In this document: in pieces, positions 1 through 64,000 of the stretch
Layout of the letters: the number at the start of each line of letters is the position of its first letter
Numbering within the stretch: the first letter of the stretch is position 1
DNA from: Pirellulales bacterium
GTDB taxonomy: Bacteria; Planctomycetota; Planctomycetia; Pirellulales; JAICIG01
Assembly: GCA_035533075.1 (NCBI GenBank)
Contig: DATLUO010000081.1
Coordinates: 50,292 to 114,291 of the forward strand
Direction: 5' to 3'
DNA: 64,000 nucleotides
Notes under the pieces: model-generated
The model's database searches: none
Seen by the model: only the letters and a program-made list of their open reading frames with translations
Told to the model about the DNA's origin: nothing
Position numbers and translations under genes: made by a program

Positions 1-1
1 A

Positions 2-139
2 CTTGCAGCGTGCCTTGACAAGGACGAGGTTCAGCAAGCGCTCAAGGCGATTAAGTCGCAACACTTGGATGCGGAACACGCGGACGCTTTCAAAGCGGCG
101 AAGATGGCTCTGCAGAGTCGGCTGGCACAATCGAATTAG
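2..139 (+). CDS. 3' end of an unidentified CDS (partial, enters from upstream of the window)
   Basis: Frame is open from the window edge to TAG at 137-139. Translation is LAACLDKDEVQQALKAIKSQHLDAEHADAFKAAKMALQSRLAQSN. No family recognised. Absent from the ORF track because it has no start in the window. Confidence 0.25.
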   Translation, partial: LAACLDKDEVQQALKAIKSQHLDAEHADAFKAAKMALQSRLAQSN

Positions 140-585
140 CCGATGAACTGATCGCCCTAATCATGGCGTCGACACATTTGCTCGCGCGTGCTGGTGCCGC
201 TGGGCCGTCGCCTGGTCGGCGATTGTCACCGTGGCTGCGGAAGCCGTCACGCTACACTTGCGCCTCGGCTGGGAGCTGACCGCGGTCGAGTTCAACAAGA
301 ACGCGCCGCTCGTCTTTCAAACCCACCACATGTTTTGGAGCGTGCCGCTGATCGCCCTGTTGTCTCTCTGATGGCGGCGGCCGAGACGCAGCGGCGCACT
401 GGTGGGGCTAATATAGCGTGGAACGGTCAGCCTCAAGAATCGGATTAAAGGGGCCAGGGCTGGTAAAAACGACATCGTCACGTATCGCAAGACTTGTCAG
501 GTGGCGAATCGTGAGCGACGTTTTCGTGGCGCGCGAGTTTGTGCTCGTCGGCTGCCACGTTCCATGACCTTGACGTCGGAGGGAG

Positions 586-885
586 ATGGCGATGCGTTGG
601 CTCTTGCTGGCTTCGATCGTGGTCCTTGCTCTCGGGGCGGCGGACAGCGCCCATGGCGACTGGCGAACCTACGGTACTGCCAATCGCATCAGCCCCGACG
701 GCGTCTGGCAGAGGGGCTACGGGCGGATGGGCTACGGCTGGTACAGCGCCTACGGCGATTACATCGGCAACGACTACAGTTGGATCAATTTCCGCTATCG
801 CAACCGGTCGTCTGGTTTCAATTTCAATCGCACGGACAACTACGGCTTCCCCGGCCCACGGACCAACGGCTCTCGCGCGCGTTGA
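586..885 (+). CDS. Small secreted Gly/Tyr/Trp/Asn-rich protein (99 aa), unknown function
   Basis: ATG is preceded by ggaggga. N-terminal signal peptide is MAMRWLLLASIVVLALGAADSAHG. The mature part is low-complexity and aromatic-rich (YGWYSAYGDYIGNDYSW). A paralog-like gene lies at 12747-13064. Confidence 0.55.
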   Translation: MAMRWLLLASIVVLALGAADSAHGDWRTYGTANRISPDGVWQRGYGRMGYGWYSAYGDYIGNDYSWINFRYRNRSSGFNFNRTDNYGFPGPRTNGSRAR

Positions 886-979
886 GCGTCTCGGCGGCGT
901 CGGTAGACAGCGACATCTGCAATTGGCCGGCTTACTTCGGGTCCGCCAGGTCTAAGTGTCACGAGGCGGCCTTTGCCAG

Positions 980-2281
980 TCACCTCTTGGCTTCGCGAAT
1001 CAAGCCCTCGATGATCGGCGTAAGATCCCCGCCGTGTTCCTTGTAGCGAATGACCCCTTTCGCGTCGAGCAGATAAATTGTCGGCCAGGCGTCGACATGC
1101 CAACGAGTGCAGATGGCGCCGTCGCGGCCGCCGTCCCACCAACAGTGCCAGGTGATTTCGCCGCGGCGGACCGCCTCGCGCAGAGTGTCGACCTTCTCGT
1201 CGCCGCTGACGCTCAACAGGACGAACGGTTCGTTGCGCCACTTTTCTACCGACTCGCGCTCGGCGGGATACGCCGCAACGCAAGCGCCGCACCAGTTCGC
1301 CGAGAACGTCAAGCAGACGACCTTGCCGCGATAGTCGCTCAGCCGGAACACGACTCCGCCGGCATCCTTGCCTTCGATTTCGGGTGCTTGGCAACCGACT
1401 TGCAAATGCTCGATGGCAAACAGCATCCCTTCGGCCGCTTTGGCGTAGGTCTTGTCGGGCGACGGCGCGCTCGTCAAGCGAATCCGCGAACCGGCCGCGA
1501 GCTGATACTCGGGGTAGCTCACGTCGGCGAATTCCGCCGTCAAGCGCTTGAGCAGTTGCTGGGCCTCGCCCACGTATCTCTCCGGCGGCTCCGAAGTCAT
1601 CGACTTCATATAGGGAATCGTCACGAGCAACCAGAAGCGGCGCCATGTCGCATCGTCTTCGGTCTCGGTGCTGCGAATCCGGTCCGCCAGTTTCGACCGC
1701 TCGTACAGATAGCATGCCAGATAGTAGCAGGCCGCGGCCCGCACTTCGCGGTGCGGGCTCTTGTCAAGAGCGGCGCGCAGCAAGGCTTCGGCCTTCGCCG
1801 CTGGAACCACCCAATGCACCTTGACAAGTGCCTGGTCGAGCTCTCGGTCCTCGATATGCCTGCGGAGGGCCAGTTCGAGGGCGCGCTCCTGGACTTGCCA
1901 GGCGGGCGATTCCGGATCGCTGGAATTGCCCAAGGCATGGCACAAGGCCGGTACTGCCACGCGGGGATCGGGCTCGCGTTCGGCAAGGGCCAGGAATTCA
2001 GCGGCCATCATGTTTTGCGGCTGCCGTCGCTGATCGTCGCGGATGCAAGCTAAAAACTCGGCATCGGTCAGCCTGGCGAGAAAGGAATCGGTCCTTTCCT
2101 TGTGCGTCTTCAGGTCCTCCCGCGAGTCGTTCTCGAACTTCTGATAGACTTGCTCCAACTCCTCGAGATGGCGTTTGACTTGGTTGCCGGGCTCCTCGGC
2201 GGCACTGGCGTGCAAGACACCGGCGAAAAGAAAACCGGCTCCTAGGAGGCAAAGCATGAAGGTGCTTTTGCACGGCCGCAT
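980..2281 (-). CDS. Secreted TlpA/ResA-like thiol-disulfide oxidoreductase with an N-terminal helical domain
   Basis: Signal peptide MRPCKSTFMLCLLGAGFLFAGVLHASA starts at the Met at 2281 (the ORF is open to 2356). C-terminal redoxin motif is LTFSANWCGACVAAYP (WCxxC). Last gene of the blaI-blaR1 operon on the minus strand. Confidence 0.8.
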   Translation of the reverse strand: MRPCKSTFMLCLLGAGFLFAGVLHASAAEEPGNQVKRHLEELEQVYQKFENDSREDLKTHKERTDSFLARLTDAEFLACIRDDQRRQPQNMMAAEFLALAEREPDPRVAVPALCHALGNSSDPESPAWQVQERALELALRRHIEDRELDQALVKVHWVVPAAKAEALLRAALDKSPHREVRAAACYYLACYLYERSKLADRIRSTETEDDATWRRFWLLVTIPYMKSMTSEPPERYVGEAQQLLKRLTAEFADVSYPEYQLAAGSRIRLTSAPSPDKTYAKAAEGMLFAIEHLQVGCQAPEIEGKDAGGVVFRLSDYRGKVVCLTFSANWCGACVAAYPAERESVEKWRNEPFVLLSVSGDEKVDTLREAVRRGEITWHCWWDGGRDGAICTRWHVDAWPTIYLLDAKGVIRYKEHGGDLTPIIEGLIREAKR

Positions 2282-2437
2282 TGGAATCTCCATGAATGAG
2301 AGCGAGGCGGAGACGGGGCACATTGCAGATCTACCGGGCGCATCCGAGAAAAGCAAGGGGATGGGTGCTTGTGGGACCCCTCGGTTAGCATAGCCCGCGT
2401 AAGCACCAGCCAGCCGGAAAACATGCCCGGTTGACTT

Positions 2438-4417
2438 TCAAAACGCCTCGATCCAGCTTTGCTGCGAGGCTTGCGTGAATGGAACGCGCAGAAGTACCTT
2501 GCCCGAGGGAGCGAGCTGCAAGACTTCTGAATCGCACGAGACCCAAACGGCGCCGGTCGTGGGACTGACGGCGACTTTGTAGGCCGTCATCGGCACCGGC
2601 TCGCCCACCTCGCCCGCGGCCGAAATAAATCGCACGCCGTCGCGCCGCCCCGCAACCCAGGCGCCGCCCATCTTCGGCACGCAAGCGACGCTGAACACCT
2701 CGAACTCGCCTAATTCCGTCTTATGTCGAACGCCGCCGTCGGCGTTCAGCAGCCAGACGCGGTTCTTGCTGCGAGGAATGTCGGGATGAGAGCGCTCGGT
2801 CAGCCAGACGCTGCCGTCGTTCGGGTTCACCGACAGCGAGGCGCAGCACCAGCCGTCGACCCGCTGGCGAAACAACACTTTCCCTTCGCGGCTGAGCTTG
2901 ATGGTTTCATAGCCGGCCAGCCAAAAGGCGTCGTCGTGAGGATCGTAGGCCAGGTCGATGGCGAGGAAAGGATAGGCGGCAACTTCGTTCCCCTCAGGGT
3001 CGGAGACGAGGGTCTCGCCGTCGTTGAGCCGCTGCCCGCCGCTCGTCCAAAGATTGCCGGTCTTGGCGTCGACCGCCAGCGCATCGGCCTCGACCTGCTC
3101 AATTTGCCAGAGTTTTTGCCCGTCGATAGCGAACGCCACGATCCGGTTGGCGACATTCTCTCGGACATAAATGCGCTCTCGCTGCCGGTCGACGGCGACC
3201 CCATTTACTCCACCGACCGTCTTGCAGCAGTTGAAGCCCGTCGCCGACCAAAGCTCGTCGCCGCTGCTCGAGAGCAGCCGCAAAGCGTCGTGGTGCGGTT
3301 TCGTGTTATCGTAATCCGGATCGGCGTCGTCCAGCAGCACGACTGCGGGCTTTTCGGGCAGCGGTTTCGCGGCGCCCGTCGGCTCGAAGCGCGTGATTGG
3401 GAAGCGGGCGAACGGCCGCCCGGCGTTGTCGAACAGCTTGTCGTCGGCCAAGGCGGCGGCCACGGCCTTGCGCAGCTCCTCGCCGCGCAGGTTCCTGGCC
3501 AGTACGCGGCCGTCGGGGGCGATCAAAAACGTGCCGGGCAAGCTGCGCACCGTGTAAGCGGTCGCCACGTGGCCATTGGTGCCCCCAGCGAAACCCTGCC
3601 GCCAGGGAAGCCGCTTTTCATCGACGTAGCGCTTCGCCACATCAGGCGTGTTGTCGCAGGACAGGCTAATGAGCGCAAACCGCGGATCACCGCCGAACTC
3701 GTCGTACAGTTTTTCGAAGGCGGGAATCTCAGCCAGGCACGGAGCGCACCAGGTGGCCCAAAAATCGAGGAGCACCAGCTTGCCGCGCAGTTTGCTCAGG
3801 CGCAACGACCCGCCCGAAAGCTGCTCGACTACAAAATCGGGCGCCAGCTCGCCCGCGTCGAGCGTATCGAACAGCACGGCCTCGATCTGGCCCAGGTCGA
3901 GCGGTTCGTCGCTTCGTCCGCCGGGCACCTCGGGCACGGTGAATTCGAGTTCGGCGCGGCCGATCTCCGTGCCGACGCCGTAGGCACTCGGTGAGGGCGG
4001 GTTGGCGATGGGAACCCTTAGCTTATAGGCGCCGGCCGGCACATCGGTTATTTCAAAGTGGCCATTTTCGTCCAGTTTTGACAGATACCTCGCGGAGGGC
4101 CAGGCATAGGCGCGCTTGCTCGCGTCCCAAGCGATTATTGCGACGGGATTATTCGTTTCCCAATCAATCCCGAGCTTGTTCTTATCGGTAAGCATTACGG
4201 AACCGACGACGGTCCTGCCCCTGCCGCCGATCATGATCTTCGTAATCCGTCCTGGGCGGATATCGACGGGCGCCTGCCAGGCGTACCACCGCATTGAACT
4301 ACCAAGATAACTGGTGACGACGACTCTGCACACCGAACCCTTGCCGGGAATGACACGGTCGATGGTGAATCGACCATTTTTGTCACTCTTGAGTTGGTAA
4401 TCTTGGAAACCGTACAC
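2438..4417 (-). CDS. TlpA-like thioredoxin domain plus C-terminal beta-propeller-like region; probably the distal part of the upstream BlaR1-like gene
   Basis: Redoxin motif LLDFWATWCAPCLAEIP. The N-terminus (YGFQDYQLKSDKNGRFTIDRVIPG) is the second half of a carboxypeptidase-regulatory-like module. GTG start at 4417 is in the same frame as ORF 4421-7378 and only one sense codon after its TAA. Confidence 0.75.
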   Translation of the reverse strand: MYGFQDYQLKSDKNGRFTIDRVIPGKGSVCRVVVTSYLGSSMRWYAWQAPVDIRPGRITKIMIGGRGRTVVGSVMLTDKNKLGIDWETNNPVAIIAWDASKRAYAWPSARYLSKLDENGHFEITDVPAGAYKLRVPIANPPSPSAYGVGTEIGRAELEFTVPEVPGGRSDEPLDLGQIEAVLFDTLDAGELAPDFVVEQLSGGSLRLSKLRGKLVLLDFWATWCAPCLAEIPAFEKLYDEFGGDPRFALISLSCDNTPDVAKRYVDEKRLPWRQGFAGGTNGHVATAYTVRSLPGTFLIAPDGRVLARNLRGEELRKAVAAALADDKLFDNAGRPFARFPITRFEPTGAAKPLPEKPAVVLLDDADPDYDNTKPHHDALRLLSSSGDELWSATGFNCCKTVGGVNGVAVDRQRERIYVRENVANRIVAFAIDGQKLWQIEQVEADALAVDAKTGNLWTSGGQRLNDGETLVSDPEGNEVAAYPFLAIDLAYDPHDDAFWLAGYETIKLSREGKVLFRQRVDGWCCASLSVNPNDGSVWLTERSHPDIPRSKNRVWLLNADGGVRHKTELGEFEVFSVACVPKMGGAWVAGRRDGVRFISAAGEVGEPVPMTAYKVAVSPTTGAVWVSCDSEVLQLAPSGKVLLRVPFTQASQQSWIEAF

Positions 4418-4420
4418 CAG

Positions 4421-7378
4421 TTAGGGATGCGCGCGTTCGCGAACAAACGCCACTTCGCATTCCGGAGCGAGCTTTCTCCCCATCGCGACGAGCCCCTCGA
4501 TGCGGCCCCACGGTTCGAGCACGATCGGGGCGTCGGGTTTGAATTCGCTATGGAGCCGCTCGGCATAGCCTTCGTCGTGAACAATCACCAGCAGGAACGG
4601 CTCGTCGCCCTGAGGCGGAAACGCGAAGCGACCGTCGGCGCCAGTTTTGACGACGTCGGCCTGGTTTTGATGCCGGTCGAAGTTTCCCGACTTCAGAACA
4701 GCACGATTCTGTTGCGTCGCCAATCCCACCTCGGCACCCGCTGCCGGTGAACCATCGGCGAGCAGTACGACGCCGGTCGGCCCGTTGCCCGGTTTCAACT
4801 CGAGGTCGAAGCTTTGCTTTCCTTCCGTCGAGCGGAAAACACGGGAGGTGGCCGGCAAATAGCCGTCGGCGACCACTTGCAACACATGGCCTTCCATCGG
4901 CTCGTCGAACTTGATGTCGTACTCGCCCTTTTCAAACAGCGTCGGTTCGTCGCGCGACCACGACACGTCGTCTCGGTTCGCGGACCGCCAGCCGTGACGC
5001 AGGCGGAACTTCTTGACGGGCTGATGCGAGACGGCATCGGTCACTCGGCCGCCGATCGTCAGCTCCGGGTAAAGCGTGACCTTGTGCGTTTCGGCCGAAG
5101 CCGCCAGCGGCGTTCGCCGCGCCGACATATAGCCGCTCTTGAGCAGGTCGAACAAAACGGCGTCGTCCGGCGCTGAGCGAAACACGGCCTTTCCCTGAGC
5201 GTCAGTCCGCGCGCTCAGCTTCAGCGTGCGATAGCCGCGCCAGGTATCGCTGACCACCCATACCTCGTTGAGGGCCTTGCCGTTTACGTCCGTGACCTGA
5301 ACGCTCAGCGTGTGGCCCGGTTGCAACTCAAATCGCAAATCTTTGGTCTCTTCGCTGAGGGCCAGCTCCTGGAACGTGGGTGAAAAGCCTTCGCCCTGCA
5401 CCGTGACCAGCGATCTGCCCGGCTTGCAGTTCTTCAAGACGAACCGCCCCTGAGCGTCCGTCGTTGCTTCGGGCTCGTTCGTGCCGAAGCGGCTGAAGCC
5501 CAGCCGCGCCTGAGCCCCTGCAACGGCCTTGCCATCTCGATCGACCACTTGCCCTGCCACTTGCAGGCCCTGCTTGAGCACAGCCACATTGCTTAGGCCT
5601 CGATTGGCTGTCGAGTAGCCCGACAAATAATCCGCATGCTCAACGCGAATGCCGACCGCGCCGATGTCGGCTGGCGCATCATCCCAAGTCCAATGGCCGT
5701 CGGCATCCGTGTTGAGCGTGGCCGCCGTGAACATGTAATTCGCCAGCTTCGGCCAAGTGACGGGCATGGAGACATCGAGCGAGGCGCCCGCGATCGGCCG
5801 GCCTTTTTCGTCCTCGACCATGCCACCGATTTGTGTGCCTTCATCGAAACGCAGGTCGATGCGCGCCGGCATTTCGATCTTCTGCTGCTCGCCGCGCCAG
5901 ACGTGATGAATCGAAACGAAGCCAGCCTTGGCGGCCGTCATCCAGAGGTGATTGATCTCTTCCTTGGCCGGCCAGGTCAGCCGCGCTTGGCCATCGCGGT
6001 CGGTCGTCACGAATTGATTGAAGTTCTGCCCGCCGATTCGGCCGCCGAACCGCAGGCCCGCGCCGGCCAGTGGCTCGTCCGTGTCGGCGCTGACCGCTTG
6101 AATCAACGTCGTTTGATTCGTCTTGTCCGGCGCGTTCGGCTCGGTCTCCTTGGCGGCGTGGTTGTTCTCGGTTTTGCTCGCCGTCGCCTTGTCGGGCGAC
6201 TGCCGCGCGGCGGTGGGCGGTTCGGCGATCGTTTCGCTGATGGTGAGGCCGCCCCACAGCAAGCTGGCGGCGGCGACCACGGCAACCGCCGCGGCCACTC
6301 GCCATTTAGGCAAACTTATGATTCCGGTTTGCCGCCGCATCGCCTCGATGCGGTGCAGGACGCGAGAGCTGCGCGCCATCGCCAGGCCGACCACTTTGGG
6401 CTGCTCCGCAAGGCGCAACGCGAGGCGCGCCAAGATGCAAACATAGAAATCGGCGTCTTTGATGCAGCCGGCGGCCAACGCGTCGCAGACGTAGTCGCAA
6501 GCATCGACATGTGCCCGCCGCGCCAACCAGATGAGCGGGTGAAACCAGAGCGCGATCGACAGCGCGTGCAGCAGCAGATTGAACGCGGGATCATTCCCCT
6601 TCAGGTGAGCGAGCTCATGCGCCAGAATCGCGCCCAGTTCCTCGCGTCGCGCCGCCTCGCATTGGCACGAAGGCAGCAAAACGAGCGGTCGCCAAACACC
6701 GATCAGGCACGGCGTTGCGAGGCGCTTGGTCTGTACGATCCGAAAGGCACGCCGCAGTTGCAACCGGGCGGCCGCAACGGTCGCTTCACCGGCCACCCAG
6801 CCGGGCACGGCGAACGAGTCGGTCCTGATAAGGCGCAGGCGGACAATTCCGACCGCCGTCCAGAGAATACCGACCAGTGCGCCGATGGACCAGCAAGTGA
6901 GCGCCAGAGCAGCCAGCGACAAGGTCCGCGGCGCCAGGTGGGCGGCCGTTGTTTCAGCGCGTTCGCCCGTCGCGTCGCAAGCGTCGTCTGAAGACGGCGG
7001 TTGGCCGGGGGGGCCGTGATCTGCACTCGTCCCTTCCTGGGCGATGGCCGGCGCCTGCCGGGCCGCGGCGCCTTCGCTCGCCGGAGGCGGCGTGGTGCGG
7101 GCCGCCGTGAATGAAACGTCGCGCATTGTTTCGCCGGCGTCAAGGTGTGTGGATTCGATGGCACTGGTATTTTCCATCGCCTGTCGCGGCCGCAACAGGC
7201 GGAGATTCACCAGCGGCGGAGCGAGCGACAATGCCGCCACGGCGAGCATTGCCAGCGCCGTCATCCGCCAAACGAGCACGCGCCAACGTGGATTCGAGCG
7301 GGCCAGGATGGCATGAAATATCCAGGCCATTGCCAGCACGACAGTCACCTTGCTTAGCAGCACCAGCGTCGCGTTCAT
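4421..7378 (-). CDS. BlaR1/MecR1-family M56 membrane metalloprotease sensor with a long array of carboxypeptidase-regulatory-like repeats
   Basis: N-terminal TM helices. HEXXH zinc motif in ILAHELAHLKGNDP. Repeated G-x-V-x-D-x-x-G-K/R-P...TD-x-x-G-x-F modules. ATGA start/stop overlap with the upstream BlaI gene. Confidence 0.85.
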   Translation of the reverse strand: MNATLVLLSKVTVVLAMAWIFHAILARSNPRWRVLVWRMTALAMLAVAALSLAPPLVNLRLLRPRQAMENTSAIESTHLDAGETMRDVSFTAARTTPPPASEGAAARQAPAIAQEGTSADHGPPGQPPSSDDACDATGERAETTAAHLAPRTLSLAALALTCWSIGALVGILWTAVGIVRLRLIRTDSFAVPGWVAGEATVAAARLQLRRAFRIVQTKRLATPCLIGVWRPLVLLPSCQCEAARREELGAILAHELAHLKGNDPAFNLLLHALSIALWFHPLIWLARRAHVDACDYVCDALAAGCIKDADFYVCILARLALRLAEQPKVVGLAMARSSRVLHRIEAMRRQTGIISLPKWRVAAAVAVVAAASLLWGGLTISETIAEPPTAARQSPDKATASKTENNHAAKETEPNAPDKTNQTTLIQAVSADTDEPLAGAGLRFGGRIGGQNFNQFVTTDRDGQARLTWPAKEEINHLWMTAAKAGFVSIHHVWRGEQQKIEMPARIDLRFDEGTQIGGMVEDEKGRPIAGASLDVSMPVTWPKLANYMFTAATLNTDADGHWTWDDAPADIGAVGIRVEHADYLSGYSTANRGLSNVAVLKQGLQVAGQVVDRDGKAVAGAQARLGFSRFGTNEPEATTDAQGRFVLKNCKPGRSLVTVQGEGFSPTFQELALSEETKDLRFELQPGHTLSVQVTDVNGKALNEVWVVSDTWRGYRTLKLSARTDAQGKAVFRSAPDDAVLFDLLKSGYMSARRTPLAASAETHKVTLYPELTIGGRVTDAVSHQPVKKFRLRHGWRSANRDDVSWSRDEPTLFEKGEYDIKFDEPMEGHVLQVVADGYLPATSRVFRSTEGKQSFDLELKPGNGPTGVVLLADGSPAAGAEVGLATQQNRAVLKSGNFDRHQNQADVVKTGADGRFAFPPQGDEPFLLVIVHDEGYAERLHSEFKPDAPIVLEPWGRIEGLVAMGRKLAPECEVAFVRERAHP

Positions 7379-7761
7379 CGTCGTTCCTTTGGCGCGGAGC
7401 GCCGTAAGAGTTGTTCGTCGGCGAGACGTTTCAGCTCGATGAGATGTTCTTCGCTCAGCTTTTCGCTACGGATGAGATTGAGCAGCAGCGCCTGCGTCGA
7501 ACCGGCACAATAGGTGTCGATCAGCTCGCGCAGCGTTTTGCGCAGGGCCGATTGCCGGCGCGTGACGGCCTGATAATAAAACGCCTTGCCGACCTTTTGC
7601 CGTCGGACGTGTCCCTTCTCGCACAAGATGGTCAGGTACGACCGCAGCGCGGGGTTCTTGATCGGCTCCGGATAGAGCCGATGGATTTCACTCGGCTTCA
7701 TCTCGCCATGCTCCCACAGCAGTCGCATTACGTTCAGTTCGCCGGGCGTAAATCGAGGCAT
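7375..7761 (-). CDS. BlaI/MecI/CopY-family winged-helix transcriptional repressor
   Basis: 128 aa. ELNVMRLLWEHGEMKPSEI...LRSYLTILCEKGHVRRQKVGKAFYYQA is typical of the Penicillinase_R family. Overlaps the BlaR1-like gene by 4 nt. Confidence 0.85.
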   Translation of the reverse strand: MPRFTPGELNVMRLLWEHGEMKPSEIHRLYPEPIKNPALRSYLTILCEKGHVRRQKVGKAFYYQAVTRRQSALRKTLRELIDTYCAGSTQALLLNLIRSEKLSEEHLIELKRLADEQLLRRSAPKERR

Positions 7762-7891
7762 GGCAGTTTAACCGCGTCGAGAGGCCAATGTGCAGAGAAT
7801 ACTGCACGTGATGATCGCTGTCAAGCGCCGGTCCCCTGTGGGGAAACGCAGGGTTCAACGATGGCGATTCTTGGGACGCAGGGCCCCTCGT

Positions 7892-8127
7892 TCAGCTCCG
7901 CTGCAGGCGCAGTCCTTTGGGGACCAGCCAGCGCTCGGCCGCCTCGAACAAACCCTGCGTGACGATCGCCAGCAGGGCGGCCGGCACGGCGCCATCCAGA
8001 ATCAGGCCGACGTCGTCCAAGCGAATGCCGCTGAGGATCGGTTGTCCGTAGCCGCCGGCGCCGATCAAGGCGCCGGGCAAGCGGACGTCTGCCGAGCTTT
8101 CAGAAGACCGCTCATTCGTCGTTTTCA
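7892..8127 (-). pseudogene. 3' fragment of an osmoprotectant (OpuBB/ProW-type) ABC permease gene
   Basis: The translation ends [53 protein letters not shown], which matches the conserved C-terminus of glycine-betaine/choline ABC permeases. Only ~60 homologous residues are present and there is no N-terminal membrane domain. Confidence 0.5.
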
Positions 8128-8271
8128 TTCTGGTTCGCCTGCCCGGCCATCCCTTGCACGGCCGCCGGAGCGGAAGTAGAAACGGTTCACAAGGATTCGC
8201 TCCAGCGAGGCGGCGAGGCATGATATCCGATCTACCGGGCCGCTTCTTTTTTTTGGGAGGAGAAAAACGCG

Positions 8272-8637
8272 ATGCGGCTGTTGGTCATTGAAGATCAAGT
8301 GGATTGTGCTCTCGTTCTTGAAAAGCGGCTGGCGTTGGAAGGGCACGAAGTGCGCGTGTGCCACAACGCGTGCAGCGCCTTGCTGGATGCCCCGGAGTTT
8401 GAGCCCGATGCCATCCTGCTCGATATCGGGCTGCCCGGAATGGATGGCTGGCAACTCGCCCCCTTGCTTCGCGATGCGTTAGCCGACAAGCAGGTAGTCT
8501 TGATCGCGATCTCCGGGTATCAAACCGAGAAAGATTTCCTTCGGTCGAGAGCCGCCGGCATCGACCATCATCTCACGAAGCCCAACTACTTCCAGCAACT
8601 GACGGAGATATTGAAGCAGCGACCATCGCAATCGTGA
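8272..8637 (+). CDS. Single-domain CheY-like response regulator (receiver only)
   Basis: MRLLVIEDQ... then [13 protein letters not shown] (phospho-acceptor Asp) and HHLTKP (conserved Lys). 121 aa with no output domain. Confidence 0.85.
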
Positions 8638-8665
8638 AGGTGCCGGAACCGATTCGCAGTTTCTC

Positions 8666-9454
8666 ATGGATTCTCGTTCTCACAACCGTGCCGCGTGGAA
8701 CAAAAAGGCCGAAGAACACGACCGGTGGACAGTGCCGGTCAGCAGCGAGGCCATCGAGCAGGCCCGCCACGGGCAGTTTCGCATTCTCCTGACGCCGACG
8801 AAGCCGGTGCCGATGGCCTGGTTCCCGCTTCTGCAAGGGACGCCAGCGCTGTGCCTGGCCTCCGGCGGCGGACAACAGGGGCCGTTGCTCGCCGCAGCCG
8901 GTGCCGTCGTGACCGTGTTCGACAACTCGCCGCGGCAGCTTGAACAGGACCGGTTTGTCGCCAAGGGCGAGGGCCTCGCGATCGAAACCGTCGAGGGCGA
9001 CATGCTTGACCTGTCGGTGTTTGCGGATGAAACATTCGAGCTGATCGTGCATCCCTGCTCGAATTGCTTCGTGCCGGCAGTCCGGCCAGTTTGGCGCGAG
9101 TGCTTTCGCGTGCTTCAACGCGGCGGCGTGCTGCTGGCCGGCTTCGTGAATCCCGTTCGCTACCTCTTCAACGCGGACGAAATCCAGAACGGTAATTTGG
9201 CGGTTTGCCACCGGATTCCCTACTCCGATCTTCGCGATCTGGACGGCGCCGAGCTGCGGCGGATCGTCGTCGACCCAGGTGCGCCACTCGAATTCGGCCA
9301 TACGCTGAACGACCAAATCGGCGGGCAGCTCGATGCGGGTTTTTTGCTCACCAGCGTCTACGAGGATCATTACGCCGAGACCGACGGCGATCCGCTGTCG
9401 CGCTACATCGACAGCTTCATGGCCACGCGTGCCATCAAGCCGCATCGTGCGTGA
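8666..9454 (+). CDS. Class I SAM-dependent methyltransferase
   Basis: Motif I-like [28 protein letters not shown], then FELIVHP and [11 protein letters not shown]. Typical Methyltransf_11-type layout. Confidence 0.75.
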
Positions 9455-9498
9455 TGCAGTTGCTTGCCGCCGCGAAAGAGGTGTGATAGAATGCCGGC

Positions 9499-9753
9499 AT
9501 GACTGAGCTGAGTCGCGAATTGCAGCAGGCCCTCGATAGTCAGGCGGACGCACCGCCGCGGCTCGTCGATCCGCGCACGAAGAAAGCCTACGTGCTTCTG
9601 GCCGCTGAGCAGTACGAGCGGATCAGGGCGCTTTTGGAGCAGGACGACGATCTGAGCCACACGTATCCGGCGCAGATGGAGGCCGCGATGCGTGCCGGCT
9701 GGGGCGATGCGTCGATGGATGACTACGACCGTTACGATGATCTGCGCGGCTAA
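9499..9753 (+). CDS. Putative antitoxin of a MazF/PemK-type module (family unassigned)
   Basis: 84 aa. Ends 2 nt before the toxin start. Its acidic C-terminus SMDDYDRYDDL resembles that of the second antitoxin at 46260-46496 (SMDIYDEYD). Confidence 0.6.
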   Translation: MTELSRELQQALDSQADAPPRLVDPRTKKAYVLLAAEQYERIRALLEQDDDLSHTYPAQMEAAMRAGWGDASMDDYDRYDDLRG

Positions 9754-9755
9754 CG

Positions 9756-10133
9756 ATGTCTCTCTCCCGTGGTGACATTGTTCTGGCGGAACTGCCCTAC
9801 GTTCTGGCGGAACTGCCCTACAGTGATCGCAGCGGGGTGAAAGTGCGGCCGGCACTTGTCGTGCAAAACGACCTCAACAATCGCCGCCTCCAGGACGTCA
9901 TTCTCGCGCTCATCACCAGCACGACGCGCCGCGCCTCGCTGGAACCGACCCTGCTTTTGATCGACATCACGGCCCCCGATGGCAAACAGGCCGGGCTTCT
10001 ACACACCTCCGCCATCAAGTGCGAACACCTGATCACGCTGCATCAGCGATTCGTCAAGCGCGTCATCGGCCGCCTGCCGCGGGCAGTCATGCAGCAGGTC
10101 GACGGTTGCCTCAAGGTTTCGCTTGGCATTTAA
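9756..10133 (+). CDS. MazF/PemK-family endoribonuclease toxin carrying an internal 7-aa tandem duplication
   Basis: RGDIVLAELPY...VKVRPALVVQND...ITS...IKCEHL is a PemK-like pattern. Paralog at 45913-46263. Contains the 21-bp tandem duplication at 9780-9821. Confidence 0.75.
   Translation: MSLSRGDIVLAELPYVLAELPYSDRSGVKVRPALVVQNDLNNRRLQDVILALITSTTRRASLEPTLLLIDITAPDGKQAGLLHTSAIKCEHLITLHQRFVKRVIGRLPRAVMQQVDGCLKVSLGI
9780..9821 (+). repeat. Perfect 21-bp tandem duplication (2 copies) inside the mazF-like gene
   Basis: gttctggcggaactgccctac occurs at 9780-9800 and again at 9801-9821. It is in frame and duplicates VLAELPY. Confidence 0.95.
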
Positions 10134-10142
10134 TCGCTTTCC

Positions 10143-10208
10143 CCAAGTCTCGGCGTTGATCGCCAGTCGTTGGAGAATCGGCCGCAAGTCCTCAGGAATC
10201 GCGGCGCT
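10143..10208 (-). other. Possible relic of a transposase-like C-terminal segment (no intact gene)
   Basis: Minus-strand translation is SAAIPEDLRPILQRLAINAETW. From memory, this ILERL-x-I-x(4)-W type motif occurs in C-terminal regions of IS200/REP-associated Y1 transposase-like proteins. No catalytic domain is present. Confidence 0.2.
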
Positions 10209-10495
10209 TATCCGAGCGGATCTGCCGCCCAGTGCAATCGAGCAAGGCCAGCTAATCGTCGAGCGACAGCGGCAAGAAGCCGCGGTCCGACGCTCGTGCG
10301 GCCGGGCATTTAGGCATAGCGTCGCCCGCAGATTGCGCTGCATTGCTGTCCCGGACGGACTTAACCATCCGTCTCGCGCAGTGTCGGGGGGTAGAGGCTT
10401 CGCGGCAAAACGTCTCATTCTCGGCTGCGTGAACTATAAATCCGTCTGGCCGTCAGGCCTGGGCACGCTTCCGCGGCATCGTGGGGCGTACGGAC

Positions 10496-12145
10496 CTACC
10501 GATGCGCCACTTGAAAGCGCGCCTCCCGCAAGGCCTGGTCGAGAGCATCGTCGGCCGGGGCCGGGGCGGTCTGCTCGGTGTCGTCGTCGTAGTTCGGACG
10601 CGCCACGCGATGGGCCACCGGCACGTCGGGTTTCACGCCGATCCCGCTATAGGGATAGCCCTTCGGCGAATAGAACTTGGCCGTGGTCAACCGCAGACCG
10701 CTGTTGGCCAGGTTGAGCGGAAAGATGCCCTGCACCGAGCCTTTGCCGTAGCTCGTGGCGCCCACGATGCGGCCGCGGCGGAAGTCGCGGATGGCACCGG
10801 CGAAAATCTCGCTGGCGCTGGCGCTGTCGCCGTCGATCAGCACGACCAGCGGCACCCGCCAGGTCCCGGCCTCTCGCGCCGAATAGGTGTAGTCTTCCTG
10901 GCGGCTGCGGCCGCGCGTCGAGACGATCGTGCCGCGATCGACGAACTTGTCGACCACTTCCACGGCCGTGTTCAGCAGCCCGCCCGGATTGCCCCGCAGG
11001 TCGACGATCAGCGTCTTCATGCCCTGACGGTGCAGCCGCCACAGGGCGGCGTCGAGATCGCGGGTGGTCGTTTTCTGGAAGCAGGTGAGCTTGACGTAGG
11101 CCACGCCGTAGCCGGCGTCGAGGATGCGGGCTTCGTCGATGCTGGGCACTTCCACGTGCTCGCGGCGAACCCGCAGTTGCCGCGGCTGCTGGCCCGATGT
11201 GAGGGCCGTCACCAACACGTGCGAGCCTTCTTTGCCTTGCAGCAGGTTGGCGGCCTGGTCGGTGGTCAGGTCGGTGGTCGAACGGCCGTCGACCGCGATG
11301 ATGCGGTCGCCCGCCACAATGCCGGCCCGCTGTGCCGGGCTGCCGGAAATCACCTTGACGATCAGCAAGGCCCCTTGGTCCGATTTCAATTCGACGCCCA
11401 GGCCCACAAAGTTGCCTTCGATCTGCGAATAGACTTCGTTGAGCTGCGACGAGGTGAGGAAGGCCGAATAGGGATCGAGCGAGTTGGTGGCCCCGCAGAC
11501 GTATTCGTGGATGCAGGCCGATTCCGCCAGGCCCAGCTCGTCGTGGCAGATCCGCGCGGCCAACGCAGCGACTTCGCTGGCGGCGTGACGGTTGTTGACG
11601 TGGACGGTGGTCGCCCGGCCGGGCAGCGCGCGGCGCAACTGGTCGACCTTGGCGGTGCTTACGCCGGGCAAGTTCGCTTCCAGGAACAACGGGTCGGCCA
11701 GGGCCACTTGCAGGCTGGTATGGCCGAAGTCGGCCAAGCGGCGCCAATCGGGCGTGTCGACGTAATGGGCCTGGATTTTCAGCAGCACCTCGGAATACAG
11801 GTCGAGGGCCTGCCGCGGCGAGAGGGCGGTGATAGTCTCGCGAAAGTTACGGTCGCCGTAGCGCCGCGCCAAGTCGTAGTGAATGCGGCAGAGTTGCAGC
11901 CGCTGCTCGATGTGACGGACCGCCGGGTATTGCCGGTGGCCGTCTTCGTAGAGCGTGAGCGCCTCGCCCCAGCGGCGCTCGCTTTCGAGTCGCTGACCGC
12001 GGCTGAGCAACTCATCGACGTCGGTCTGCGATGCGGCGACCGGCGTGGTGGTGGCCGCGGTCTGCTGGGCCGCGAGCGGTAGGGGAAACGAAAACAGAAC
12101 CGCCAGGCAGCAGGCCCAGGCGCCGACAAAGACCCTTAATCGCAT
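10496..12145 (-). CDS. S41-family C-terminal processing peptidase (Ctp/Prc-like) with N-terminal TPR-like region and PDZ domain
   Basis: Signal peptide MRLRVFVGAWACCLAVLFSFPLPLAAQ. PDZ segment GVELKSDQGALLIVKVISGSPAQRAGIVAGDRIIAVDG. S41 core LVVLIDGDSASASEIFAGAIRD. Confidence 0.9.
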   Translation of the reverse strand: MRLRVFVGAWACCLAVLFSFPLPLAAQQTAATTTPVAASQTDVDELLSRGQRLESERRWGEALTLYEDGHRQYPAVRHIEQRLQLCRIHYDLARRYGDRNFRETITALSPRQALDLYSEVLLKIQAHYVDTPDWRRLADFGHTSLQVALADPLFLEANLPGVSTAKVDQLRRALPGRATTVHVNNRHAASEVAALAARICHDELGLAESACIHEYVCGATNSLDPYSAFLTSSQLNEVYSQIEGNFVGLGVELKSDQGALLIVKVISGSPAQRAGIVAGDRIIAVDGRSTTDLTTDQAANLLQGKEGSHVLVTALTSGQQPRQLRVRREHVEVPSIDEARILDAGYGVAYVKLTCFQKTTTRDLDAALWRLHRQGMKTLIVDLRGNPGGLLNTAVEVVDKFVDRGTIVSTRGRSRQEDYTYSAREAGTWRVPLVVLIDGDSASASEIFAGAIRDFRRGRIVGATSYGKGSVQGIFPLNLANSGLRLTTAKFYSPKGYPYSGIGVKPDVPVAHRVARPNYDDDTEQTAPAPADDALDQALREARFQVAHR

Positions 12146-12746
12146 GGTGTCTCGCATCTCTCGGGGTGTGACAAACGCCAACCGAAGCGTGCGCTACAGG
12201 GCCTCTGGCCCGGCGAGGGCCATTGCCCGCAGCATTGCGGCGGGAACCGTTTCTTACGGTCTGGGGATGTCAAAGGGTAAAAGCAGGTTGCCGAGAAGCG
12301 GGTCCAGAATCTCGGCTAAGAGAGTATAGTCCACGAATACGCGGCCGTCAAAAGGCTGCCAAAAAAAGACAGGCCAACCCGCACGCACGCACGGAAAAAA
12401 CGCTGAATCGCCACCCGCCCGTGAGGGTCGTAATGGACATGACGATGGGAAGGGTGGCGGAATTCGTGAGAATTCCGGCGCAGCCTCGATCTTCATCGGG
12501 CACGACCTTTCTCTAAGGGACGAACGCAATTTCTGAATCTGGTGCGGGTTGACCCGCGAGGGCGTGCGCTCATCCCGGAGCAAGAAGTGCTTTTCGCGGC
12601 CATTGTTGACCGCTTCCATGAAAGTCGCCCGTCTACCACCCTTACGCGGCGCGGCGGAAGGTGGTTCGCAGACTGGCAGAATCCACCCGGATTCGCGACA
12701 ATGATTTCGGTGGGCGGCGCGAATCCAGGCAATCGAAGAAAGGAGA

Positions 12747-13064
12747 ATGGCGATGTTGCGATACGTGTTTGCGGCCGTTGTGTTGCTGGCGGCGATCGAG
12801 GGCGAGACATGCGCGGCGGACCGCTTCGCACGGGCCATCGCCGGGCCGCCCTTGCCCGCCGCTTTCGCCGGCCGCTATGGCTACGGTCCCGGCTGGGCCT
12901 ATAGCGCCTATTACGGCGGCCCGGTCTATTACTACTATGCCAACCCCAACGCCAGGCTCCCGCCGGCGCCGAGTTATCCGACCTGGCCAAGCTACGGCTT
13001 CGTCTACTCGAATCTTTACCCGCGCGGGGTCTATAACTATGGCTGGTACACGTTTCGCTACTAA
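12747..13064 (+). CDS. Small secreted Tyr/Gly/Pro-rich protein (105 aa), unknown function
   Basis: RBS aaaggagaatggcg-ATG. Signal peptide MAMLRYVFAAVVLLAAIEGETCAA. The mature part is about one quarter aromatic (YGYGPGWAYSAYYGGPVYYYYANP). Resembles 586-885. Confidence 0.55.
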   Translation: MAMLRYVFAAVVLLAAIEGETCAADRFARAIAGPPLPAAFAGRYGYGPGWAYSAYYGGPVYYYYANPNARLPPAPSYPTWPSYGFVYSNLYPRGVYNYGWYTFRY

Positions 13065-13098
13065 AACGGCGTTTGGCGTTGGGGCACAGGAGACGATC

Positions 13099-13554
13099 AT
13101 GAATCTTGACGAAATCGCGCAACAGGCGGCCATCGAACATGAAATGCTCAAGCACATCGCAGCCGCGCTGCGGGCCACCATGCAGTGGAAGCTGAGCGGC
13201 GACGACGTCTCGCGCAAGCTGGGAAGCCTGCGGTTCATCTCCCAGTCGTTCCAGCGTCATCTGGAGCACGTGATGACGCTGGAAGAATACGACGGCTATA
13301 TGAACGTGGTCACGGAATCGTATCCGGAGCTGACCGAGCGGACCGAAAAACTGCGTCTCGATCACGACCGCTTTCGCGACGCCATCGGCCGCCTCAACTA
13401 CCGGCTGGAGCGCGTTTCGCCCGCCGACGTGGCCGCCTTCGAAGAGACCTGCACGGCACTCAACGAGTTGCTGGAAGAGATCAACGACCACAACCAGCGC
13501 GAAACCGCTCTGATCCAGGAAGCGTTTTGCGACGACGTGGGGGGCGAAGGCTGA
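13099..13554 (+). CDS. Hemerythrin-like (HHE cation-binding type) helical protein
   Basis: ATG at 13099 follows caggagacg. His/Glu pairs recur on helices: IEHEML, QRHLEHVMTLEE, LDHDRF, NDHNQRETALIQE. Confidence 0.5.
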   Translation: MNLDEIAQQAAIEHEMLKHIAAALRATMQWKLSGDDVSRKLGSLRFISQSFQRHLEHVMTLEEYDGYMNVVTESYPELTERTEKLRLDHDRFRDAIGRLNYRLERVSPADVAAFEETCTALNELLEEINDHNQRETALIQEAFCDDVGGEG

Positions 13555-13586
13555 GCGCAAATGGCCATTGTTTCGGCGATTCTCGC

Positions 13587-14621
13587 ATGATCGAGGCGAC
13601 GCTTGCCCGTGTGGCTGCCGGACACGATCTGTCGATGGACGAGATGGCCGCTGCCGTCGATGGCATCATGCGCGGCCTGTGGCCCGAGTCGAGCATTGCC
13701 GAGTTGCTGCTCGGCCTGCGCGGCAAGGGAGAAACGGTCGACGAGATCGCCGGCGCCGCGGCGGCCATGCGCCGGCACATGACGCCCATCCGTAGCGGGC
13801 GGGAGGCGATTGTCGATACCTGCGGCACCGGCGGCAACGCGTCGGGCATCTTCAACGTGAGCACGACGGCGGCCTTGGTGGCGGCCGCCGCGGGCGCCTC
13901 CGTGGCCAAGCATGGCAACCGGCGCGTCACGAGCAAGAGCGGCTCGGCCGACGTGCTGGCCGAGTTGGGCCTGAATTTGGCGGCCGACGTCGATTGCGTC
14001 ACCGCTTGTCTCGACGAGCTGGGCCTCTGTTTTTGTTTCGCGCCGCTGTGCCATGCGGCCATGAAGCACGTGGCTCCGGTGAGGCAGCGGCTGGGCGTGC
14101 CGACGATTTTCAACTTGCTTGGCCCGCTGACGAACCCCGCCGGTGCGCCGCATCAGCTTCTCGGCGTGGGCCGTGACGAATTGCGGCCCTTGCTGGCGGC
14201 AGCTCTCAGCCGTTTGGGCACGAAGCGCTCCGCGGTAGTGCATGGCGCCGACGGTTTGGGCGAGATCACAGTGGCGGCCGAAACGCGCGTCACGCTGGTC
14301 GATGATGGCCGGCTGACGGAGCTCGTTTGGACGCCGGCCGATTTCGGCCTGGCGGTTTCCTCGCTCGACGCGCTGCGTGTGGACGGGCCTGTGGAGAGTG
14401 CCCGATTGGTGCGGGCGGTCTTGTCGGGCGAAGCGGGTGCCGCGCGAGACATCGTGCTGCTGAACGCCGCCGCGGTGCTTTGGCTTTGCGGTCGGGCGGG
14501 CGATCTCGTCGGCGCCGCGCGCTTGGCCGGAGCGGCGATCGACTCCGGTGCGGCCGCGGAGCTTTTGCGGCGTTTGGTCGAGCGATCCGACCGGCCCGGC
14601 GGTGGCGAGCGGGAGGCGTAG
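13587..14621 (+). CDS. trpD: Anthranilate phosphoribosyltransferase
   Basis: VDTCGTGGNASGIFNVSTTAALVAAAAGASVAKHGNRRVTSKSGSADVLAELG is the TrpD signature. Start is taken at MIEATLARV; the upstream ORF extension overlaps the hemerythrin-like gene. Confidence 0.9.
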   Translation: MIEATLARVAAGHDLSMDEMAAAVDGIMRGLWPESSIAELLLGLRGKGETVDEIAGAAAAMRRHMTPIRSGREAIVDTCGTGGNASGIFNVSTTAALVAAAAGASVAKHGNRRVTSKSGSADVLAELGLNLAADVDCVTACLDELGLCFCFAPLCHAAMKHVAPVRQRLGVPTIFNLLGPLTNPAGAPHQLLGVGRDELRPLLAAALSRLGTKRSAVVHGADGLGEITVAAETRVTLVDDGRLTELVWTPADFGLAVSSLDALRVDGPVESARLVRAVLSGEAGAARDIVLLNAAAVLWLCGRAGDLVGAARLAGAAIDSGAAAELLRRLVERSDRPGGGEREA

Positions 14622-14643
14622 TAACCTTGCCGTAGTATCTGAA

Positions 14644-15084
14644 TTAGCTAGTGCTCTCGGGAAACCCGAATGCCGCTGGAGTCAGGCCGAAGTACCCGGC
14701 GAGGCGCCCGATTTGGTCACGGTTCAACTGCCGCTTGCGGTGCAACACCGCCGACAAGGTCGTGTTGACGATCCCGGTGGCCGCTGCGAGCTCCCATTGC
14801 GTCATGCCGCGCGACTCCATCAGGAACCGCAACATGTCGGCGTCGGGAACCGGTTCCACGGGGTCGGTGGCATTCTCGTATTTTTCCACCAAATCGGTCA
14901 GCACGTCCAGGTAGTCCTGCTCCGCGCGCGTCAGCTTGGCGCGGTCCAAGAGCGAGTCGAGCATTTTTATGGCGCGGTTCAACTCGCGACCGTTGCGGAT
15001 GGGCCGTAGCGGAAGCGCCGTCACGAGCTCGATGTAGGTGTCGTGGTCGAAGCCCGTCATGCTCACTGGCATCCTCCTTTCCAT
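14644..15084 (-). CDS. higA: HigA-type antitoxin / XRE-family HTH protein
   Basis: C-terminal HTH MTQWELAAATGIVNTTLSAVLHRKRQLNRDQIGRLAGYFGL. It sits immediately downstream of, and overlaps, a HigB-like reading frame. The exact start is uncertain (ATG at 15084, 15072 or 15060). Confidence 0.75.
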   Translation of the reverse strand: MERRMPVSMTGFDHDTYIELVTALPLRPIRNGRELNRAIKMLDSLLDRAKLTRAEQDYLDVLTDLVEKYENATDPVEPVPDADMLRFLMESRGMTQWELAAATGIVNTTLSAVLHRKRQLNRDQIGRLAGYFGLTPAAFGFPESTS

Positions 15085-15275
15085 CGCTCGCGGTCATAGG
15101 CGGCGTGCGTCAAGACGTTTCGCACATAGACCACCGCCGTATTATAGTGAATCGCGGCAATCAGCCGGTATTTATCGCCGCCAATGTTGAAGCCCTTGAC
15201 CCCTGCCGCAAGTCGTTTAGACTGAACCTCTTTGGGCAACGCTGGCGGCGTCTGCCGCTGCGCGCTTGTGGATGT
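15063..15275 (-). pseudogene. higB: 5'-truncated HigB-type (RelE/ParE superfamily) toxin remnant
   Basis: My own translation of the minus strand gives ...PKEVQSKRLAAGVKGFNIGGDKYRLIAAIHYNTAVVYVRNVLTHAAYDRERWKGGCQ*. This matches the C-terminal half of HigB toxins (NIxGNKYRLIxxIxY...VYIxxVxTHxEYD). The frame is closed by a stop at 15276-15278, has no ATG, and lacks the N-terminal ~40 aa. purA starts at 15297. Confidence 0.6.
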
Positions 15276-15296
15276 TCAAAAAGTAAGGATTGAGAC

Positions 15297-16637
15297 GTGC
15301 CCGGTACTTGTGTCATCGGTTTGCAATGGGGCGACGAAGCCAAGGGCAAAATCGTCGACCTCTTGACCGAGGACCACGACGTCGTCGTCCGCTATCAAGG
15401 CGGAGCCAACGCCGGCCATACCGTCGTCACCGGCGGACAAACCTATAAGCTCTCGCTGATTCCCAGCGGCATCCTGCGGCCCGACGTGCAGTGCGTCATC
15501 ACCGGCGGCGTCGTGCTCAATCCGCCGAGCATCCTGAGCGAAATCGACGGACTCCGGGCACGCGGCATCGAAGTCGGCAAAAACCTGGTCATCAGCGACC
15601 GGGCACACGTCATCTTTCCCTGGCACCTGGTCGAAGACCGGCTGACCGAAGGAAGTGCCCGAAACGGCGAGGCCATCGGCACGACCATGCGAGGCATCGG
15701 CCCTTGCTATCGCGACAAGGTGGGACGCACCGACGCCATTCGCCTGGGCGATCTTTACCGAGCGTCGATTCGCGAGCGGATCGAGCACGTGGTGGCCCAC
15801 AAGAACATGATAATCGCCGCCATGGCGTGCGACGCGACTGCCGCGGTTGAACGGCTCGACGCCGCCCGGATTCACGCCGAATATCAGGGCTATGCCGAAC
15901 GCCTCAAGCCACACGTGGCCGATACCACCGCGCTTTTGCTGGATGCCTTGGAGGACGGCGAGCGAGTGCTGTTCGAAGGCGCCCAGGGCGCGTTGCTCGA
16001 CGTGGATCACGGCACGTTTCCTTACGTGACCAGCAGCAACAGTTCGGGCGTGGGAATCGCCTCCGGTTCCGGCGTGCCGGGCCGATATCTGAATAAGATC
16101 ATCGGCGTGGTGAAGGCCTACGGCACGCGCGTGGGCGGCGGGCCGTTTCCCACCGAGCAAGACAACGCGCTGGGGCAGCACCTTCGCGACCGCGGCAACG
16201 AATATGGCACGGTCACCCGCCGGCCCCGACGCTGCGGCTGGTTCGACGCCGTGGCCGTGCGATATACTGCCCGCCTGAGCGGCGTCGATACCTTGGCCGT
16301 AATGCTGCTCGACGTGCTCAGCGAGCTCGACGAAATCAAGATCTGCACGGCCTACCGGGTGGGTGGCCGGCGGGTCTCTGTGTTTCCCAGCCACGTCGAA
16401 GACTTGCGTCAGGCCGAGCCGGTCTATGAGACGCTGCCGGGCTGGAAGCAAGAGGTCAGCGAGGCCCGTTCGATGGCCGACCTGCCCGATAACGCACGGA
16501 AGTACCTGGCTTTCCTCAGCAAGGTGATCGGCCGGCCGGTCGAGATTGTCTCGGTCGGGCCGGACCGGGAACAGACCGTCCTGGCCGATCCGCGGAGCAC
16601 GACGAGTGGCGAACGCCTTTACCAGCCCCAGTCTTGA
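15297..16637 (+). CDS. purA: Adenylosuccinate synthetase
   Basis: GLQWGDEAKGKIVDLL P-loop, GTTMRGIGPCYRDK, full length 446 aa. GTG start. Confidence 0.95.
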   Translation: MPGTCVIGLQWGDEAKGKIVDLLTEDHDVVVRYQGGANAGHTVVTGGQTYKLSLIPSGILRPDVQCVITGGVVLNPPSILSEIDGLRARGIEVGKNLVISDRAHVIFPWHLVEDRLTEGSARNGEAIGTTMRGIGPCYRDKVGRTDAIRLGDLYRASIRERIEHVVAHKNMIIAAMACDATAAVERLDAARIHAEYQGYAERLKPHVADTTALLLDALEDGERVLFEGAQGALLDVDHGTFPYVTSSNSSGVGIASGSGVPGRYLNKIIGVVKAYGTRVGGGPFPTEQDNALGQHLRDRGNEYGTVTRRPRRCGWFDAVAVRYTARLSGVDTLAVMLLDVLSELDEIKICTAYRVGGRRVSVFPSHVEDLRQAEPVYETLPGWKQEVSEARSMADLPDNARKYLAFLSKVIGRPVEIVSVGPDREQTVLADPRSTTSGERLYQPQS

Positions 16638-16647
16638 TCTGGCCGAC

Positions 16648-17364
16648 GTGCCGCTGGACAAGCGTCCGCGGCACATCGCCATCATCATGGACGGCAACGG
16701 ACGATGGGCACAACGTCGCGGCCTGCCGCGCATCGAAGGGCACCGCCGCGGTGTGGCCAGCGTGCGTTGCGTCAGCGAAGAATGTGCCCGGCTGGGCGTC
16801 GAGCAGCTCACGCTCTACTGCCTCTCCAGCGAGAACTGGAAGCGGCCGAAGCGCGAACTCGATCTGTTGATGCACCTGCTGGAGCAGTACCTAATCGAGG
16901 AACGCACGACGCTCATCAACGAAAACATCCGGCTGAGCGTGATCGGCCGCCGCGACGGCCTGCCCGACAGCGTGTTATGCGAGATGGACAAGACGGTCGA
17001 GTTGAGCCGTCACCACGGCGGCCTGCAGCTTTGCCTGGCGATCAACTACGGCGGTCGTGCGGAGATGGTCGATGCGGTGCGTTCGATCGCCCAGGCCGCG
17101 CGGGCCGGCACGCTGGACGCCGACGACGTGGATGAAACGACGATCGCCGATCATCTTTACACGGCCGGCATGTCGGACCCCGACCTGTTGATTCGCACGG
17201 CGGGCGAGATGCGGATCAGCAATTTTTTGCTCTGGCAGATCAGCTATGCGGAGCTGTGGGTGACGGAGCACTGCTGGCCGGAGTTCCGCGAGTCGGATTT
17301 GCACGCGGCGATCCGCGATTTTGCGGCACGGGACCGCAGGTTTGGCGGGCTGAGCTTGGAGTAG
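16648..17364 (+). CDS. uppS: Undecaprenyl-diphosphate synthase (isoprenyl transferase)
   Basis: PRHIAIIMDGNGRWAQRRGLPRIEGHRRG and RTAGEMRISNFLLWQISYAELW. The ORF is open from 16546 but that stretch overlaps purA. The GTG at 16648 gives the usual short N-terminus. Confidence 0.9.
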   Translation: MPLDKRPRHIAIIMDGNGRWAQRRGLPRIEGHRRGVASVRCVSEECARLGVEQLTLYCLSSENWKRPKRELDLLMHLLEQYLIEERTTLINENIRLSVIGRRDGLPDSVLCEMDKTVELSRHHGGLQLCLAINYGGRAEMVDAVRSIAQAARAGTLDADDVDETTIADHLYTAGMSDPDLLIRTAGEMRISNFLLWQISYAELWVTEHCWPEFRESDLHAAIRDFAARDRRFGGLSLE

Positions 17365-17496
17365 TCAGCCATGTCGGTTGATGCGGTGGCGATTCGGTAT
17401 CGCCCCCTCGGGAACCAACCGGCGAAGGGTCATGCGCGAGACGTCGCTCCGGCTGCATAGCTCGCTGGCTGTGATGAGGTTCGCGGAATCACTCAT
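17365..17496 (-). CDS. Possible small AlpA/excisionase-like HTH protein (43 aa from the internal Met; ORF open to 17661)
   Basis: MSDSANLITASELCSRSDVSRMTLRRLVPEGAIP fits the HTH_17/Xis pattern (LT..E.a..lgvSr.TlyRl...G.iP). Its stop abuts the uppS stop. The upstream part of the ORF looks like an unrelated TM segment. Confidence 0.3.
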   Translation of the reverse strand: MSDSANLITASELCSRSDVSRMTLRRLVPEGAIPNRHRINRHG

Positions 17497-17849
17497 CCGG
17501 CACCGGCGCGGCCTTGCGGGGGACTGTTGGACGGCGATGCCGCCGAGACAGCAAGCGACCGCCAGAATGGCCACAAGCAACGCTCGCAAGCTGAACCGAA
17601 AACCGTCGGGGCATGGGTCAATCGTTAGGTCCGCAAAGCCTTTCTGGTAAAGTCCTTGCACCGACAGCGAATTGCCCCGAAAAGACCGGCTTGACGCAAG
17701 CCTAGTGGCCGCTAGACTTTAAGCGGCGCTGGACTTGCCCAGATTGCGCAATTTGCGAACGTTTCGCCTGCTTGGCTGGTCCAGTGGTGCCCAGCTGACC
17801 GAAGTAGATGAAGGGAGTCGGTGCGCGCCCTTGGAACCTCTGTGATCGT

Positions 17850-19211
17850 ATGTTCAAGTCAATTCGCCTACAGAACTTCAAGTCGTACAAGGACAGCGGC
17901 GAAATACCGCTTGCACCTCTAACCGTTCTTGTTGGGCTGAACAACTCTGGCAAGTCATCCATTTTGCAGGCAATTCTTGCGCTTAAGCAAACCGCTCTGG
18001 ATAGTGCCAGCGTTGCCCCAAATCGGCCGGCCTTTATATCTACCGGGAGCTATGCCACGCTCAATGGATTTTATGATATCTTGCACAAGCCCCAAACGGA
18101 AGCGTCTTTTTCGATTTCTCTTGAGCTTGACAAGACCGAAGAACAAAGCTTCATATCCGGTGGAGATCGCCCGGAAACGAGACAAGCTTGGAAAGTGCCT
18201 ATCGCCAACAAGCTGGATGTATCGTTCTGCCTTGGGGCTGAAACAAAGGAAATCGAAGTTGAGCGTTCCGTTTTGACGCTCAATGACGAGAAGATTCTTG
18301 AATACCAAAGGAACGGACACGTCGCCTGGAGCTCTGACAAGTTTCCATTCTCCACGGAAGGCGCTGGGGTTTTTCTCAGAGGATTCACACCGGCGCTGGT
18401 CGCGTTGCCCACGGGAACGCCAAACCCCGGAACTGGTGATTTCTTTACAGCGCTTCAACAGATATCCGCTCATAGCTACATGTGGATTACATGGCTTGGC
18501 AGCAGGGTTCATCGTGTCGGTGCCATAAGAACAAGGGTTCCATACACAACGAGCGTTGGCGTCAGAACGCCGCCTGAATTTGGGCTTGGTGGCGAGAACC
18601 TGCTGGCAGCACTTGCGAACGAAGAACGGCGCGGTCCAGCGAATAGGACTCTAGTAGATGAGGTAAACGACTGGCTCTCAAAGACTAGAATTCTCAACAA
18701 AGTCCACCTGAAAACAGATAAGGCGAACAATGTGCGCATGCTTTTAGGCGACGAAATGAGGGGGGGCCCATCAGACATCAATGTTGCGGGAATGGGGGAA
18801 GGCATTTCGCAGATACTCCCCATTATCGCCCTAGCAGTTTCCGTAAATCCTCGTCATTGCCTGTTGATCGAACAACCTGAGATTCATTTGCACCCTGCGT
18901 TACAAGCAGACCTTGCCGACCTGTTTATAAGCGTATCTGGGGAGCACGATCGGCAAGTAATCGTTGAAACTCACAGCGAACACCTAGTCTTGCGGATTCG
19001 CCACAGGATTGCTTCTGGAACGCTTGACCCACAAAACGTCAGAATTCTTTTTGTTGAAAAGTCGGCTGGCGAGAGCACGGTAAGACCACTCGACGTCAGT
19101 GATACTGGCGAGGTCACTAACTGGCCAGATGGCTTTTTTGATGAAGCCTACAGTGAAGCAATGGCGATGGTAGAGGCGGCTGCAAAGAGGAGAGCGACGA
19201 GTGCCCATTGA
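17850..19211 (+). CDS. ABC/OLD-type P-loop ATPase with DUF3696-like C-terminus (AAA_15/AAA_21-like), no nuclease domain
   Basis: MFKSIRLQNFKSY... Walker A is GLNNSGKSS (K35). Signature-like GMGEGISQILPI. Walker B/D-loop CLLIEQPEIHLHP. H-loop VIVETHSEHL. C-terminal NWPDGFFDE. Lies in a low-GC island; a hand count of 18061-18120 gives 24/60 GC. Confidence 0.8.
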   Translation: MFKSIRLQNFKSYKDSGEIPLAPLTVLVGLNNSGKSSILQAILALKQTALDSASVAPNRPAFISTGSYATLNGFYDILHKPQTEASFSISLELDKTEEQSFISGGDRPETRQAWKVPIANKLDVSFCLGAETKEIEVERSVLTLNDEKILEYQRNGHVAWSSDKFPFSTEGAGVFLRGFTPALVALPTGTPNPGTGDFFTALQQISAHSYMWITWLGSRVHRVGAIRTRVPYTTSVGVRTPPEFGLGGENLLAALANEERRGPANRTLVDEVNDWLSKTRILNKVHLKTDKANNVRMLLGDEMRGGPSDINVAGMGEGISQILPIIALAVSVNPRHCLLIEQPEIHLHPALQADLADLFISVSGEHDRQVIVETHSEHLVLRIRHRIASGTLDPQNVRILFVEKSAGESTVRPLDVSDTGEVTNWPDGFFDEAYSEAMAMVEAAAKRRATSAH

Positions 19212-19653
19212 AGATTTGACACTTGACGTGAACGTCCTCATAAGCCACAATAAGAGCAATATCCCGTGCGAGGATAAGCACCGGAATCTCATGAAGGCGT
19301 TTGAATCGCTAGTGTTTCTGGCGCTCGATGATGCTGGCCATATCAAGCAACTCTACGTTAATCGACTCGGCTCAAATTCCCTTGCAACAAAATGGCTTGC
19401 GAGCCTAGCAAGTAAATCTCGCATCCATCTTTTTCCGTTGGGGAGAATCCCGAAGCCACTCAAAGTCAAGTTTGACGAGACGGGTTTTCACTGGGCGGAC
19501 GACAAGTATGTTAGGCTCGCTATGATGACGCCGGACAAGCACTGGGTCACCGAAGATACTGGAATAAACGCGAGTCACAGAAAGCTTATCTCTGACCACG
19601 TGGGCGTGACGACTCACGACACGCAGTCTGCTTGCGATCTTCTTGGTATTTGA
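19201..19653 (+). CDS. PIN-like nuclease domain protein (150 aa)
   Basis: GTG start overlaps the ATPase stop by 11 nt. LTLDVNVLI (D9) is the canonical PIN strand-1 motif. Further acidic positions are LALDDAG (D43/D44), WADDKYVRLAMMT (D100/D101) and VTEDTG (D119), at PIN-like spacing. Low GC. Confidence 0.55.
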   Translation: MPIEDLTLDVNVLISHNKSNIPCEDKHRNLMKAFESLVFLALDDAGHIKQLYVNRLGSNSLATKWLASLASKSRIHLFPLGRIPKPLKVKFDETGFHWADDKYVRLAMMTPDKHWVTEDTGINASHRKLISDHVGVTTHDTQSACDLLGI

Positions 19654-19799
19654 TGTTCGGTGAACCATATCTCGTGATCGACGTCCATATCGGTCATGAA
19701 ACTTTTTCTGCTTTAAAGCGAACAATCCGGCAACACGATGGAGAGCGGTCCGCGCCTTCGCGGCGCAGCGGCCTTATAAACCGCGTTAGGGGCGGGAGC

Positions 19800-20675
19800 A
19801 TGCTTGTTTGGCGACTTCTCCTGGGCGCGGTCTTCATCGGCGGCATCACTGTGCTTTGCTGGCTCGATTACCACGCCGCCACGCCAGGCGTCTGGCTGTT
19901 TCCGTTGGCGGTGCTGTTGGCCATGCTGGCCAGCGAAGAATTGCTCTCGATGCTGGCGGCTCGCGGCTTGCGGCCGGCGGCTTGGGCCATCTACGCCGGC
20001 AATGTTGCGATCGTGGCGGCCAATTGGGTCCCGCACGTCCCAGCGCTCGTCATTCCTGTCGGGGCCTTCGATGCTCCGGCGGTCGCCTTCGCCCTCTCGT
20101 TGCTGGTGGTCTTTCTCGCTGAGATGGTGCGGTATCGAGAGCCGGGACAATCGACGGTGCAGCTTGCCACGGCTGTGCTCGCGCTGGCCTACGTCGGCTG
20201 GCTGCTCACGTTCCTCATCGAGTTGCGGTTCGCGGGTGGTGCCCGGCTCGGCATGGCGGCGCTGGCCTCGCTGATCGTAGTGGTGAAGATGTGCGACATC
20301 GGCGCCTATACGGTGGGCCGCTTGATCGGGCGGCACAAGATGTCGCCACGACTCAGCAGCGGCAAAACCATTGAAGGGCTGGCCGGCGGACTCGCTTTCG
20401 CTTGCCTCGGATCGTGGTCCGCTTTCCACTGGATTGTGCCGGGCTTGGGCGGCCTGGGCGGGCCGGTTCCCGTCGCGACGTGGCTCATCTTTGGATTGGT
20501 GGTCGGCATTGCGGGCGTGCTGGGCGATCTGGCCGAATCGCTGCTGAAGCGTGACCTGGGCTGCAAAGACTCCAGCCAGTGGATGCCCGGCTTCGGCGGC
20601 GTGCTCGACGTGATCGACTCGCTGCTGCTGGCGGCGCCGGTGGCCTATATGCTGTGGTGTTGGCTGGTGGTGTAG
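19800..20675 (+). CDS. cdsA: Phosphatidate cytidylyltransferase
   Basis: Multi-TM protein. SGKTIEGLAGGLAFACLGS and DSSQWMPGFGGVLDVIDSLLLAAP form the CDS signature. Start is taken at MLVWRLLLGAVF; the ORF is open from 19632 into the low-GC island. Confidence 0.85.
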   Translation: MLVWRLLLGAVFIGGITVLCWLDYHAATPGVWLFPLAVLLAMLASEELLSMLAARGLRPAAWAIYAGNVAIVAANWVPHVPALVIPVGAFDAPAVAFALSLLVVFLAEMVRYREPGQSTVQLATAVLALAYVGWLLTFLIELRFAGGARLGMAALASLIVVVKMCDIGAYTVGRLIGRHKMSPRLSSGKTIEGLAGGLAFACLGSWSAFHWIVPGLGGLGGPVPVATWLIFGLVVGIAGVLGDLAESLLKRDLGCKDSSQWMPGFGGVLDVIDSLLLAAPVAYMLWCWLVV

Positions 20676-20766
20676 CGGGCATCGTCGCCTTTCGCTTCGC
20701 GAAAAACGACTTTTGGTGGGCCGGGGCCAGTGCCACCCTGCGCGCGATTTTGGGCCAAAGCGAAGC

Positions 20767-21618
20767 CTACTGCAGTACCAGACAGCCGCAGGGCCGGCCG
20801 CCGACGGTGCGGATGCGCTCGAGCTCTTGCTCAACCCGGCGACGATGCGTGCCGCCCAGCCGCAGCACTAAGAACGTGGCATCGCTGGTTGCCAGAATGG
20901 GCGTCGTTACGGCCGCATTGCGCGATGTCGCATCGACGACAATGTACGCGAACTGGTCCTGCATCGTCTGCCATAATTCGAGCAACGCGCGGCAAGACAT
21001 GCTTCCGGACTGTTCCAATTCTCCGCGATCGAGCACGCGAAACCCGCCCGACGGATCGGGCAATAACGCGGTTTGCCAGTGGGCGCGTCGCTCCGCCAGA
21101 TTGCCCGCGAAAGCACCGCCTCGCGCGGTCTCGCGCGGCGACGCACCGGGGACGTGCCGCACCGCCAGCACCGCGGCACGTTTCCACGCGGCCAACTCCG
21201 AACAGAGCTCGTGAAGTACCGGCCACATTTCGCCGCCGTCCAGGGAGGTCAGCGCGATCACCGAGCGATCTTCTTCGGGCAAGAGCCGCTCGACTTCCTC
21301 CGCCAGCCGGCAGCGCGGGCTGACGCGCGAAGGCGGTTTCGGCGGCGTCGATTCGAGCGTTGCCTGCACGAGCGGAACCTCGCCCACGTGGGCCGGGCCG
21401 GCCACGGCAATCTCCGTGGCCGTTTCCGACGGATCATAGACCCGGATCAGCTCATAGCTTCCGCCGTAGGCCGAAAGTTCCTCACTCGGGCCGCGTGGCG
21501 AGGCTGGAGCAACGGGCCAATCCGGCTTTTTCCCCTCGATCTGACGCAGGGCCTGCAAAAGCAAGCTCATCGGACGATGGCCCAGCGGCACCGCGCGGTC
21601 AAGACTTGGCGAGCTCAT
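20767..21618 (-). CDS. CpsD/CapB-like (ParA/MinD-fold) domain protein with a degenerate Walker A; exopolysaccharide-locus type
   Basis: The C-terminal half (VIALTSLDGGEMWPV...FAYIVVDATS...ATSDATFLVLRLGGT...) aligns by eye to BY-kinase catalytic domains, but the GKS/T P-loop is absent. Last gene of a three-gene minus-strand cluster. Confidence 0.4.
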   Translation of the reverse strand: MSSPSLDRAVPLGHRPMSLLLQALRQIEGKKPDWPVAPASPRGPSEELSAYGGSYELIRVYDPSETATEIAVAGPAHVGEVPLVQATLESTPPKPPSRVSPRCRLAEEVERLLPEEDRSVIALTSLDGGEMWPVLHELCSELAAWKRAAVLAVRHVPGASPRETARGGAFAGNLAERRAHWQTALLPDPSGGFRVLDRGELEQSGSMSCRALLELWQTMQDQFAYIVVDATSRNAAVTTPILATSDATFLVLRLGGTHRRRVEQELERIRTVGGRPCGCLVLQ

Positions 21619-21622
21619 GCTT

Positions 21623-23254
21623 TTAACCGCGACGTAGGGATGAGAAGAGTTGCCGGTATTCTTGACGCCGCACCTGGGGCGGCCGGGTTAACGACGGAGT
21701 GTGCCTTTCCGCGCGCGGGTCGTCCTCCACGACCATCAGGTCGTCGTCGGCGCCGATGGCCCAATCGTCGTTCCTGACGAGCGGAATCGCCGCGGCTTCC
21801 TCCAGCTCGTCTTCTGCCACGGCCACCTCACGACGACCGTCTTCGCGCGACGCTGCCTCGTCGGTCGCCACGGCGTCGTAGGTGGATGCCGAGAAGGGAG
21901 CCAAGGAACCGATCGCCGCGGTCTGGAACCAGGGCTGCTCCGCGGCACTTGCCGCCACGATCGAATTCGTGTTCTCGGCAACCGGCTCGTCCAGGGCGTC
22001 CAACTCAGTCGGATTTGCGGGCAGGCACGGTTCGAGCAAGGCCGACAACGATCGGCTTTCGTCGCACTCCACCTGTTGTTGGTCCGTGATCGCACCGGGC
22101 TCCAGAGTGCAATAGCGATCGACGAGCACCTCTTCCTCCTCGAAGTGTTCGCCAAAAGGATCGCTGGCGCCACGATCGGCCGGCTGATAAAGGTAGTCCG
22201 TCGTCGATGCGGCGAAATCGCGATCCAGCTCGCGCAGATGGTCGTCGATTTGATGGAGCAACAGCGTCGCTTCAGCCGCCGGTCCAGGTTCTGCAGCCGG
22301 CGCGAAGTCGCTGTCGTCCAAGGCAGAATCCTCCGTTGCGAGTTCCGCTTCGTCATCCAGGCTGCCGAACTCGATGAAGCCCTCCCTCGCTGCTTCCCTC
22401 GCTGCTTCCGTCGCCGTGCCGGGGCGTGCGGCGACGTTCCAGGGTGTGGGCAACTGTTGCAGGTCGGACCAGGCTTCTTCCACGCCCGCCCGGTCGATTT
22501 GCTGTGCTCCGCCCGCGAAAGCCAAAGTCAACGCGTGGTCGCAAACCTGATTGATCAATCGCGCCACGCCGTCGGTCGCGCGATATACGGCCTCCAGGGC
22601 ATCGGGCGTAAAGATCGCTTGCGCGCCGGCAGGCGCGGCGAGCTGGGCTACGATGAATTGTTGCGTCTGCGAGTAATCGAGGGCCTCCAGGTAGCAACGC
22701 GTGGCGATGCGTTGGCTCAGCGCTTCCAACAGCGGGTCGGCGAGCAACTCTTCCAGGCTTGGATTGCCGGCCAGCACCAGTCGCACGCGCGGCTGTCCGT
22801 GGCGCACGAGGTTGGCGATCAAGCGGACCTCTTCCAAAAGCCGGGGCGCCAGCGTATGGGCCTCATCGACGAGCAACAGCAGACCGTGGCGCGCGTTCTG
22901 CTCGTTCGAGACATAGTCGATGAGCGACAGCCGCAATTCGCCCTCCTCCAGCCGCCGATAGGGAAGTCCGAGCTCGAACAAGATGGCCTGCAACAATTCG
23001 CGTCGCGTGTCGAGATGGCCGTTGGAGAGAAGTGCCACCGCGTAGGGCCCGCGGAACTTCTCGGCCAACAGGTGGCAAAGCAGCGTCTTGCCAGTGCCGG
23101 CGGGTCCGATGAGGAGCGCGGCCCCTTCCGCTCGTTCAATCGAGCGCACCAGGGCCTGTCGCGAGGCTTCGACGGCGCCCACCGGAAAGTAGCGATCGAC
23201 GCTGGGGGCCGCGGCGAACGGCCGTTGCTTCAATTGGAAAAACGACTCGTACAT
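21623..23254 (-). CDS. ExeA-like AAA ATPase (AAA_22; PEP-CTERM/EPS-locus secretion ATPase type) with an acidic low-complexity C-terminus
   Basis: MYESFFQLKQRPFAAAPSVDRYFPVG...ALLIGPAGTGKTLLCHLL, then Walker B LLLVDEAH. Start is taken at Met120 of the track ORF. Confidence 0.75.
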   Translation of the reverse strand: MYESFFQLKQRPFAAAPSVDRYFPVGAVEASRQALVRSIERAEGAALLIGPAGTGKTLLCHLLAEKFRGPYAVALLSNGHLDTRRELLQAILFELGLPYRRLEEGELRLSLIDYVSNEQNARHGLLLLVDEAHTLAPRLLEEVRLIANLVRHGQPRVRLVLAGNPSLEELLADPLLEALSQRIATRCYLEALDYSQTQQFIVAQLAAPAGAQAIFTPDALEAVYRATDGVARLINQVCDHALTLAFAGGAQQIDRAGVEEAWSDLQQLPTPWNVAARPGTATEAAREAAREGFIEFGSLDDEAELATEDSALDDSDFAPAAEPGPAAEATLLLHQIDDHLRELDRDFAASTTDYLYQPADRGASDPFGEHFEEEEVLVDRYCTLEPGAITDQQQVECDESRSLSALLEPCLPANPTELDALDEPVAENTNSIVAASAAEQPWFQTAAIGSLAPFSASTYDAVATDEAASREDGRREVAVAEDELEEAAAIPLVRNDDWAIGADDDLMVVEDDPRAERHTPSLTRPPQVRRQEYRQLFSSLRRG

Positions 23255-23358
23255 GCTGCGATCCTGTCTTGGTCGGGACCCGACGTGGTCGCGCCACGGC
23301 GCGACGGCACCTTCCATAGATTCGGCAGGGACGGGGTGGAAGCTACAACTTGAAGCGA

Positions 23359-24567
23359 TCAATTCAGCGTCACGCGGTCGATCACGACGACCGGCAGACG
23401 CGTGCTGGAGCGCACTTCCTCGACCGAATGAAAAGTCCGCCGCCGGTCCGGCCAGGTGGCCAGCACCAGACCGCCAATGGCGACGGCGGTCATCGTCGCG
23501 ACGGTCCATCGCTGCCAAGGTAACGGACGCGCGGTGACATGCGGAGTGTCTCCCACGACCTCGATTTCCGTAACCACACGACTGTGCGCCGCGGACCATC
23601 GGCGTTCGCACGCCCGCTCGGCTGCAATCGCCGCGTCACGTCGGTCCTGAGCCGCAAACATCGCCTGGCCAAGTTGTTGAATCTCGGCCGCCGTCACCGG
23701 GGGCAAAGGACCGGCGTCCGAGCGGTCCACGTTTTCCACCACGGCGGCCGCAACATCCGGTTCGACGGCCGGCGTCGGCTGATTGTTGAGCGCGGCCCGC
23801 AGCACATCGGTTTTTTCGTCGAGGGCCTTCATTTCCGGATGTTCCGGCATCAGCCGGTCGGCCAGCGCTTGGCGGCGGTTCTCCAGCTCGGCCAGCTGCT
23901 GCCGGGCCAGAAACCAGTCGGCATGGTCCGCTGCCTCCGCCGGCGCGGCATGCCTTGTGGGGACCGGCGCCGTCGAAGCTGCGCCGGATGGTGCCGAGCC
24001 GTGGCCAACAAACCGCAACGATTGCTCGAACCTTTGCCTGGCGAGAGCGACCGCATGCTGTGCGGCGGAGGCTTCGGCATGCGCCGCATCGAGTTGGGCT
24101 TGCAGCCCACGCAGATCCGCCGACGGGGGAACCGCCAAACGGCGCGCCAGCGTATGTACCAGTCTGCCGGCGCCTGGTGTTCCGGCTTCGCCCGTCCAGT
24201 GGACGACCAGCGTCTTATTGCCCGTCCTGTCGGTCGCACCGAAGTCAATCCGCACCTTGTCGCGCGCCCACTCGGCAAGCCGGGCAGGGTCTCGCGACGG
24301 GATTTCGCCTGCTTCCAAACCAGCCTCTTCGACCGCACGAATGAGGCTTTCGGGACGTAGCAACTCAGCCACAAGCCGCTCGACCTGTTCGGTGGCGTGG
24401 CCGCTTTCCGGCATGGCTTGGTACACGACGGCCGTGGGCGGCGATTCGATTCTTGCCGCCGGGGCCAGCAGGAACCAGACGGTCGCATAGGCGGCCAGAC
24501 CCATGCCGCTCGCCGTCAGCAGGGTGGAAACGCTCGGTCGGTGATGCGATAAAGCGACGCGGCGCAT
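23359..24567 (-). CDS. Polysaccharide chain-length-determinant (Wzz/GumC-like, PCP) protein
   Basis: N-terminal TM (LLTASGMGLAAYATVWFLLAP), long coiled-coil periplasmic region, C-terminal TM (VATMTAVAIGGLVLATW). Start is ATG 24567 or 24609. The rest of the 634-aa track ORF is antisense to trpF. Confidence 0.5.
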   Translation of the reverse strand: MRRVALSHHRPSVSTLLTASGMGLAAYATVWFLLAPAARIESPPTAVVYQAMPESGHATEQVERLVAELLRPESLIRAVEEAGLEAGEIPSRDPARLAEWARDKVRIDFGATDRTGNKTLVVHWTGEAGTPGAGRLVHTLARRLAVPPSADLRGLQAQLDAAHAEASAAQHAVALARQRFEQSLRFVGHGSAPSGAASTAPVPTRHAAPAEAADHADWFLARQQLAELENRRQALADRLMPEHPEMKALDEKTDVLRAALNNQPTPAVEPDVAAAVVENVDRSDAGPLPPVTAAEIQQLGQAMFAAQDRRDAAIAAERACERRWSAAHSRVVTEIEVVGDTPHVTARPLPWQRWTVATMTAVAIGGLVLATWPDRRRTFHSVEEVRSSTRLPVVVIDRVTLN

Positions 24568-24681
24568 GAGCAGATTAGTCCAGCGGTGACGAGTCCCCCG
24601 TTTCGTCATCGCCCACGACACCGCTCGAACTTGAACCACGAGACATTGGCCATACCAGACCCAACGCGTTACGATGGATTT

Positions 24682-25359
24682 GTGTTTCGCATTAAGATCT
24701 GCGGCATAACCCGGCCCGAAGACGCGCTCGCCGCCGCCACGGCGGGGGCGGACGCGATCGGTCTCAACTTTTATCAAGCCAGTCCTCGGTTTGTCGACCC
24801 CCGGCGGATCGAGGCCATTCGGTCTGTTCTGCCCGCACACGTGGCGAAGGTGGGGGTGTTCGTCAATGCGGCGGCGGACGCCATCTGCGAGGCCGCCAAG
24901 CTTGCTCAGCTCGACTATGCGCAGTTGCACGGAGACGAGCCGCCGGACGTGATCGGGCAACTGCGCGGGCTGCCCGTCATCCGGGCTTTCCGATTGGCAG
25001 ACCGGTGGCAGCCGATCATCGAATACCTGCAGCATTGCCGGGGGCTTGGCTCGCTTCCCACGGCTGTTCTTGTCGACGCCTGCCGGCCAGGTTCTTACGG
25101 CGGCACCGGCGAACTGGCCGATTGGTCGATGACGCGGCAGTACCATGATCTTGGGCTCGATCTGCCGCTGATCCTCGCGGGCGGGCTTCGTCCGGACAAC
25201 GTCGCCGCGGCCATCGCTGCCGTTCGACCGTTTGGGGTCGACACGGCCAGCGGCGTGGAGCAATCGCCGGGCAGCAAGGACGCTCAGAAGATTACCGACT
25301 TTGTGGCGGCCGCGCGCAACGCCCTTGTCAATCTGGGCAAGCCAACTTATTATCTGTGA
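24682..25359 (+). CDS. trpF: Phosphoribosylanthranilate isomerase
   Basis: (M)[40 protein letters not shown] start at 24682 is in frame with track ORF 24586-25359. Confidence 0.85.
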
Positions 25360-25433
25360 GCACGGAGGCCATCCCGATTGCTGCCGGCGCGGGCATCTCT
25401 TCGCGCAACCCGTTGAAACTTAAGGAGTTACTT

Positions 25434-26747
25434 GTGCCACAGGTCGAAACCAAACTGCCCTATAAAGTTGCCGATTTGTCGCTGGCCGATTGGGGCCGCA
25501 AAGAAATCATGCTGGCCGAAAACGAGATGCCGGGGCTGATGGCCCTGCGCGAAAAGTACGGCCGCAGCCAACCGCTCAAAGGCGCCCGCGTCGCCGGTTG
25601 CCTTCACATGACCATTCAGACCGCGGTGCTCATCGAGACCCTCAAGGCACTCGGAGCCGAGGTCACCTGGAGCAGTTGCAATATCTTCTCGACGCAGGAC
25701 CACGCAGCCGCGGCCATCGCCGATGCCGGCGTCCCCGTCTACGCCTGGAAGGGCATGAACAACGAGGAGTTCGACTGGTGCATCGAGCAGACGCTGTTTT
25801 TCCCCGACGGTCAGCCGCTCAACATGGTGCTCGACGACGGCGGCGATCTGACGGCGATGGTGCATCAAAAGTACCCGGAGCTGCTGACCGCTATTCGCGG
25901 CATCTCGGAAGAAACGACCACCGGCGTCAGCCGCCTCTATCAGATGCATGCTCGCGGCGAGCTGAAGGTGCCGGCCATCAACGTCAACAACTCGGTGACC
26001 AAGAGCAAATTCGATAACCTTTATGGCTGCCGCGAATCGCTGGCCGACGGCATCAAGCGGGCCACCGACGTGATGGTCGCCGGCAAGGTGGTGGTCGTGT
26101 GCGGCTATGGCGATGTCGGCAAGGGCTGCGCTCACGCCATGCGGTCGCTGGGCGCTCGGGTGATCGTCACCGAAATCGACCCCATCAATGCCTTGCAGGC
26201 CGCGATGGAAGGTTATGAGGTCACGACGATGGAAGACGCCGCTCCTCGCGGCAATATCTTCGTCACGGCCACGGGCAACTGCGACGTGATCACCGGCAAG
26301 CATCTCGCGGTGATGCCCAACGACGCCATCGTCTGCAACATCGGACACTTCGACCTCGAAATCGACATGGCCTGGTTGAACAGCCAGAAAAACGTCCGCA
26401 AGATCGAGGTCAAGCCGCAGGTCGACCGCTACACGTTTCCCAACGGCCGGTCGATCATTGTGCTGGCCGAAGGCCGGCTGGTGAATCTCGGCTGCGCCCA
26501 CGGGCACCCGTCATTTGTGATGTCGACGTCGTTCTCCAACCAGGTGCTGGCGCAGATCGCGCTTTGGACGGAGCAAGAGAACTTTCCCTTGGGCGTCCAC
26601 GTGCTTCCGAAGCAACTCGATGAAGAAGTTGCCCGGCTGCACCTCGGCAAGCTGGGCGTGAAGCTGACCAAGCTGACCGCCAAGCAGTCGGACTATCTGG
26701 GTGTGCCGGTCGAAGGGCCGTTCAAGCCGGAGTTTTACCGGTATTAG
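25434..26747 (+). CDS. ahcY: Adenosylhomocysteinase (S-adenosyl-L-homocysteine hydrolase)
   Basis: [34 protein letters not shown] and the NAD motif [17 protein letters not shown] at 25434 is preceded by taaggag with a 6-nt spacer. The track ORF starts at 25356. Confidence 0.95.
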
Positions 26748-26755
26748 CGGCGAGG

Positions 26756-26824
26756 GAGGATGGCTTTCCCAGGCAGTCCCGTCGCACTTTAATTCACGGG
26801 ACGGCCTAGGAAGGCCATCCTCCA
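26756..26824 (+). terminator. Nested GC-rich hairpin 9 nt after the ahcY stop (terminator-like, no U-tract)
   Basis: Outer arms are ggaggatggctttcc and ggaaggccatcctcc (15 bp, 1 mismatch). Inner arms are gtcccg and cgggac. Confidence 0.45.
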
Positions 26825-26900
26825 TAGCGTTCGCGTTTGACAACCCCCAAGGGCTTCGGGCATAAAACACCCGAAGCCTCTTTTATTTCGCACTCCATTA

Positions 26901-26940
26901 CGGTGGGCCGGCGCTCGCAAGCTCGTTGGTCCCACCTTAC
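26901..26940 (-). repeat. REP-like 40-nt palindromic element, copy 1
   Basis: The reverse complement gtaaggtgggaccaacgagcttgcgagcgccggcccaccg matches 30210-30249 with 4 mismatches. GGTGGG/CCCACC arms flank a GC palindrome. Confidence 0.7.
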
Positions 26941-26946
26941 AGCACC

Positions 26947-28248
26947 ATGCCACAAATCGAAGCCTTTCGAGCACTTCGCTACGACCTGGGTCACGTCGGC
27001 TCGCTCAGCGACGTCGTCGCCCCGCCCTACGACGTGATCGGCCCGGACCTGCAGGACCAGCTTTATAAACGTCACCCGGCCAACTGCATCCGGCTGATCC
27101 TGAACCGAGAAGAACCTGGTGACGACGTCCAAAACAACCGCTATAGCCGGGCGGCCCGGTTCTTGAAGAACTGGCGCGACGAAGGCGTGCTGCGGACCGA
27201 GCCCGACCCTGCCGTCTATGTCTACCACTCGCAATTCGACTACGCCGGCAAGACCTATCGCCGCCGGGGCTTCATGGCCCGCATTCGGTTGGAGCGGTTC
27301 GGCGAAGGAAAGATCTTCCCCCACGAAGAGACGATGGCCGGTCCGAAGCAAGACCGTCTAATGCTCACCCGCGCCTGCAAAGCCAACTTGAGCCAAGTGT
27401 TTGGGCTTTATCCCGATGCCGATAGCGAAGCGCAGCAGTTGCTGGAAGCGGCGATCGCAGGCGCCGCGCCGATCGAAGCGACCGACCACCTGGGCGTCAT
27501 CCACCGGATCTGGCCCGTCGCCGACGTGAAGACGATCTCGCAGCTTGCGGCGCTGATGGGACCCAAGCCCGTGTTCATTGCCGACGGGCATCACCGCTAT
27601 GAAACGGCCTGCAACTATCGCGATGAGCTGGCTGCCCGCGGGCCGCTGCCGGCGAGCCATCCGGCGAACTACGTGCTGATGATGTGCGTAGGAATGAGCG
27701 ATCCGGGCATGATCGTGCTTCCCACGCACCGTCTTTTCCGCGGCCTGCCGGCCATGAACTCCGGGGAGCTGATCGCCAAGCTGGGCAACGCATTCACCAC
27801 GCGCATCGCGGGCGAAGGCGCCGACCTGGCCCCAACGGTCTGGGAAGAAATCGAGTACTCCGGAGAGCAAGGCACGCTCGGTCTTTACACCGCTGCCGAC
27901 GAACGCTGGGTGGTGGCGACCGTCACGGACGCCGGTCGCGCCAAAATGGCGGAATTGGCCGCCGATCACAGCCCGGCCTGGCACGGGCTGGGCGTGGCGG
28001 TCCTGCACCGCCTGGTGGTCGATCACCTGCTGGCGGCCCGCGACTTGCCAAAACCACGATACGTACACTTGGTAGAGGAGGTCGTCGAAGGGTTGGCGGG
28101 GGACGAGTTTCCACTGGCGGCGCTGGTCATGCCCGCCACCGTCGATCACGTGCGGCAGATCAGCGAGCACCGGGAACGCATGCCGGCCAAGAGCACGTAT
28201 TTCTATCCCAAGCTGCTCAGCGGTTTGGTCTTTAATCCGCTGGAATGA
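26947..28248 (+). CDS. DUF1015 family protein
   Basis: MPQIEAFRALRYDLGHVGSLSDVVAPPYDVI is the characteristic DUF1015 N-terminus. 433 aa. Confidence 0.8.
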   Translation: MPQIEAFRALRYDLGHVGSLSDVVAPPYDVIGPDLQDQLYKRHPANCIRLILNREEPGDDVQNNRYSRAARFLKNWRDEGVLRTEPDPAVYVYHSQFDYAGKTYRRRGFMARIRLERFGEGKIFPHEETMAGPKQDRLMLTRACKANLSQVFGLYPDADSEAQQLLEAAIAGAAPIEATDHLGVIHRIWPVADVKTISQLAALMGPKPVFIADGHHRYETACNYRDELAARGPLPASHPANYVLMMCVGMSDPGMIVLPTHRLFRGLPAMNSGELIAKLGNAFTTRIAGEGADLAPTVWEEIEYSGEQGTLGLYTAADERWVVATVTDAGRAKMAELAADHSPAWHGLGVAVLHRLVVDHLLAARDLPKPRYVHLVEEVVEGLAGDEFPLAALVMPATVDHVRQISEHRERMPAKSTYFYPKLLSGLVFNPLE

Positions 28249-28318
28249 CGGCGTCCGGTCGGCTTGGCCCACCTTACGCCCGCAACGCATGTCGGACCGG
28301 TTTTGCCGCATAGCGCGG

Positions 28319-28334
28319 GTTTCACGTGAAACCC
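28319..28334. promoter_or_regulatory. parS: parS centromere-like site 1
   Basis: ggtttcacgtgaaacc matches 14 of 16 positions of the consensus TGTTNCACGTGAAACA. It is embedded in a 20-bp perfect palindrome at 28317-28336, about 160 nt upstream of parA. Confidence 0.8.
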
Positions 28335-28360
28335 GGATCTGCCCGCTGCTCCGTTGGTGC

Positions 28361-28376
28361 GTTCCACGTGGAACGC
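28361..28376. promoter_or_regulatory. parS: parS centromere-like site 2 (symmetrised GTTCCAC half-sites)
   Basis: cgttccacgtggaacg lies within an 18-bp perfect palindrome at 28360-28377. The GTTCCAC half-site is the one found in Bacillus parS. Confidence 0.7.
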
Positions 28377-28492
28377 GACGGTTGTTCCGTCGCGGCCGAC
28401 GCTTTGATATTCCGCGCCGGGCAACCACAGTGCTAGAATCCCATCCGCGAATCGTGGCGGCCAGGTCGAGCTTTAGAACCAAGGAACCAGCC

Positions 28493-29239
28493 GTGGGCCG
28501 GACTTTGTGCGTGGCCAATCAGAAGGGCGGCGTGGGCAAGACGACCACCGCCGTCAACCTGGCCGTTGCGCTGGCCAAAAGCGGCGCCCGCACGCTGCTC
28601 ATCGACCTCGATCCCCAGTGCAACGCCACCAGCGGCCTGGGCCAGCGTCCGGCCGAACATCATCCACTGGTCTCGTCGCAGCCCTTCAAAGAGGCACTTT
28701 TCCAGACCACCACCGTCAATTTGGAGTTGTTGCCCGGCAGCCGCAACTTCCGCGACGTCGACGCCTTGGCCCAGGGCAACGAGAGCCGGTCGGCCACGCT
28801 CAGGCAGCACCTCGACGCCGGACTGACCGCTTACGACTTCGTGCTGATCGATTGCCCGCCCTCGCTCGGGCAGCTTACGCGGCTGGCCCTGGCCAGCTCT
28901 ACGGAAGTGCTGATGCCGATTCAGTGCGAGTATTTTGCGATGGAGGGCCTGACGCAGATGATCGAGGTCATTCGCGAAGTGATGCAGCAGGAGCCCGGCC
29001 GGCTGCGGTTCGGCGGCATCTTGCTGACGATGTACGACCACGCTTTGGAGCTGGCCCGCGAGGTCGACGACGAGGTCCGCGACTTCTTCGGCGAGATCGT
29101 TTACCGCACTGTGATTCCGCGTGACGTGGCGGTGTCGGAAGCGCCCAGCCACGCGCTGTCTGTGATTGATTACGCGCCGCGCACGAGGGGTGCGCGGGCT
29201 TATGTCGAACTTTGCATGGAGGTTTTGGAAAATGAGTAA
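28493..29239 (+). CDS. parA: Chromosome partitioning ATPase ParA/Soj
   Basis: LCVANQKGGVGKTTTAVNLAVALA is the deviant Walker A, followed by LLIDLDPQCNATSGLG. GTG at 28493 follows aaggaaccagcc. Confidence 0.9.
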   Translation: MGRTLCVANQKGGVGKTTTAVNLAVALAKSGARTLLIDLDPQCNATSGLGQRPAEHHPLVSSQPFKEALFQTTTVNLELLPGSRNFRDVDALAQGNESRSATLRQHLDAGLTAYDFVLIDCPPSLGQLTRLALASSTEVLMPIQCEYFAMEGLTQMIEVIREVMQQEPGRLRFGGILLTMYDHALELAREVDDEVRDFFGEIVYRTVIPRDVAVSEAPSHALSVIDYAPRTRGARAYVELCMEVLENE

Positions 29240-30167
29240 AGAGCGACGTTTGGGACGTGGTTTGGAGGCACTTCTCGGCACGCCGCCGGCCGGGCAAGCG
29301 GCGCCTACGGCCAGCGCGACTTCGGCCGGGCCCTTGCGGGTGAGCGTTTACGATATCGAAGCCAACCCTTATCAGCCCCGCCGCGAGTTCGACGAAACGG
29401 AGATCGACCAGCTTTGCGAGAGCTTGCAGCAGCACGGCCTATTGCAGCCGGTGCTGGTCCGCCGCATCGAAGAGCGCTATCAGCTCGTGGCCGGCGAGCG
29501 GCGGCTGCGCGCGGCCATCAAGGCGGGCTGGGCCGATGTGCCGGTGCAGCTCATCGAGGCCGACGATCGCAAAACGGCCGAAATCGCCATTGTCGAGAAT
29601 CTGCAACGCAAGGACTTGAACGCATTGGAAAAGGCCGCCTCGTTCCAACGCTATTTGGAAACCTATCAATGCACGCAGGACGAGTTGGCCCGCCGCCTGC
29701 AACTCGATCGCTCGACGATCGCCAATCTGATTCGGCTGCTGGAATTGCCCGAGCCGGTCCAGCACTCGGTCCGCTCGGGCGCGGTCAGTCCCGGACATGC
29801 TCGTGCTTTGCTTCCGCTGGGCGACGAGCAGCAGCAGGTCGCGTTCTGCCAACGGATCGTGGCCGAAGGGCTGAGCGTTCGGGCAACCGAGACGCTCGTT
29901 CAGGACACAATTCGCACGGCCGACGAGGAGCCGCTGAGCGTTGTGTCGGGCGACGGTGAGCCGGCCAAGACCCCTCGCAAACGTCAGCCGAACCTAACCT
30001 CGCTGGAGCAGGAGTTCCGCACGGCGCTGGGCACGAAGGTCGACGTGCGCCAGGGCGCCAAGGGCCGCGGTCGCATCGTGATTCACTTTGCCAACGCCGA
30101 CGAATTTGAGCGACTTCACGCCTCCCTTTGCGCCGAGGGTCGGCAGTTGCGGAGCCAGGTGGGATGA
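29232..30167 (+). CDS. parB: Chromosome partitioning protein ParB/Spo0J
   Basis: MSKERRLGRGLEALLG, the ParB box QLVAGERRLRAAIKAG, and the HTH QDELARRLQLDRSTIANLIRLL. Overlaps parA by 8 nt. Confidence 0.9.
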   Translation: MSKERRLGRGLEALLGTPPAGQAAPTASATSAGPLRVSVYDIEANPYQPRREFDETEIDQLCESLQQHGLLQPVLVRRIEERYQLVAGERRLRAAIKAGWADVPVQLIEADDRKTAEIAIVENLQRKDLNALEKAASFQRYLETYQCTQDELARRLQLDRSTIANLIRLLELPEPVQHSVRSGAVSPGHARALLPLGDEQQQVAFCQRIVAEGLSVRATETLVQDTIRTADEEPLSVVSGDGEPAKTPRKRQPNLTSLEQEFRTALGTKVDVRQGAKGRGRIVIHFANADEFERLHASLCAEGRQLRSQVG

Positions 30168-30209
30168 GCACCGGATTCGCCCTAAGCTGTGCGCGACTCG
30201 CTTTGATAT

Positions 30210-30249
30210 GTAAGGTGGGGCAAGCGAGCTCGCGAGCGCCGGCCCACCG
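30210..30249 (+). repeat. REP-like 40-nt palindromic element, copy 2
   Basis: gtaaggtggggcaagcgagctcgcgagcgccggcccaccg, 43 nt after the parB stop. Inner palindrome is gcgagctcgc. Confidence 0.7.
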
Positions 30250-30475
30250 TTGTCGACGAACTGCGGCTGGGTGGGTCATTAGCGGTCGCCGTCTGGTCGT
30301 GCCTGCCGCAACCGACGGACTTCCGCCTCAAGCTCCGCGACGCGCCGCCGTTCGGCTTCAGCCTGTCGCTCTGCCCTGGCCGCGCGCCGCTTGACATCGT
30401 CAGGTTTCGATGGGCTTGATTGCCAAGTATTCGAGCCAGATTTATTGCACCGCGCAACGATCGCGAAGTCAAACC

Positions 30476-31450
30476 TCAATAATTCGGCGTCGGGGGGCGG
30501 TAGTGCCGCAGGTCGATGGAGCGAAACCAAGCGATGGTCGGCACCAGTCCCTCGCGCAGCGGCACCTTCGGCTCCCAGCCAAGACGCTGTTTCGCCAAAG
30601 TGATGTCGGGCCGGCGTTGCTGCGGGTCGTCCGCCGGTGCCGGCTCATAGACGAGCTTTGACTTGGATCCGGTCAGTTCCAGCACGAGCTGGGCCAGTTC
30701 TTTGATCGTGAACTCGCCTGGATTGCCCAGATTGACCGGGCCGACAAAATCGTCCGGCCCGTTCATCATGCGGATCATCCCCTCCAACAGGTCGTCGCGG
30801 AAGCAGAAGCTACGCGTTTGCTCGCCCGTGCCGAAGATGGTGATGTCGCGGCCGGCCAGCGCCTGCTGGATGAAGTTCGACACGACGCGACCGTCGAAGG
30901 GGTGCATGCCCGGCCCGTAGGTGTTGAAGATCCGCACCACGCGAATATCCACCCGGTTCATGCGGTGATAGTCGAAAAACAGCGTCTCGGCCGCCCGCTT
31001 GCCTTCGTCGTAGCAGGCCCTCGATCCGATGGGGTTCACCGATCCGCGATAGCTTTCCGGCTGGGGATGGACCTCGGGGTCGCCGTAGACCTCGCTGGTC
31101 GAGGCTTGCAGCACTTTGGCCCGGCAGCGTTTGGCCATGCCCAGCACGTTGATCGCACCCATCACGGAGGTTTTCATCGTCTTGATGGGATTGTACTGGT
31201 AATGGCCCGGCGCGGCCGGACAAGCCAGGTTGTAAATCTCGTCGACCTCCAGCCAGACCGGCTGCGTGACGTCGTGGCGGACCAGCTCGAAGTTGGGCCG
31301 TGCCAGCAGGTGCGAGACGTTGCTCTTCTGGCTCGTGAAGAAATTATCGAGGCAGATCACGTCGTGCCCTTCCTCGACCAATCGCTCGCAGAGCTTCGAG
31401 CCGAGAAAGCCGGCGCCGCCGGTCACGAGAATGCGTTTGATGTTAGGCAC
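30476..31450 (-). CDS. UDP-glucuronate decarboxylase (UDP-xylose synthase)-like NAD-dependent SDR
   Basis: [53 protein letters not shown] and the YDEGKR catalytic motif. Confidence 0.85.
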
Positions 31451-31456
31451 AGATGA

Positions 31457-31484
31457 GGGTTCAGGGTTCAGGGTTCAGGGTTCA
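31457..31484. repeat. Heptamer tandem repeat (gggttca x4)
   Basis: Four perfect head-to-tail copies, 7 nt beyond the divergent UXS-like start and about 110 nt upstream of uvrD. Confidence 0.95.
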
Positions 31485-31595
31485 GGATCCGCGACGGCCA
31501 TCCGCAGTAATCTTAGCTCATGCCGTTTGGGAGGTATACCGACCGCGGTCCCGGCGTGTTGGCGTCGCCGGGCGATGCGGATAGGATTGTGCAGG

Positions 31596-33935
31596 ATGGA
31601 GCGAGTGAGCGACGTTCTTGATTCCCTTACCCCGGCCCAGCGCCAGGCCGTCGAACATATCGACGGGCCGCTGTTGATCCTGGCCGGACCCGGCAGCGGC
31701 AAAACGCGCGTCGTCACGCACCGCATCGCCAACCTGCTGCGGCACGGCATCGCGGCCAGGCAGATCCTCGCCCTGACGTTCACCAACAAGGCGGCCGACG
31801 AAATGAAAAGCCGCGTCGAGCGGCTCGCGCCGGGCCAAGCGGTGTGGATCGGCACCTTCCACCGCTTTTGCGCGCGGCTGTTGCGGCAGTATGCTCCGCT
31901 GGTCGGCCTGCAAGAGAACTATACGATTTATGACACCGGCGACAGCGCCGCCGTACTGCGTCGCGCCTGCCACGAGGCCCATGCCGACGGCAAGCACTTT
32001 ACGCCCCAGCAGGTTGCCACCGCCATAAGCTGGGCCAAGAACAACCTCATCCTTCCCGACGACTACCAGCCCCGCATCGGGCAACCGCTGGGGGCCGTCG
32101 TGGCCAAAGTTTATCCGACCTATCAGCGACGGCTGCTCGCCTCGAACGCCGTCGATTTCGACGACCTCTTGCTTCACGTGGCCACGCTGCTGCGGGCCAA
32201 CCCCGAGCTGCGCGAGACGCTCGACGCGCGCTACCGCTATATCCTGGTCGACGAGTATCAAGACACCAATCTGGCGCAGTACGCCATCGTGCGGGCGCTG
32301 TCGGTCAGCTATCCCAATCTCTCGGTGACGGGCGACCCCGACCAGTCGATCTACGGCTGGCGCGGGGCAAACATCAACAACATCCTCAACTTCGAGCACG
32401 ACTTTCCGAACGTGCATGTGGTCCGCTTGGAGCAGAACTATCGCAGCACCAAGCGCATTTTGCGGGTTGCGGCCGAGTTGATTTCGCACAATCAGCGCCG
32501 CAAAAAAAAGGGGCTGTTCACCGACAACCCCGAAGGCCCGCCGGTGCGCTACGTGGCCTACCCGAACCAGGCCGAAGAGGCCGACCACATCGCCGCGCAG
32601 ATCGCCGAAGCCATCCACAGCGGCCGCCGCCGGCCGAGCGATTTTGCCATCTTTTATCGGGTCAATGCCCTGTCGCGGGCCTTGGAGTTCGCCCTGCGTC
32701 GCGCCGGCATTCCCTATCAGATGGTCAACGGCGTCGAGTTCTACCAGCGAAAGGAGATCAAGGACGTACTCGCCTACCTGATGCTGCTCAACAACCCGCG
32801 CGACGACATGGCCTTCTTGCGGACCGTCAACACGCCCCCGCGCGGCATCGGCAAGTCGACCCTCGACCGCCTGGCGGACTACGCCACGCGCCGCGGCAAG
32901 TCGCTCTTGGAAGCCGCCCGCGAGGCCGGCATCATCGAAGCCATTCCCAAGAAGGCCGCCGTGGCCGTGGCACGGTTTGTGGCCCTCTTCGACCGCTTGA
33001 ACCTGGTGTCGATGCGGCCCGTCGAAGAGATTCTTGGCCACGTGCTCAATGAGACCGGCTATCAGGCGCCGCTGGCGGAAAGCGGCCTCGAGGAAGACCA
33101 GGAGCGGCTGGCCAATATCCAAGAGCTGCTCACCGCCGCCCGTGAGTTCGACGAGCTGGCTCCGGGCGAGGGACATCTCGAAGAATTCTTGGAGGAAGTC
33201 TGTCTGATCAACGACGTCGACGTCTGGGAGCCCTCGGACGACCGCGTGGCGATGATGACCCTGCACGCTTCCAAGGGCCTGGAGTTCCCCTGCGTCTACA
33301 TCGTGGCCATCGAAGAGGGAATTTTGCCGCACGAACGCGCCCAGAACGACCTCAATGATCTGGAAGAAGAGCGGCGGCTGCTGTTCGTCGGCATCACGCG
33401 GGCGGAGGAAGAATTGCAGCTTAGCCTGGCGCAGTACCGGGAGTTTCGCGGCCGGCGGAAGATGTCGGTGCCGAGCAAGTTCCTGATGGAGTTGCCGCGC
33501 GACGAGCTCGACGCGACCGAAGCCGTCTGGGCGGAGCCGGCCGCAGCCCTGCCCGACGTCCACGAGTGGGAGGATGCATCGCCGCACGATATGGTCGAGC
33601 TCCACGCGCATGAGGACGAGGTTGTGTGGCAACCGCCGGAAGCGACGGAGAATGCGGGCCGCGGCCAGGCCCGTTTACCGTCGTTGACCACTGCGGCGCA
33701 GCTTGCTTCGGCTGCCGGGAGTGCGACGGGGCTCTCGCCCGAAGCGTTTCATCAGGGCATGGTCGTGTTGCACCCTGAATACGGAATCGGCAAGGTTGTG
33801 GCGTTGTCGGGCAGCGGCCTGCGCCGCACGGCCACCGTCGCCTTCGCGACCGCCGGGCAGCGGAAGTTCGTCCTGGCGCAATCTCCCTTGCAGCCCCTCC
33901 GGCAAGAACCGCCGGCACAGCCGCCGCCGGCATGA
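31596..33935 (+). CDS. uvrD: UvrD/PcrA-family ATP-dependent DNA helicase
   Basis: LLILAGPGSGKTRVVTHRIANLL (motif I), ILVDEYQDTN (motif II), NYRST, TLHASKGLEFP, VGITRAEEEL. C-terminal Tudor-like GMVVLHPEYGIGKVV. Confidence 0.9.
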   Translation: MERVSDVLDSLTPAQRQAVEHIDGPLLILAGPGSGKTRVVTHRIANLLRHGIAARQILALTFTNKAADEMKSRVERLAPGQAVWIGTFHRFCARLLRQYAPLVGLQENYTIYDTGDSAAVLRRACHEAHADGKHFTPQQVATAISWAKNNLILPDDYQPRIGQPLGAVVAKVYPTYQRRLLASNAVDFDDLLLHVATLLRANPELRETLDARYRYILVDEYQDTNLAQYAIVRALSVSYPNLSVTGDPDQSIYGWRGANINNILNFEHDFPNVHVVRLEQNYRSTKRILRVAAELISHNQRRKKKGLFTDNPEGPPVRYVAYPNQAEEADHIAAQIAEAIHSGRRRPSDFAIFYRVNALSRALEFALRRAGIPYQMVNGVEFYQRKEIKDVLAYLMLLNNPRDDMAFLRTVNTPPRGIGKSTLDRLADYATRRGKSLLEAAREAGIIEAIPKKAAVAVARFVALFDRLNLVSMRPVEEILGHVLNETGYQAPLAESGLEEDQERLANIQELLTAAREFDELAPGEGHLEEFLEEVCLINDVDVWEPSDDRVAMMTLHASKGLEFPCVYIVAIEEGILPHERAQNDLNDLEEERRLLFVGITRAEEELQLSLAQYREFRGRRKMSVPSKFLMELPRDELDATEAVWAEPAAALPDVHEWEDASPHDMVELHAHEDEVVWQPPEATENAGRGQARLPSLTTAAQLASAAGSATGLSPEAFHQGMVVLHPEYGIGKVVALSGSGLRRTATVAFATAGQRKFVLAQSPLQPLRQEPPAQPPPA

Positions 33936-34058
33936 CGTCCGGACCCTTGGCGGGCACGAAAGAAAGTCAACCACCCGCCTCAACAGCAGAAACGCAACGG
34001 CGGTGGCTGGAGCAGAGCCGCGCCGATTGGGCAGTTCCTCGGAAACCGCTCCGCCGCG

Positions 34059-34090
34059 GCGATGCCCCGGTAGCGCCACCGGGGCATCGC
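34059..34090. terminator. Strong hairpin (13-bp perfect stem, 6-nt loop) downstream of uvrD
   Basis: gcgatgccccggt-agcgcc-accggggcatcgc, about 125 nt after the uvrD stop. No U-tract. Confidence 0.35.
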
Positions 34091-34285
34091 TGGCCGGCGG
34101 TACGTATTGCGCTGGCCGGATCGACTGCGGCCAGCTTCTGCCCCAGCCACCGGACCTGTCCCCGTGGAATACAGCAACTTGGCGGGCGGTTGAAGAAAGC
34201 CGTGGCGCGGGCGGCTTTTCACGGCGCCGTTTTGAGACGTCATCTATGTGAATAGTAATGTAACAAATAATTGTACTAGAACCAC

Positions 34286-34313
34286 TTGACTATTAAATGG
34301 GCGTGGGTACACT
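34286..34313 (+). promoter_or_regulatory. Putative sigma70-type promoter in an AT-rich patch upstream of the DUF3102 gene
   Basis: TTGACT (34286-34291), 16-nt spacer, TACACT (34308-34313). The surrounding ~80 nt is unusually AT-rich for this genome. Confidence 0.3.
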
Positions 34314-34379
34314 TAACCGTAATCGCGGCTCCGACGGTCGAAGCCGCATCCAGAATCGTTGTTTCAAAGGAGTTTGACC

Positions 34380-35039
34380 ATGAGTGACGAATTGAGAGCG
34401 AATGAAAATCAGCCGCCCGACCGCCAGGCCGACTTGGCGCGGCTGGCCCGGCGGGCCAACGAGGCGCACGGGCGGGTGGCGGAATCGCTGCAGCAAGCGG
34501 TGGCCAACGCCCTGGAAGTGGGCCGCGCCCTCTTGCAAGCGAGAGAAATCTGCGAGAAGGGGAAGTTCACCGCCTGGCTCGGGGCGAACTTCGATGGCGG
34601 ACCGAGCACCGCCCGAGGTTATATGCGCCTGGTCGTGAATTGGAACCAGGTGGGGGGTGATCACCAGCGCGCTGGTGATCTCAGCCAACGGCAGATCGCC
34701 AAACTGTTGAAGGGTCTGCCGCGATCCGACGGCCGCGCCAACCCGCACGCCGGCGCGGCAAATCAATTGCCGGCGCCGGCGGCCAGGGCGGTCGGCTCCG
34801 GCCAGCCCGCCTCCAGCAGTCCGCCGGAAAAGACGCCGGCCGTTGCCGCGGGCGGCGATCCGTTCGATCTCGTCGCGCGGCTGCTGGACCAACTGGTGGC
34901 CGAGTTGCAGCGTCTGGCCGGCGCGTGCCCGCAGCCGGACTCGTACGCGCAGCACCTGTTGCAGCCGCTGGATTACATTCGGCGGGGCATTCCCAAGCGA
35001 CGCTGGCTCTGGGACATGGTGCGGGCCATCGGGATCTGA
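34380..35039 (+). CDS. DUF3102-like protein
   Basis: ATG follows aaaggag. LARRANEAHGRVAESLQQAVANALEVGRALLQAREICEKGKFTAWLGANF...STARGYMRL fits the DUF3102 pattern as I recall it (often phage/plasmid-borne). Confidence 0.5.
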   Translation: MSDELRANENQPPDRQADLARLARRANEAHGRVAESLQQAVANALEVGRALLQAREICEKGKFTAWLGANFDGGPSTARGYMRLVVNWNQVGGDHQRAGDLSQRQIAKLLKGLPRSDGRANPHAGAANQLPAPAARAVGSGQPASSSPPEKTPAVAAGGDPFDLVARLLDQLVAELQRLAGACPQPDSYAQHLLQPLDYIRRGIPKRRWLWDMVRAIGI

Positions 35040-35175
35040 TCGCGGCGGCCGCCCGCCGCTTGCGATCGAACTGGCCGGTGAGACCACCGGCGCTCTGGTG
35101 GTCTTTGCCGGCCTACTTCGGTTCCGCGAACTTCTCGCCCACGAGGCCCAGACGCGCCTGTCTTTCTCGGGCGTG

Positions 35176-35181
35176 TATAAT
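35176..35181 (+). promoter_or_regulatory. Perfect TATAAT -10 box 18 nt upstream of paralog-1 ATG
   Basis: gtgTATAATcgaactcggtgggtcaat-ATG. No convincing -35 box. Confidence 0.3.
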
Positions 35182-35199
35182 CGAACTCGGTGGGTCAAT

Positions 35200-36942
35200 A
35201 TGCGCGCAGCCTTTATTTCGGTAGGTGTTTTCATGCGACGGTTGTTCTTCCTCGGGTTGGGGCTGGTGCTTGCAAGTTTGACACGATCGCCGCGCTCGAC
35301 TGTCGCGGCGACCATCGAAGGCCGCGTCGTCGATTCGGCCGGCAAGCCGCTGGCAGGGGCGGAGGTGCGAATCTGGCAAAAGCTCAGAGCGCCCGATGGC
35401 CGCTTCGCCGATCGGCCGGTTGAATTCGACGGCGGCGACGTACTGCTCACCGACGCCGACGGGCGGTTCGTTTCGCCCGACGTGCTGGCCGGCGAGGCGT
35501 TTGCCCGCATCGTCATTGAAGCCGACGGCATGCTCGCCGGCCGAAGCGGCTGGATTGAGATCGGCAACGACGCGGCTGTTGCGGCTCCCGACATTCTGCT
35601 GAGGCGCCTGCGGACGGTCACCGGTGATGTAAACGATCGCCGCGGACAACCGGTCGCGCGCGTCACTGCGTTCAACTCAGGCGACGGACACCGGCGCGTC
35701 GAAGCGAAGACAGGCCGCACCGGCAAGTTCCTTCTCGAGGGCGTTCCAGAAGGCCCCGTTTTTCTGTTCGCCGAGAAATCTGGATATCGGTTTACCGGCC
35801 AGCGGCTAGAGGTTGGTCGATCGATCGCCGGCTTTACGTTGGCGTTGGTCGATGAGGAGGTCGAACCGCTCGCCACGTTGCCGCCGCTTGTTTCGCCCGA
35901 CGACGAGAAGGCCCTCGCTCGCCAGGTCCTCGATCCGTGGCTTCGCGAAGCACGATCGGGCACCGAGATGCAAAAAATGTTTGCACTGGCGTCTCTCTCG
36001 CATATCGACCCGTTGGAAGCGTTCGAGGCCATCGACGCAATCGGCGTTCAATCGCCGAAGTATCGCACCGCGTCGCGCAATGAGTTTCTCAACATCGCCA
36101 TTACGCGGGAGGTGTCGATTTCCACCGATAAACTCCAGGAGTTGATCGAAGCGGGCGACCAGCCGTTCGCAATGGCTTACCAGTATGTTCTGGCGACCCG
36201 TCATCTAGGCAACGGCGATCGGCAACAACAACGGGCTTGGCTCGATGCGGCGCTGGTTCATGCGCGACGCATCGACGGCCCCGCGCAGCGTGCGCAACTC
36301 CTGGCGGTCATCGCTGGTAGCCTCTTTTCGGTCGGCGACCGCGATCGGGGCACGGCGGTCTTGGCCGAAGCCGAAACATCAGCCGAGTCGATTCCTCACC
36401 TTGCCGCGGCGACGAACGCGATCGGCGAGCTGGCGTTGGCGACCGTTCACCAAGACCCCCAACGTGCGTTTCGTTGGTGGGAAAAAGTCCAAAACGGCCC
36501 GGCTTATGAGCGGCGCGACGGCGAGCTTGCCTCGCGGTTGCTGCGCCAGCGGCCCGAGCTGGCAGAGAAGATTTGGGACTTCGCCATGACACACCACGGA
36601 GCCGCCGATGCGCGGGCTCCGCCGCGGGTTTCATCGTTCCTGCCCGATATCTGTTACGGCTTGACAAAGGTCGATATCGCTCGTGCCGAGCGGTTGGTCG
36701 TCGCGACCGAACAGGCCGCTTTGCGCATTCGGGGTCAGGGCGCCATCGCGTTGGCGTTGGCGGAGTGCGACCCGGCCGGGGCGCGCAGGCGGTTGGAGCT
36801 GCTGATTCGCGACGAATTCTCGCGGCTTGCGACCGACGAAAGCCGCTGGTTCCGTTCGTGGTCGGCCCCGGCTACGGCGGCCTGGCTCTTGCCCATCGCC
36901 GAGCGCGTCGCCCCCGACTTGTGCGCTGAAATCCTGTGGTGA
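35200..36942 (+). CDS. Secreted protein, paralog 1: signal peptide + carboxypeptidase-regulatory-like domains + helical-repeat C-terminal region; truncated by an in-frame TGA
   Basis: Signal MRRLFFLGLGLVLASLTRSPRSTVA (second Met at 35233). ATIEGRVVDSAGKPLAGAEVRIW...TDADGRF. Colinear with 37612-39813 until TGA at 36940-36942. Confidence 0.7.
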   Translation: MRAAFISVGVFMRRLFFLGLGLVLASLTRSPRSTVAATIEGRVVDSAGKPLAGAEVRIWQKLRAPDGRFADRPVEFDGGDVLLTDADGRFVSPDVLAGEAFARIVIEADGMLAGRSGWIEIGNDAAVAAPDILLRRLRTVTGDVNDRRGQPVARVTAFNSGDGHRRVEAKTGRTGKFLLEGVPEGPVFLFAEKSGYRFTGQRLEVGRSIAGFTLALVDEEVEPLATLPPLVSPDDEKALARQVLDPWLREARSGTEMQKMFALASLSHIDPLEAFEAIDAIGVQSPKYRTASRNEFLNIAITREVSISTDKLQELIEAGDQPFAMAYQYVLATRHLGNGDRQQQRAWLDAALVHARRIDGPAQRAQLLAVIAGSLFSVGDRDRGTAVLAEAETSAESIPHLAAATNAIGELALATVHQDPQRAFRWWEKVQNGPAYERRDGELASRLLRQRPELAEKIWDFAMTHHGAADARAPPRVSSFLPDICYGLTKVDIARAERLVVATEQAALRIRGQGAIALALAECDPAGARRRLELLIRDEFSRLATDESRWFRSWSAPATAAWLLPIAERVAPDLCAEILW

Positions 36943-36945
36943 TCG

Positions 36946-37356
36946 TTGGCGTTGCGGTTGCCCCGTCCGCGCCGCGACCATTTTAACGAAGAAGTCGAGG
37001 CCACCGATCTGGAACTGGCGAAAATGCTCGCCAGGTACGACCGCCACCTTGCTCGGGCCTTGCTCGATCCCATTGTCGAATCCGTAGAGCAGTTGATGCT
37101 GCCGGCCGCGACGGAGCTGAAGTCGCCTCAGGCATTGCAGGCGGCCCAATCCGCGGCGCAATTCGCCCGCGATCTGATCGCTGCGGCGGTGTACGTCGAC
37201 TCGCACGCGGGCCGCGAGTTGCTCGATCGTGTCGCCGCCGCCGTATCCGCGTCGAGAGTTTATGCTGTCGAAGGCGCCAGACAGAGCTTCGTTTGGACCT
37301 TGGCGCGGCGCGGACCAGATCGTTGGTACGGCTTCTGGGATCCAGACCGTCAATGA
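36946..37356 (+). pseudogene. Distal fragment of paralog 1 (same frame, cut off by the TGA)
   Basis: Same frame as 35200-36942. SLALRLPRPRRDHFNEEVEATDLELAKMLARYDRHLARALLDPI aligns with RSLALRLPRPGRNNLNNQAERADIELAKLLARYDRDVARALLEPL, which is an internal segment of paralog 2. Confidence 0.6.
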
Positions 37357-37611
37357 GCAGCCATAAGGTCGTAGCCTTCTTGTTTGAACATGAGATCATC
37401 CTTACACAAGCATCTTCGAGAACACTAAGCGACACTAGTCTTCGCTAATCGACGAAAGAAAACCAATATTCCGATTAGTGTGAATCAGCGTTGATTATTA
37501 TAGTGTTCCGATAGCGCCGATCTGCCCGTGTACCGCTTCTGCCTGATCTGCGATGCGGCGCCAAGAAGCGGGACGTTGGCTTGCCATCGCGGCAGGGGTA
37601 ATATAACCACG

Positions 37612-39813
37612 ATGCGTCCACTCGCGGCTGTTCTTTCGGGAGCTGTGCTTATGCGGTCCTTGTTCCTCGTCGTCTCATTGGGGGTAATGATTACTAGTTT
37701 GGCGCGCTCGGCGGTCGCGGCGACCATCGAAGGCCGCGTCGTCGATTCGGCCGGCAAGCCGCTGGCAGGGGCGGAGGTGCGAGTCTGGCAAAAGCTCAGA
37801 GGGCCCGATGGCCGCTTCGCCGATCGGCCGGTTGAATTCGACGGCGGCGACGTACTGCTCACCGACGCCGAAGGACGGTTCGTTTCGCCCGACGTGCTGG
37901 CCGCCGGGAACGCACAGATCGTGGCCGAGGCCGGGGGCATGCTCGCCGGCCGAAGCGGCTGGATTAAAGTCGCCAAAGACGCCGTGGCAACCAAAGCGCC
38001 CGACATCACGCTCAAAGGTCTGCGCCTCATCACCGGGCTGGTACTCGATCGCCGCGGCCGGCCGGTCGACGGCGCCACGGTGTTCAATTCGGGCGACGGA
38101 CACGAGCGGGTCGAAGGGAGGAGCAAAGGCGGCGGAAAATTCCTCCTGACGGAAGTGCCGAAAGGCGGCGTGTTCTTGTTCGCCGAAAAGCCCGGCCACC
38201 GTTTTACGGGCGTGCGCTTGCCGGCCGATCAGGCTGAGGCAACACTCGTGCTGACCTCGCTCGACGAGCCCGCCGAACCCAAGGCCACCTTGCCGCCCCT
38301 GCTCTCCCCAGACGAGGAGTACGCTCTGGCGCGTGCCGTGCTCGATCCCTGGCTTGAGCGGTTGGCGAAATCCGGCACGCCTGAACTGAAGTTCAGAGGA
38401 TTCTCGTGCTGGACCCAAATCAACGGCCTGGAAGCTTTCCAACATCTCGATTGGTTGGTCGACGTCGATAAGCCGGCCCGCGATCGACTTCGCAATTTCG
38501 CCGTTCTTTCGGTCATAACACATCGCGACCGCCTCTCGTGGGAGGAGGTGCGCGGGATGATCGAAGCGGGCGACGACGAGTACCACAAGGCCGCGGAGCT
38601 GATTCAGGCTTCCGATGAGATGCATAACGGCGAGATGGACGAGGGCGAGCAGGCGATGCGGCTTGAATGGCTCGAGTTGGCAGTGCCGCACGCGCGAAAA
38701 ATCCCAGATCCCATACGGCGCGTGGGGGTTTTGGCAAGCGTGGCCGAACGCTTGTTTGCCCTGGGAGAAGTTGCGCGCGCCAGGCAGGTGCTTGCCGAGG
38801 CTGAGAACGACGCGAAGAGTTTGATTCCTGACGGAGCGGCGCAGTCTGCGTTCTTTCGTGTTGCGCTGGCGGCGGCGCATGACGATGCGGACCGCGCCAT
38901 CGACTGGCTTGCAAAAGCGGCCTTTTACTTACGGCGGTCCGGCGGCCGCGTGGCCGCCGGATTGCTGCCCGATCATCCCCAGCGGGCCGTCGAAGCCTGG
39001 AATCTGGTTGCGGAGGCGATGCGCAAGGATCGAGGGCGAACGGGCGTCGAAGGCCGTGCGGCCGCGGAATTCTGCTATCGGCTGGCGAAAGTCGACCGCC
39101 CGCTAGCCGAACAGGTCGCCGCGGACGCCGAAGAAGCGATCATGCGCTATCGGGAAAAAGGCGCCATCATTCTGGCGCTGGCCGAGACGCAGCCGGCCGA
39201 GGCACGCCGGCTCTTGGCGGCGTTGGTGCGAGAGGAGCTTCCGCGGCTTCCCATCGACGAGAGTTGGCTTGCGGGGCTGCCTCTGGAGTCGGCGCCGGCG
39301 ATTGCGGCGTGGCTCTTGCCGGTGGCCGAACGGGTCGATCCCGATCTCTGCGGCGAACTGTTTTGGCGGTCGCTGGCCTTGCGGCTGCCGCGCCCCGGTC
39401 GAAACAATCTCAATAATCAAGCTGAACGGGCCGACATCGAGTTGGCGAAGCTGCTCGCCAGGTACGACCGCGACGTTGCGCGGGCGCTGCTGGAACCGTT
39501 GGCTGCGAATGCCTGCGCAGGGCCCACAGCGGAACAACCGGACATGATCCTGCATGCGCTGCTGCATGTCGATCCGCGGTGGGCGAAGAGCTTCATCGAC
39601 GCGCTTGCCGATGCGCCTTCATCGAAGATGCAACCACGTGCTGAGGCCGCTGCCGCGCGGGCCGCCTTCCCCGAAGTTGACGACCGCTTGCGGTTTAATC
39701 TCCTCTACGCTTTGGCGCTGCCACTGCCCGAGCGCTGGAACGGGCGGAACGAGTATTCCAATTCCGCCCCCTTCTGGAAGCCTTCTGCGATGGACAGGCC
39801 GTTGCCGCCCTAG
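37612..39813 (+). CDS. Secreted protein, paralog 2 (intact): signal peptide + carboxypeptidase-regulatory-like domains + helical-repeat C-terminal region
   Basis: Signal MRSLFLVVSLGVMITSLARSAVA (Met at 37651, or 37612). The N-terminal ~65 aa are almost identical to paralog 1; the remainder is diverged. Confidence 0.75.
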   Translation: MRPLAAVLSGAVLMRSLFLVVSLGVMITSLARSAVAATIEGRVVDSAGKPLAGAEVRVWQKLRGPDGRFADRPVEFDGGDVLLTDAEGRFVSPDVLAAGNAQIVAEAGGMLAGRSGWIKVAKDAVATKAPDITLKGLRLITGLVLDRRGRPVDGATVFNSGDGHERVEGRSKGGGKFLLTEVPKGGVFLFAEKPGHRFTGVRLPADQAEATLVLTSLDEPAEPKATLPPLLSPDEEYALARAVLDPWLERLAKSGTPELKFRGFSCWTQINGLEAFQHLDWLVDVDKPARDRLRNFAVLSVITHRDRLSWEEVRGMIEAGDDEYHKAAELIQASDEMHNGEMDEGEQAMRLEWLELAVPHARKIPDPIRRVGVLASVAERLFALGEVARARQVLAEAENDAKSLIPDGAAQSAFFRVALAAAHDDADRAIDWLAKAAFYLRRSGGRVAAGLLPDHPQRAVEAWNLVAEAMRKDRGRTGVEGRAAAEFCYRLAKVDRPLAEQVAADAEEAIMRYREKGAIILALAETQPAEARRLLAALVREELPRLPIDESWLAGLPLESAPAIAAWLLPVAERVDPDLCGELFWRSLALRLPRPGRNNLNNQAERADIELAKLLARYDRDVARALLEPLAANACAGPTAEQPDMILHALLHVDPRWAKSFIDALADAPSSKMQPRAEAAAARAAFPEVDDRLRFNLLYALALPLPERWNGRNEYSNSAPFWKPSAMDRPLPP

Positions 39814-39893
39814 CCGCCGATTTCAGGCGATACTCTCCGGCCTCTCCCGAAGGAAACGTCGGTCAGGCGTTTCGTGCGGGCCAGGAGATCATT

Positions 39894-40256
39894 GTGGCCA
39901 ACGAGGGCACACCGCTGATGCGCGGCTGGCACACTTTGGCCGCGCTCTCGCAGGGGCAGCGATTGAAGGTCTTAAAGATGGAGGGCAACTGGGTGGGCAC
40001 CAGTGCCACCGTCAACGGTCGAAGAATCAGCGGCTGGGCCTGGAATCGGCAGGTGGCCACGCCGTCGCAGTATGCCCGGCGGTGGACATCACAGCGCCGC
40101 TACTCCTATCAGCCCAGCGCGATGCTGATTCCCTACAGGCATCGGTACTCGACAAGTCCGTTGGACGAGGCGCGGGCGGGCCGCCGCTTGATTATGGGCG
40201 TGACTCCTTACGGCCCGGCCTACTGGCGCGCCGATCGGAAGATCGTGGGGTATTAG
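39894..40256 (+). CDS. Hypothetical protein with bacterial SH3-like segment
   Basis: TPLMRGWHTLAALSQGQRLKVLKMEGNWVGTSATVNGRRISGWAW fits an SH3_3-like pattern. The start is uncertain (GTG at 39894; the frame is open upstream). Confidence 0.35.
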   Translation: MANEGTPLMRGWHTLAALSQGQRLKVLKMEGNWVGTSATVNGRRISGWAWNRQVATPSQYARRWTSQRRYSYQPSAMLIPYRHRYSTSPLDEARAGRRLIMGVTPYGPAYWRADRKIVGY

Positions 40257-40358
40257 CCGCCACACCTCCTGTCGCTTCTCTTCACGGTTGACAGCTTTTT
40301 TGAACCGTCAACAATGCGTGAAGTGATCTTGCCTCTCACTTGCGAACCGGTCTCGAAC

Positions 40359-40622
40359 ATGTGCCTTGCCATTCCCGCCCAAGTCAGCGAATTTGCCAAT
40401 GACGACAACGGCACCGCGACCGTCGACATCATGGGCGTGCGCCGCAAGGTGAGTCTGCAGTTGCTCGAAGACGATCCGCCCGACGTCGGCGACTGGGTGC
40501 TGGTCCACGTCGGCTTCGCCATGAGCAAGATCAGCCAGCAGCAAGCGGCCGATCAGTTGGAGATACTCCGCCAGTTGGGCGAGGCGGGCGCGGCGCAAGA
40601 AGAAGCCAGCGGCTACACGTAG
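40359..40622 (+). CDS. hypC: [NiFe]-hydrogenase maturation chaperone HypC/HybG/HupF family
   Basis: Starts MCLAIPAQV, the invariant N-terminal Cys2 motif. 87 aa. The track ORF starts earlier at 40314. Confidence 0.85.
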   Translation: MCLAIPAQVSEFANDDNGTATVDIMGVRRKVSLQLLEDDPPDVGDWVLVHVGFAMSKISQQQAADQLEILRQLGEAGAAQEEASGYT

Positions 40623-40644
40623 GGCACCAAGGCAAAGGCGTGAC

Positions 40645-41760
40645 ATGAAATACGTCGATGAATTCCGCGACCCGCAACTCTTGCGCAACGCCCTATGCGA
40701 AATCCGCTCGCTGGTCGAACCGGGCCGAAAGTACCGCATCATGGAGGTTTGCGGCGGGCACACGCACTCGATCTATCGCTTCGGCCTGAAGGAGTTGCTC
40801 CCGCCGGAAGTGGAGCTGATTCACGGGCCGGGCTGCCCTGTGTGTGTGTTGCCGATGGGGCGGATCGACGACGGCCTCGATCTGGCCAACGATCCGAACG
40901 TCATCTTCACGGCCTTTGGCGACATGATGCGCGTGCCCGGCTCGAAAGGCAGCCCGCTGGAGAGCAAGGCCCGTGGGGCCGATGTGCGGATCGTCTATTC
41001 GCCCTTGGATGCCTTGCGGATCGCCCGGCGGCATCCGGACCGGCAGGTGATCTTTTTCGCCATCGGATTCGAGACCACGGCTCCTTCGACCGCGCTCACG
41101 GTATTACGGGCACGCGAGCTGGGGGTGCGGAATTTCGCCGTCTTTTCCAACCACGTGACGATCGTGCCGGCGATCCGGGCGATTCTCGAGTCGCCCGATA
41201 TGCGGCTCGACGGCTTCATCGGTCCTGGGCACGTTTCAACGGTCATCGGCTGCCGGCCTTACGAATTTATTGCCCGCGATTATCGCTGCCCGATCGTGGT
41301 GTCGGGCTTCGAGCCGGCCGACATCTTGCAATCGCTGGTGATGCTCTTGCGACAGTTGCGGGCCGGCGAGAGCAAGGTCGAAAACCAATACGGCCGCGTG
41401 GTGCCGTGGCAGGGCAATGTGGCGGCGCTCAAGTCCTTGGCCGAGGTGTTTGAGATTCGGCCGCACTTCGAGTGGCGCGGGTTGGGATTTATCTCGCAGT
41501 CGGCCTTGCGGATCCGCGAAAACTATGCCGCCTGGGATGCCGAGCAGGTGATGTCCATTCGCGGCGTGTGCGTGGCCGATCCGAAAGCGGCCCAGTGCGG
41601 AGAGGTGCTCAAAGGGGTGCTCAAACCGCACGAGTGCAAGCTGTTCGGCACGGAATGCACGCCCGAACATCCAATTGGTGCGCTGATGGTCTCTTCCGAA
41701 GGCGCCTGCGCGGCCCATTTCAAATACTCCGGCGTGCGGTTGCCGGTCGTTACGGCTTGA
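40645..41760 (+). CDS. hypD: [NiFe]-hydrogenase maturation protein HypD
   Basis: MKYVDEFRD...IMEVCGGHTHSI, GPGCPVCV, FETTAP and GPGHVS motifs. Confidence 0.9.
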   Translation: MKYVDEFRDPQLLRNALCEIRSLVEPGRKYRIMEVCGGHTHSIYRFGLKELLPPEVELIHGPGCPVCVLPMGRIDDGLDLANDPNVIFTAFGDMMRVPGSKGSPLESKARGADVRIVYSPLDALRIARRHPDRQVIFFAIGFETTAPSTALTVLRARELGVRNFAVFSNHVTIVPAIRAILESPDMRLDGFIGPGHVSTVIGCRPYEFIARDYRCPIVVSGFEPADILQSLVMLLRQLRAGESKVENQYGRVVPWQGNVAALKSLAEVFEIRPHFEWRGLGFISQSALRIRENYAAWDAEQVMSIRGVCVADPKAAQCGEVLKGVLKPHECKLFGTECTPEHPIGALMVSSEGACAAHFKYSGVRLPVVTA

Positions 41761-42001
41761 CCGCACGCCGCGGGCAGTGCAGGGTAGAAGTAACCGCCGT
41801 GGGTGGCAGAATCACTCAGACAATAGCGGCGGTTGGGGCAGAGTCTGGCCGAAGAACGGCTGGCATCTCGATAAGCCATGCGGCCAGGCGATGTCCCGGT
41901 CGCGCGGCGTCGGGGCGTCGCTTAGGCTCTCCCCCCGGCCACCGTGTTTTTCATCATTCAAGTGCCGAGAGCCGACCAAACACCAAACGCCCCAAAATCG
42001 C

Positions 42002-43039
42002 ATGCTCGAACCGCCCGCCGTTCATTTCCACGACAAACAAATCTTCATGGCCCACGGGGCGGGCGGCGAAGCGTCGCGGCGGCTCGTGGAGGGGCTGTTT
42101 CGGCCCTTGTTTTCCAATCCGGCGCTCGACGCTTTGTCCGACGCGGCCCTGTTGGCGGTCCCCTCAGGCCGCCTGGCGATGACGGTCGACAGTTTTGTCG
42201 TTCAGCCGCTCAAATTCGCGGGCGGCTCCATCGGCGAGCTGGCCATCAACGGCACGGTCAACGACCTGGCCGTGTCCGGCGCCCGGCCCGTGGCCATCGC
42301 CGCCGCCTTCATCCTTGAGGCCGGCTTGCCGTCGGAAGTTTTACGCCGCGAGGTCGAGGCGATGGCCGCGGCCGCGCGTCGCGCGGGCGTCGACGTCGTC
42401 ACCGGCGACACCAAAGTGGTCGAACACGGCAAAGGCGACGGAATGTACATTTCGACCACCGGCGTGGGCATCGTCGATGCTCGTGCCGATCTGGCGATCT
42501 CGCGCGTGGCGACCGGCGACCGCGTGTTGCTGTCTGGACCCATCGGCAACCACGGCATGGCCATCATGCTGGCCAGGGCCGAATTGGAGATCGAGGCCGA
42601 CATTCTTTCCGACACGCGGCCGCTCGTCGAGCTGATCGATCGCTTGTTGGCCCGTGCCGGCACGGGCGTCAAATGGATGCGCGACGCCACGCGCGGCGGG
42701 GTGGCGACCGTGCTCAACGAACTGGCCCGCGAGGCGAACGTGGCGGTGACCATCGAGGAAGAGGCGGTGCCGCTGGATGACGACGTGCGCGGGGCCTGCG
42801 AGCTGCTGGGCGTCGATCCCCTGCACGTGGCCAACGAGGGGCAGTTCGTCGCGGTGGTGGCAGCGGAGGCGGCCGACGCGGCGCTCGACGCACTGCGGCG
42901 CACGCCCGGCGGCGAACGGGCCTGCATCCTGGGCGAAATCACCGCGGCGCCGATGGCGCGGGTATTGGCCAGGTCGTCGTTCGGCGGCGTGCGGGTGGTC
43001 GATATGTTGATCGGCGATCCGTTGCCGCGGATTTGCTAG
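42002..43039 (+). CDS. hypE: [NiFe]-hydrogenase maturation protein HypE
   Basis: AHGAGGEASRRLV, PurM-like fold motifs, and the canonical C-terminal PRIC. Start is taken at MLEPPAV; the upstream 75 aa of the track ORF look non-homologous. Confidence 0.85.
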   Translation: MLEPPAVHFHDKQIFMAHGAGGEASRRLVEGLFRPLFSNPALDALSDAALLAVPSGRLAMTVDSFVVQPLKFAGGSIGELAINGTVNDLAVSGARPVAIAAAFILEAGLPSEVLRREVEAMAAAARRAGVDVVTGDTKVVEHGKGDGMYISTTGVGIVDARADLAISRVATGDRVLLSGPIGNHGMAIMLARAELEIEADILSDTRPLVELIDRLLARAGTGVKWMRDATRGGVATVLNELAREANVAVTIEEEAVPLDDDVRGACELLGVDPLHVANEGQFVAVVAAEAADAALDALRRTPGGERACILGEITAAPMARVLARSSFGGVRVVDMLIGDPLPRIC

Positions 43040-43635
43040 CTTGTTGCCCGCGCGACGATGGCCTCGAACACGGCCAAAATGCCACCGACATTATCGATGT
43101 AATAACGCCCCTGATCGATTTGGCCGAGGCTGCCCGCCAGCTTGAGAAACTGCCAGTCCTCGCCGGTCGTCACGCAGCCATACATCTCGGAGCCGTTCTG
43201 CCCCGACCGCTGATTGAACAGTCGCGCGCCCGCCATTTGTGCGAAACATTGGCCGATGCCGCCTTCCACGTCATTCTTCTTGGCTTCGACGACCGTCATA
43301 ATCGGGGAGCGGAGAGTGGGCAGCGGGGCGCCCGCCGCGAGGATGAAATCGCATTCCCCCACCAGGCCCTGATTGGGATCGACATCCAATCTTTGGCCGG
43401 AGTAAATCGCCAGCGATTTTGGACTTAGTTCTTGCGTCGCCAAAAGAATGGGAACGACGATGAATTCGCTACGGGCCTTTTCGCTCACCAACGCCTGGCG
43501 CAAGCCGCGACCGAGCGCCTCTTGGAGCCAGACTGGCGCGGCGACCGGTGCGAGTTGGGCAAACAAAACGGCTGGTTCAACGGAGATGCCCAACGCCGCC
43601 GCGGCAGAATCGAGCGTGAAATCGGCGTAGGACAT
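43036..43635 (-). CDS. PD-(D/E)xK nuclease-fold protein (HSDR_N-like), unknown function
   Basis: SEKARSEFIVVPIL... then GECDFIL (Asp) and TVVEAKK (E-x-K), at the spacing typical of restriction-endonuclease-like folds. Confidence 0.5.
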   Translation of the reverse strand: MSYADFTLDSAAAALGISVEPAVLFAQLAPVAAPVWLQEALGRGLRQALVSEKARSEFIVVPILLATQELSPKSLAIYSGQRLDVDPNQGLVGECDFILAAGAPLPTLRSPIMTVVEAKKNDVEGGIGQCFAQMAGARLFNQRSGQNGSEMYGCVTTGEDWQFLKLAGSLGQIDQGRYYIDNVGGILAVFEAIVARATS

Positions 43636-43685
43636 CGGGGTACTGAAAAAGTTTCATGTCGGTCAGCGGAATGCAGGGTAGTCGA

Positions 43686-44459
43686 TTATACATCGGCCTC
43701 CGGCAGCAGTGCCACCACGCGTGCCGGGCCGGCCGAGCCGCCTTTGACTTTTAATGGAAACGCGCAAACCGTGAAGCCGTGCGGCGGAAGCTGGTCGAGA
43801 TTCGTCAGCCGCTCGATGTGGCAGTATTCTTTGTCGATGCCGACGTAGTGGGCCGCCCAGAAGATGTCGTCGCGGCGTTCGGCCTTGGCCCGCTGGGCGA
43901 GTACGGGCAACGGTACGTCCCAGCCCCAGGAGTCGATGCCGGTCAGCTTGACGCCCTGGTCGAGCAGCCAGCGAGTGGCCTCGGCGCTCATGCCGCAGCC
44001 GCGGGTGAAATACTCCCGGCTGCCCACCAGCCGGTCGTTGCCGGTCTGAATGAGCACGATGTCGCGCGGCTGCAAGGCATGGCCCACGCGCACCAGTTCG
44101 GCCCGCAGATCGGCGACGGCGATCGCCTCGCCGTGGCCTTTGTGCCGCAGGTCGAGCTTGATGCCCGGCCCGTAGCACCACTCCAGGGGCACTTCGTCGA
44201 TCGTTTTGGCGGGCCGGCCTTCGCTGATCGGGCCGTAATGCCAGGGGGCGTCGACGTGGGTCGTGCCGTGGGTCGAGAGCTTGATAACGTCGTTGGCCCA
44301 GCCGAGCCGGGTGCGAAGGTATTTTCGCGGCAGGCCGAACAGCCAGCCGACGGCCCGTGCCCCGAAGCGGTGGTCCTGCCGCCAAACATGGCTGCGTGCC
44401 CAACGCGGGGCCCAGTCGGCATCGTTGTCCAAAGGCAGGCTGAGATCGACGATTCGCAC
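43686..44459 (-). CDS. Cyclase-family protein (kynurenine formamidase-like)
   Basis: IKLSTHGTTHVDAPWHYGP matches the HxGTHxDAPxH metal-binding motif. Confidence 0.8.
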   Translation of the reverse strand: MRIVDLSLPLDNDADWAPRWARSHVWRQDHRFGARAVGWLFGLPRKYLRTRLGWANDVIKLSTHGTTHVDAPWHYGPISEGRPAKTIDEVPLEWCYGPGIKLDLRHKGHGEAIAVADLRAELVRVGHALQPRDIVLIQTGNDRLVGSREYFTRGCGMSAEATRWLLDQGVKLTGIDSWGWDVPLPVLAQRAKAERRDDIFWAAHYVGIDKEYCHIERLTNLDQLPPHGFTVCAFPLKVKGGSAGPARVVALLPEADV

Positions 44460-44553
44460 GAAAAAGTTCCTCTTCCTTCTGCTGGCTTCTCAGAAGTTCA
44501 TTGATTAAACTCCAAGGGACTTCTCTCCGCCAGAACAACTGCCAGGAACTGCC

Positions 44554-45600
44554 ATGTACGCCCGCTTACTCTGTTTCACTTTCGCTTCGCTCGTGGTTTG
44601 GGCCTGGAATGCGGTCCAGGCCGATGAGCCGATCGTGCCCCCCGACGCCAAGCTCGAGCTGCTCTTTACCCGTTCGGCCCCGATCACCGGCGGTCTGACT
44701 GAAGGCCCGGCGGCCGCGCCCGACGGCAGCATCTACTTCACCGACATCCCCGACGGCAAGGCAAAGGGACAGATTCTGCGGTTCGACCCGGCCAGCAAGG
44801 AGACGACGGTCTTCGCCGCCGACAGCCATAAGGCCAACGGTCTGATGTTCGACGCCGAAGGCTTTTTGATCGCCTGCGAAGGCGCCGACTATGGCGGCCG
44901 CTGCGTCTCGCGCTGGGACGTCAAGACGGGCAAGCGCGAAGTGATCGCCGATCGCTACCTGGGCAAGCGTTTCAACGCTCCCAACGATTTGTGCATCGAC
45001 CTGCGGGGACGCATTTACTTCACCGATCCGCGCTATTTGGGCGACGAGCCGCGCGAGTTGGAGCACCGTGCCGTCTACCGCATCGACCACGATAAGACGG
45101 TCATGGAAGTGACGCACGAGATCGAAAAGCCCAACGGCATCGCCCTGTCGGCCGATCAGAAGACGCTCTATGTGGCCGACAACAACAACGGCACCGACCG
45201 GATCGACCGCAGCGCTCCACCGCCGGAAAAAGGCGCCATGAAGATCCGCGCTTTTCCGTTGGGCGAAAACGGCCTGGTTTCAGGCGCTGGCCGCGTGGTC
45301 TATGATTTCGGCAAAGAATCGGGCTGCGACGGCATGACGCTCGATACCAAGGGGAATCTTTACCTGACGGCCCGCAGCTCGAAGCGGCCCGGCGTGCTGA
45401 TTCTCGATCCGAATGGGCGTGAAATCGCCTTCATTCCCACCGGTCCTTCACAGCCCGACGCCAAGGAGCCGCACGGGCTGCCGAGCAACTGCGACTTCGG
45501 CATCGGCGACGAGAGCAACGTGCTTTATATCACCGTCGACACCAGCCTCTATCGCATCCGGTTGAACGCGACGGGGTATCATATTCCGTGGAAGGAATGA
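44554..45600 (+). CDS. Secreted SMP-30/gluconolactonase/LRE-family beta-propeller protein
   Basis: Signal peptide MYARLLCFTFASLVVWAWNAVQA. GLTEGPAAAPDGSIYFTDIP, NGLMFDAEG, PNDLCIDLRGRIYFTD, PNGIALS. Confidence 0.8.
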   Translation: MYARLLCFTFASLVVWAWNAVQADEPIVPPDAKLELLFTRSAPITGGLTEGPAAAPDGSIYFTDIPDGKAKGQILRFDPASKETTVFAADSHKANGLMFDAEGFLIACEGADYGGRCVSRWDVKTGKREVIADRYLGKRFNAPNDLCIDLRGRIYFTDPRYLGDEPRELEHRAVYRIDHDKTVMEVTHEIEKPNGIALSADQKTLYVADNNNGTDRIDRSAPPPEKGAMKIRAFPLGENGLVSGAGRVVYDFGKESGCDGMTLDTKGNLYLTARSSKRPGVLILDPNGREIAFIPTGPSQPDAKEPHGLPSNCDFGIGDESNVLYITVDTSLYRIRLNATGYHIPWKE

Positions 45601-45995
45601 CCAGCACTATGCCGACAGTTTTGCCGACGAATTTGGTGCGAACGCCGGAAATATGCGGTGGCCGGCTCCGCATCGACGGCACGCGAATGACGGTAAACCA
45701 GATCGTCACCCTCCACAAGCAAGGTCTGAGTGCCAAGGACATTGTCGCGCAATATCCACGACGAACGTTGAGCGAAATCTATACTGCGTTGGCATGGTAC
45801 CATGCCAACAAAGAGCAGTTCGACAAAGAACTTGCCGCCGAAGCTGCCGACGACGAAAGAGCGCATTGTGAGGCGATCGGGGGGCATGGTTCGCGGGCTT
45901 CGGCTTCGTTATCTATCGAATGGCGAGGGCGGCTTTTAGTGCATCGTTCAGCATCTGGTGGTGGGCTGTCGACAACGCCCCAATCGTTGCCTTGA
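45597..45995 (+). CDS. DUF433 domain protein (antitoxin-like HTH), orphan
   Basis: RTPEICGGRLRIDGTRMTVNQIVTLHKQGLSAKDIVAQYPRRTLSEIYTALAWY is the DUF433 pattern. The 3' tail overlaps the convergent mazF-like gene, so the functional end may be earlier. Confidence 0.65.
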   Translation: MTSTMPTVLPTNLVRTPEICGGRLRIDGTRMTVNQIVTLHKQGLSAKDIVAQYPRRTLSEIYTALAWYHANKEQFDKELAAEAADDERAHCEAIGGHGSRASASLSIEWRGRLLVHRSASGGGLSTTPQSLP

Positions 45996-46263
45996 CGTCC
46001 GACTGCGGAACAGTGTGAAGACGTTCGCACCGGATTACCGAATTAGTGAGCAACCCCGTGGCCGCCCCTTCATGCGTTGAGATATCGATGAACACTTGGT
46101 GCGCCTTACCGGCGCGCGAGATGTTCGACGTTATCTCGGCGATCACGGTCTCTCTGATCGAGCGGTTCAACGCGTCGCACTGCACGACCACCGCGGGTCG
46201 AGTCTTGCCGCCCCGCGATCCGACGAAAGGCACGAAGAGGAGCACGATGTCGCCGCGATTCAT
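45913..46263 (-). CDS. MazF/PemK-family endoribonuclease toxin, copy 2
   Basis: MNRGDIVLLFVPFVGSRGGKTRPAVVVQCD...EITSN...IRCERL. ATGA overlap with the upstream antitoxin. Start is taken at Met17 of the track ORF. Confidence 0.75.
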   Translation of the reverse strand: MNRGDIVLLFVPFVGSRGGKTRPAVVVQCDALNRSIRETVIAEITSNISRAGKAHQVFIDISTHEGAATGLLTNSVIRCERLHTVPQSDVKATIGALSTAHHQMLNDALKAALAIR

Positions 46264-46496
46264 CGGTGCTTGTCGTATTCGTCGTAGATGTCCATCGACG
46301 GATCGAGCCAATCGCTCCCCTCAGCGGAGCGCGCCAGCACGGCGCGCAACTCGTCGTGGCTAAGCTCGTCCGCTAAAATCGCTCGAAGTCTTTCGTAGAC
46401 GTCTGCACGCACTACCACGCAGTCGATCCCGTCGATGGTCATCCCGACCGAACCGCCGGTCTCAACTGCTTCGCGTTGTGCCTTGCTGAGGGTCAT
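46260..46496 (-). CDS. Putative antitoxin of mazF-like copy 2
   Basis: 78 aa. VVVRADVYERLRAIL...SMDIYDEYD parallels the antitoxin at 9499-9753 (YVLLAAEQYERIRALL...SMDDYDRYD). Confidence 0.6.
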   Translation of the reverse strand: MTLSKAQREAVETGGSVGMTIDGIDCVVVRADVYERLRAILADELSHDELRAVLARSAEGSDWLDPSMDIYDEYDKHR

Positions 46497-46565
46497 TTGG
46501 TCTCATTCTTTCAATCAATTTCGATCGAATCAAGTCCCATAGAGTGACGCCTCAACGCATTCAAG

Positions 46566-48062
46566 CTACGCCAGCATCTCCCTCACCACATGCCCCTCCG
46601 CCACCAGCGGCAGCGGGCGGCCGAGGCGGTCGTGCAGCATCGTGCCGGCATCAACGCCGAGCAGATGATAGATCGTCGCCAAAATATCCTTGGGCGAGAC
46701 GGGGCGATCGACCACGTCGCCGCCGTGCTTGTCGGTGCGGCCGACGACGGCGCCGCGCTTGATCCCGCCGCCGGCGAACAGCCCGCCATAAGCTCGCGAC
46801 CAGTGCTCGCGGCCGCCGCCGCGTGAATTCGTGATTCGCGGCGTGCGGCCATGCTCGCTGATGCAGGCCACCAGCGTCGTGTCGAGCATGCCGCGCGACT
46901 CCAGGTCGAGCACCAGCCCGGAAAAAGCCCGATCGAGCCCCGGCAACAGTTCGTCTTTCAGCCGCGTGAAGTGGTCGAAGTGCGTGTCCCAGGCGCTGTT
47001 GGCCGTCGTATATTCATCCCAGAAGACGGTGACCAGCCGGCTGCCTGCCTCGATCAACCGCCGCGCCGCCAACGTGGCTTGGCCAAACAGCGTCATGCCG
47101 TACTGTTCGCGCAGCGCGGCGGGCTCTTGCTGGATGTCGAGCGCCGAACGGACCGCTGGGGAGGTCATCAGCGAAAAGGCCATCTGCTGAAAGCGGCCCT
47201 GCGTCTCGACCGCGGCATGCGCGTCGAGCTGGCGTCGGGCCAGGTCGAACTGCGCGAGCAGGTCGCGGCGGCGGCTCAGCCGGTCGAGCGTGATCTCCGG
47301 TTGTAGTTGGGCCGCGCGCGAGAGCACCAACCGGTCGGAGGGCGAGATGCCCAGATACGGATCGGCGACCGGCACGTCGCGCTCGCCCCGCCAACGATTG
47401 ACGACGCCGGTCGATTTGCCCTCGAACTCGGTCCACACCGGGTTATACGCCTGGCCCAGAAAGCCGCCATAAGGTCCGCCACGGGCAAACTCCCCACAGC
47501 GGCTGCTGAACTGAAACGGCAGACCCACATTGCCCGGCACCTCGCGCACCAGGCCGGGCCGGTCGCGACGCTCGAGGTAATCGAGCACGGAGCCGATGAA
47601 CGGCCAATGCCGCGAGTCGTAGGGGTTCAGCTCCATCGGGATATCGACCTGCGGCACCCCCGTGAGCGCGTAGGCGGCCGAATGGATGTTGTACGGATGG
47701 GTCATCGACCGCACCACGGCGGCCCGATCGAGCACGCGGGCCAGGTTGGGCAGATACTCGCAGACCTGCATGCCCGGCACGGCCGAGTCGATGGTTGTAA
47801 ACTCGCCGCGGATTTCGACGGGCGCGTCGGGCTTCGGATCGTAGGTTTCCAGTTGGCTCGGCGCGCCGTAAAGATAGAGCAGAATGCACGCCTTGGCCTG
47901 GCCAAAACCGGCCGCCGCCGCGGCCTCGCCGGCGTGCAGCGTTTCGTGCTTGAGAAGGTCGGCGGCCGAGAGTCCCAGCAAACTGAGTCCGCCCGCCCGC
48001 AGCAATTCGCGGCGGCTCAGGCCATCGCACAGCCGGCGGTTGGAACCCAGAATGCGGAGCAT
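46566..48062 (-). CDS. DUF1501 domain protein (sulfatase-like fold) with Tat signal
   Basis: LSRRELLRAGGLSLLGLSAA twin-arginine leader and 498 aa of typical planctomycetal DUF1501 sequence (CISEHGRTPRI...GGREHW). Confidence 0.8.
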   Translation of the reverse strand: MLRILGSNRRLCDGLSRRELLRAGGLSLLGLSAADLLKHETLHAGEAAAAAGFGQAKACILLYLYGAPSQLETYDPKPDAPVEIRGEFTTIDSAVPGMQVCEYLPNLARVLDRAAVVRSMTHPYNIHSAAYALTGVPQVDIPMELNPYDSRHWPFIGSVLDYLERRDRPGLVREVPGNVGLPFQFSSRCGEFARGGPYGGFLGQAYNPVWTEFEGKSTGVVNRWRGERDVPVADPYLGISPSDRLVLSRAAQLQPEITLDRLSRRRDLLAQFDLARRQLDAHAAVETQGRFQQMAFSLMTSPAVRSALDIQQEPAALREQYGMTLFGQATLAARRLIEAGSRLVTVFWDEYTTANSAWDTHFDHFTRLKDELLPGLDRAFSGLVLDLESRGMLDTTLVACISEHGRTPRITNSRGGGREHWSRAYGGLFAGGGIKRGAVVGRTDKHGGDVVDRPVSPKDILATIYHLLGVDAGTMLHDRLGRPLPLVAEGHVVREMLA

Positions 48063-48074
48063 ACGGAATTGCTG

Positions 48075-48521
48075 CTAGTTGTGTGCTTCTTGGACCGGAG
48101 TCTGTTGCGTCTGGTGCGCTTCGATCACGTGACCAGTTGGCGGCGTTACCGAGAGGCGCTGCCGTTCGTCGAGCGACAAACGCGCAACTTGGATAGCGGT
48201 CGGCATTTCAGCCAGTTCTAATTGCGCCAGGTCATGAGTGTATTCCTCGGCGAAGTTGCCTGCGCGTGTTTCGAGCGCGACGCAAACAGCCGCAACCGCA
48301 GGTTCATGATGAAACCTCTTTCCGGGCTGGAAGTCGCTCATGAGCGAATTGACGAATTGCCTTGTCGCGTCGTCAGCCAGTTCGCCGGTGCTCAGTGCCT
48401 GGCGAAGCTCGATGACTTCTGGCGACCGCGCCAGGTACCGTCGCACGGCGGCTGGATTCGGCAGAGAAGCCACGGTTCCGGAGAACTCCGGATCCAACAG
48501 ACGGCTCAATAGAGGTGACAT
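48075..48521 (-). CDS. Hypothetical helical protein (148 aa), coupled partner of the NlpC/P60-like gene
   Basis: ATG at 48521 lies 4 nt after the upstream stop (48526-48528). No motif recognised. GC is lower than the flanks. Confidence 0.45.
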   Translation of the reverse strand: MSPLLSRLLDPEFSGTVASLPNPAAVRRYLARSPEVIELRQALSTGELADDATRQFVNSLMSDFQPGKRFHHEPAVAAVCVALETRAGNFAEEYTHDLAQLELAEMPTAIQVARLSLDERQRLSVTPPTGHVIEAHQTQQTPVQEAHN

Positions 48522-48525
48522 GCAG

Positions 48526-49053
48526 CTACAGCCTCCGATCCGTGAGGTAACGGATCTCAAAGTTGAAGCCCCACTTGGCGAATGGTACATCGTACTCACG
48601 ATGAATTGATTCCCCCGCGGCGGAATTCCACTTGCTGATGATCATAGGGACGCGGCGGCCTTCTGCGCTCAAACCTTCAACGTGATAAGCGACTCTGCCC
48701 ACGTGCAGCAACTCGTCAGCGTCCAAGTCGACGTAGGCAGCAACATCTCCGGGCATTGGAAACACACTCTTCGGCAACCATTCATAACCGTCATCGTCAA
48801 TGATCTGCTGCCACAAACGCGGATCGAGAACGCTGGTCCGCCGGCTTGCCCAAACCATCCCAGCACAATTATACACGCCCGTGGCTGGGGTGCGTGAAAT
48901 CCAGCCGCCTCCATGTTGGGCTGCGAATCTGGCATAATCCGCGATCCCTTTTGCGTCTGGCATCAACTCGACCAGATTCGCGATCGAACGGCCGGCTTTG
49001 GTCTCGACGGCAATCGTTCTCTCGGTCCTAAAGATTTTCACCTCCTCGAACAT
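48526..49053 (-). CDS. Cytoplasmic NlpC/P60- or CHAP-like papain-fold cysteine peptidase/amidase (175 aa)
   Basis: GVYNCAGMVW (Cys nucleophile context) and PGDVAAYVDLDADELLHVGRV (His 55 aa downstream) follow the NlpC/P60 Cys...pGD...HVG order. No signal peptide. Confidence 0.5.
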   Translation of the reverse strand: MFEEVKIFRTERTIAVETKAGRSIANLVELMPDAKGIADYARFAAQHGGGWISRTPATGVYNCAGMVWASRRTSVLDPRLWQQIIDDDGYEWLPKSVFPMPGDVAAYVDLDADELLHVGRVAYHVEGLSAEGRRVPMIISKWNSAAGESIHREYDVPFAKWGFNFEIRYLTDRRL

Positions 49054-49078
49054 AGCATGCTGTCCATGACCCGATGAT

Positions 49079-50359
49079 CTACGTGAACCGCAGCAGCGCG
49101 TATTTCTTCCTGCCCGATCGAAGCACCATCACGGTCTCGCTGGCAAGGTCGGCCTCGCCAAGCTGGCGGTCGATCGACTCGATGCGGCGGTTGTTCACGT
49201 AGCCGCCGCCCTGCTCGATGGTCCGCCGCGCCTCGCCTTTGCTCTTGGCAAGACCGGCCGACACAAAGGCATCGACGATATTCAGCCCCGCCGCCAGCTT
49301 GATGCGCTCCAGCTCCTGACTCGGCACGTCGGGAAAAATCTCGCCTAGTTCCAGGTCCGACAGCTCGCCGAACTCCGCGCCAAAAAAGATCTCGGTCGCG
49401 CGGCGGGCCTTGGTCAAGCCCGCCTCGCCATGCACCAGCCGCGTGATCTCTTCGGCCAGGCGGCGCTGGCTTTCACGCCGTTCGGGCTGCTGGCCGCGGG
49501 CGGCGTCGAGCGATTCGATCTCTTCGCGGCCCAGGTCGGTGAAGTAACGCAGGCACTTGCCGGCGTCCGAGTCGTCGATGTTGATCCAGTGTTGATAGAA
49601 CTGATAGGGACTCGTCCGTTCGGGCGAAAGCCACAACGCTCCCGCCTCGGTCTTGCCCATCTTCGTGCCGTCGCTCTTGGTCAACAGCGGCGTGGTGATG
49701 CCATAAAGCTGCACGCCGCGCATCCGCCGGCCCAGGTCGATGCCGGCCGTAATGTTGCCCCACTGGTCGCTGCCGCCCACCTGCAGTTCGCAACCATGAT
49801 GGTCGTGCAAATGCACAAAGTCGTATGCCTGCAAAAGCATGTAACTGAATTCCGTGTAGCTCAGCCCGATGTCGCTCCGTTCGAGCCGTGCCCGCACCGA
49901 GTCCTTGGTGAGCATCACATTGACCGGAAAGTTCTTCCCCACGTCGCGCAAAAAGTCCAGAAAGCTGTAGCGGCTGATCCAGTCGTAGTTGTTCACCAAC
50001 AGGGCCGAGCCGGTCCCGCGATGAAAGTCGAGAAACGACGCCATCTGCGTCTCGATCGTGGCCACGTTGGCCCGCAGCTCTTCCAGCGACAGCAGCTTCC
50101 GCTCTTCGCTCTTGCCGCTAGGGTCGCCGATCATGCCGGTGGCCCCGCCCACGACCGCAATCGGCCGGTGCCCCGCCTGCTGAAAGCGGCGCAAGATCAT
50201 CAGCGCCACCAGGTGCCCCACGTGCAGGCTGTCGGCCGTGGGATCGAAGCCGGCGTAAAGCGTGCGCGGCTTTTCGCGCAGCCAGCCGGGCAGTTTTTCG
50301 TCGTCGGTCGTCTGGTGAATCAGTCCGCGCCAGCGCAGCTCGTCGAAGATGTCGGTCAC
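49079..50359 (-). CDS. tyrS: Tyrosine--tRNA ligase
   Basis: HVGHLV (HIGH), KMGKTE (KMSKS), and a C-terminal S4 domain. Confidence 0.95.
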   Translation of the reverse strand: MTDIFDELRWRGLIHQTTDDEKLPGWLREKPRTLYAGFDPTADSLHVGHLVALMILRRFQQAGHRPIAVVGGATGMIGDPSGKSEERKLLSLEELRANVATIETQMASFLDFHRGTGSALLVNNYDWISRYSFLDFLRDVGKNFPVNVMLTKDSVRARLERSDIGLSYTEFSYMLLQAYDFVHLHDHHGCELQVGGSDQWGNITAGIDLGRRMRGVQLYGITTPLLTKSDGTKMGKTEAGALWLSPERTSPYQFYQHWINIDDSDAGKCLRYFTDLGREEIESLDAARGQQPERRESQRRLAEEITRLVHGEAGLTKARRATEIFFGAEFGELSDLELGEIFPDVPSQELERIKLAAGLNIVDAFVSAGLAKSKGEARRTIEQGGGYVNNRRIESIDRQLGEADLASETVMVLRSGRKKYALLRFT

Positions 50360-50360
50360 G

Positions 50361-51098
50361 TCATCTCCACATGTTATCGTCGGCGAAGGGATGCCCGGCC
50401 CCTTTGAACTTCGGCTTGGGCATCGCCCTCAGCGCCTGCTCGGCCAGCCGCAGGTCTTCTTGCGTGGTGATTTTCATGTTGATGGGCGAGCCTGGCACGA
50501 CCGTCACGGGATGCCCAATCCGCTCGACGAGCTGGGCGTCGTCCGTGGCCTGAAACGATCCCCGCTTGGCGTAGGCGTCGAGCAAAAGCTGCCGCCGAAA
50601 CACCTGCGGCGTCTGGGCCTCCCACAGCCCTTCGCGAGAGACCGTTTCTTCGATGGTCTGGCCTTTCACCCGTTTCAGCGTGGCCGCGACGGGCAAGGCC
50701 AGGATGGCGGCCCCGCTTTTTTCGGCCGCCTCGAACACGCGGGTGATCCATTCGTCGGCCAGGCAGGGCCGAGCGGCGTCGTGTACGGCGATGAAATCGA
50801 CGTCGGCCTTCACGCGGGCCATCGCTCGTTCGATCGAATCGGCCCGCTCCTTGCCGCCTTCGACCACCTCGATGCCCAAAACGACCACGTTCGACGAGAA
50901 CTTGAAGTCGAAGTCTTCGCGGTCGGCGGCGGAAATCACCACGATGAGCTGCTTCACATCCTGGCGGTGCAAGAAGCGTTCGGCCGAATGCAGCCACACG
51001 GCCCGATCGGCCAGTGGGGCGAACGGCTTCTTGTAGTTTTTGTCTTTGAAACGGCTGCTCGCCCCGGCAGCGGGTAAAATCACAGCAAACTTGGCCAT
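50361..51098 (-). CDS. ispD: 2-C-methyl-D-erythritol 4-phosphate cytidylyltransferase
   Basis: MAKFAVILPAAGASSRF...IAVHDAARPC...VSREGLWEAQTPQVF. Start is taken at Met53 of the track ORF. Confidence 0.85.
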   Translation of the reverse strand: MAKFAVILPAAGASSRFKDKNYKKPFAPLADRAVWLHSAERFLHRQDVKQLIVVISAADREDFDFKFSSNVVVLGIEVVEGGKERADSIERAMARVKADVDFIAVHDAARPCLADEWITRVFEAAEKSGAAILALPVAATLKRVKGQTIEETVSREGLWEAQTPQVFRRQLLLDAYAKRGSFQATDDAQLVERIGHPVTVVPGSPINMKITTQEDLRLAEQALRAMPKPKFKGAGHPFADDNMWR

Positions 51099-51204
51099 TA
51101 TGACGCTCCTTGGCACAATACGCGGTGATCCATTGTTCCCGCTGGAGCATCGCCGCTCAAGAGCGCCTGGGAGCAGTCCCAGGCGAGCGGGAACCGGCTC
51201 GCAT

Positions 51205-51294
51205 CTGTAGGGAACGGACTCCGTGCCGTTCCGCGCGCACCGAACGATCATCAATCGGGATTCGGCGGAACGGCACGGAGTCCGTTCCCTACAG
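51205..51294. repeat. Perfect 30-bp inverted repeat (30-nt spacer), each arm itself a 7-bp hairpin
   Basis: ctgtagggaacggactccgtgccgttccgc (51205-51234) is the exact reverse complement of 51265-51294. Each arm has internal ggaacgg/ccgttcc. Lies between the PP2C stop and the ispD start. Confidence 0.95.
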
Positions 51295-51321
51295 ACTCTT
51301 GCCCGCTCGGCGTCCGGCGAC

Positions 51322-52260
51322 CTACTCCGGGAGTTCCACCGTGTCGGTCAACGAGCTGCCGTTGGCCCGTCCGTTGCCATCGCTGCCGGCGATGAATTTG
51401 GCCACGACGACGGTGCAGTTGTCGTCGCCGCCCGCGTTGTTGGCTCCGCCCACGAGCCGCCGGCATAGGTCGGCGGCCGGCTCCGGCCCGCTCAGGATTT
51501 CGGTGATCCGCCCGTCGTCCAGCTCCTTGGTCAAGCCGTCGGTGCAGAGCAGCAACACGTCGCCCAGCGCCAGTTCCAGCTTGTGCGCCTCTCCCTTGAC
51601 CGAGTCGGAGCTGCCGCCGATCGCATTCCACAACACATGGCTGAACCGAGAACGGCTGGCCTGCTCCGCCGGAATCATGCCCGCCTCGACAAATTTCTGG
51701 GCCAGCGTGTGGTCCGTCGTCACCTGTTGCAGTTGGCCGTCGCGCAGCAGGTAACAACGACTATCGCCGGCGTGCATCACGTAGGCGTTCGGCCAAGCGA
51801 CGTAGGCCAAGGTCAGCGTGGTCCCCATGCCGCGGCGCTCAGGCCGGCTCTCGCCCTCGGCGTGGACTTGCTGGTCGCATTGCCGCAGGGCCTGCTGCCA
51901 TTCGGCAAACACCTGTTCGTCGTCGCAGTCGTCGAGCCGGGCACACCAGTGCATGGCGTTCACCGCGAAATGGGCCAGGCAATCGACGGCCAGCGTGCTG
52001 GCCCGTTCGCCCGAAGCGTGCCCACCCAGGCCGTCGGCCACCAACAGCAATTGGCCGTGCGTTCCGCCCGTCAAATACGCGGGATCGGCAGCGGGCAGGC
52101 TGGTATGGTGGACCTGCAGCGATTTTCGCAGGTCGGCCACCAGGAACTGGTCTTCGTTCATGTCGCGGACGATGCCGCGGTCGGTCATGCCGAAGCAGTC
52201 GATTTTACCCGGCGGCGATTGACGGTGGGCCTGGGGAACGTTGAAGGTATCAAGAATCAT
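51322..52260 (-). CDS. PP2C-family Ser/Thr protein phosphatase
   Basis: GMTDRGIVRDMNEDQF, LLLVADGLGGHASGERAS, LLCTDGL and GGDDNCTVVV motifs. Confidence 0.85.
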   Translation of the reverse strand: MILDTFNVPQAHRQSPPGKIDCFGMTDRGIVRDMNEDQFLVADLRKSLQVHHTSLPAADPAYLTGGTHGQLLLVADGLGGHASGERASTLAVDCLAHFAVNAMHWCARLDDCDDEQVFAEWQQALRQCDQQVHAEGESRPERRGMGTTLTLAYVAWPNAYVMHAGDSRCYLLRDGQLQQVTTDHTLAQKFVEAGMIPAEQASRSRFSHVLWNAIGGSSDSVKGEAHKLELALGDVLLLCTDGLTKELDDGRITEILSGPEPAADLCRRLVGGANNAGGDDNCTVVVAKFIAGSDGNGRANGSSLTDTVELPE

Positions 52261-52777
52261 AACGTAGCGGTCGTTTCGGCCCTGGCAGTAGAACAAAGCA
52301 GAGGTGCAATTCGCGTGCCTCAGCTTCGGCACGCTGATTGCAATTCCACACTTCCACAATCATTCGCATCGACAGGCAAAAAGGAAATGAGCAATCCGCC
52401 CATCATCAAGAGCCTGATCTTAGGGGCAGTGCTGCTGCCGCACAACGTTAGCTTTCGATACGATGTGCCGACCAGGGAACGGCCATCCATCCCAGCCCCA
52501 TCCGTCCCAGCCAAGGTGCCGGCCGGTGAGTTTTCGGCCGGCATCCGTGCTTCGATAAACGCACGGCTGCGGCCAAATCGCAGCGGGCGGCCTGTGCGCG
52601 GCGACTTTCCCGAATATCGCCCCGGCGCCCGTGCCAGCGGGGCGGAGACCTTTTGGCGGTGACCACTGGCACCCCACGCCCGGCCTTTGCGGGAACAATC
52701 TGGTCGTTGCCCGGCCAGCATTAGATCGGGCAAAACCGCTCTTGCCCGAGTTCCGCAGCCGAGCGTACTATGGTTGA

Positions 52778-53644
52778 ATGACCTGCGACGAACCCTCCAC
52801 TCTCAGCGTGGCCGAAGCCCGACAACTTCTGCTGCAATGGGCCGAAGCGTGCGCCCAGGGCACGGCCCGCGACCGTATCGAGCTGGTCGAGCGGCTTTTG
52901 GGCAAAAGCACGTGCCGGCGGCTGGGCATCTACCGCGTGCCCGACGATTTCCTGCTTTCGGTCGTCATCCCCGTCTACAACGAAGTGCGGACGATCGAGG
53001 AAGTGGTGGCCCGCGTGCGCGGTTCGGGCGTGCCGGTGCAGGTCATCATCGTCGACGACGGCAGCACCGATGGCACGCGCGAGTTGCTCAACGGGTGGAA
53101 AGGCGCCGCCGACCTGACGATCGTGATGCACGAAACGAACCAGGGCAAAGGCTCGGCCTTGCGCACCGGATTCAGCCATGCCAAGGGCGACGTGGTGATC
53201 GTGCAAGACGCCGACCTGGAGTACGACCCGGCCGAGTTCGAGAAGCTGATTCAGCCGATCATCGAAGACGAGGCCGACGTGGTGTTCGGCAGCCGCTTTG
53301 CCGGCGACAATCAGCGTGTGCTGTACTTCTGGCACTCGGTGGGCAACAAGCTGCTGACGTTCGTCTCCAATTGCATGACGAACCTGAACCTCACCGACAT
53401 GGAAACGTGTTACAAAGCGTTTCGCCGCGAGGTGATTCAGCGCATCGCCCCCACGTTGCGCGAGCAGCGGTTCGGCATCGAGCCGGAATTGACGGCCAAA
53501 GTGGCCAAGATGCCCGGCGTCCGCATTTACGAACGGCCGATCAGCTATCGCGGCCGCACCTATGCCGAAGGCAAGAAGATTACCTGGCGCGACGGCTTTC
53601 GGGCATTCTATTGCATCCTGCGGTATTCGCTCTTTGACCGCTAA
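52778..53644 (+). CDS. Family 2 glycosyltransferase (DPM1/polyprenol-phosphate glycosyltransferase-like)
   Basis: LSVVIPVYNE, IIVDDGSTDGT, VQDADLEYDP. Confidence 0.85.
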   Translation: MTCDEPSTLSVAEARQLLLQWAEACAQGTARDRIELVERLLGKSTCRRLGIYRVPDDFLLSVVIPVYNEVRTIEEVVARVRGSGVPVQVIIVDDGSTDGTRELLNGWKGAADLTIVMHETNQGKGSALRTGFSHAKGDVVIVQDADLEYDPAEFEKLIQPIIEDEADVVFGSRFAGDNQRVLYFWHSVGNKLLTFVSNCMTNLNLTDMETCYKAFRREVIQRIAPTLREQRFGIEPELTAKVAKMPGVRIYERPISYRGRTYAEGKKITWRDGFRAFYCILRYSLFDR

Positions 53645-54030
53645 CTGATTCCCACACGGTCGACGAACTCACAGCCAACAAGCACGCCTCCGCCGTTGGT
53701 GCATGCCACCTGACGCACGATGCGGGCCGCCACATAGGTGAGTTGCGGAGCTCGACCCAGGCCGATAATCACTTTGGCGAAATTCGCCCGTTGCGGCCAA
53801 TAGAAGGCCAGCCCCGAGCTGGATAGATCGCGGCACTCCACCGGCACGAACTGCTCCGCCTTGGGCATTTTGCGAACAAACGGCGCCATCCACTGCTGCA
53901 CGGGGAACTTTTGTCGCGGGCTGCGTCGTCGCTCCGGTCGTCCGCCGTCGCGTTCGAGATTCTCCACGATCTTCTCCAGCAGATCGGGATTCAGCTCGTA
54001 GAAGGCTTCGGTCTGGTCAACGGCATTCAT
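53641..54030 (-). CDS. PilZ domain protein
   Basis: RRRSPRQKF (RxxxR) followed by CRDLSSSGLAF (DxSxxG). Confidence 0.7.
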   Translation of the reverse strand: MNAVDQTEAFYELNPDLLEKIVENLERDGGRPERRRSPRQKFPVQQWMAPFVRKMPKAEQFVPVECRDLSSSGLAFYWPQRANFAKVIIGLGRAPQLTYVAARIVRQVACTNGGGVLVGCEFVDRVGIS

Positions 54031-54231
54031 AACGTTCGACTCTGCGCCAGCTCGGCTTTCGCTCTCTCTCCGGGAGAGGTCAGGTGCGGGGCCGTTTCCC
54101 TCTCTGGCAAGACTAGCTTTCTTTCACCGGCGGTGTTTGCGTCGCCAGCACCGGGGTTCCTGCCGGATGTAACGGATGTAACGATGGTATTGATGGAGAC
54201 CATGGCGAGTGTTAGCGTGGTTTCTTTGACG

Positions 54232-54273
54232 GATGAGGGATGAGAGATGAGGGATGAGAGATGAGGGATGAGA
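54232..54273. repeat. 14-nt tandem repeat (gatgagggatgaga x3), purine-rich, just upstream of lysC
   Basis: Perfect copies at 54232, 54246 and 54260. A 9-mer doublet ggatgtaac x2 lies at 54165-54182. Confidence 0.95.
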
Positions 54274-54299
54274 GAGGAGAGATAAACGCTGGCCGTTCC

Positions 54300-56075
54300 A
54301 TGCCCTTGATTGTCCAGAAATTCGGCGGCACCAGCGTCGCCGACAGCAAGAAGATTCTCGCCGCCGCCCGAAAGGCCATCCGCGCTCAACAAGACGGAAA
54401 CCAGGTGGTGGTCGTCGTCAGCGCGATGGGCCACAATACCGACCTGTTGATCGACCTGGCCAACGAGATCACCGACAACCCGCCCGCCCGTGAAATGGAC
54501 ATGCTCCTTTCCACCGGCGAACAGGTGAGCGTGGCGCTGATGGCCATGGCCATCGAGTCGCTGGGCTACAAGGCGATCAGCATGACCGGCGCTCAGATCG
54601 GCATCAAAACCGACAGCACGCACACCAAGGCCCGCATTCATTCCATCTCGACCGACCGCATGCGTCGGGCACTCGACGATGGGAAGATCGTGATCGCCGC
54701 CGGCTTTCAGGGCGTCGATGAAGAATCGAACATCACGACGCTGGGCCGCGGCGGCAGCGATACGACGGCGGTCGCCCTGGCCGCGGTGCTGGGGGCCGAT
54801 GCTTGCGAAATCTATACCGACGTCGACGGCGTCTATACCACCGATCCGCGCGTGCTGCCCGAAGCCCGCCGCGTGAAGCAGGTGAGCTACGACGAAATGC
54901 TGGAGCTGGCCAGCCTGGGCGCCGGAGTGATGCACAGCCGCTCGATCGAGTTCGCCAAGAAATTTTCGGTGCCGATTCACGTGCGGAGCAGCTTTTCCGA
55001 CATTCCCGGCACAATGATCGTGACCGACGCCGAAGCGGCCGGACAGGCGGTGGGCGGGGCCACGCTGGTCAAGAACGAGTCGCGCGTGACGATTCTCGGC
55101 GTGCCCGACCGGCCGGGTACGAGCCACGCCATCTTCTCGAAGATCGCCGCCAAAAACATCTCGGTCGATATGATCGTGCAGAACGTGGGCAGCGACGCCC
55201 AGGCCGACATTTCTTTCACGGTGATCCGCGACGACCTGCCCGCCACCTTGCAGGCCGTGGCCGACGCGGCCAAGGAGCTGGGGGCCGAAGACTACACGCA
55301 CGACGAGAATGTCTCGAAAGTTTCCGTCGTCGGCCTGGGCATGGCCACGCAGACGGGCGTGGCCCAAAAGATGTTTCGGGCCTTGGCCGACGCCAAAGTG
55401 AACATCGAGATGATCTCGACCAGCGAGATCAAAATCTCGGTGCTCGTCTCTCGCGACGACGGGCAGACGGCGTTGCGGACCGTGCATGGCGCGTTCCAGC
55501 TCGACAAAGAGCCGTCCGGTGCGCAAGCATCGCCGCATGAGGTTCCGCGCTCGCGCAACGGCGACGCCACGGCCATCGTCGCCCGCCTGCAAGGCATGGA
55601 AGACCTGACCATCAGCGACATCCGGCTCGATGAGACGCAGGGCCGGGTGACGATCTCAGGCGTGCCCGACGCGCCGGGCATCGCCGCCGCGGTCTTCGAG
55701 CACGTGGCGGCGGCCGGCATTTTCGTCGACATGATCGTGCAGAGCTACGGCCGCGGCGGCCGGGCCAACCTCAGCTTCACCGTGCCGCAGGCCGCCTTCG
55801 ATAAGGCCATCGCTTCGAGTAAGGAAGTGGCACAACGGCTGGGCTGCGGACCCGTGAGCGGCTCGGCCCGCGTGGCCAAGCTGTCCGTGTCGGGCATCGG
55901 CATGCGCAGCCACACCGGCGTGGCCATTCGCATGTTCAAAGCGCTGTCGGAGGCCGGCATCAATCTGGAAATGATCAACACCAGCGAGGTGCGCGTGAAC
56001 GTCGTGGTCGACGGCGCCGCCGGGCACGAGGCCCTCAAGCGGCTGCAAAACGCCTTCGCCGACGTGCAGCGATAG
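54300..56075 (+). CDS. lysC: Aspartate kinase with duplicated ACT regulatory region (~590 aa)
   Basis: MPLIVQKFGGTSVADSKK, VVVVSAMG, TLGRGGSDTTA. The C-terminal region carries repeated ACT-like segments (VTILGVPDRPG..., VSVVGLGM..., VTISGVPDAPG..., LSVSGIGM...). Confidence 0.9.
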   Translation: MPLIVQKFGGTSVADSKKILAAARKAIRAQQDGNQVVVVVSAMGHNTDLLIDLANEITDNPPAREMDMLLSTGEQVSVALMAMAIESLGYKAISMTGAQIGIKTDSTHTKARIHSISTDRMRRALDDGKIVIAAGFQGVDEESNITTLGRGGSDTTAVALAAVLGADACEIYTDVDGVYTTDPRVLPEARRVKQVSYDEMLELASLGAGVMHSRSIEFAKKFSVPIHVRSSFSDIPGTMIVTDAEAAGQAVGGATLVKNESRVTILGVPDRPGTSHAIFSKIAAKNISVDMIVQNVGSDAQADISFTVIRDDLPATLQAVADAAKELGAEDYTHDENVSKVSVVGLGMATQTGVAQKMFRALADAKVNIEMISTSEIKISVLVSRDDGQTALRTVHGAFQLDKEPSGAQASPHEVPRSRNGDATAIVARLQGMEDLTISDIRLDETQGRVTISGVPDAPGIAAAVFEHVAAAGIFVDMIVQSYGRGGRANLSFTVPQAAFDKAIASSKEVAQRLGCGPVSGSARVAKLSVSGIGMRSHTGVAIRMFKALSEAGINLEMINTSEVRVNVVVDGAAGHEALKRLQNAFADVQR

Positions 56076-56879
56076 ATGAAGACTTGGTGGACCATCCTGC
56101 GAATCTCGATCGAGGAGCGGCTCGTCTACCGCGGCGACTTCGCCCTGGGCACGTTGATGCGCTTTCTGCCGATTGTCACCCAGGTGTTCCTTTGGAAAGC
56201 GATCTTCGACGCCAACGAGCGGACCGACATCGCCGGCTACAGCTATCACGACTTCATCGCTTATTATCTGCTGACGATGCTCAGCCGGGCGTTTTCGAGC
56301 ATGCCCGGCCTCGCGTCGGGCATCGCCCTGCAAATCCGCAACGGCGAAATCAAAAAGTTCCTGGTGCAGCCGATCGACCTGGTCGGCTTTCTGCTGTTGG
56401 GCCGCGTGGCTCACAAGCTCGTCTACTACGTCGTGGCGGCCGCGCCGTTCGCCTTGGTGTTCTTTCTCTGTCGCGGTTTCTTTCCAGGTTGGCCCGATGG
56501 ATGGACGCTGGCCGCATTTGGCCTGTCGCTGGTGATGTCGTTTCTGCTCGGCTTCTTTCTCGAAGCCACGCTGGGGATGATCGGCTTCTGGTTTCTGGAA
56601 GTCAGCTCGCTGTTGTTCGTCTATATGCTTTTCAATTTCTTCTTTTCCGGGCACATGTTCCCCATCGACATGCTGCCCGGCATCTGGGGCAAGCTCGTGG
56701 AGATGCTGCCGCTCAAATACCTGGCCTACTTCCCGTCGGCCGTATTCCTGGGCAAAATCCAGGGGCCGCAACTCGTGCGAGAACTGCTGCTGGAGTTCTG
56801 TTGGCTGCTGTTTTTCATCGTCGCCTGTCGCCTGGCCCTTCGTCGCGGTTATCATCGTTACAGTGGATATGGAGGATAG
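56076..56879 (+). CDS. ABC-2 type transporter permease (ABC2_membrane_6/DUF990-like)
   Basis: Six predicted TM helices. N-terminus WWTILRISIEERLVYRGDF. ATG abuts the lysC stop. Confidence 0.65.
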   Translation: MKTWWTILRISIEERLVYRGDFALGTLMRFLPIVTQVFLWKAIFDANERTDIAGYSYHDFIAYYLLTMLSRAFSSMPGLASGIALQIRNGEIKKFLVQPIDLVGFLLLGRVAHKLVYYVVAAAPFALVFFLCRGFFPGWPDGWTLAAFGLSLVMSFLLGFFLEATLGMIGFWFLEVSSLLFVYMLFNFFFSGHMFPIDMLPGIWGKLVEMLPLKYLAYFPSAVFLGKIQGPQLVRELLLEFCWLLFFIVACRLALRRGYHRYSGYGG

Positions 56880-56942
56880 GGTTCATGGTTCACTAAGCAC
56901 TGACCACGGACTACTGACCACTGACTACCGACTACTGACCAC

Positions 56943-57770
56943 ATGTCCGACCAGCCCAACTACTTTCGCGTGTTCCTGACCTTCGCCCAAAACAGTCTGG
57001 TGCGCGACATGACGTTCCGGGCGAACTTCATCATCGATGGCGTCTCGTCGCTCTCTTGGGTACTGATGAACCTGGGTTTTTACGTACTGATTTTCGAGTA
57101 TACGGGCGAAATCGGCGCGCGGACGGGATGGCACAAGTACGAGTTTTTCGTGTTTCTGGCCACGACGCTGTTCATCAACAGCCTCGTGCAGACCTTCTTC
57201 ATGCCCAACGCCAACGAGTTCAGCGAGCTGATCCGCACCGGCAATCTCGACTTCGCGCTGTTAAAGCCGATCGACACGCAGTTCCTCATTTCCTTGCAGC
57301 GAGTGGAATGGTCGAGCCTGGCGAACTTCGTCTTTGCGGGCGTCCTGCTGGGGTATTCGCTGACGGAGTTGAGCCACCGGCCCCCCTTGCTGCAAATGGT
57401 GCTCTATCCGGTCTACGTGGCCTGCGGCGTGGCGGTGCTGTATAGCCTGATGATTGTGCTGTCGAGCGTCAGCGTCTGGTTGGGCCGCAATCAAAGCCTT
57501 TACGACTTCTGGTTTTACATCACCAATTTCTCGCGTTATCCGATGGAGATTTACCGCGGGTCGATCGGCACTCCGCTACGGCGGATCTTCACGTTCATCA
57601 TTCCGGTGCTGATCGTGGTCAACGTGCCGGCCCGACTGTTGGCCAAGCCGCTGGAAAGCGACAACTGGCCCTTGGCGGCCTTTGCCCTGCTGGCCACCGC
57701 CGGCAGCCTGCTGGTTTCGCGTGCGATCTTCAACCGTGCCCTGGCCAGCTACCGCAGCGCCAGCAGCTAG
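56943..57770 (+). CDS. ABC-2 type transporter permease (second subunit, DUF990-like)
   Basis: YFRVFLTFAQNSLVRDMTFRANFII, multi-TM. No ATPase gene in the window. Confidence 0.65.
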   Translation: MSDQPNYFRVFLTFAQNSLVRDMTFRANFIIDGVSSLSWVLMNLGFYVLIFEYTGEIGARTGWHKYEFFVFLATTLFINSLVQTFFMPNANEFSELIRTGNLDFALLKPIDTQFLISLQRVEWSSLANFVFAGVLLGYSLTELSHRPPLLQMVLYPVYVACGVAVLYSLMIVLSSVSVWLGRNQSLYDFWFYITNFSRYPMEIYRGSIGTPLRRIFTFIIPVLIVVNVPARLLAKPLESDNWPLAAFALLATAGSLLVSRAIFNRALASYRSASS

Positions 57771-57936
57771 CGAGGGAGGGACGGAGAGAGGGAGAGAAGG
57801 AGAGACGGAGGGAGACAAGGAGAAAACTACCTCGCGCGATGTGCTGCAATGCCGCTCCCCGTATCGCTCCTTCCCTCCGTTTCTCCTTCGCTCCCTCTCT
57901 CCGTCGCTCCGTCTCTCCTCCCTCGCCCTCCTTCCA
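57771..57936. repeat. Polypurine tract followed by a partly complementary polypyrimidine tract (long imperfect hairpin / H-DNA-prone)
   Basis: 57771-57827 is almost pure G/A (gagggagggacggagagagggagagaaggagagacggagggagacaaggagaaaac). 57853-57936 is almost pure C/T with matching ctcc/tctc blocks. Confidence 0.85.
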
Positions 57937-57957
57937 TCCGACGTGCGCCAGGGTATC

Positions 57958-58899
57958 ATGGGAGAACCGCATTCACCCTTTTACCTTTCCGAGGCCCTTG
58001 CCATGCACCACGACGACCACGCGTTCCGTCCCGAGATTTCCCGCCGACAGCTTTTGACCACTGCCGCCGCCGGCACCGTGGCCTTGACGACCGGCGTGGC
58101 CCGCGCCGCGGAGGCGCCCGTGGCCGCCCGCGGCAACATCAAGCAGTCGCTCGTTCAATGGTGCTACAAGAAATACTGGAATGCCGACGAGATGTGCCGC
58201 GTGGCCAAACAGCTTGGCTGCGTCAGCATCGAGCTGGCCGATCGGAAGGACTGGCCGACCATCAAGAAGCACGGCCTGACCTGTGCCATCGCCACCAGCC
58301 ACACGTTCGAGAAAGGGATGAACAACCCCGAATATCACGAGATGTGCATCGACAAGATTCGCTCGTCGATCGACGCCTGCGCGGAGTACGGCTTTCCGAA
58401 CGTGATCACGTTCACGGGTTTTCGCGAGAACATTCCCGACGACGTGGGCCTGGCCAACTGCGTCAAGGGCTTTAAGAAGATCATCGGCCACGCGGAAAAG
58501 AAGAAGGTGAATCTCTGCCTGGAGATGCTCAACAGCCGCGTGAATGAGGAGATGAAGGGGCATCCCGGCTATCAGGGCGATCACACCGACTACTGCATGG
58601 AGATCATTCGCGAGGTCGGTTCTCCGCGGATGAAGCTGCTGTTCGACATTTACCACGTGCAGATCATGGACGGCGACGTGATCGTGCGGCTCAAGCAGTA
58701 CGCCGACTACATCGCCCACATCCATACGGCCGGCAATCCCGGCCGCCGCGAGTTGGACGACCAGCAAGAAATCAACTATCCGCCGATCATGCGGGCACTG
58801 TTGGAAGTGGGCTACACGGGTTACGTCGGGCAGGAGTTCATTCCCACCCGCGACCCGCTCGACGGCCTGCGCCAGGCCGTGGCCTTGTGCGACGTGTGA
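57958..58899 (+). CDS. Tat-exported xylose-isomerase-like TIM-barrel protein (hydroxypyruvate isomerase/sugar-phosphate isomerase family)
   Basis: Tat leader SRRQLLTTAAAGTVALTTGVARA. LCLEMLN, DIYHVQIMDGD, HIHTAGNPGRRE, GQEFIP. Start is ATG 57958 or 58003. Confidence 0.75.
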   Translation: MGEPHSPFYLSEALAMHHDDHAFRPEISRRQLLTTAAAGTVALTTGVARAAEAPVAARGNIKQSLVQWCYKKYWNADEMCRVAKQLGCVSIELADRKDWPTIKKHGLTCAIATSHTFEKGMNNPEYHEMCIDKIRSSIDACAEYGFPNVITFTGFRENIPDDVGLANCVKGFKKIIGHAEKKKVNLCLEMLNSRVNEEMKGHPGYQGDHTDYCMEIIREVGSPRMKLLFDIYHVQIMDGDVIVRLKQYADYIAHIHTAGNPGRRELDDQQEINYPPIMRALLEVGYTGYVGQEFIPTRDPLDGLRQAVALCDV

Positions 58900-58918
58900 C
58901 GGCGACGCCTGGCCCGGA

Positions 58919-59428
58919 TTATTCGGCCCGTAGCTGGCCTCGTGAGAGGTCAGGCCGTGGTGAACAAAAAAACTTGGTTGACTTCCCGCTTTCGGGCCGG
59001 ACTCGGTTGTTGTGCAACCAGCCGGCGTACCGACGCACGCGTGTCCGCACGTTGCGTTGCGGAAAACAACGCCGTCGTTGCGGCGAGCTTGCAACGCAAC
59101 TCGCATGGATGGCGGGTCTTCCAACAATCTTGAGGCCGCCTTGAAAAAAACCGGCCGCAACCACCGTGATGGAGAGTAGGCCGGCGATCCAGCCTTCGAC
59201 CTCGGCGACGATTTTGGCCACGCGTTGCCGTGAGATGCCGTAATCCGCGGCCGGGGCGTCTTCCGTTTCGCCGTCGAGCACATGTCGCTCATAGATGCGG
59301 CAATCGCGGGGGTTGGGCGCTCGGCGGCCGTTCGTGGCGTGTGCCGGCGCGCCGGGGCTTGCATCGGCGTTTTCTTTGGCGGCGGTGCCGCCCTTTCGTC
59401 GCGGTTTTTTCACGGGAGGGTCATTCAT
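58919..59428 (-). CDS. Hypothetical protein with sigma-region-4-like HTH; 3' extent doubtful
   Basis: RDCRIYERHVLDGETEDAPAADYGISRQRVAKIVAEVEGWIA. The distal half runs through a structured region (gttgcgttgc...gcaacgcaac at 59051-59100) and may not be coding. Confidence 0.3.
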   Translation of the reverse strand: MNDPPVKKPRRKGGTAAKENADASPGAPAHATNGRRAPNPRDCRIYERHVLDGETEDAPAADYGISRQRVAKIVAEVEGWIAGLLSITVVAAGFFQGGLKIVGRPAIHASCVASSPQRRRCFPQRNVRTRVRRYAGWLHNNRVRPESGKSTKFFCSPRPDLSRGQLRAE

Positions 59429-59632
59429 GGCCTGTTCTTCTTTGTTGAAATGCGATGCGCGGGGTTGGTTCACACCATTACGGCACGCTCCGTCGGCCTC
59501 AAAGCTTCCCGCGTTCTACCTGCCGGTTGGCTTGGGACGTGCAAAGTAAGCGTCACGCCCGGCGCGACGACCGGCCCGCCGTGACTCAGAGGAGGTGTAA
59601 CTGGTCGCTGGTCCGATCGGTGGCGCTGGCCA

Positions 59633-59650
59633 TGGCGCAAATTTGCGCCA
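59633..59650. promoter_or_regulatory. Operator-like perfect palindrome 1 (TGGCGCAAATTTGCGCCA)
   Basis: 18-bp perfect palindrome with core GCAAATTTGC. It is followed about 12 nt later by aaaacgcggcggattt. Confidence 0.5.
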
Positions 59651-59719
59651 GTGGGAAAAACGCGGCGGATTTTGCGATGTCATAGACCACAGGTGGGGTT
59701 TCGTGCTCGGCTGGGCGCA

Positions 59720-59745
59720 CGGTCTTTGCAAATTTGCAAAGACCG
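59720..59745. promoter_or_regulatory. Operator-like perfect palindrome 2 (CGGTCTTTGCAAATTTGCAAAGACCG)
   Basis: 26-bp perfect palindrome with the same GCAAATTTGC core, 91 nt centre-to-centre from palindrome 1. It is followed by aaaacacggcggattt. Confidence 0.5.
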
Positions 59746-60041
59746 CAAAACACGGCGGATTTGGGCATGGGATACCTCAAAGCAGCGGACGTCGCGGTGG
59801 TTCCGCGTTCGCCAGTCCCCGTGAGCGCTCGCCTTGGACGACTACGGTCGCCGTTGATCTTTCCTGACTGTAGCCGGCGGCTGGCTTGCTTCCGCTCCGC
59901 GGCGCGGAAGGATCCCGTCTTCAACATCCGATGCTCAGAACTTAGGCACAGATGCGTACACATGCACACTTAATAGGCAGTCCCGTCGGAACCCTCTACT
60001 AAGGTATGAGACGTCAAAAAACGCCGGCAAAGTCCCGTTAT

Positions 60042-60053
60042 TGCAAATTTGCA
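60042..60053. promoter_or_regulatory. Operator-like palindrome 3 (TGCAAATTTGCA)
   Basis: 12-bp perfect palindrome with the same core, followed by cgaacgaggcgcggcgcggcttttt. Confidence 0.4.
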
Positions 60054-60436
60054 CGAACGAGGCGCGGCGCGGCTTTTTCGCTCCGATCGTCAGCTTTCAC
60101 GAGCAAGTTGGGCCGCCACCTTTCCTGCCGAATCGGGATTGATCCTGCCCGCGGTCCGACGCAACGCCATGATAGCAGCACGCGACCACCGGTCGCCGAG
60201 TTGTTCGGGCCGATTTTCACTTTCAGGGCCTTCGCTTCGGCGAGCTCGCCTTCGGCTAACGAATGCACTCGCGGGTTCGTCGTCTTAAGCTCTGGCGATC
60301 CTTGAAAATCGGACCCGCCCGTTTCGTCGCCCGTTTTTCTTCGCTAGTCTTGACCAAGGCGCTGGGCCAGGATACTCTTATAGAAAGAGTTCTCTTCTAA
60401 CAAGAGTGTGACCTTTGGGAAATCTGGAGTACCGCA

Positions 60437-61072
60437 ATGAATGAAGCAAATATGGAGCGTGTGCGCGAAGACCTGGCCGTTATGAAGCAAGCCATGGGAC
60501 TTCATCTGCCCTTTCAGCGTGACCACGTTTGGGCCTGTCTTGCGCTGGCTGTCGTTGGGATCGTCATGGCGGCAGTCACGGCTTTCACGCGCATCGCCGC
60601 CGTGCCGGTCACGCAAGGCTCGTTGGCCCATCTGAGTTACATCGCCTTCGTCGTCGTTCCCGTCCTGTTGGTCATCATTGGCCTGGGCGTCGTGTCGTAC
60701 CGTCGAAAAGCACTCGCGCCCTTGCTGTGGCGTGAATCCCGGACGACGGCGGTCGTCGCCACTGTCGCTGTGCCCGTGTATCTCAGTTTCCTTGCCTGGG
60801 CCGTATCGAGGGGCATCTCGCCGGCAGCTTTGACGGCTGCAACTCTTTTCCTCGCAGGACTATTCTGCCTCCTGCGTGCGCTGTCCGAACCGGGCCGGCT
60901 GTACGTTCTTGGTTGGGCCGTGTCAACGATGCTGGCCGGTGCGTGCGCTCCGTTGGGGAACTACGGCAACGCAGGCATTCTTGCGGGTGCTTGGCTGCTC
61001 GTCGGGGGCCTCTTCACGGCGGGAATCATGGCCTGGCAACTGCGCCGCAGGGGTGCTCAGGATGACCGTTGA
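60437..61072 (+). CDS. Integral membrane protein (5-6 TM), unknown function
   Basis: Hydrophobic segments throughout (ACLALAVVGIVMAAVTAF, IAFVVVPVLLVIIGLGVV, and others). Overlaps the downstream regulator gene by 11 nt. Confidence 0.55.
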   Translation: MNEANMERVREDLAVMKQAMGLHLPFQRDHVWACLALAVVGIVMAAVTAFTRIAAVPVTQGSLAHLSYIAFVVVPVLLVIIGLGVVSYRRKALAPLLWRESRTTAVVATVAVPVYLSFLAWAVSRGISPAALTAATLFLAGLFCLLRALSEPGRLYVLGWAVSTMLAGACAPLGNYGNAGILAGAWLLVGGLFTAGIMAWQLRRRGAQDDR

Positions 61073-61376
61073 CTTTAATGGTCTGGACACGACCGTTCAC
61101 GGCCCCGTACGGCTAGGCGTCCTTACCGCCTTGCAGACCGACGGCCCTTTGGACTTCACGACGTTGAAGAAGCGGCTCGCCGTGACTGACGGAGCACTCG
61201 GACTGCACCTGCAAAAGCTCGATGATGCGGGTTACATCGGCTGTGAGAAGGCATTTGTAGGCCAGCGACCGAAATCCACGTACCGCATCACGCCCCTTGG
61301 CCGCAAAGCGCTTGCCAACTACCTGAACGCGATGCAGTCAATCATTGATTCCGTCAAAAACACCAAGAAAAACTGA
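61062..61376 (+). CDS. Winged-helix transcriptional regulator (ArsR-like / PF13601-type)
   Basis: HGPVRLGVLTALQTDGPLDFTTLKKRLAVTDGALGLHLQKLDDAGYIGCEKAFVGQRPKSTYRITPLGRKALANYL. Confidence 0.75.
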   Translation: MTVDFNGLDTTVHGPVRLGVLTALQTDGPLDFTTLKKRLAVTDGALGLHLQKLDDAGYIGCEKAFVGQRPKSTYRITPLGRKALANYLNAMQSIIDSVKNTKKN

Positions 61377-61384
61377 GGTTCCAC

Positions 61385-62842
61385 ATGATCCGTCTCTGCC
61401 ACGTTCTCTTTTCCATCGTGATTTTCGTGTTTTTGTTTATTATTGGCGGTGCGCGCATCGGGGACGTCGGCGCGGGCGAATCTGCTGCTAAGAGCATTGC
61501 CGGCGCCTGGGAAGGAACGCTGAAGGTCGGCGACGTGAAAATATCCCTGGTCATCAACTTGACGGAGGCGGCTGCCGGAGGGTGGAGCGGTACGCTCGAC
61601 GCTCCCGATTCAGGGCGTAAGGGGGTCCCAATTGATGACATTACGATCAAGACTGACCGCATAAACCTAACATTGAAAGACGTCCCAGCGAGCTTCGAGG
61701 GCGACTTGAACAACGAATGGTCGCAAATGAAAGGCGTGTGGAAACAAGGAGGCCAACGATTTAACGTAACCTTTCAACGAATCGGGAACGTATCGCACGT
61801 CGCGCACAAGAGACCGCAGGAGCCGCAGAAGCCTTATCCTTATTCCAAAGAAGAGGTCGCCTTCGAGAACAAGACCGACGGAGCGCGCTTAGCCGCCACT
61901 CTCACACTGCCCAAAGGTGTCGGCCCTTTTCCTGCCGTCATGCTTATCACCGGATCTGGACCGCAGGATCGGGACGAGACGCTCTTCGGTCACAGGCCCT
62001 TCTTGGTCCTGGCAGACTACCTGACCCGCCGCGGCATCGCCGTCTTGCGAGCCGACGACCGTGGGATAGGTCGATCGACCGGTGACTTCACTCAATCGAC
62101 GCCGGAAGACTTTGCAAGAGACACCTTTGCTGGCCTGGAATACCTGAAAGCACGCCAAGAGATCGACAGGAAGCGGATAGGGCTGATCGGACACAGTGAC
62201 GGCGGCACAGTTGCATCCCTTGTGGCAAGCAAATCCACGGATGTGGCCTTCGTCGTCATGATGGCTGGGCCGGGCTTAAAGGGCGACGAGCTCGCCTATT
62301 CTCAGGCGGCGCTGATGCTCAAAGTGGCTGGCGCGAGCCGGGCACAGATCGACAAAAGCCGCGAGCTGCAAACGCAACTTATTGCGGTCATCCAACGCGA
62401 GACCGACGACATCACGGCTGAAGCCGAACTTAGACGGGTGCTGGACGCGCACTTCGCAAGCCTCAGTGCGGCGGAAAGGAAAGCGGCAGGAGACTTAGGA
62501 GCTTTGGCAGACGCTCAGGTGAAGAACATGCTGTCGCCTTCGTTCCGGTTCGGCGTCACCTACGATCCAACGCCGACTCTGCTGAAGGTCAGGTGCCCTG
62601 TGCTGGCTCTAAACGGCGAGAAAGATATCGTCGTGGCCAGTCGGGAGAACCTAATGGCGATTGAGGCTGCTCTGATGGCCGGCGGCAACCAGCAGTTCAC
62701 CATCCGCCCGTTACCGAAGCTGAACCACTTTTTCCAGACCTGCGAAACCGGATCATTCGGCGAGTGTTCTTCAATCGAGGAAACGCTTGCTCCCGTCGTC
62801 CTGGAAGTAATCGGTGACTGGATCGCGACGCAAATGAAATGA
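61385..62842 (+). CDS. Secreted alpha/beta-hydrolase (serine hydrolase) with N-terminal beta-rich domain
   Basis: N-terminal hydrophobic leader. Nucleophile elbow IGLIGHSDGG (GxSxG). PAVMLITGSGPQDRDE. Late His in LPKLNHFF. Confidence 0.75.
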   Translation: MIRLCHVLFSIVIFVFLFIIGGARIGDVGAGESAAKSIAGAWEGTLKVGDVKISLVINLTEAAAGGWSGTLDAPDSGRKGVPIDDITIKTDRINLTLKDVPASFEGDLNNEWSQMKGVWKQGGQRFNVTFQRIGNVSHVAHKRPQEPQKPYPYSKEEVAFENKTDGARLAATLTLPKGVGPFPAVMLITGSGPQDRDETLFGHRPFLVLADYLTRRGIAVLRADDRGIGRSTGDFTQSTPEDFARDTFAGLEYLKARQEIDRKRIGLIGHSDGGTVASLVASKSTDVAFVVMMAGPGLKGDELAYSQAALMLKVAGASRAQIDKSRELQTQLIAVIQRETDDITAEAELRRVLDAHFASLSAAERKAAGDLGALADAQVKNMLSPSFRFGVTYDPTPTLLKVRCPVLALNGEKDIVVASRENLMAIEAALMAGGNQQFTIRPLPKLNHFFQTCETGSFGECSSIEETLAPVVLEVIGDWIATQMK

Positions 62843-62872
62843 ACCGAAAATGGCAAGTGCAAGACCCCGATA

Positions 62873-62905
62873 CTTTCGTCGGACTGCCGAAGAGCCGGCA
62901 ATCCG
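62873..62905 (+). repeat. 33-nt direct repeat, left copy (flanks the vapBC cassette)
   Basis: ctttcgtcggactgccgaagagccggcaatccg is identical to 63871-63903. Degenerate similarity continues for a further ~40 nt. Confidence 0.9.
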
Positions 62906-63091
62906 GGCCGTTCGGTCGGCGGCCGGCTTGCTCGCTCGGCGACGGCCTGACCCGCTATGCTGAATCGTGCGAGCGGCCCCAGGCCCACCGGCGACGACGC
63001 ACCGTGCGCACCGAGTAGCTCCGTTTCAATGCGCTCGGCAATGGCATAAAATGGAACCGTCGTAAACGAGGATTGGCCTGGAGGCATTAAG

Positions 63092-63388
63092 ATGACGTTT
63101 CAACTTGACTTGCCAGTCGACTTACAGGAGCGATTGCGTTTCGAAGCCGAGCGCCGCGGAGAACCGGCGGAGGCGGTGGCCTTACGGGTGCTTGACGCGC
63201 ACCTGCCGCCGCGGCCAGACATTCGCCGCGCTGCCGCGATTGCCATGCTCGATCGGTGGCGGGAGGAAGACGCCGCCGCCACGGAAGCAGATTCGCGACA
63301 GGCGGAGGATTTCTTTCATGCTCTTGACGCCGCGCGGACGTCGAACCGTCCCCTCTTTCCGCCAGAGCTTGAAGGAATCTCCTGGTGA
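63092..63388 (+). CDS. VapB-position antitoxin (RHH-like N-terminus)
   Basis: MTFQLDLPVDLQERLRFEAERRGEPAEAVALRVL. 4-nt overlap (GTGA) with the PIN gene. Confidence 0.65.
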   Translation: MTFQLDLPVDLQERLRFEAERRGEPAEAVALRVLDAHLPPRPDIRRAAAIAMLDRWREEDAAATEADSRQAEDFFHALDAARTSNRPLFPPELEGISW

Positions 63389-63834
63389 AGCCGATCGTCT
63401 TGCTTGATTCGGGGCCGCTCGGCCTGTTGTGCCACACGCGGCGATCATCGATCACGGTGGCGTGCGAACAGGGGCTCGCGGCTCTTCTCTCGGCGGGGCG
63501 GCGGATTCTCGTACCGGAGATCGCCGACTATGAGCTGCGACGGGAGCTGTTGCGAAGCGGCAGGCAGGCTGCCATCGCGCGGCTTGACGCCATGGCGCAA
63601 GCCACGGAATATCTGGCGATCACAACGCCGGCCATGCGCCGGGCCGCCGAACTTTGGGCGCGGGCCCGTCAACAGGGTCAACCCACGGCCGCCGACAACA
63701 CCGTCGACGGCGACGTCATCCTTGCCGCTCAAGCACTGACGCTGGGCACGCCCGATATCGTCGTCGCCACGACCAATGTTGGCCATTTGTCCCGCTTCGT
63801 TTCCGCCGAACTCTGGCAGGCGATCCTTCCCTAA
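63385..63834 (+). CDS. vapC: PIN-domain toxin (VapC-like)
   Basis: IVLLDSGPL (Asp), VPEIADYELRRE (Glu), DGDVILAAQAL (Asp), VVATTNVGHL. Confidence 0.75.
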   Translation: MKPIVLLDSGPLGLLCHTRRSSITVACEQGLAALLSAGRRILVPEIADYELRRELLRSGRQAAIARLDAMAQATEYLAITTPAMRRAAELWARARQQGQPTAADNTVDGDVILAAQALTLGTPDIVVATTNVGHLSRFVSAELWQAILP

Positions 63835-63870
63835 GCGTCACTAAAGCGGCAGCCGTGGAAGACATCCATG

Positions 63871-63903
63871 CTTTCGTCGGACTGCCGAAGAGCCGGCAAT
63901 CCG
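63871..63903 (+). repeat. 33-nt direct repeat, right copy
   Basis: Identical to 62873-62905. Begins 37 nt after the vapC stop. Confidence 0.9.
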
Positions 63904-64000
63904 CGCCGTGCGGTGGCTGGCCGCCGTACTCGGCCCGCGACGCTTGACAGGCTGGCTCAGCCCGGTGCCCGATGAAAACGCAGACGCAATCGGCCGCTGC

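Follow-up and report, generated by a model that had tools for sequence, protein, structure and literature searches.

The closest described counterparts of the locus reported here are the BlaR1/MecR1–BlaI/MecI systems of Staphylococcus aureus, in which the repressor is inactivated by signal-dependent proteolysis (PMC7593790). The window, a 64,000-nucleotide stretch of a Pirellulales contig, holds a planctomycetal relative of these systems that is interrupted by an in-frame stop codon. The interruption falls in the second of two genes that form a conserved operon, a blaI-like repressor followed by a ~1,650-aa M56 'BlaR1-like' membrane protease-sensor. A literature search covering BlaR1, M56 and Planctomycetes turned up no work on this family. 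The operon is laid out as follows.

7796..7824, minus strand: candidate sigma-70-like promoter (TTGACA-17-TATTCT) upstream of the BlaI-like gene, proposed from a consensus match only (10 of 12 positions).
7375..7761, minus strand: BlaI/MecI-type (Penicillinase_R) repressor gene, 128 aa (PF03965, E 3.4e-24), whose stop overlaps the sensor-gene ATG by 4 nt.
4421..7378, minus strand: ORF1, the 5' part of the interrupted gene, 985 aa, identical to NCBI HVA46847.1, with TM segments within aa 1-380, an M56 zinc-protease module, CarboxypepD_reg-like beta-sandwich repeats and the premature TAA.
4421..4423, minus strand: premature ochre codon TAA; the altered base is window position 4421, the third codon position, and orthologs read TAC or TAT (Tyr).
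2438..4420, minus strand: 3' part, consisting of CTG and ORF2 (GTG 4417, 659 aa, TGA 2438-2440), with the rest of the cut beta-sandwich, two further beta-sandwiches, a TlpA-like thioredoxin and a beta-propeller.

A repressor gene of 127-128 aa with the identical 4-nt overlap lies upstream of the fused orthologs at L003, L004, L005 and L093. The original prediction described a 1,646-codon frame interrupted by a TAA, with a restart at a nearby GTG, and both features were recovered from the sequence. Positions 2438-7378 of the minus strand translate as a single frame of 1,645 sense codons and one internal stop, and the peptides quoted for the two pieces are present in it. The minus strand reads TAA (4423-4421), CTG (4420-4418) and GTG (4417-4415) in this order within ...CGC GCG CAT CCC TAA CTG GTG TAC GGT TTC CAA... 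The ORF list divides the frame into 4421..7378 (985 aa, ATG start) and 2438..4417 (659 aa, GTG start). Public records likewise annotate the gene as two proteins, HVA46847.1 and HVA46846.1, the latter being a 618-aa version of ORF2 that begins at ATG 4294. The division arises because a start codon happens to lie 3 nt past the TAA in the same frame, so that gene callers report two genes. No further interrupted gene is evident elsewhere in the window.

Comparison with orthologs establishes the ancestral arrangement. Sixteen orthologs of 1,614-1,684 aa cover the joined window sequence without a break at 39-69% identity, and all 16 of these aligned full-length orthologs are single fused proteins. 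P0041 (1,652 aa, 68% identity, 100% coverage) and P0042 (1,651 aa, 60% identity) are among them. An exhaustive HMMER search, scored by a match to the first 15 residues of ORF2, showed that 83 of the 84 cluster representatives reaching these residues extend upstream past the junction. The sole exception, P0177, has 324 aa, starts near the junction and is probably a fragment. None of the 31 representatives that cover the whole of ORF2 in this search begins 140 aa or less from the junction. The continuity of frame and homology past the stop is far beyond chance, because 659 more in-frame codons follow, and the corresponding stretch of the uninterrupted orthologs agrees with them at 68-74% identity. 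These results identify ORF1 and ORF2 as the two halves of one gene whose ancestral state is fused, as had been proposed; the contrary case, in which orthologs are consistently two genes, does not hold for any of the 16 full-length aligned sequences.

The position of the stop within the protein was examined by domain searches and structure prediction, with the following features.

6605..6619, minus strand: HELAH zinc-binding motif of the M56 protease; H254, E255 and H258 are invariant across the 17-sequence alignment.
4229..4513, minus strand: the cut beta-sandwich repeat, fused aa 956-1050 (PWGRIEG...HP*LVYG...SDKNGRFTIDRVIPG...), predicted by the AF2 model; homologs are continuous across it.
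3503..3853, minus strand: TlpA/AhpC-TSA-type thioredoxin domain (PF00578, E 4.1e-20, ORF2 aa 189-305), with the CAPC active-site motif at 3737-3748.
2441..3400, minus strand: predicted C-terminal 7-bladed beta-propeller, ORF2 aa 340-659 (AF2 pLDDT 91.5, pTM 0.91); the best Foldseek matches are 7-bladed propellers of the YncE/YVTN type (TM ~0.7).

Pfam assigns Peptidase_M56 (PF05569, E 3.6e-24, above the gathering score) and CarboxypepD_reg (E 2.9e-30) to ORF1, and to ORF2 it assigns PF08534 (E 9.9e-14) in addition to PF00578. The AhpC-TSA/Redoxin match and the AF2/Foldseek propeller uphold the TlpA and beta-propeller labels first given to ORF2. A Kyte-Doolittle scan, which is a crude method, places hydrophobic segments at about aa 3-21, 34-57, 153-183, 268-286 and 353-380 and none beyond aa 380. 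By the same scan the protein has a multi-pass membrane N-terminus with the sensor region after the last TM helix.

Pfam gave no significant match across the repaired junction, and the cut through a domain was shown instead by structure prediction. The AF2 junction model (pLDDT 83.9) orders strands 90-98 and 107-112, the stop at residue 118 and strands 121-182, so that the stop falls in the loop that joins strands 107-112 and 121-124 within a ~95-residue beta-sandwich. Because this loop follows the second strand, the stop does cut a real domain, two strands into a beta-sandwich. A TDxxGxF motif recurs at aa 459, 557, 640, 725, 998 and 1102, and together with the model this recurrence locates the TAA inside a repeat module, in agreement with the original prediction.

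How the stop arose is revealed by the codon alignment. At the site where P0041 reads CAT CCC TAC and P0042 reads CAT CCC TAT, the window has CAT CCC TAA, and tyrosine occupies the stop column in 8 of the 16 aligned orthologs, the two closest included. Since the two closest orthologs read TAC or TAT after CAT CCC, the stop is a single-base change of Tyr986 from TAY to TAA at window base 4421. Two hallmarks of a nonsense mutation are thus present, a sense codon one base away in the orthologs and in-frame homology past the stop, and the third, secondary decay, is not seen. The 659 downstream codons contain no more stops or frameshifts, every invariant residue and the CAPC motif are retained downstream, and GC3 is 0.77 in both pieces. 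Downstream dN/dS is 0.19-0.21 between the window and orthologs versus 0.24 between intact orthologs, values that mostly reflect the time before the mutation because they are measured against distant orthologs, and the window branch is not lengthened. The lack of secondary decay so far indicates that the mutation is evolutionarily recent or the allele polymorphic, or that this part is still under selection. Over the 1,977 downstream bases, recency and ongoing selection on an expressed C-terminal part fit equally well.

The original prediction had offered a recent nonsense mutation, a base-call error, gene fission with re-initiation and leaky readthrough as explanations. The first is favoured by the TAY-to-TAA change at a tyrosine codon and the absence of decay downstream. 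We assign a probability of roughly 0.75 to a recent and genuine nonsense mutation that truncates a conserved M56 sensor-protease gene and leaves a truncated allele or an incipient pseudogene.

A sequencing or assembly artefact, or a consensus drawn from a polymorphic population, would mean that the organism or most of its cells carry TAC or TAT and make the full-length protein. The contig is a MAG-type MEGAHIT product (k141_179030), only one base is altered and the downstream gene is wholly intact, all of which would suit this explanation. Substitution errors are rare in short-read consensus sequences. The exact 985-aa product is found on eight contigs from ENA, JGI, Logan and NCBI, which differ in length (66,456, 110,723, 121,472 and 121,698 nt are among them), come from different pipelines and carry the same stop, and for this reason a base-call or assembly error is unlikely. 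The window also contains no other broken gene, unlike the long-read contigs L091, L092 and L094. All copies found are identical in sequence and could therefore go back to related read sets, and overlapping reads may underlie the assemblies in which the TAA recurs. A consensus error, or a mixed population with TAA as the major and TAY as the minor allele, is conceivable. Exact junction-pattern scans of metagenome and genome contigs, with NNN at the stop, returned zero matches and hence neither a sense-codon allele nor a second strain, and no sequence-divergent strain with the locus was found. From metagenome contigs the junction peptide retrieved only short, distant matches, and a profile search of genome contigs with the ortholog alignment retrieved only unrelated TlpA loci through the generic thioredoxin motif DFWATWCxPC. 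P0119 was considered as a variant strain of ORF2 and rejected, as it differs solely by V/M at the GTG start; no contig was found for P0119 or P0120. Taken together, an artefact or mixed consensus that hides an intact gene is improbable.

Functional fission would have ribosomes stop at 4421-4423 and re-initiate at GTG 4417 to make a short sensor-protease and a separate thioredoxin-propeller protein, both of them useful. A stop with a start codon 3 nt on has a geometry that permits termination-reinitiation in bacteria, and the two codons here share one frame. The intact state of ORF2 and its purifying-selection-like divergence agree with this proposal, with the qualification attached to the low dN/dS above. 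Some family members are also shorter, with 1,100-1,170 aa and no thioredoxin match or with 1,270-1,340 aa, and because they match the first 70-80% of the query only, the C-terminal modules look dispensable in some lineages. Against fission, ORF2 begins inside a beta-sandwich, with 2 of the ~8 strands left on ORF1, and no GGAGG-like Shine-Dalgarno sequence was found upstream of either candidate start (GTG 4417 or ATG 4294). Neither a signal peptide nor a TM segment is present in ORF2, whose first 80 aa reach a Kyte-Doolittle maximum of 0.89, although the fused protein has the homologous region outside the cytoplasm. The thioredoxin domain would attain an extracytoplasmic location solely in the uninterrupted protein, downstream of the last TM helix, and a re-initiated product that lacks both a signal peptide and a Shine-Dalgarno sequence would be left in the wrong compartment.

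Just one of the 84 representatives, the probable fragment P0177, starts near the junction. The apparent stand-alone homologs P0001, P0002 and P0007 were rejected as such, since on their long-read contigs the BlaR1-like gene is chopped and called as several pieces. P0015 also appears to stand alone, with a layout of signal peptide, three beta-sandwiches and thioredoxin; unlike ORF2, its N-terminus is hydrophobic and signal-peptide-like, and its start coincides with a domain boundary. The missing signal peptide, the missing Shine-Dalgarno sequence and the start inside a domain make fission with re-initiation an unlikely account of the locus.

Programmed or leaky readthrough, or local recoding, would let one mRNA give rise to two products, the 985-aa form and a full-length form of ~180 kDa. 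Among bacterial stop codons UAA is terminated most efficiently, and a proline codon before the stop slows termination in E. coli. The Pro-UAA-C context and the intact downstream part are compatible with readthrough, and so is the unusually stable folding of the RNA past the stop. Among 114-nt windows, the one that starts at the stop has z = -3.27 and the one that starts 9 nt past it has z = -3.48, the lowest of 128 across the gene. Overall, scores downstream of the stop lie at z -3.1 to -3.5. The hairpin GGUCGAU...AUCGACC, which encodes G-R-F-x-I-D-R, is however also present in the stop-free genes of P0041 (z -3.56) and P0042 (z -1.9 to -2.7). The structure is consequently a by-product of the coding motif and was rejected as a recoding signal. 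The stop itself occurs at this site in none of the 16 fused orthologs and in none of the 40 junction homologs (none of the 14 aligned). A stop absent from every aligned ortholog and an RNA structure common to stop-free orthologs leave programmed readthrough without support, and we regard this last of the explanations first offered as very improbable. TAA also serves as an ordinary terminator of other window genes, and no suppressor tRNA was found in the window.

A related reading, to which we give very little credence, treats the TAA as a maintained allele. Slow termination at Pro-UAA-C, re-initiation at the GTG, or both would then produce the truncated sensor-protease plus a little full-length or separate thioredoxin-propeller protein. 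If this were true, the maintained TAA would constitute a two-isoform or fission variant of a BlaR1-type signalling system. Reassignment of TAA is rejected, because TAA terminates seven other gene-sized ORFs in the window and the window lacks a suppressor tRNA.

A recent nonsense mutation at Tyr986 remains the preferred reading, and its consequences can be outlined from the domain structure. The intact protein would act in the manner of BlaR1/MecR1, with a transmembrane link between an extracytoplasmic sensor and a zinc protease by which the BlaI-type repressor is inactivated. Its sensor would consist of ~8 beta-sandwich repeats followed by a TlpA-like thioredoxin and a 7-bladed propeller. If termination is efficient, residue 985 would be the last one translated, and the chain would break off two strands into a beta-sandwich. 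The principal product would probably retain the membrane anchor, the protease and most repeats, whereas the final two and a half beta-sandwiches would be lost together with the thioredoxin and the propeller. A polypeptide started at GTG 4417 or ATG 4294 would remain in the cytoplasm and would probably be non-functional because it has no export signal. The event is an ordinary gene-truncating mutation and not a new mechanism, and the mutation is probably recent.

The main use of the finding is in annotation. A single disrupted gene appears in public records as two halves, HVA46847.1 ('carboxypeptidase regulatory-like domain-containing protein') and HVA46846.1 ('redoxin domain-containing protein'), and both entries deserve the label of pseudogene or truncated allele. 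The locus is a clean natural truncation in a widespread, uncharacterised planctomycetal family that combines a BlaI repressor with an M56 protease bearing a stalk of beta-sandwiches, a TlpA-like thioredoxin and a propeller. Should the organism be cultured, comparison with relatives that carry the intact gene could reveal what the distal thioredoxin and propeller sense.

The protein shares with BlaR1/MecR1 of MEROPS family M56 a multi-pass membrane N-terminus, the M56 module and an invariant HExxH. As in those systems, a Penicillinase_R repressor gene lies directly upstream and is translationally overlapped, a pairing conserved in the orthologs, and a large extracytoplasmic C-terminal region occupies the sensor position. 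The 'BlaR1-like sensor' of the original prediction is therefore apt for the M56 protease module and the BlaI partner. It does not extend to the sensor domain, as no Pfam match to a transpeptidase or beta-lactamase domain was obtained at E <= 0.1. In place of the class-D beta-lactamase-like penicillin-binding sensor of BlaR1, the window protein has ~8 transthyretin/Ig-like beta-sandwiches, a TlpA-like CxxC thioredoxin and a 7-bladed propeller, and in the window copy these distal modules are severed by the stop codon. Lacking a penicillin-binding sensor domain, the protein is an M56-family sensor-protease and not BlaR1 in the strict sense.

The ORF2 domain resembles the TlpA-family periplasmic thiol:disulfide oxidoreductases in its AhpC-TSA/Redoxin fold and WCxPC motif. 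It differs from free-standing relatives such as P0015 in being an internal module of a giant sensor and, as ORF2, in having no export signal. The gene resembles ordinary bacterial nonsense pseudogenes in its one-base sense-to-stop change, the in-frame homology beyond it and the intact orthologs, and differs from them in having undergone no secondary decay so far. A further counterpart is the planctomycetal family to which JGI gives the name 'beta-lactamase regulating signal transducer with metallopeptidase domain/thiol-disulfide isomerase' (for example P0041, P0042 and P0047). Once joined, the window sequence is an ortholog of these proteins, collinear over its full length (39-69% identity), and it shares their domain order and upstream repressor. 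The in-frame TAA at the Tyr986 position is found in the window copy alone.

On the minus strand, window 4560-4300 reads ...GAA CGC GCG CAT CCC TAA CTG GTG TAC GGT TTC CAA..., and 2438-7378 translates as one frame of 1,645 sense codons, interrupted once, at codon 986, by a stop (TAA, 4421-4423). All coordinates and peptides of the original prediction were correct when the sequence, ORF list and translation were rechecked. The two pieces and the adjacent repressor gene are as follows.

7375-7761, minus strand: BlaI-like repressor gene, 128 aa, 4-nt overlap with the ORF1 ATG
4421-7378, minus strand: ORF1, 985 aa, ATG start, TAA stop (ORF list); Peptidase_M56 (E 3.6e-24) and CarboxypepD_reg repeats (E 2.9e-30)
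6605-6619, minus strand: HELAH motif in ORF1
2438-4417, minus strand: ORF2, 659 aa, GTG start (ORF list); TlpA/AhpC-TSA thioredoxin (E 4.1e-20) and 7-bladed beta-propeller (AF2 pLDDT 91.5; Foldseek TM about 0.7 to YncE and designed/YVTN propellers)
3737-3748, minus strand: CAPC motif in ORF2

The hydrophobic segments of ORF1 are confined to aa 1-380. The upstream gene encodes a Penicillinase_R (BlaI/MecI) repressor (E 3.4e-24). Its public gene call is 108 aa (start 7701), and this deposited start is probably too short because the 128 aa from ATG 7761 match the 127-128-aa orthologs.

The stop falls inside a domain. The repeat signature G-x-V...TDxxGxF...PG occurs at aa 459, 557, 640, 725, 998 and 1102. 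In the AF2 model of the stretch around the junction (pLDDT 83.9, pTM 0.80), three beta-sandwiches stand in tandem. The stop corresponds to model residue 118, which lies in a loop of the middle sandwich, after strand 107-112 and before strand 121-124; ORF2 encodes the rest of that sandwich's strands (to about residue 182). Foldseek matched this model to pilin/SdrD/CnaB-type Ig-like repeats. The domain cut rests on the alignment and the AF2 model because Pfam gave no significant match across the repaired junction.

Orthologs encode the two pieces as one protein. Homologs cover 98-100% of a 303-aa query centered on the stop without a break, and when the joined 1,646 aa served as query, P0041 (1,652 aa, 68% identity) and P0042 (1,651 aa, 60% identity, from another Pirellulales MAG) each spanned 100% of it as one protein. 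About 14 further single proteins (1,614-1,684 aa) are 39-50% identical to the joined query, and a 17-sequence alignment is collinear end to end. A BlaI-like gene with the identical 4-nt overlap lies 5' of the ortholog in all three loci retrieved. When 1.84 billion cluster representatives were searched exhaustively with HMMER for ORF2, 150 matches were listed, 84 of which reach the first 15 residues of ORF2; among these listed matches, 83 of the 84 extend upstream of the junction, 60 by >500 residues. The 31 listed matches that span all of ORF2 begin at least 142 residues upstream of the junction. P0177 (324 aa), the only listed match starting at the junction, is probably a fragment. Orthologs consistently encoded as two genes, the pattern set against the original prediction, were thus not found, because the full-length orthologs are fused and 83 of 84 HMMER matches continue 5' of the junction. 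The feature is real, and the central reading of one frame interrupted by TAA is supported by the single-protein orthologs and the cut domain.

A single base accounts for the stop. The codon alignment pairs CGC GCG CAT CCC TAA in the window with CGC ACG CAT CCC TAC in P0041 and CGC ACG CAT CCC TAT in P0042, and at the stop column 8 of 16 aligned orthologs, the two closest among them, have Tyr. From this alignment, one third-position transversion (window base 4421) explains the TAA. The junction loop also differs in length without loss of frame, by 5 codons fewer ahead of the stop and 3 more behind it, and is of variable length across the family. A recent nonsense mutation that produced a truncated allele or incipient pseudogene, now annotated as two genes, is the favored reading (probability roughly 75%).

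Functional fission with re-initiation would leave ORF2 as a working gene. The 659 codons after the stop contain no further stops or frameshifts, all family-invariant columns downstream are kept, CxxC included, and GC3 is 0.77 in both the downstream part and ORF1.

dN/dS and branch length on either side of the stop (comparisons span dS about 0.9-1.1, over which recent mutation and continued selection are inseparable)
Window vs P0041: downstream 0.19, upstream 0.33
Window vs P0042: downstream 0.21, upstream 0.26
P0041 vs P0042 (both intact): downstream 0.24, upstream 0.30
Three-point branch length, window lineage: downstream 0.18, upstream 0.32

The window lineage branch is not lengthened downstream of the stop. 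Because the comparisons span so large a divergence, these values mainly show a mutation that is recent on the scale of ortholog divergence. Termination-reinitiation is mechanistically possible with a GTG 3 nt past the stop. No Shine-Dalgarno-like sequence precedes GTG 4417 or ATG 4294 (NCBI's start), no hydrophobic N-terminus was found in ORF2, and its product would open with an incomplete beta-sandwich in the AF2 model. In the intact protein the ORF2 region lies beyond the final TM helix, on the extracytoplasmic side where TlpA-type thioredoxins usually reside. Together these points argue against a useful ORF2-only product, and fission is an unlikely account of the locus. P0015, a homolog that looks free-standing, begins at a domain boundary, and its N-terminus is hydrophobic and resembles a signal peptide. 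The short homologs P0001, P0002 and P0007 were rejected as cases of a mid-domain start; they lie on long-read contigs where indel errors most likely broke the BlaR1-like gene into 2-3 calls. Long-read-style contigs L091, L092 and L094 (contig_3690, contig_30 and contig_85519_np1212) carry BlaR1-like genes in 2-3 consecutive pieces that probably reflect indel errors, and in protein databases such fragments look like 'stand-alone' proteins with beta-sandwiches or a thioredoxin.

The TAA could also be a sequencing error or a polymorphic consensus. The source record in NCBI is a MAG with third-party annotation, and the window sequence is identical to ENA contig ERZ27256801 k141_179030. Eight contigs record the exact 985-aa product, ending at this stop, and 5 record the 659-aa product; the ENA, JGI, Logan and NCBI sources supply contigs of 66,456, 110,723, 121,472 and 121,698 nt. 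An assembler artefact is unlikely because the assemblies carrying the TAA were separately built. All copies of the locus are sequence-identical and so may not be independent at the level of samples or strains. Pattern and peptide scans found no other alleles of the junction, and P0119, considered as a variant strain, departs from the other copies solely in the notation of its GTG start. Error or polymorphism is improbable.

Readthrough or recoding is very improbable: the RNA 3' of the stop has an unusually stable fold (z = -3.3 for the 114-nt window that begins with the stop; z = -3.5 for the one beginning 9 nt downstream, the minimum among the gene's 128 windows), but z-scores at this site are comparably low in the Tyr-codon orthologs (P0041, -3.56; P0042, -1.9 to -2.7), which rejects the fold as a recoding signal. 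The core hairpin, GGUCGAU-N5-AUCGACC, falls on the codons for the conserved G-R-F-x-I-D-R motif. The inverted repeat GGTCGATGGTGAATCGACC (4357-4375, plus strand), flagged as terminator-like, is the core of the low-z fold; it encodes GRFxIDR, is also found in P0041 and was dismissed as a coding by-product. No ortholog or junction homolog in the alignments has a stop at this site. TAA terminates seven other gene-sized ORFs in the window, and no tRNA genes or other genes interrupted at stops were evident in its 64 kb.

A second TlpA/AhpC-TSA-type redoxin gene lies directly 3' of the interrupted gene (980-2281, minus strand, 433 aa as called; 980..2356 in the ORF list). The thioredoxin domains of its product and of ORF2 share 32% identity, and unrelated genes (DUF885, a tRNA synthetase) occupy its position beside the fused orthologs in L003 and L004. 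A PemK-family toxin gene (9756-10133, plus strand, 125 aa) is preceded by an 84-aa partner gene (9499-9753); the two (9499-10133; coordinates converted from the L001 gene list) likely form a toxin-antitoxin pair, which lies a few genes 5' of the blaI-like gene.

Following the nonsense mutation, the product would end at residue 985, with the anchor, the protease and some five and a quarter repeats left and the distal modules gone. Some family members match just the first 70-80% of the query: a thioredoxin match is absent from the members of 1,100-1,170 aa, while the members of 1,270-1,340 aa retain the domain and end at 80% coverage. P0059 (970 aa), a relative with BlaI and M56 (L093 4001-6913; GCA_035948895.1, DASZIS010000636.1), is missing about 240 internal residues (about three repeats) and ends 13 residues into the thioredoxin domain, abutted by convergent bpX3/bpX1 genes. 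P0059 is a second, independent loss of distal sensor modules in the family. Judging from P0059 and the shorter members, the truncated protein may retain partial function. As an event the mutation is of an ordinary kind, and the gene it hit belongs to a recognisable but uncharacterised family.

The BlaR1/MecR1-BlaI/MecI systems serve as the analogue for the family mechanism (PMC7593790). By this analogy, an intact member would couple an extracytoplasmic sensor to the membrane M56 zinc protease, which would inactivate the adjacent repressor. The repeat stalk is common to M56 sensors and sigma-factor-linked proteins, because L091 encodes two proteins (401-2350 and 3111-4808; 649 and 565 aa) with ECF-type sigma-70 domains (r2/r4) fused to the same CarboxypepD_reg/Big_1 beta-sandwich repeats. 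The protein is an M56-family sensor-protease and not BlaR1 in the strict sense, because the penicillin-binding sensor of BlaR1/MecR1 is replaced here by a beta-sandwich stalk, a TlpA-like thioredoxin and a propeller.

Follow-up and report, generated by a model that had tools for sequence, protein, structure and literature searches.

Within the window, by which we mean the whole 64-kb stretch of Pirellulales DNA analysed here, an anonymous, ORF-poor region of about 950 nt lies between the remnant of an HTH–FokI nuclease gene and a membrane-protein / HTH_34 / hydrolase operon. The region contains three copies of a palindromic module, together with conserved non-coding sequence and a repeat. The features of the locus and its immediate flanks are as follows, with bit scores given for the module covariance model R1.

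58919–59428, minus strand: remnant of an HTH and FokI-nuclease gene, with homology limited to residues 2–77 (the HTH, 59180–59407)
59024–59181, minus strand: 3′-flank block of the element, 92% identical to positions 3992–4148 of homologous locus L093
59502–59552, plus strand: conserved non-coding block AAGCTTCCC..GCCGGTTGGCTTGGGACGTGCAAAGTAAGC, aligned with L093 and L092
59586–59768, minus strand: 60-aa hypothetical protein VNH11_11085, called by PGAP and Prodigal and spanning M1 and M2
59629–59705, plus strand: module M1, 75.2 bits
59719–59795, plus strand: module M2, 77.3 bits
59781–60010, no strand assigned: non-coding spacer between M2 and P3 (block B), 86% identical to L093 6256–6483
59985–60061, minus strand: module P3, inverted and diverged, full-length match of 30.5 bits
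60107–60274, plus strand: R1 repeat of about 165 nt, which ends the shared unit and lies outside the palindrome array
60350–60436, plus strand: promoter/operator and 5′ UTR of the membrane-protein / HTH_34 / hydrolase operon, independent of the array

An earlier note on this DNA had drawn attention to three perfect palindromes, TGGCGCAAATTTGCGCCA (59633–59650), CGGTCTTTGCAAATTTGCAAAGACCG (59720–59745) and TGCAAATTTGCA (60042–60053), and all three were verified in the sequence. The core GCAAATTTGC occurs three times in the 64-kb window, every time in this region and against an expectation of 0.18 copies, and none of 100 shuffled sequences reached three copies; core matches with one mismatch are not enriched (4 versus 2.8 expected). 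The first two dyads are 91 nt apart from centre to centre, and each is accompanied by a mismatch-free copy of the downstream box AAAACRCGGCGGATTT, at 59657 and 59747, 90 nt apart, as the note had described. The third box was misplaced: the note put it at cgcggcgcggcttttt, and the true box lies to the left of the palindrome, that is, on the minus strand. The supposed one-base-shorter variant at 17746 is non-palindromic and is followed by neither an A-run nor a box. The earlier observation is thereby partly confirmed, holding for the palindromes, their enrichment and the paired box, and failing for the third box, the ORF status, the 17746 variant and the right boundary of the region.

Each palindrome heads a longer module. 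In M1 the 18-nt perfect palindrome is followed by an A-tract and box AAAAACGCGGCGGATTTT (59656–59673), the hexamer TCATAG (59680–59685) and a G-run GGTGGGG (59692–59698), and the orthologous hairpin in L093 reads ACGGGTGCAAATTCGCACCCGT, with compensatory changes in its arms. M2 consists of a 26-nt perfect palindrome, the box AAAACACGGCGGATTT (59747–59762), a GATAC element (59771–59775) and a purine-rich run; its palindrome is identical in L093 and carries two compensated pairs in L092 (CGGCTatTGCAAATTTGCAcgAGCCG). The box, TA element and G-run of P3 lie to the left of the dyad on the plus strand and run 5′ to 3′ on the minus strand, and the score of 30.5 bits for the full minus-strand module compares with 19.8 bits on the plus strand, where the hairpin alone is matched. 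The P3 palindrome extends to an imperfect 24-nt dyad, CGTTatTGCAAATTTGCAcgAACG at 60036–60059, its outer stem covaries (CCCGTT/AACGGG versus CTCGTT/AACGAG), and the homologous modules, likewise inverted, reach 34.3 bits in L093 and 44.8 bits in L092. M1 and M2 are directed away from the HTH–FokI gene, and M2 and P3 converge.

The small HTH gene that the earlier note placed at 59428 does encode an HTH, but it is what is left of a larger gene from which about 1 kb has been deleted; the annotation presents it as an intact hypothetical protein. In tblastn, full-length homologue P0031 aligns with the window over amino acids 2–77 at 78% identity, the deletion junction joins window 59179/59181 at positions equivalent to L093 5140/4148 with 992 nt missing, and the window copy lacks residues 78–385, including the FokI cleavage domain. 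Beyond these residues, the ORF reads out of frame into the 3′ flank of the element. The 3′-flank block adjoins the HTH because of this deletion, and the corresponding block of L093 lies 66 nt downstream of an intact gene. This block contains the inverted repeat GTTGCGTTGC (59051–59060) / GCAACGCAAC (59091–59100) with the minus-strand motif TTGTTTTCCGCAA, and TTGTTTTCCGCAA(C/G) is common to the 3′ flanks of L093, L094, L097 and L009. The window copy of the HTH–FokI unit is decayed, L092 and P0029 are likewise truncated, and the unit recurs in at least four other contexts, which bears out in substance the suggestion that the region is the decayed control region of a candidate mobile element.

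Intact proteins of this family are 350–400 aa long: the HTH at the N-terminus is KorA/Mor/sigma-r4-like, the middle part is helical/beta, and a FokI-type cleavage domain forms the C-terminal part. Pfam domain PF09254 was found on about 65 homologues, and full-length homologues retain the catalytic D...D-x-K, with D281-A-K283 invariant and D266 near-invariant. An AF2 model of a homologue (pLDDT 78) matches FokI structures 2fok/1fok in Foldseek with an E-value of 2.5e-5. The HTH superposes on the KorA–operator and ArdK–DNA complexes at about 1.0 Å over 42 residues with a weak Foldseek E-value of about 0.5, and its Pfam matches are sub-threshold (Mor, E 5e-4; KORA, E 0.11). The family is multi-copy, a Pirellulales metagenome-assembled genome containing several paralogues; a methyltransferase is encoded nearby at one of five loci (L097), and PADLOC returned no match for the nuclease. 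A literature search found no paper on the HTH–FokI protein architecture and, for the motif, only synthetic DNA dodecamers.

Homologous units occur in other contexts in L093 and L091, in L092, in L094–096 and in L097, and the comparison comprises just five independent loci, the window and four others. At these four, arrays of two to six palindromes lie upstream of intact homologues with 66–96% amino acid identity. In 172.8 kb of non-redundant Pirellulales DNA the exact core occurs 16 times, always on the 5′ side of HTH–FokI genes, with one copy separated from its gene by an inserted IS in L094. The core, (T)GCAAATTTGC(A), is invariant at 17 sites. The palindrome arms, in contrast to this non-varying centre, covary over up to 13+13 nt: across the 17 palindromes both sides change in 9 of 12 pairs, 38 compensatory cells stand against 3 one-sided changes, and the covariation score of 0.431 compares with 0.175 in shuffles (reached in 0 of 500) and 0.02–0.13 for slid controls. 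The geometry of the module is rigid to within about 1 nt. Measured from the dyad centre, the A-run begins at 13–16 nt, with 10 of 14 modules at 14 nt; measured from the core, it begins at 9 nt in most modules (8–11 nt overall), and it is usually 4–5 nt long (3–6 nt overall). The palindrome, perfect or nearly so, is followed by AAAAC-RCGGCG-GATTT, then by (C)GTAG or ATAC 19 nt after AAC, and then by a G-rich run. A covariance model captures this unit of about 78 nt and gives 63–85 bits in arrays near HTH–FokI genes, including two modules outside the training set (L094 1105–1182 and L093 6194–6270), versus at most 22 bits in 80 control loci, which are chance matches of a loose 20-base contig scan preselected for the core plus CGGCGGATTT. 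The covarying, rigidly spaced modules are exclusively associated with the HTH–FokI gene family. Protein and site vary together: another paralogue subclade (L098 and L105, about 52% identity) differs both in its HTH recognition helix and in its upstream repeats, which are direct repeats of CGTTGACA.

The annotated gene VNH11_11085 raises the alternative that the region is protein-coding, with a real 60-aa ORF whose internal repeat is mirrored in the DNA motifs through its codons. Agreement between two gene callers, a GAGG-like sequence upstream of the ATG and an open frame in L093 are consistent with a gene. However, the core falls in one frame in M1 and in another in M2 (boxes 90 nt and dyads 91 nt apart), two indels that distinguish the window from L093 displace the frame over M1 with the module DNA itself unchanged, and the same modules occur elsewhere at variable mutual spacing and outside any common ORF. 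The predicted protein forms a singleton cluster without homologues, and Pfam and PHROG searches returned no match. We judge that VNH11_11085 is not a real gene and regard a coding origin of the motifs as highly improbable; the earlier note had reported no convincing ORF here, and the one that is annotated is not a conserved protein. Coding is also excluded for block B by indels of 1 and 4 nt; this spacer shares 73% identity with part of L092, and RNAalifold gave it no covariation support. The conserved block at 59502–59552 has a second copy within the L093 array (L093 5514–5557), and a related sequence, TAGCCGGCGGCTGGCTTG, is found at 59871–59888.

Covarying stems are also what a structured RNA would leave behind, and the earlier note had proposed a non-coding RNA locus. 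The modules could specify a small non-coding RNA or 5′-leader in which the palindromes form hairpins with a conserved AAAUUU loop, as protein-binding or kissing-loop hairpins or as sense/antisense RNAs from the convergent M2 and P3. Besides the stem covariation, this reading draws on the shared orientation of the modules, on a rigid linear motif downstream of them in which a start site might lie, on terminator-like hairpins with T-runs 100–300 nt downstream of the modules in L094, and on P3, which in the window sits within an A6...T5 extended hairpin resembling a bidirectional terminator. Against it, Rfam 15 gave no match at the gathering score in the window and five homologous loci, and at E ≤ 10 a single 18-bit chance match in 59300–60600; RNAalifold recovered the hairpin of the modules and no further structure, and, as noted above, nothing supported by covariation in block B. 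Among 170 stem cells, 150 are Watson–Crick and 20 are not, and G–T and A–C mismatches are equally rare (3 each), so the stems show no strand-specific wobble tolerance and the symmetry is strictly Watson–Crick, free of an RNA strand bias. The A6...T5 flanks of P3 are absent from L093 and L092, and a sigma-70 scan returned no promoter. We therefore consider an RNA function doubtful, and the proposal of an RNA locus is not supported.

Promoter and repeat classes were considered alongside. The modules accommodate no canonical sigma-70, sigma-54 or ECF promoter. By inspection, the sigma-54 consensus (TGGCAC-N5-TTGCA) fits some class-A hairpins only and is off by one in M1, and an ECF-type AAC...CGT pair has a spacing of 19 nt, longer than usual, and is inconsistent across modules. 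The box is thus at most a putative promoter element. An ordinary intrinsic terminator was rejected, since neither strand of M1 or M2 carries a T-run and that of P3 is not conserved; terminator-like sites are no commoner than in shuffled sequence. That the palindromes are generic dispersed repeats of REP/BIME or MITE type, or ordinary terminators, clustered here by chance is very unlikely: they are extragenic palindromes with covarying stems, and R1 and R2 repeats occur in the same region, but the window holds no further copies, the 172.8 kb of related DNA holds none outside the regions upstream of HTH–FokI genes, and no RAYT/IS200-type gene is associated. An attC or integron assignment was rejected as well, because the palindromes span 14–26 nt without R″/R′ cores and the neighbouring gene encodes an HTH–FokI protein, with no integrase.

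The R1 repeat at the end of the shared unit folds no better than shuffled sequence and forms no hairpin of the kind expected of attC. L093 carries four to five copies at 87–89% identity, 1–1.4 kb apart, two of which flank a RES-toxin gene. A plus-strand hairpin at 60182–60345 (dG −67.5, z −3.4) consists mostly of the R1 repeat paired with unique sequence, and most R1 repeat copies lack it. Beyond this repeat, the segment at 60350–60436, which the earlier note had included in its ORF-poor region, is a separately conserved promoter and operator: it has a sigma-70-type −35 TTGACC (60350–60355) and −10 GATACT/TACTCT (60371–60378) and an operator dyad AAGAGTTCTCTT at 60385–60396, and it is retained alongside this operon in L005, L006 and L007, all of which lack the GCAAATTTGC motif. 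Synteny keeps the operon but not the region upstream of it, and we rejected the array as a component of the operon; the proposed link to the wHTH protein at 61062 is not supported, as that operon has its own promoter and operator and persists in relatives that lack the motif.

On balance, we favour the reading that the region is a DNA-level operator or target array of the element's own dimeric HTH–nuclease, present here as a decayed copy, and consider it somewhat more probable than otherwise. The unit is Pirellulales-specific and multi-copy, probably a selfish element, and combines an HTH–FokI gene with a polar array of two to six composite modules on its 5′ side; in the window it is decaying, a deletion of about 1 kb having taken the nuclease domain. 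The putative binding site for a dimer of the element's own HTH is the symmetric core. KorA, ArdK and Mor bind palindromic operators as dimers, FokI-type domains cut only once dimerised, and a dimeric HTH on a symmetric core together with FokI dimerisation suggests an array that may act as operator, target region or both. Such an array may serve autoregulation and control of divergent transcription, or it may position the nuclease. The operator array for a dimeric regulator that the earlier note proposed is the best supported of its suggestions in outline, an invariant, repeated dyad core of 10–12 bp beside an HTH of KorA/ArdK/Mor type, but it needs amending on two counts: the regulator is fused to a FokI-type nuclease, and the covarying 13-nt arms require more than protein recognition. 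Recognition by a dimeric protein explains the invariant core, and does not explain complementarity of the non-conserved arms out to 26 bp. Formation of cruciforms or single-strand hairpins, or homogenisation of the arms by template switching, may preserve the Watson–Crick arms at the level of DNA. A further difficulty for this reading is that an active nuclease whose cognate sites adjoin its own gene, with a methyltransferase nearby at L097 only, would destroy its host DNA unless regulated.

The unit shares features with several known systems. It resembles the KorA/ArdK plasmid repressors (e.g. RK2 OA, GTTTAGCTAAAC) in having a small HTH of similar fold and a perfect dyad core of 10–12 bp at several sites of one genetic element; it differs in that the HTH belongs to a nuclease fusion, the sites stand in tandem beside its own gene and not at many scattered promoters, the arms covary to 26 bp, and each site is embedded in a rigid asymmetric module of about 78 nt. 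With the C proteins and C-boxes of restriction–modification systems and with Mu Mor/C it shares an HTH linked to a nuclease gene and palindromes upstream. Mu Mor/C activators bind dyad sites upstream of promoters that lack a −35 element; Mor is the best Pfam match here, below threshold, and a dyad with an element at fixed distance resembles activator-dependent promoters. C proteins, however, are separate polypeptides of about 80 aa with two C-boxes and a partner methyltransferase, whereas here one polypeptide combines HTH and nuclease, two to six modules are present, there is usually no methyltransferase, and no −10/−35 is recognisable. The C-terminal cleavage domain is shared with FokI and other type IIS enzymes, and the 9-nt offset from core to A-run may recall the FokI 9/13 cut; the N-terminal part is unrelated to the D1–D3 recognition domains of FokI, the putative site is symmetric, and the genes are multi-copy, decaying in Pirellulales and usually without a cognate methylase. 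As in REP/BIME and attC, stem sequence varies while complementarity is kept, a short core is conserved and the symmetry is at the DNA level. Unlike REP, the palindromes are not dispersed. attC sites are imperfect hairpins of 57–141 nt with R″/R′ cores in systems with a tyrosine-recombinase intI gene alongside; the modules have neither RYYYAAC/GTTRRRY boxes nor that hairpin length, extrahelical bases, an integrase or cassettes between hairpins.

The same comparison with FokI admits another reading, in which the modules are sites of DNA cleavage or recombination: the HTH–FokI protein would bind the core and cut at a fixed offset in the A-tract, homing, copying or rearrangement of the unit would follow from the double-strand breaks, and the convergent M2 and P3 would delimit a segment. 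The conserved catalytic residues of the FokI domain, the fixed spacing from core to A-run, the inverted orientation of M2 relative to P3, the contig breaks often found just upstream of the gene, and a multi-copy family with truncated copies in varied contexts, like the life cycle of a selfish nuclease gene, are all consistent with cleavage. A related version likens the array to the cos/pac binding arrays of small-terminase-like HTH proteins, since the N-terminal part gives weak structural matches to phage small terminases and phrog_645; these matches have high rmsd and weak E-values, and viral contigs yielded one chance coding match and no relatives of the protein. A homing target would not be expected to persist as perfect sites beside intact genes; neither element ends nor target-site duplications nor empty sites came to light; and the 9/13 analogy is for now numerology. 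We consider a cleavage role possible but unlikely. A bolder form, improbable but worth stating, is that the unit is a previously undescribed selfish or defence element in which a natural HTH–FokI site-specific nuclease is paired with cruciform-capable target modules beside its own gene, its dimer binding the GCAAATTTGC dyad and cutting the A-tract at a fixed offset. If true, programmed breaks would drive copying of the unit or exchange of adjacent R1-delimited toxin–antitoxin cassettes, in an integron-like or homing-like system that uses a restriction-type nuclease in place of a recombinase.

Because the window copy is a remnant, its own biological importance is modest. The analysis turns an anonymous stretch into a defined and searchable cis-element, the 78-nt module with its covariance model, and ties it to an uncharacterised family of natural fusions between a KorA/Mor-like HTH and a FokI cleavage domain. 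It also flags two annotation problems, a spurious 60-aa ORF across the array and a truncated gene annotated as intact. If the HTH binds the dyad, each gene of the family would have a candidate 10–12 bp recognition site beside it, making biochemical testing straightforward, and the family would amount to a natural counterpart of engineered FokI fusion nucleases.

The three palindromes reported in the earlier note lie where it placed them, each within a module of ~78 nt composed of a palindrome, an A-tract/GATTT box, a (C)GTAG or ATAC element and a G-run. The features of the region are:

58919-59428, minus strand: remnant of a gene for HTH-FokI, a protein with a KorA/Mor-like HTH and a FokI cleavage domain
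59629-59705, plus strand: module M1
59719-59795, plus strand: module M2
59985-60061, minus strand: module P3
60107-60274: R1, a ~165-nt repeat separate from the array
60350-60436: promoter and operator of the membrane-protein/HTH_34/hydrolase operon, the right-hand 90 nt of the region, with TTGACC, GATACT/TACTCT and the dyad AAGAGTTCTCTT

The 64 kb window contains three copies of the motif GCAAATTTGC, each of them in the array region, against an expected 0.18; none of 100 dinucleotide-preserving shuffles has as many. The box AAAACRCGGCGGATTT has two mismatch-free copies spaced 90 nt apart. No second copy of the array region exists elsewhere in the window, and the variant GCGCAATTTGCG (17746-17757) singled out by the earlier note is unrelated to the module family. 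The ATPase gene near it, in what that note called an island, is surrounded by DNA of lower GC (0.51-0.54 at 18001-20000 vs ~0.63 elsewhere). Locus tags VNH11_11080 to VNH11_11090 of the source Pirellulales MAG cover the region, and several metagenomes hold near-identical contigs.

A covariance model of the module aligns end to end with P3 on the minus strand (30.5 bits at 59985-60061, and 34.3 and 44.8 bits in the related metagenomic loci L093 and L092), whereas on the plus strand the hairpin alone is matched (19.8 bits), which makes P3 an inverted module that has diverged. The real box of P3, AAAAAACGCCGGC..., lies to the left of the palindrome and not to its right as first proposed. M2 and P3 converge on a 230-nt conserved spacer that is non-coding, a coding role being excluded by 1- and 4-nt indels, and that displays no RNA covariation. 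P3 was also considered as a terminator and rejected, as the A6...T5 context of the window is not conserved. A 60-aa ORF spanning M1 and M2 is called by both PGAP and Prodigal, so an ORF is annotated where none had seemed convincing, but a conserved protein is ruled out: the core falls in different frames in M1 and M2, two indels in L093 relative to the window shift the M1 frame while the DNA is conserved, and no homologues or domains were found.

Homologous loci define the module family. Upstream of HTH-FokI genes with 66-69% protein identity (L094-096 and L097), 2-5 perfect palindromes share the core and differ in their arms (CGGCTTTTGCAAATTTGCAAAAGCCG, GGGTGCAAATTTGCACCC and GAGCGCAAATTTGCGCTC are examples), each followed by an A-rich/GATTT box, and L094 has one further module beyond an insertion sequence that splits its array. 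This element (1435-3030, DDE_Tnp_1/DUF772 transposase) cuts module 1105-1182 off from the HTH-FokI gene. The 172.8 kb of non-redundant Pirellulales DNA examined contain 16 exact cores, every one of them in an HTH-FokI upstream region. The module covariance model scores 63-85 bits in arrays, including two modules excluded from training, compared to at most 22 bits in 80 control loci preselected for the core plus CGGCGGATTT.

Across 17 palindromes, compensatory changes occur in 9 of 12 pairs, with 38 compensatory cells against 3 one-sided, and the covariation score of 0.431 exceeds that of shuffles (0.175; 0 of 500 attain the observed value) and of slid partners (0.02-0.13). The longest arm is 13 nt, and all 26-mers read CGG-N4-TGCAAATTTGCA-N4-CCG. 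Non-Watson-Crick stem cells (G-T 3, A-C 3, other mismatches 14) lack strand bias, and the symmetry is therefore of DNA type and not RNA type. Together with RNAalifold, which predicts the hairpin and no further structure for 11 complete modules, this argues against the non-coding RNA locus that the earlier note had entertained. Outside the hairpin the module is a rigidly spaced linear motif. Measured from the dyad centre, the A-run begins at 13-16 nt (at 14 nt in 10 of the 14 modules), AAC ends at +19/20 and GATTT lies near +27/28; the (C)GTAG or ATAC element follows 19 nt past AAC, then the G-run. By scan and inspection, no canonical promoter in the modules fits the box.

Searches with the full-length protein returned ~65 HTH-FokI homologues, every named one from Pirellulales MAGs, with several paralogues within single MAGs. 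Homologues carry PF09254 (FokI cleavage domain) with an invariant or nearly invariant catalytic D...D-A-K, and an AF2 model (pLDDT 78) matches FokI structures 2fok and 1fok (E 2.5e-5). The modelled HTH fits the KorA-operator and ArdK-DNA complexes to ~1 Å over 42 residues with weak E-values, and the Pfam Mor match (E 5e-4) is below threshold. Among 1.8 billion cluster representatives, the full-length architecture has a single representative at the 50% identity level, and each half is found joined to other partners; relatives were absent from the viral contigs searched. Subclade 2 (~52% identity) differs in its recognition helix and in the repeats upstream, which are CGTTGACA direct repeats; two of these abut the start codon of the L105 gene, and they also occur in L098. 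A ~58-nt tandem repeat (ttcgacccctgccagcttgcctggccggtgaagcagtttggcgggctaagcgcgccagcaggacggagatt) lies upstream of the same gene (L105 3585-3760). Heptanucleotide microsatellites, (GGGTTCA)n/(TGAACCC)n, (GGTAGGC)n/(GGTAGAC)n and (GGATTTT)n, flank many HTH-FokI genes (L098 1316-1560; L106 1212-1400; L093 4150-4213; L009 180-230; L105 3810-3830), and the unit GGATTTT recurs as the 3′ portion of the module box. Upstream of one paralogue (L100 ~200-760, minus strand) lies the 5′ part of a group II intron beginning GTGCG (RF02003, 31.7 bits, E 5.8e-5, under the gathering score). A methylase is usually absent beside these genes; at L097 (1-2851) alone, the far side of the array carries genes for an AAA_16 ATPase and an N6_N4 DNA methyltransferase that point away from the HTH-FokI gene, a gene set that could represent a restriction-modification-like ancestral context.

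The left-hand "small HTH gene" of the earlier note has two weak homologues with similarity confined to the N-terminus. The intact L093 gene encodes 385 aa; its 5′ end matches window 59179-59392 and the DNA 66 nt past its stop codon matches window 59024-59181, each at 92% identity, so that 992 nt, encoding residues 78-385, are missing from the window copy. The HTH part stands, the intact gene does not, and the suggestion of a decayed control region is supported in substance. Besides the window copy, L092 and P0029 are truncated. The neighbouring DNA (59489-60073) is 87% identical to L093 5963-6546, and scanning metagenome contigs with a strict module pattern retrieved three further loci, which are homologues of the entire unit set in different genomic surroundings. 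Contigs often end immediately 5′ of the HTH-FokI gene, which is compatible with a repeated, decaying unit.

Relatives at 54-69% identity that lack GCAAATTTGC retain the 60350-60436 promoter/operator in front of the same operon; the array therefore belongs neither to this operon nor to its wHTH protein, to which it had been tied. The promoter is sigma-70-type, TTGACC ... TATACT/GATACT followed by the dyad AAGAGTTCTCTT..AAGAG (window 60350-60396; L005 ~5906-6000; L006 ~5933-6000; L007 ~700-762), and the dyad is probably an autoregulatory operator of the HTH_34 protein. R1 closes the shared unit and recurs in L093 as 4-5 copies in the same orientation, 1-1.4 kb apart (6678-6846, 8064-8222, 9020-9181, 10059-10218); the intervals hold a RES-domain toxin gene and antitoxin-like ORFs in a cassette-array-like layout. 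R1 lacks a hairpin fold, and no integrase was seen. Directly 5′ of the operon −35, R1 and neighbouring unique sequence form the arms of a long and highly stable plus-strand hairpin (60182-60345; dG −67.5 kcal/mol, z −3.4, adopted by 18% of the ensemble), its right arm common to a single L093 copy (10059-10332). Just downstream of the hydrolase gene, 88-nt direct repeats (62857-62944 and 63855-63942, 82% identical), each with an imperfect hairpin GGACTGCCG..CGGCAATCC, flank a toxin-antitoxin-like pair (63092-63388, no domain; 63385-63834, PIN domain at the Pfam cutoff).

Together, these results show that the modules form a cis-element family tied to one gene family and preserved at the level of DNA, and that the window array is a decayed copy. 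Most economically, the invariant dyad would bind the element's own HTH as a dimer, a reading favored because subclade 2 differs in both recognition helix and upstream repeats. FokI domains need dimerisation. The array would then be operator and/or target; of the operator-array proposal, the gene-family-specific dyad array is observed and binding by the HTH dimer is what we infer. Arm complementarity at non-conserved positions may reflect cruciform or hairpin function or template-switch homogenisation, and the fixed 9-nt core-to-A-run offset is suggestive in recalling, by analogy, FokI-like 9/13 cutting. Rival readings of the modules are sites of cleavage or recombination, small RNAs, a protein-coding region and generic repeats, each judged less likely than the operator/target reading. 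Neither architecture nor motif was found described in Rfam, Pfam-level, PADLOC or literature searches. With a remnant in the window and a proposed mechanism, the significance is moderate; palindromic operator/target arrays joined to an HTH/nuclease gene are a known kind, of which this family is new and directly testable.
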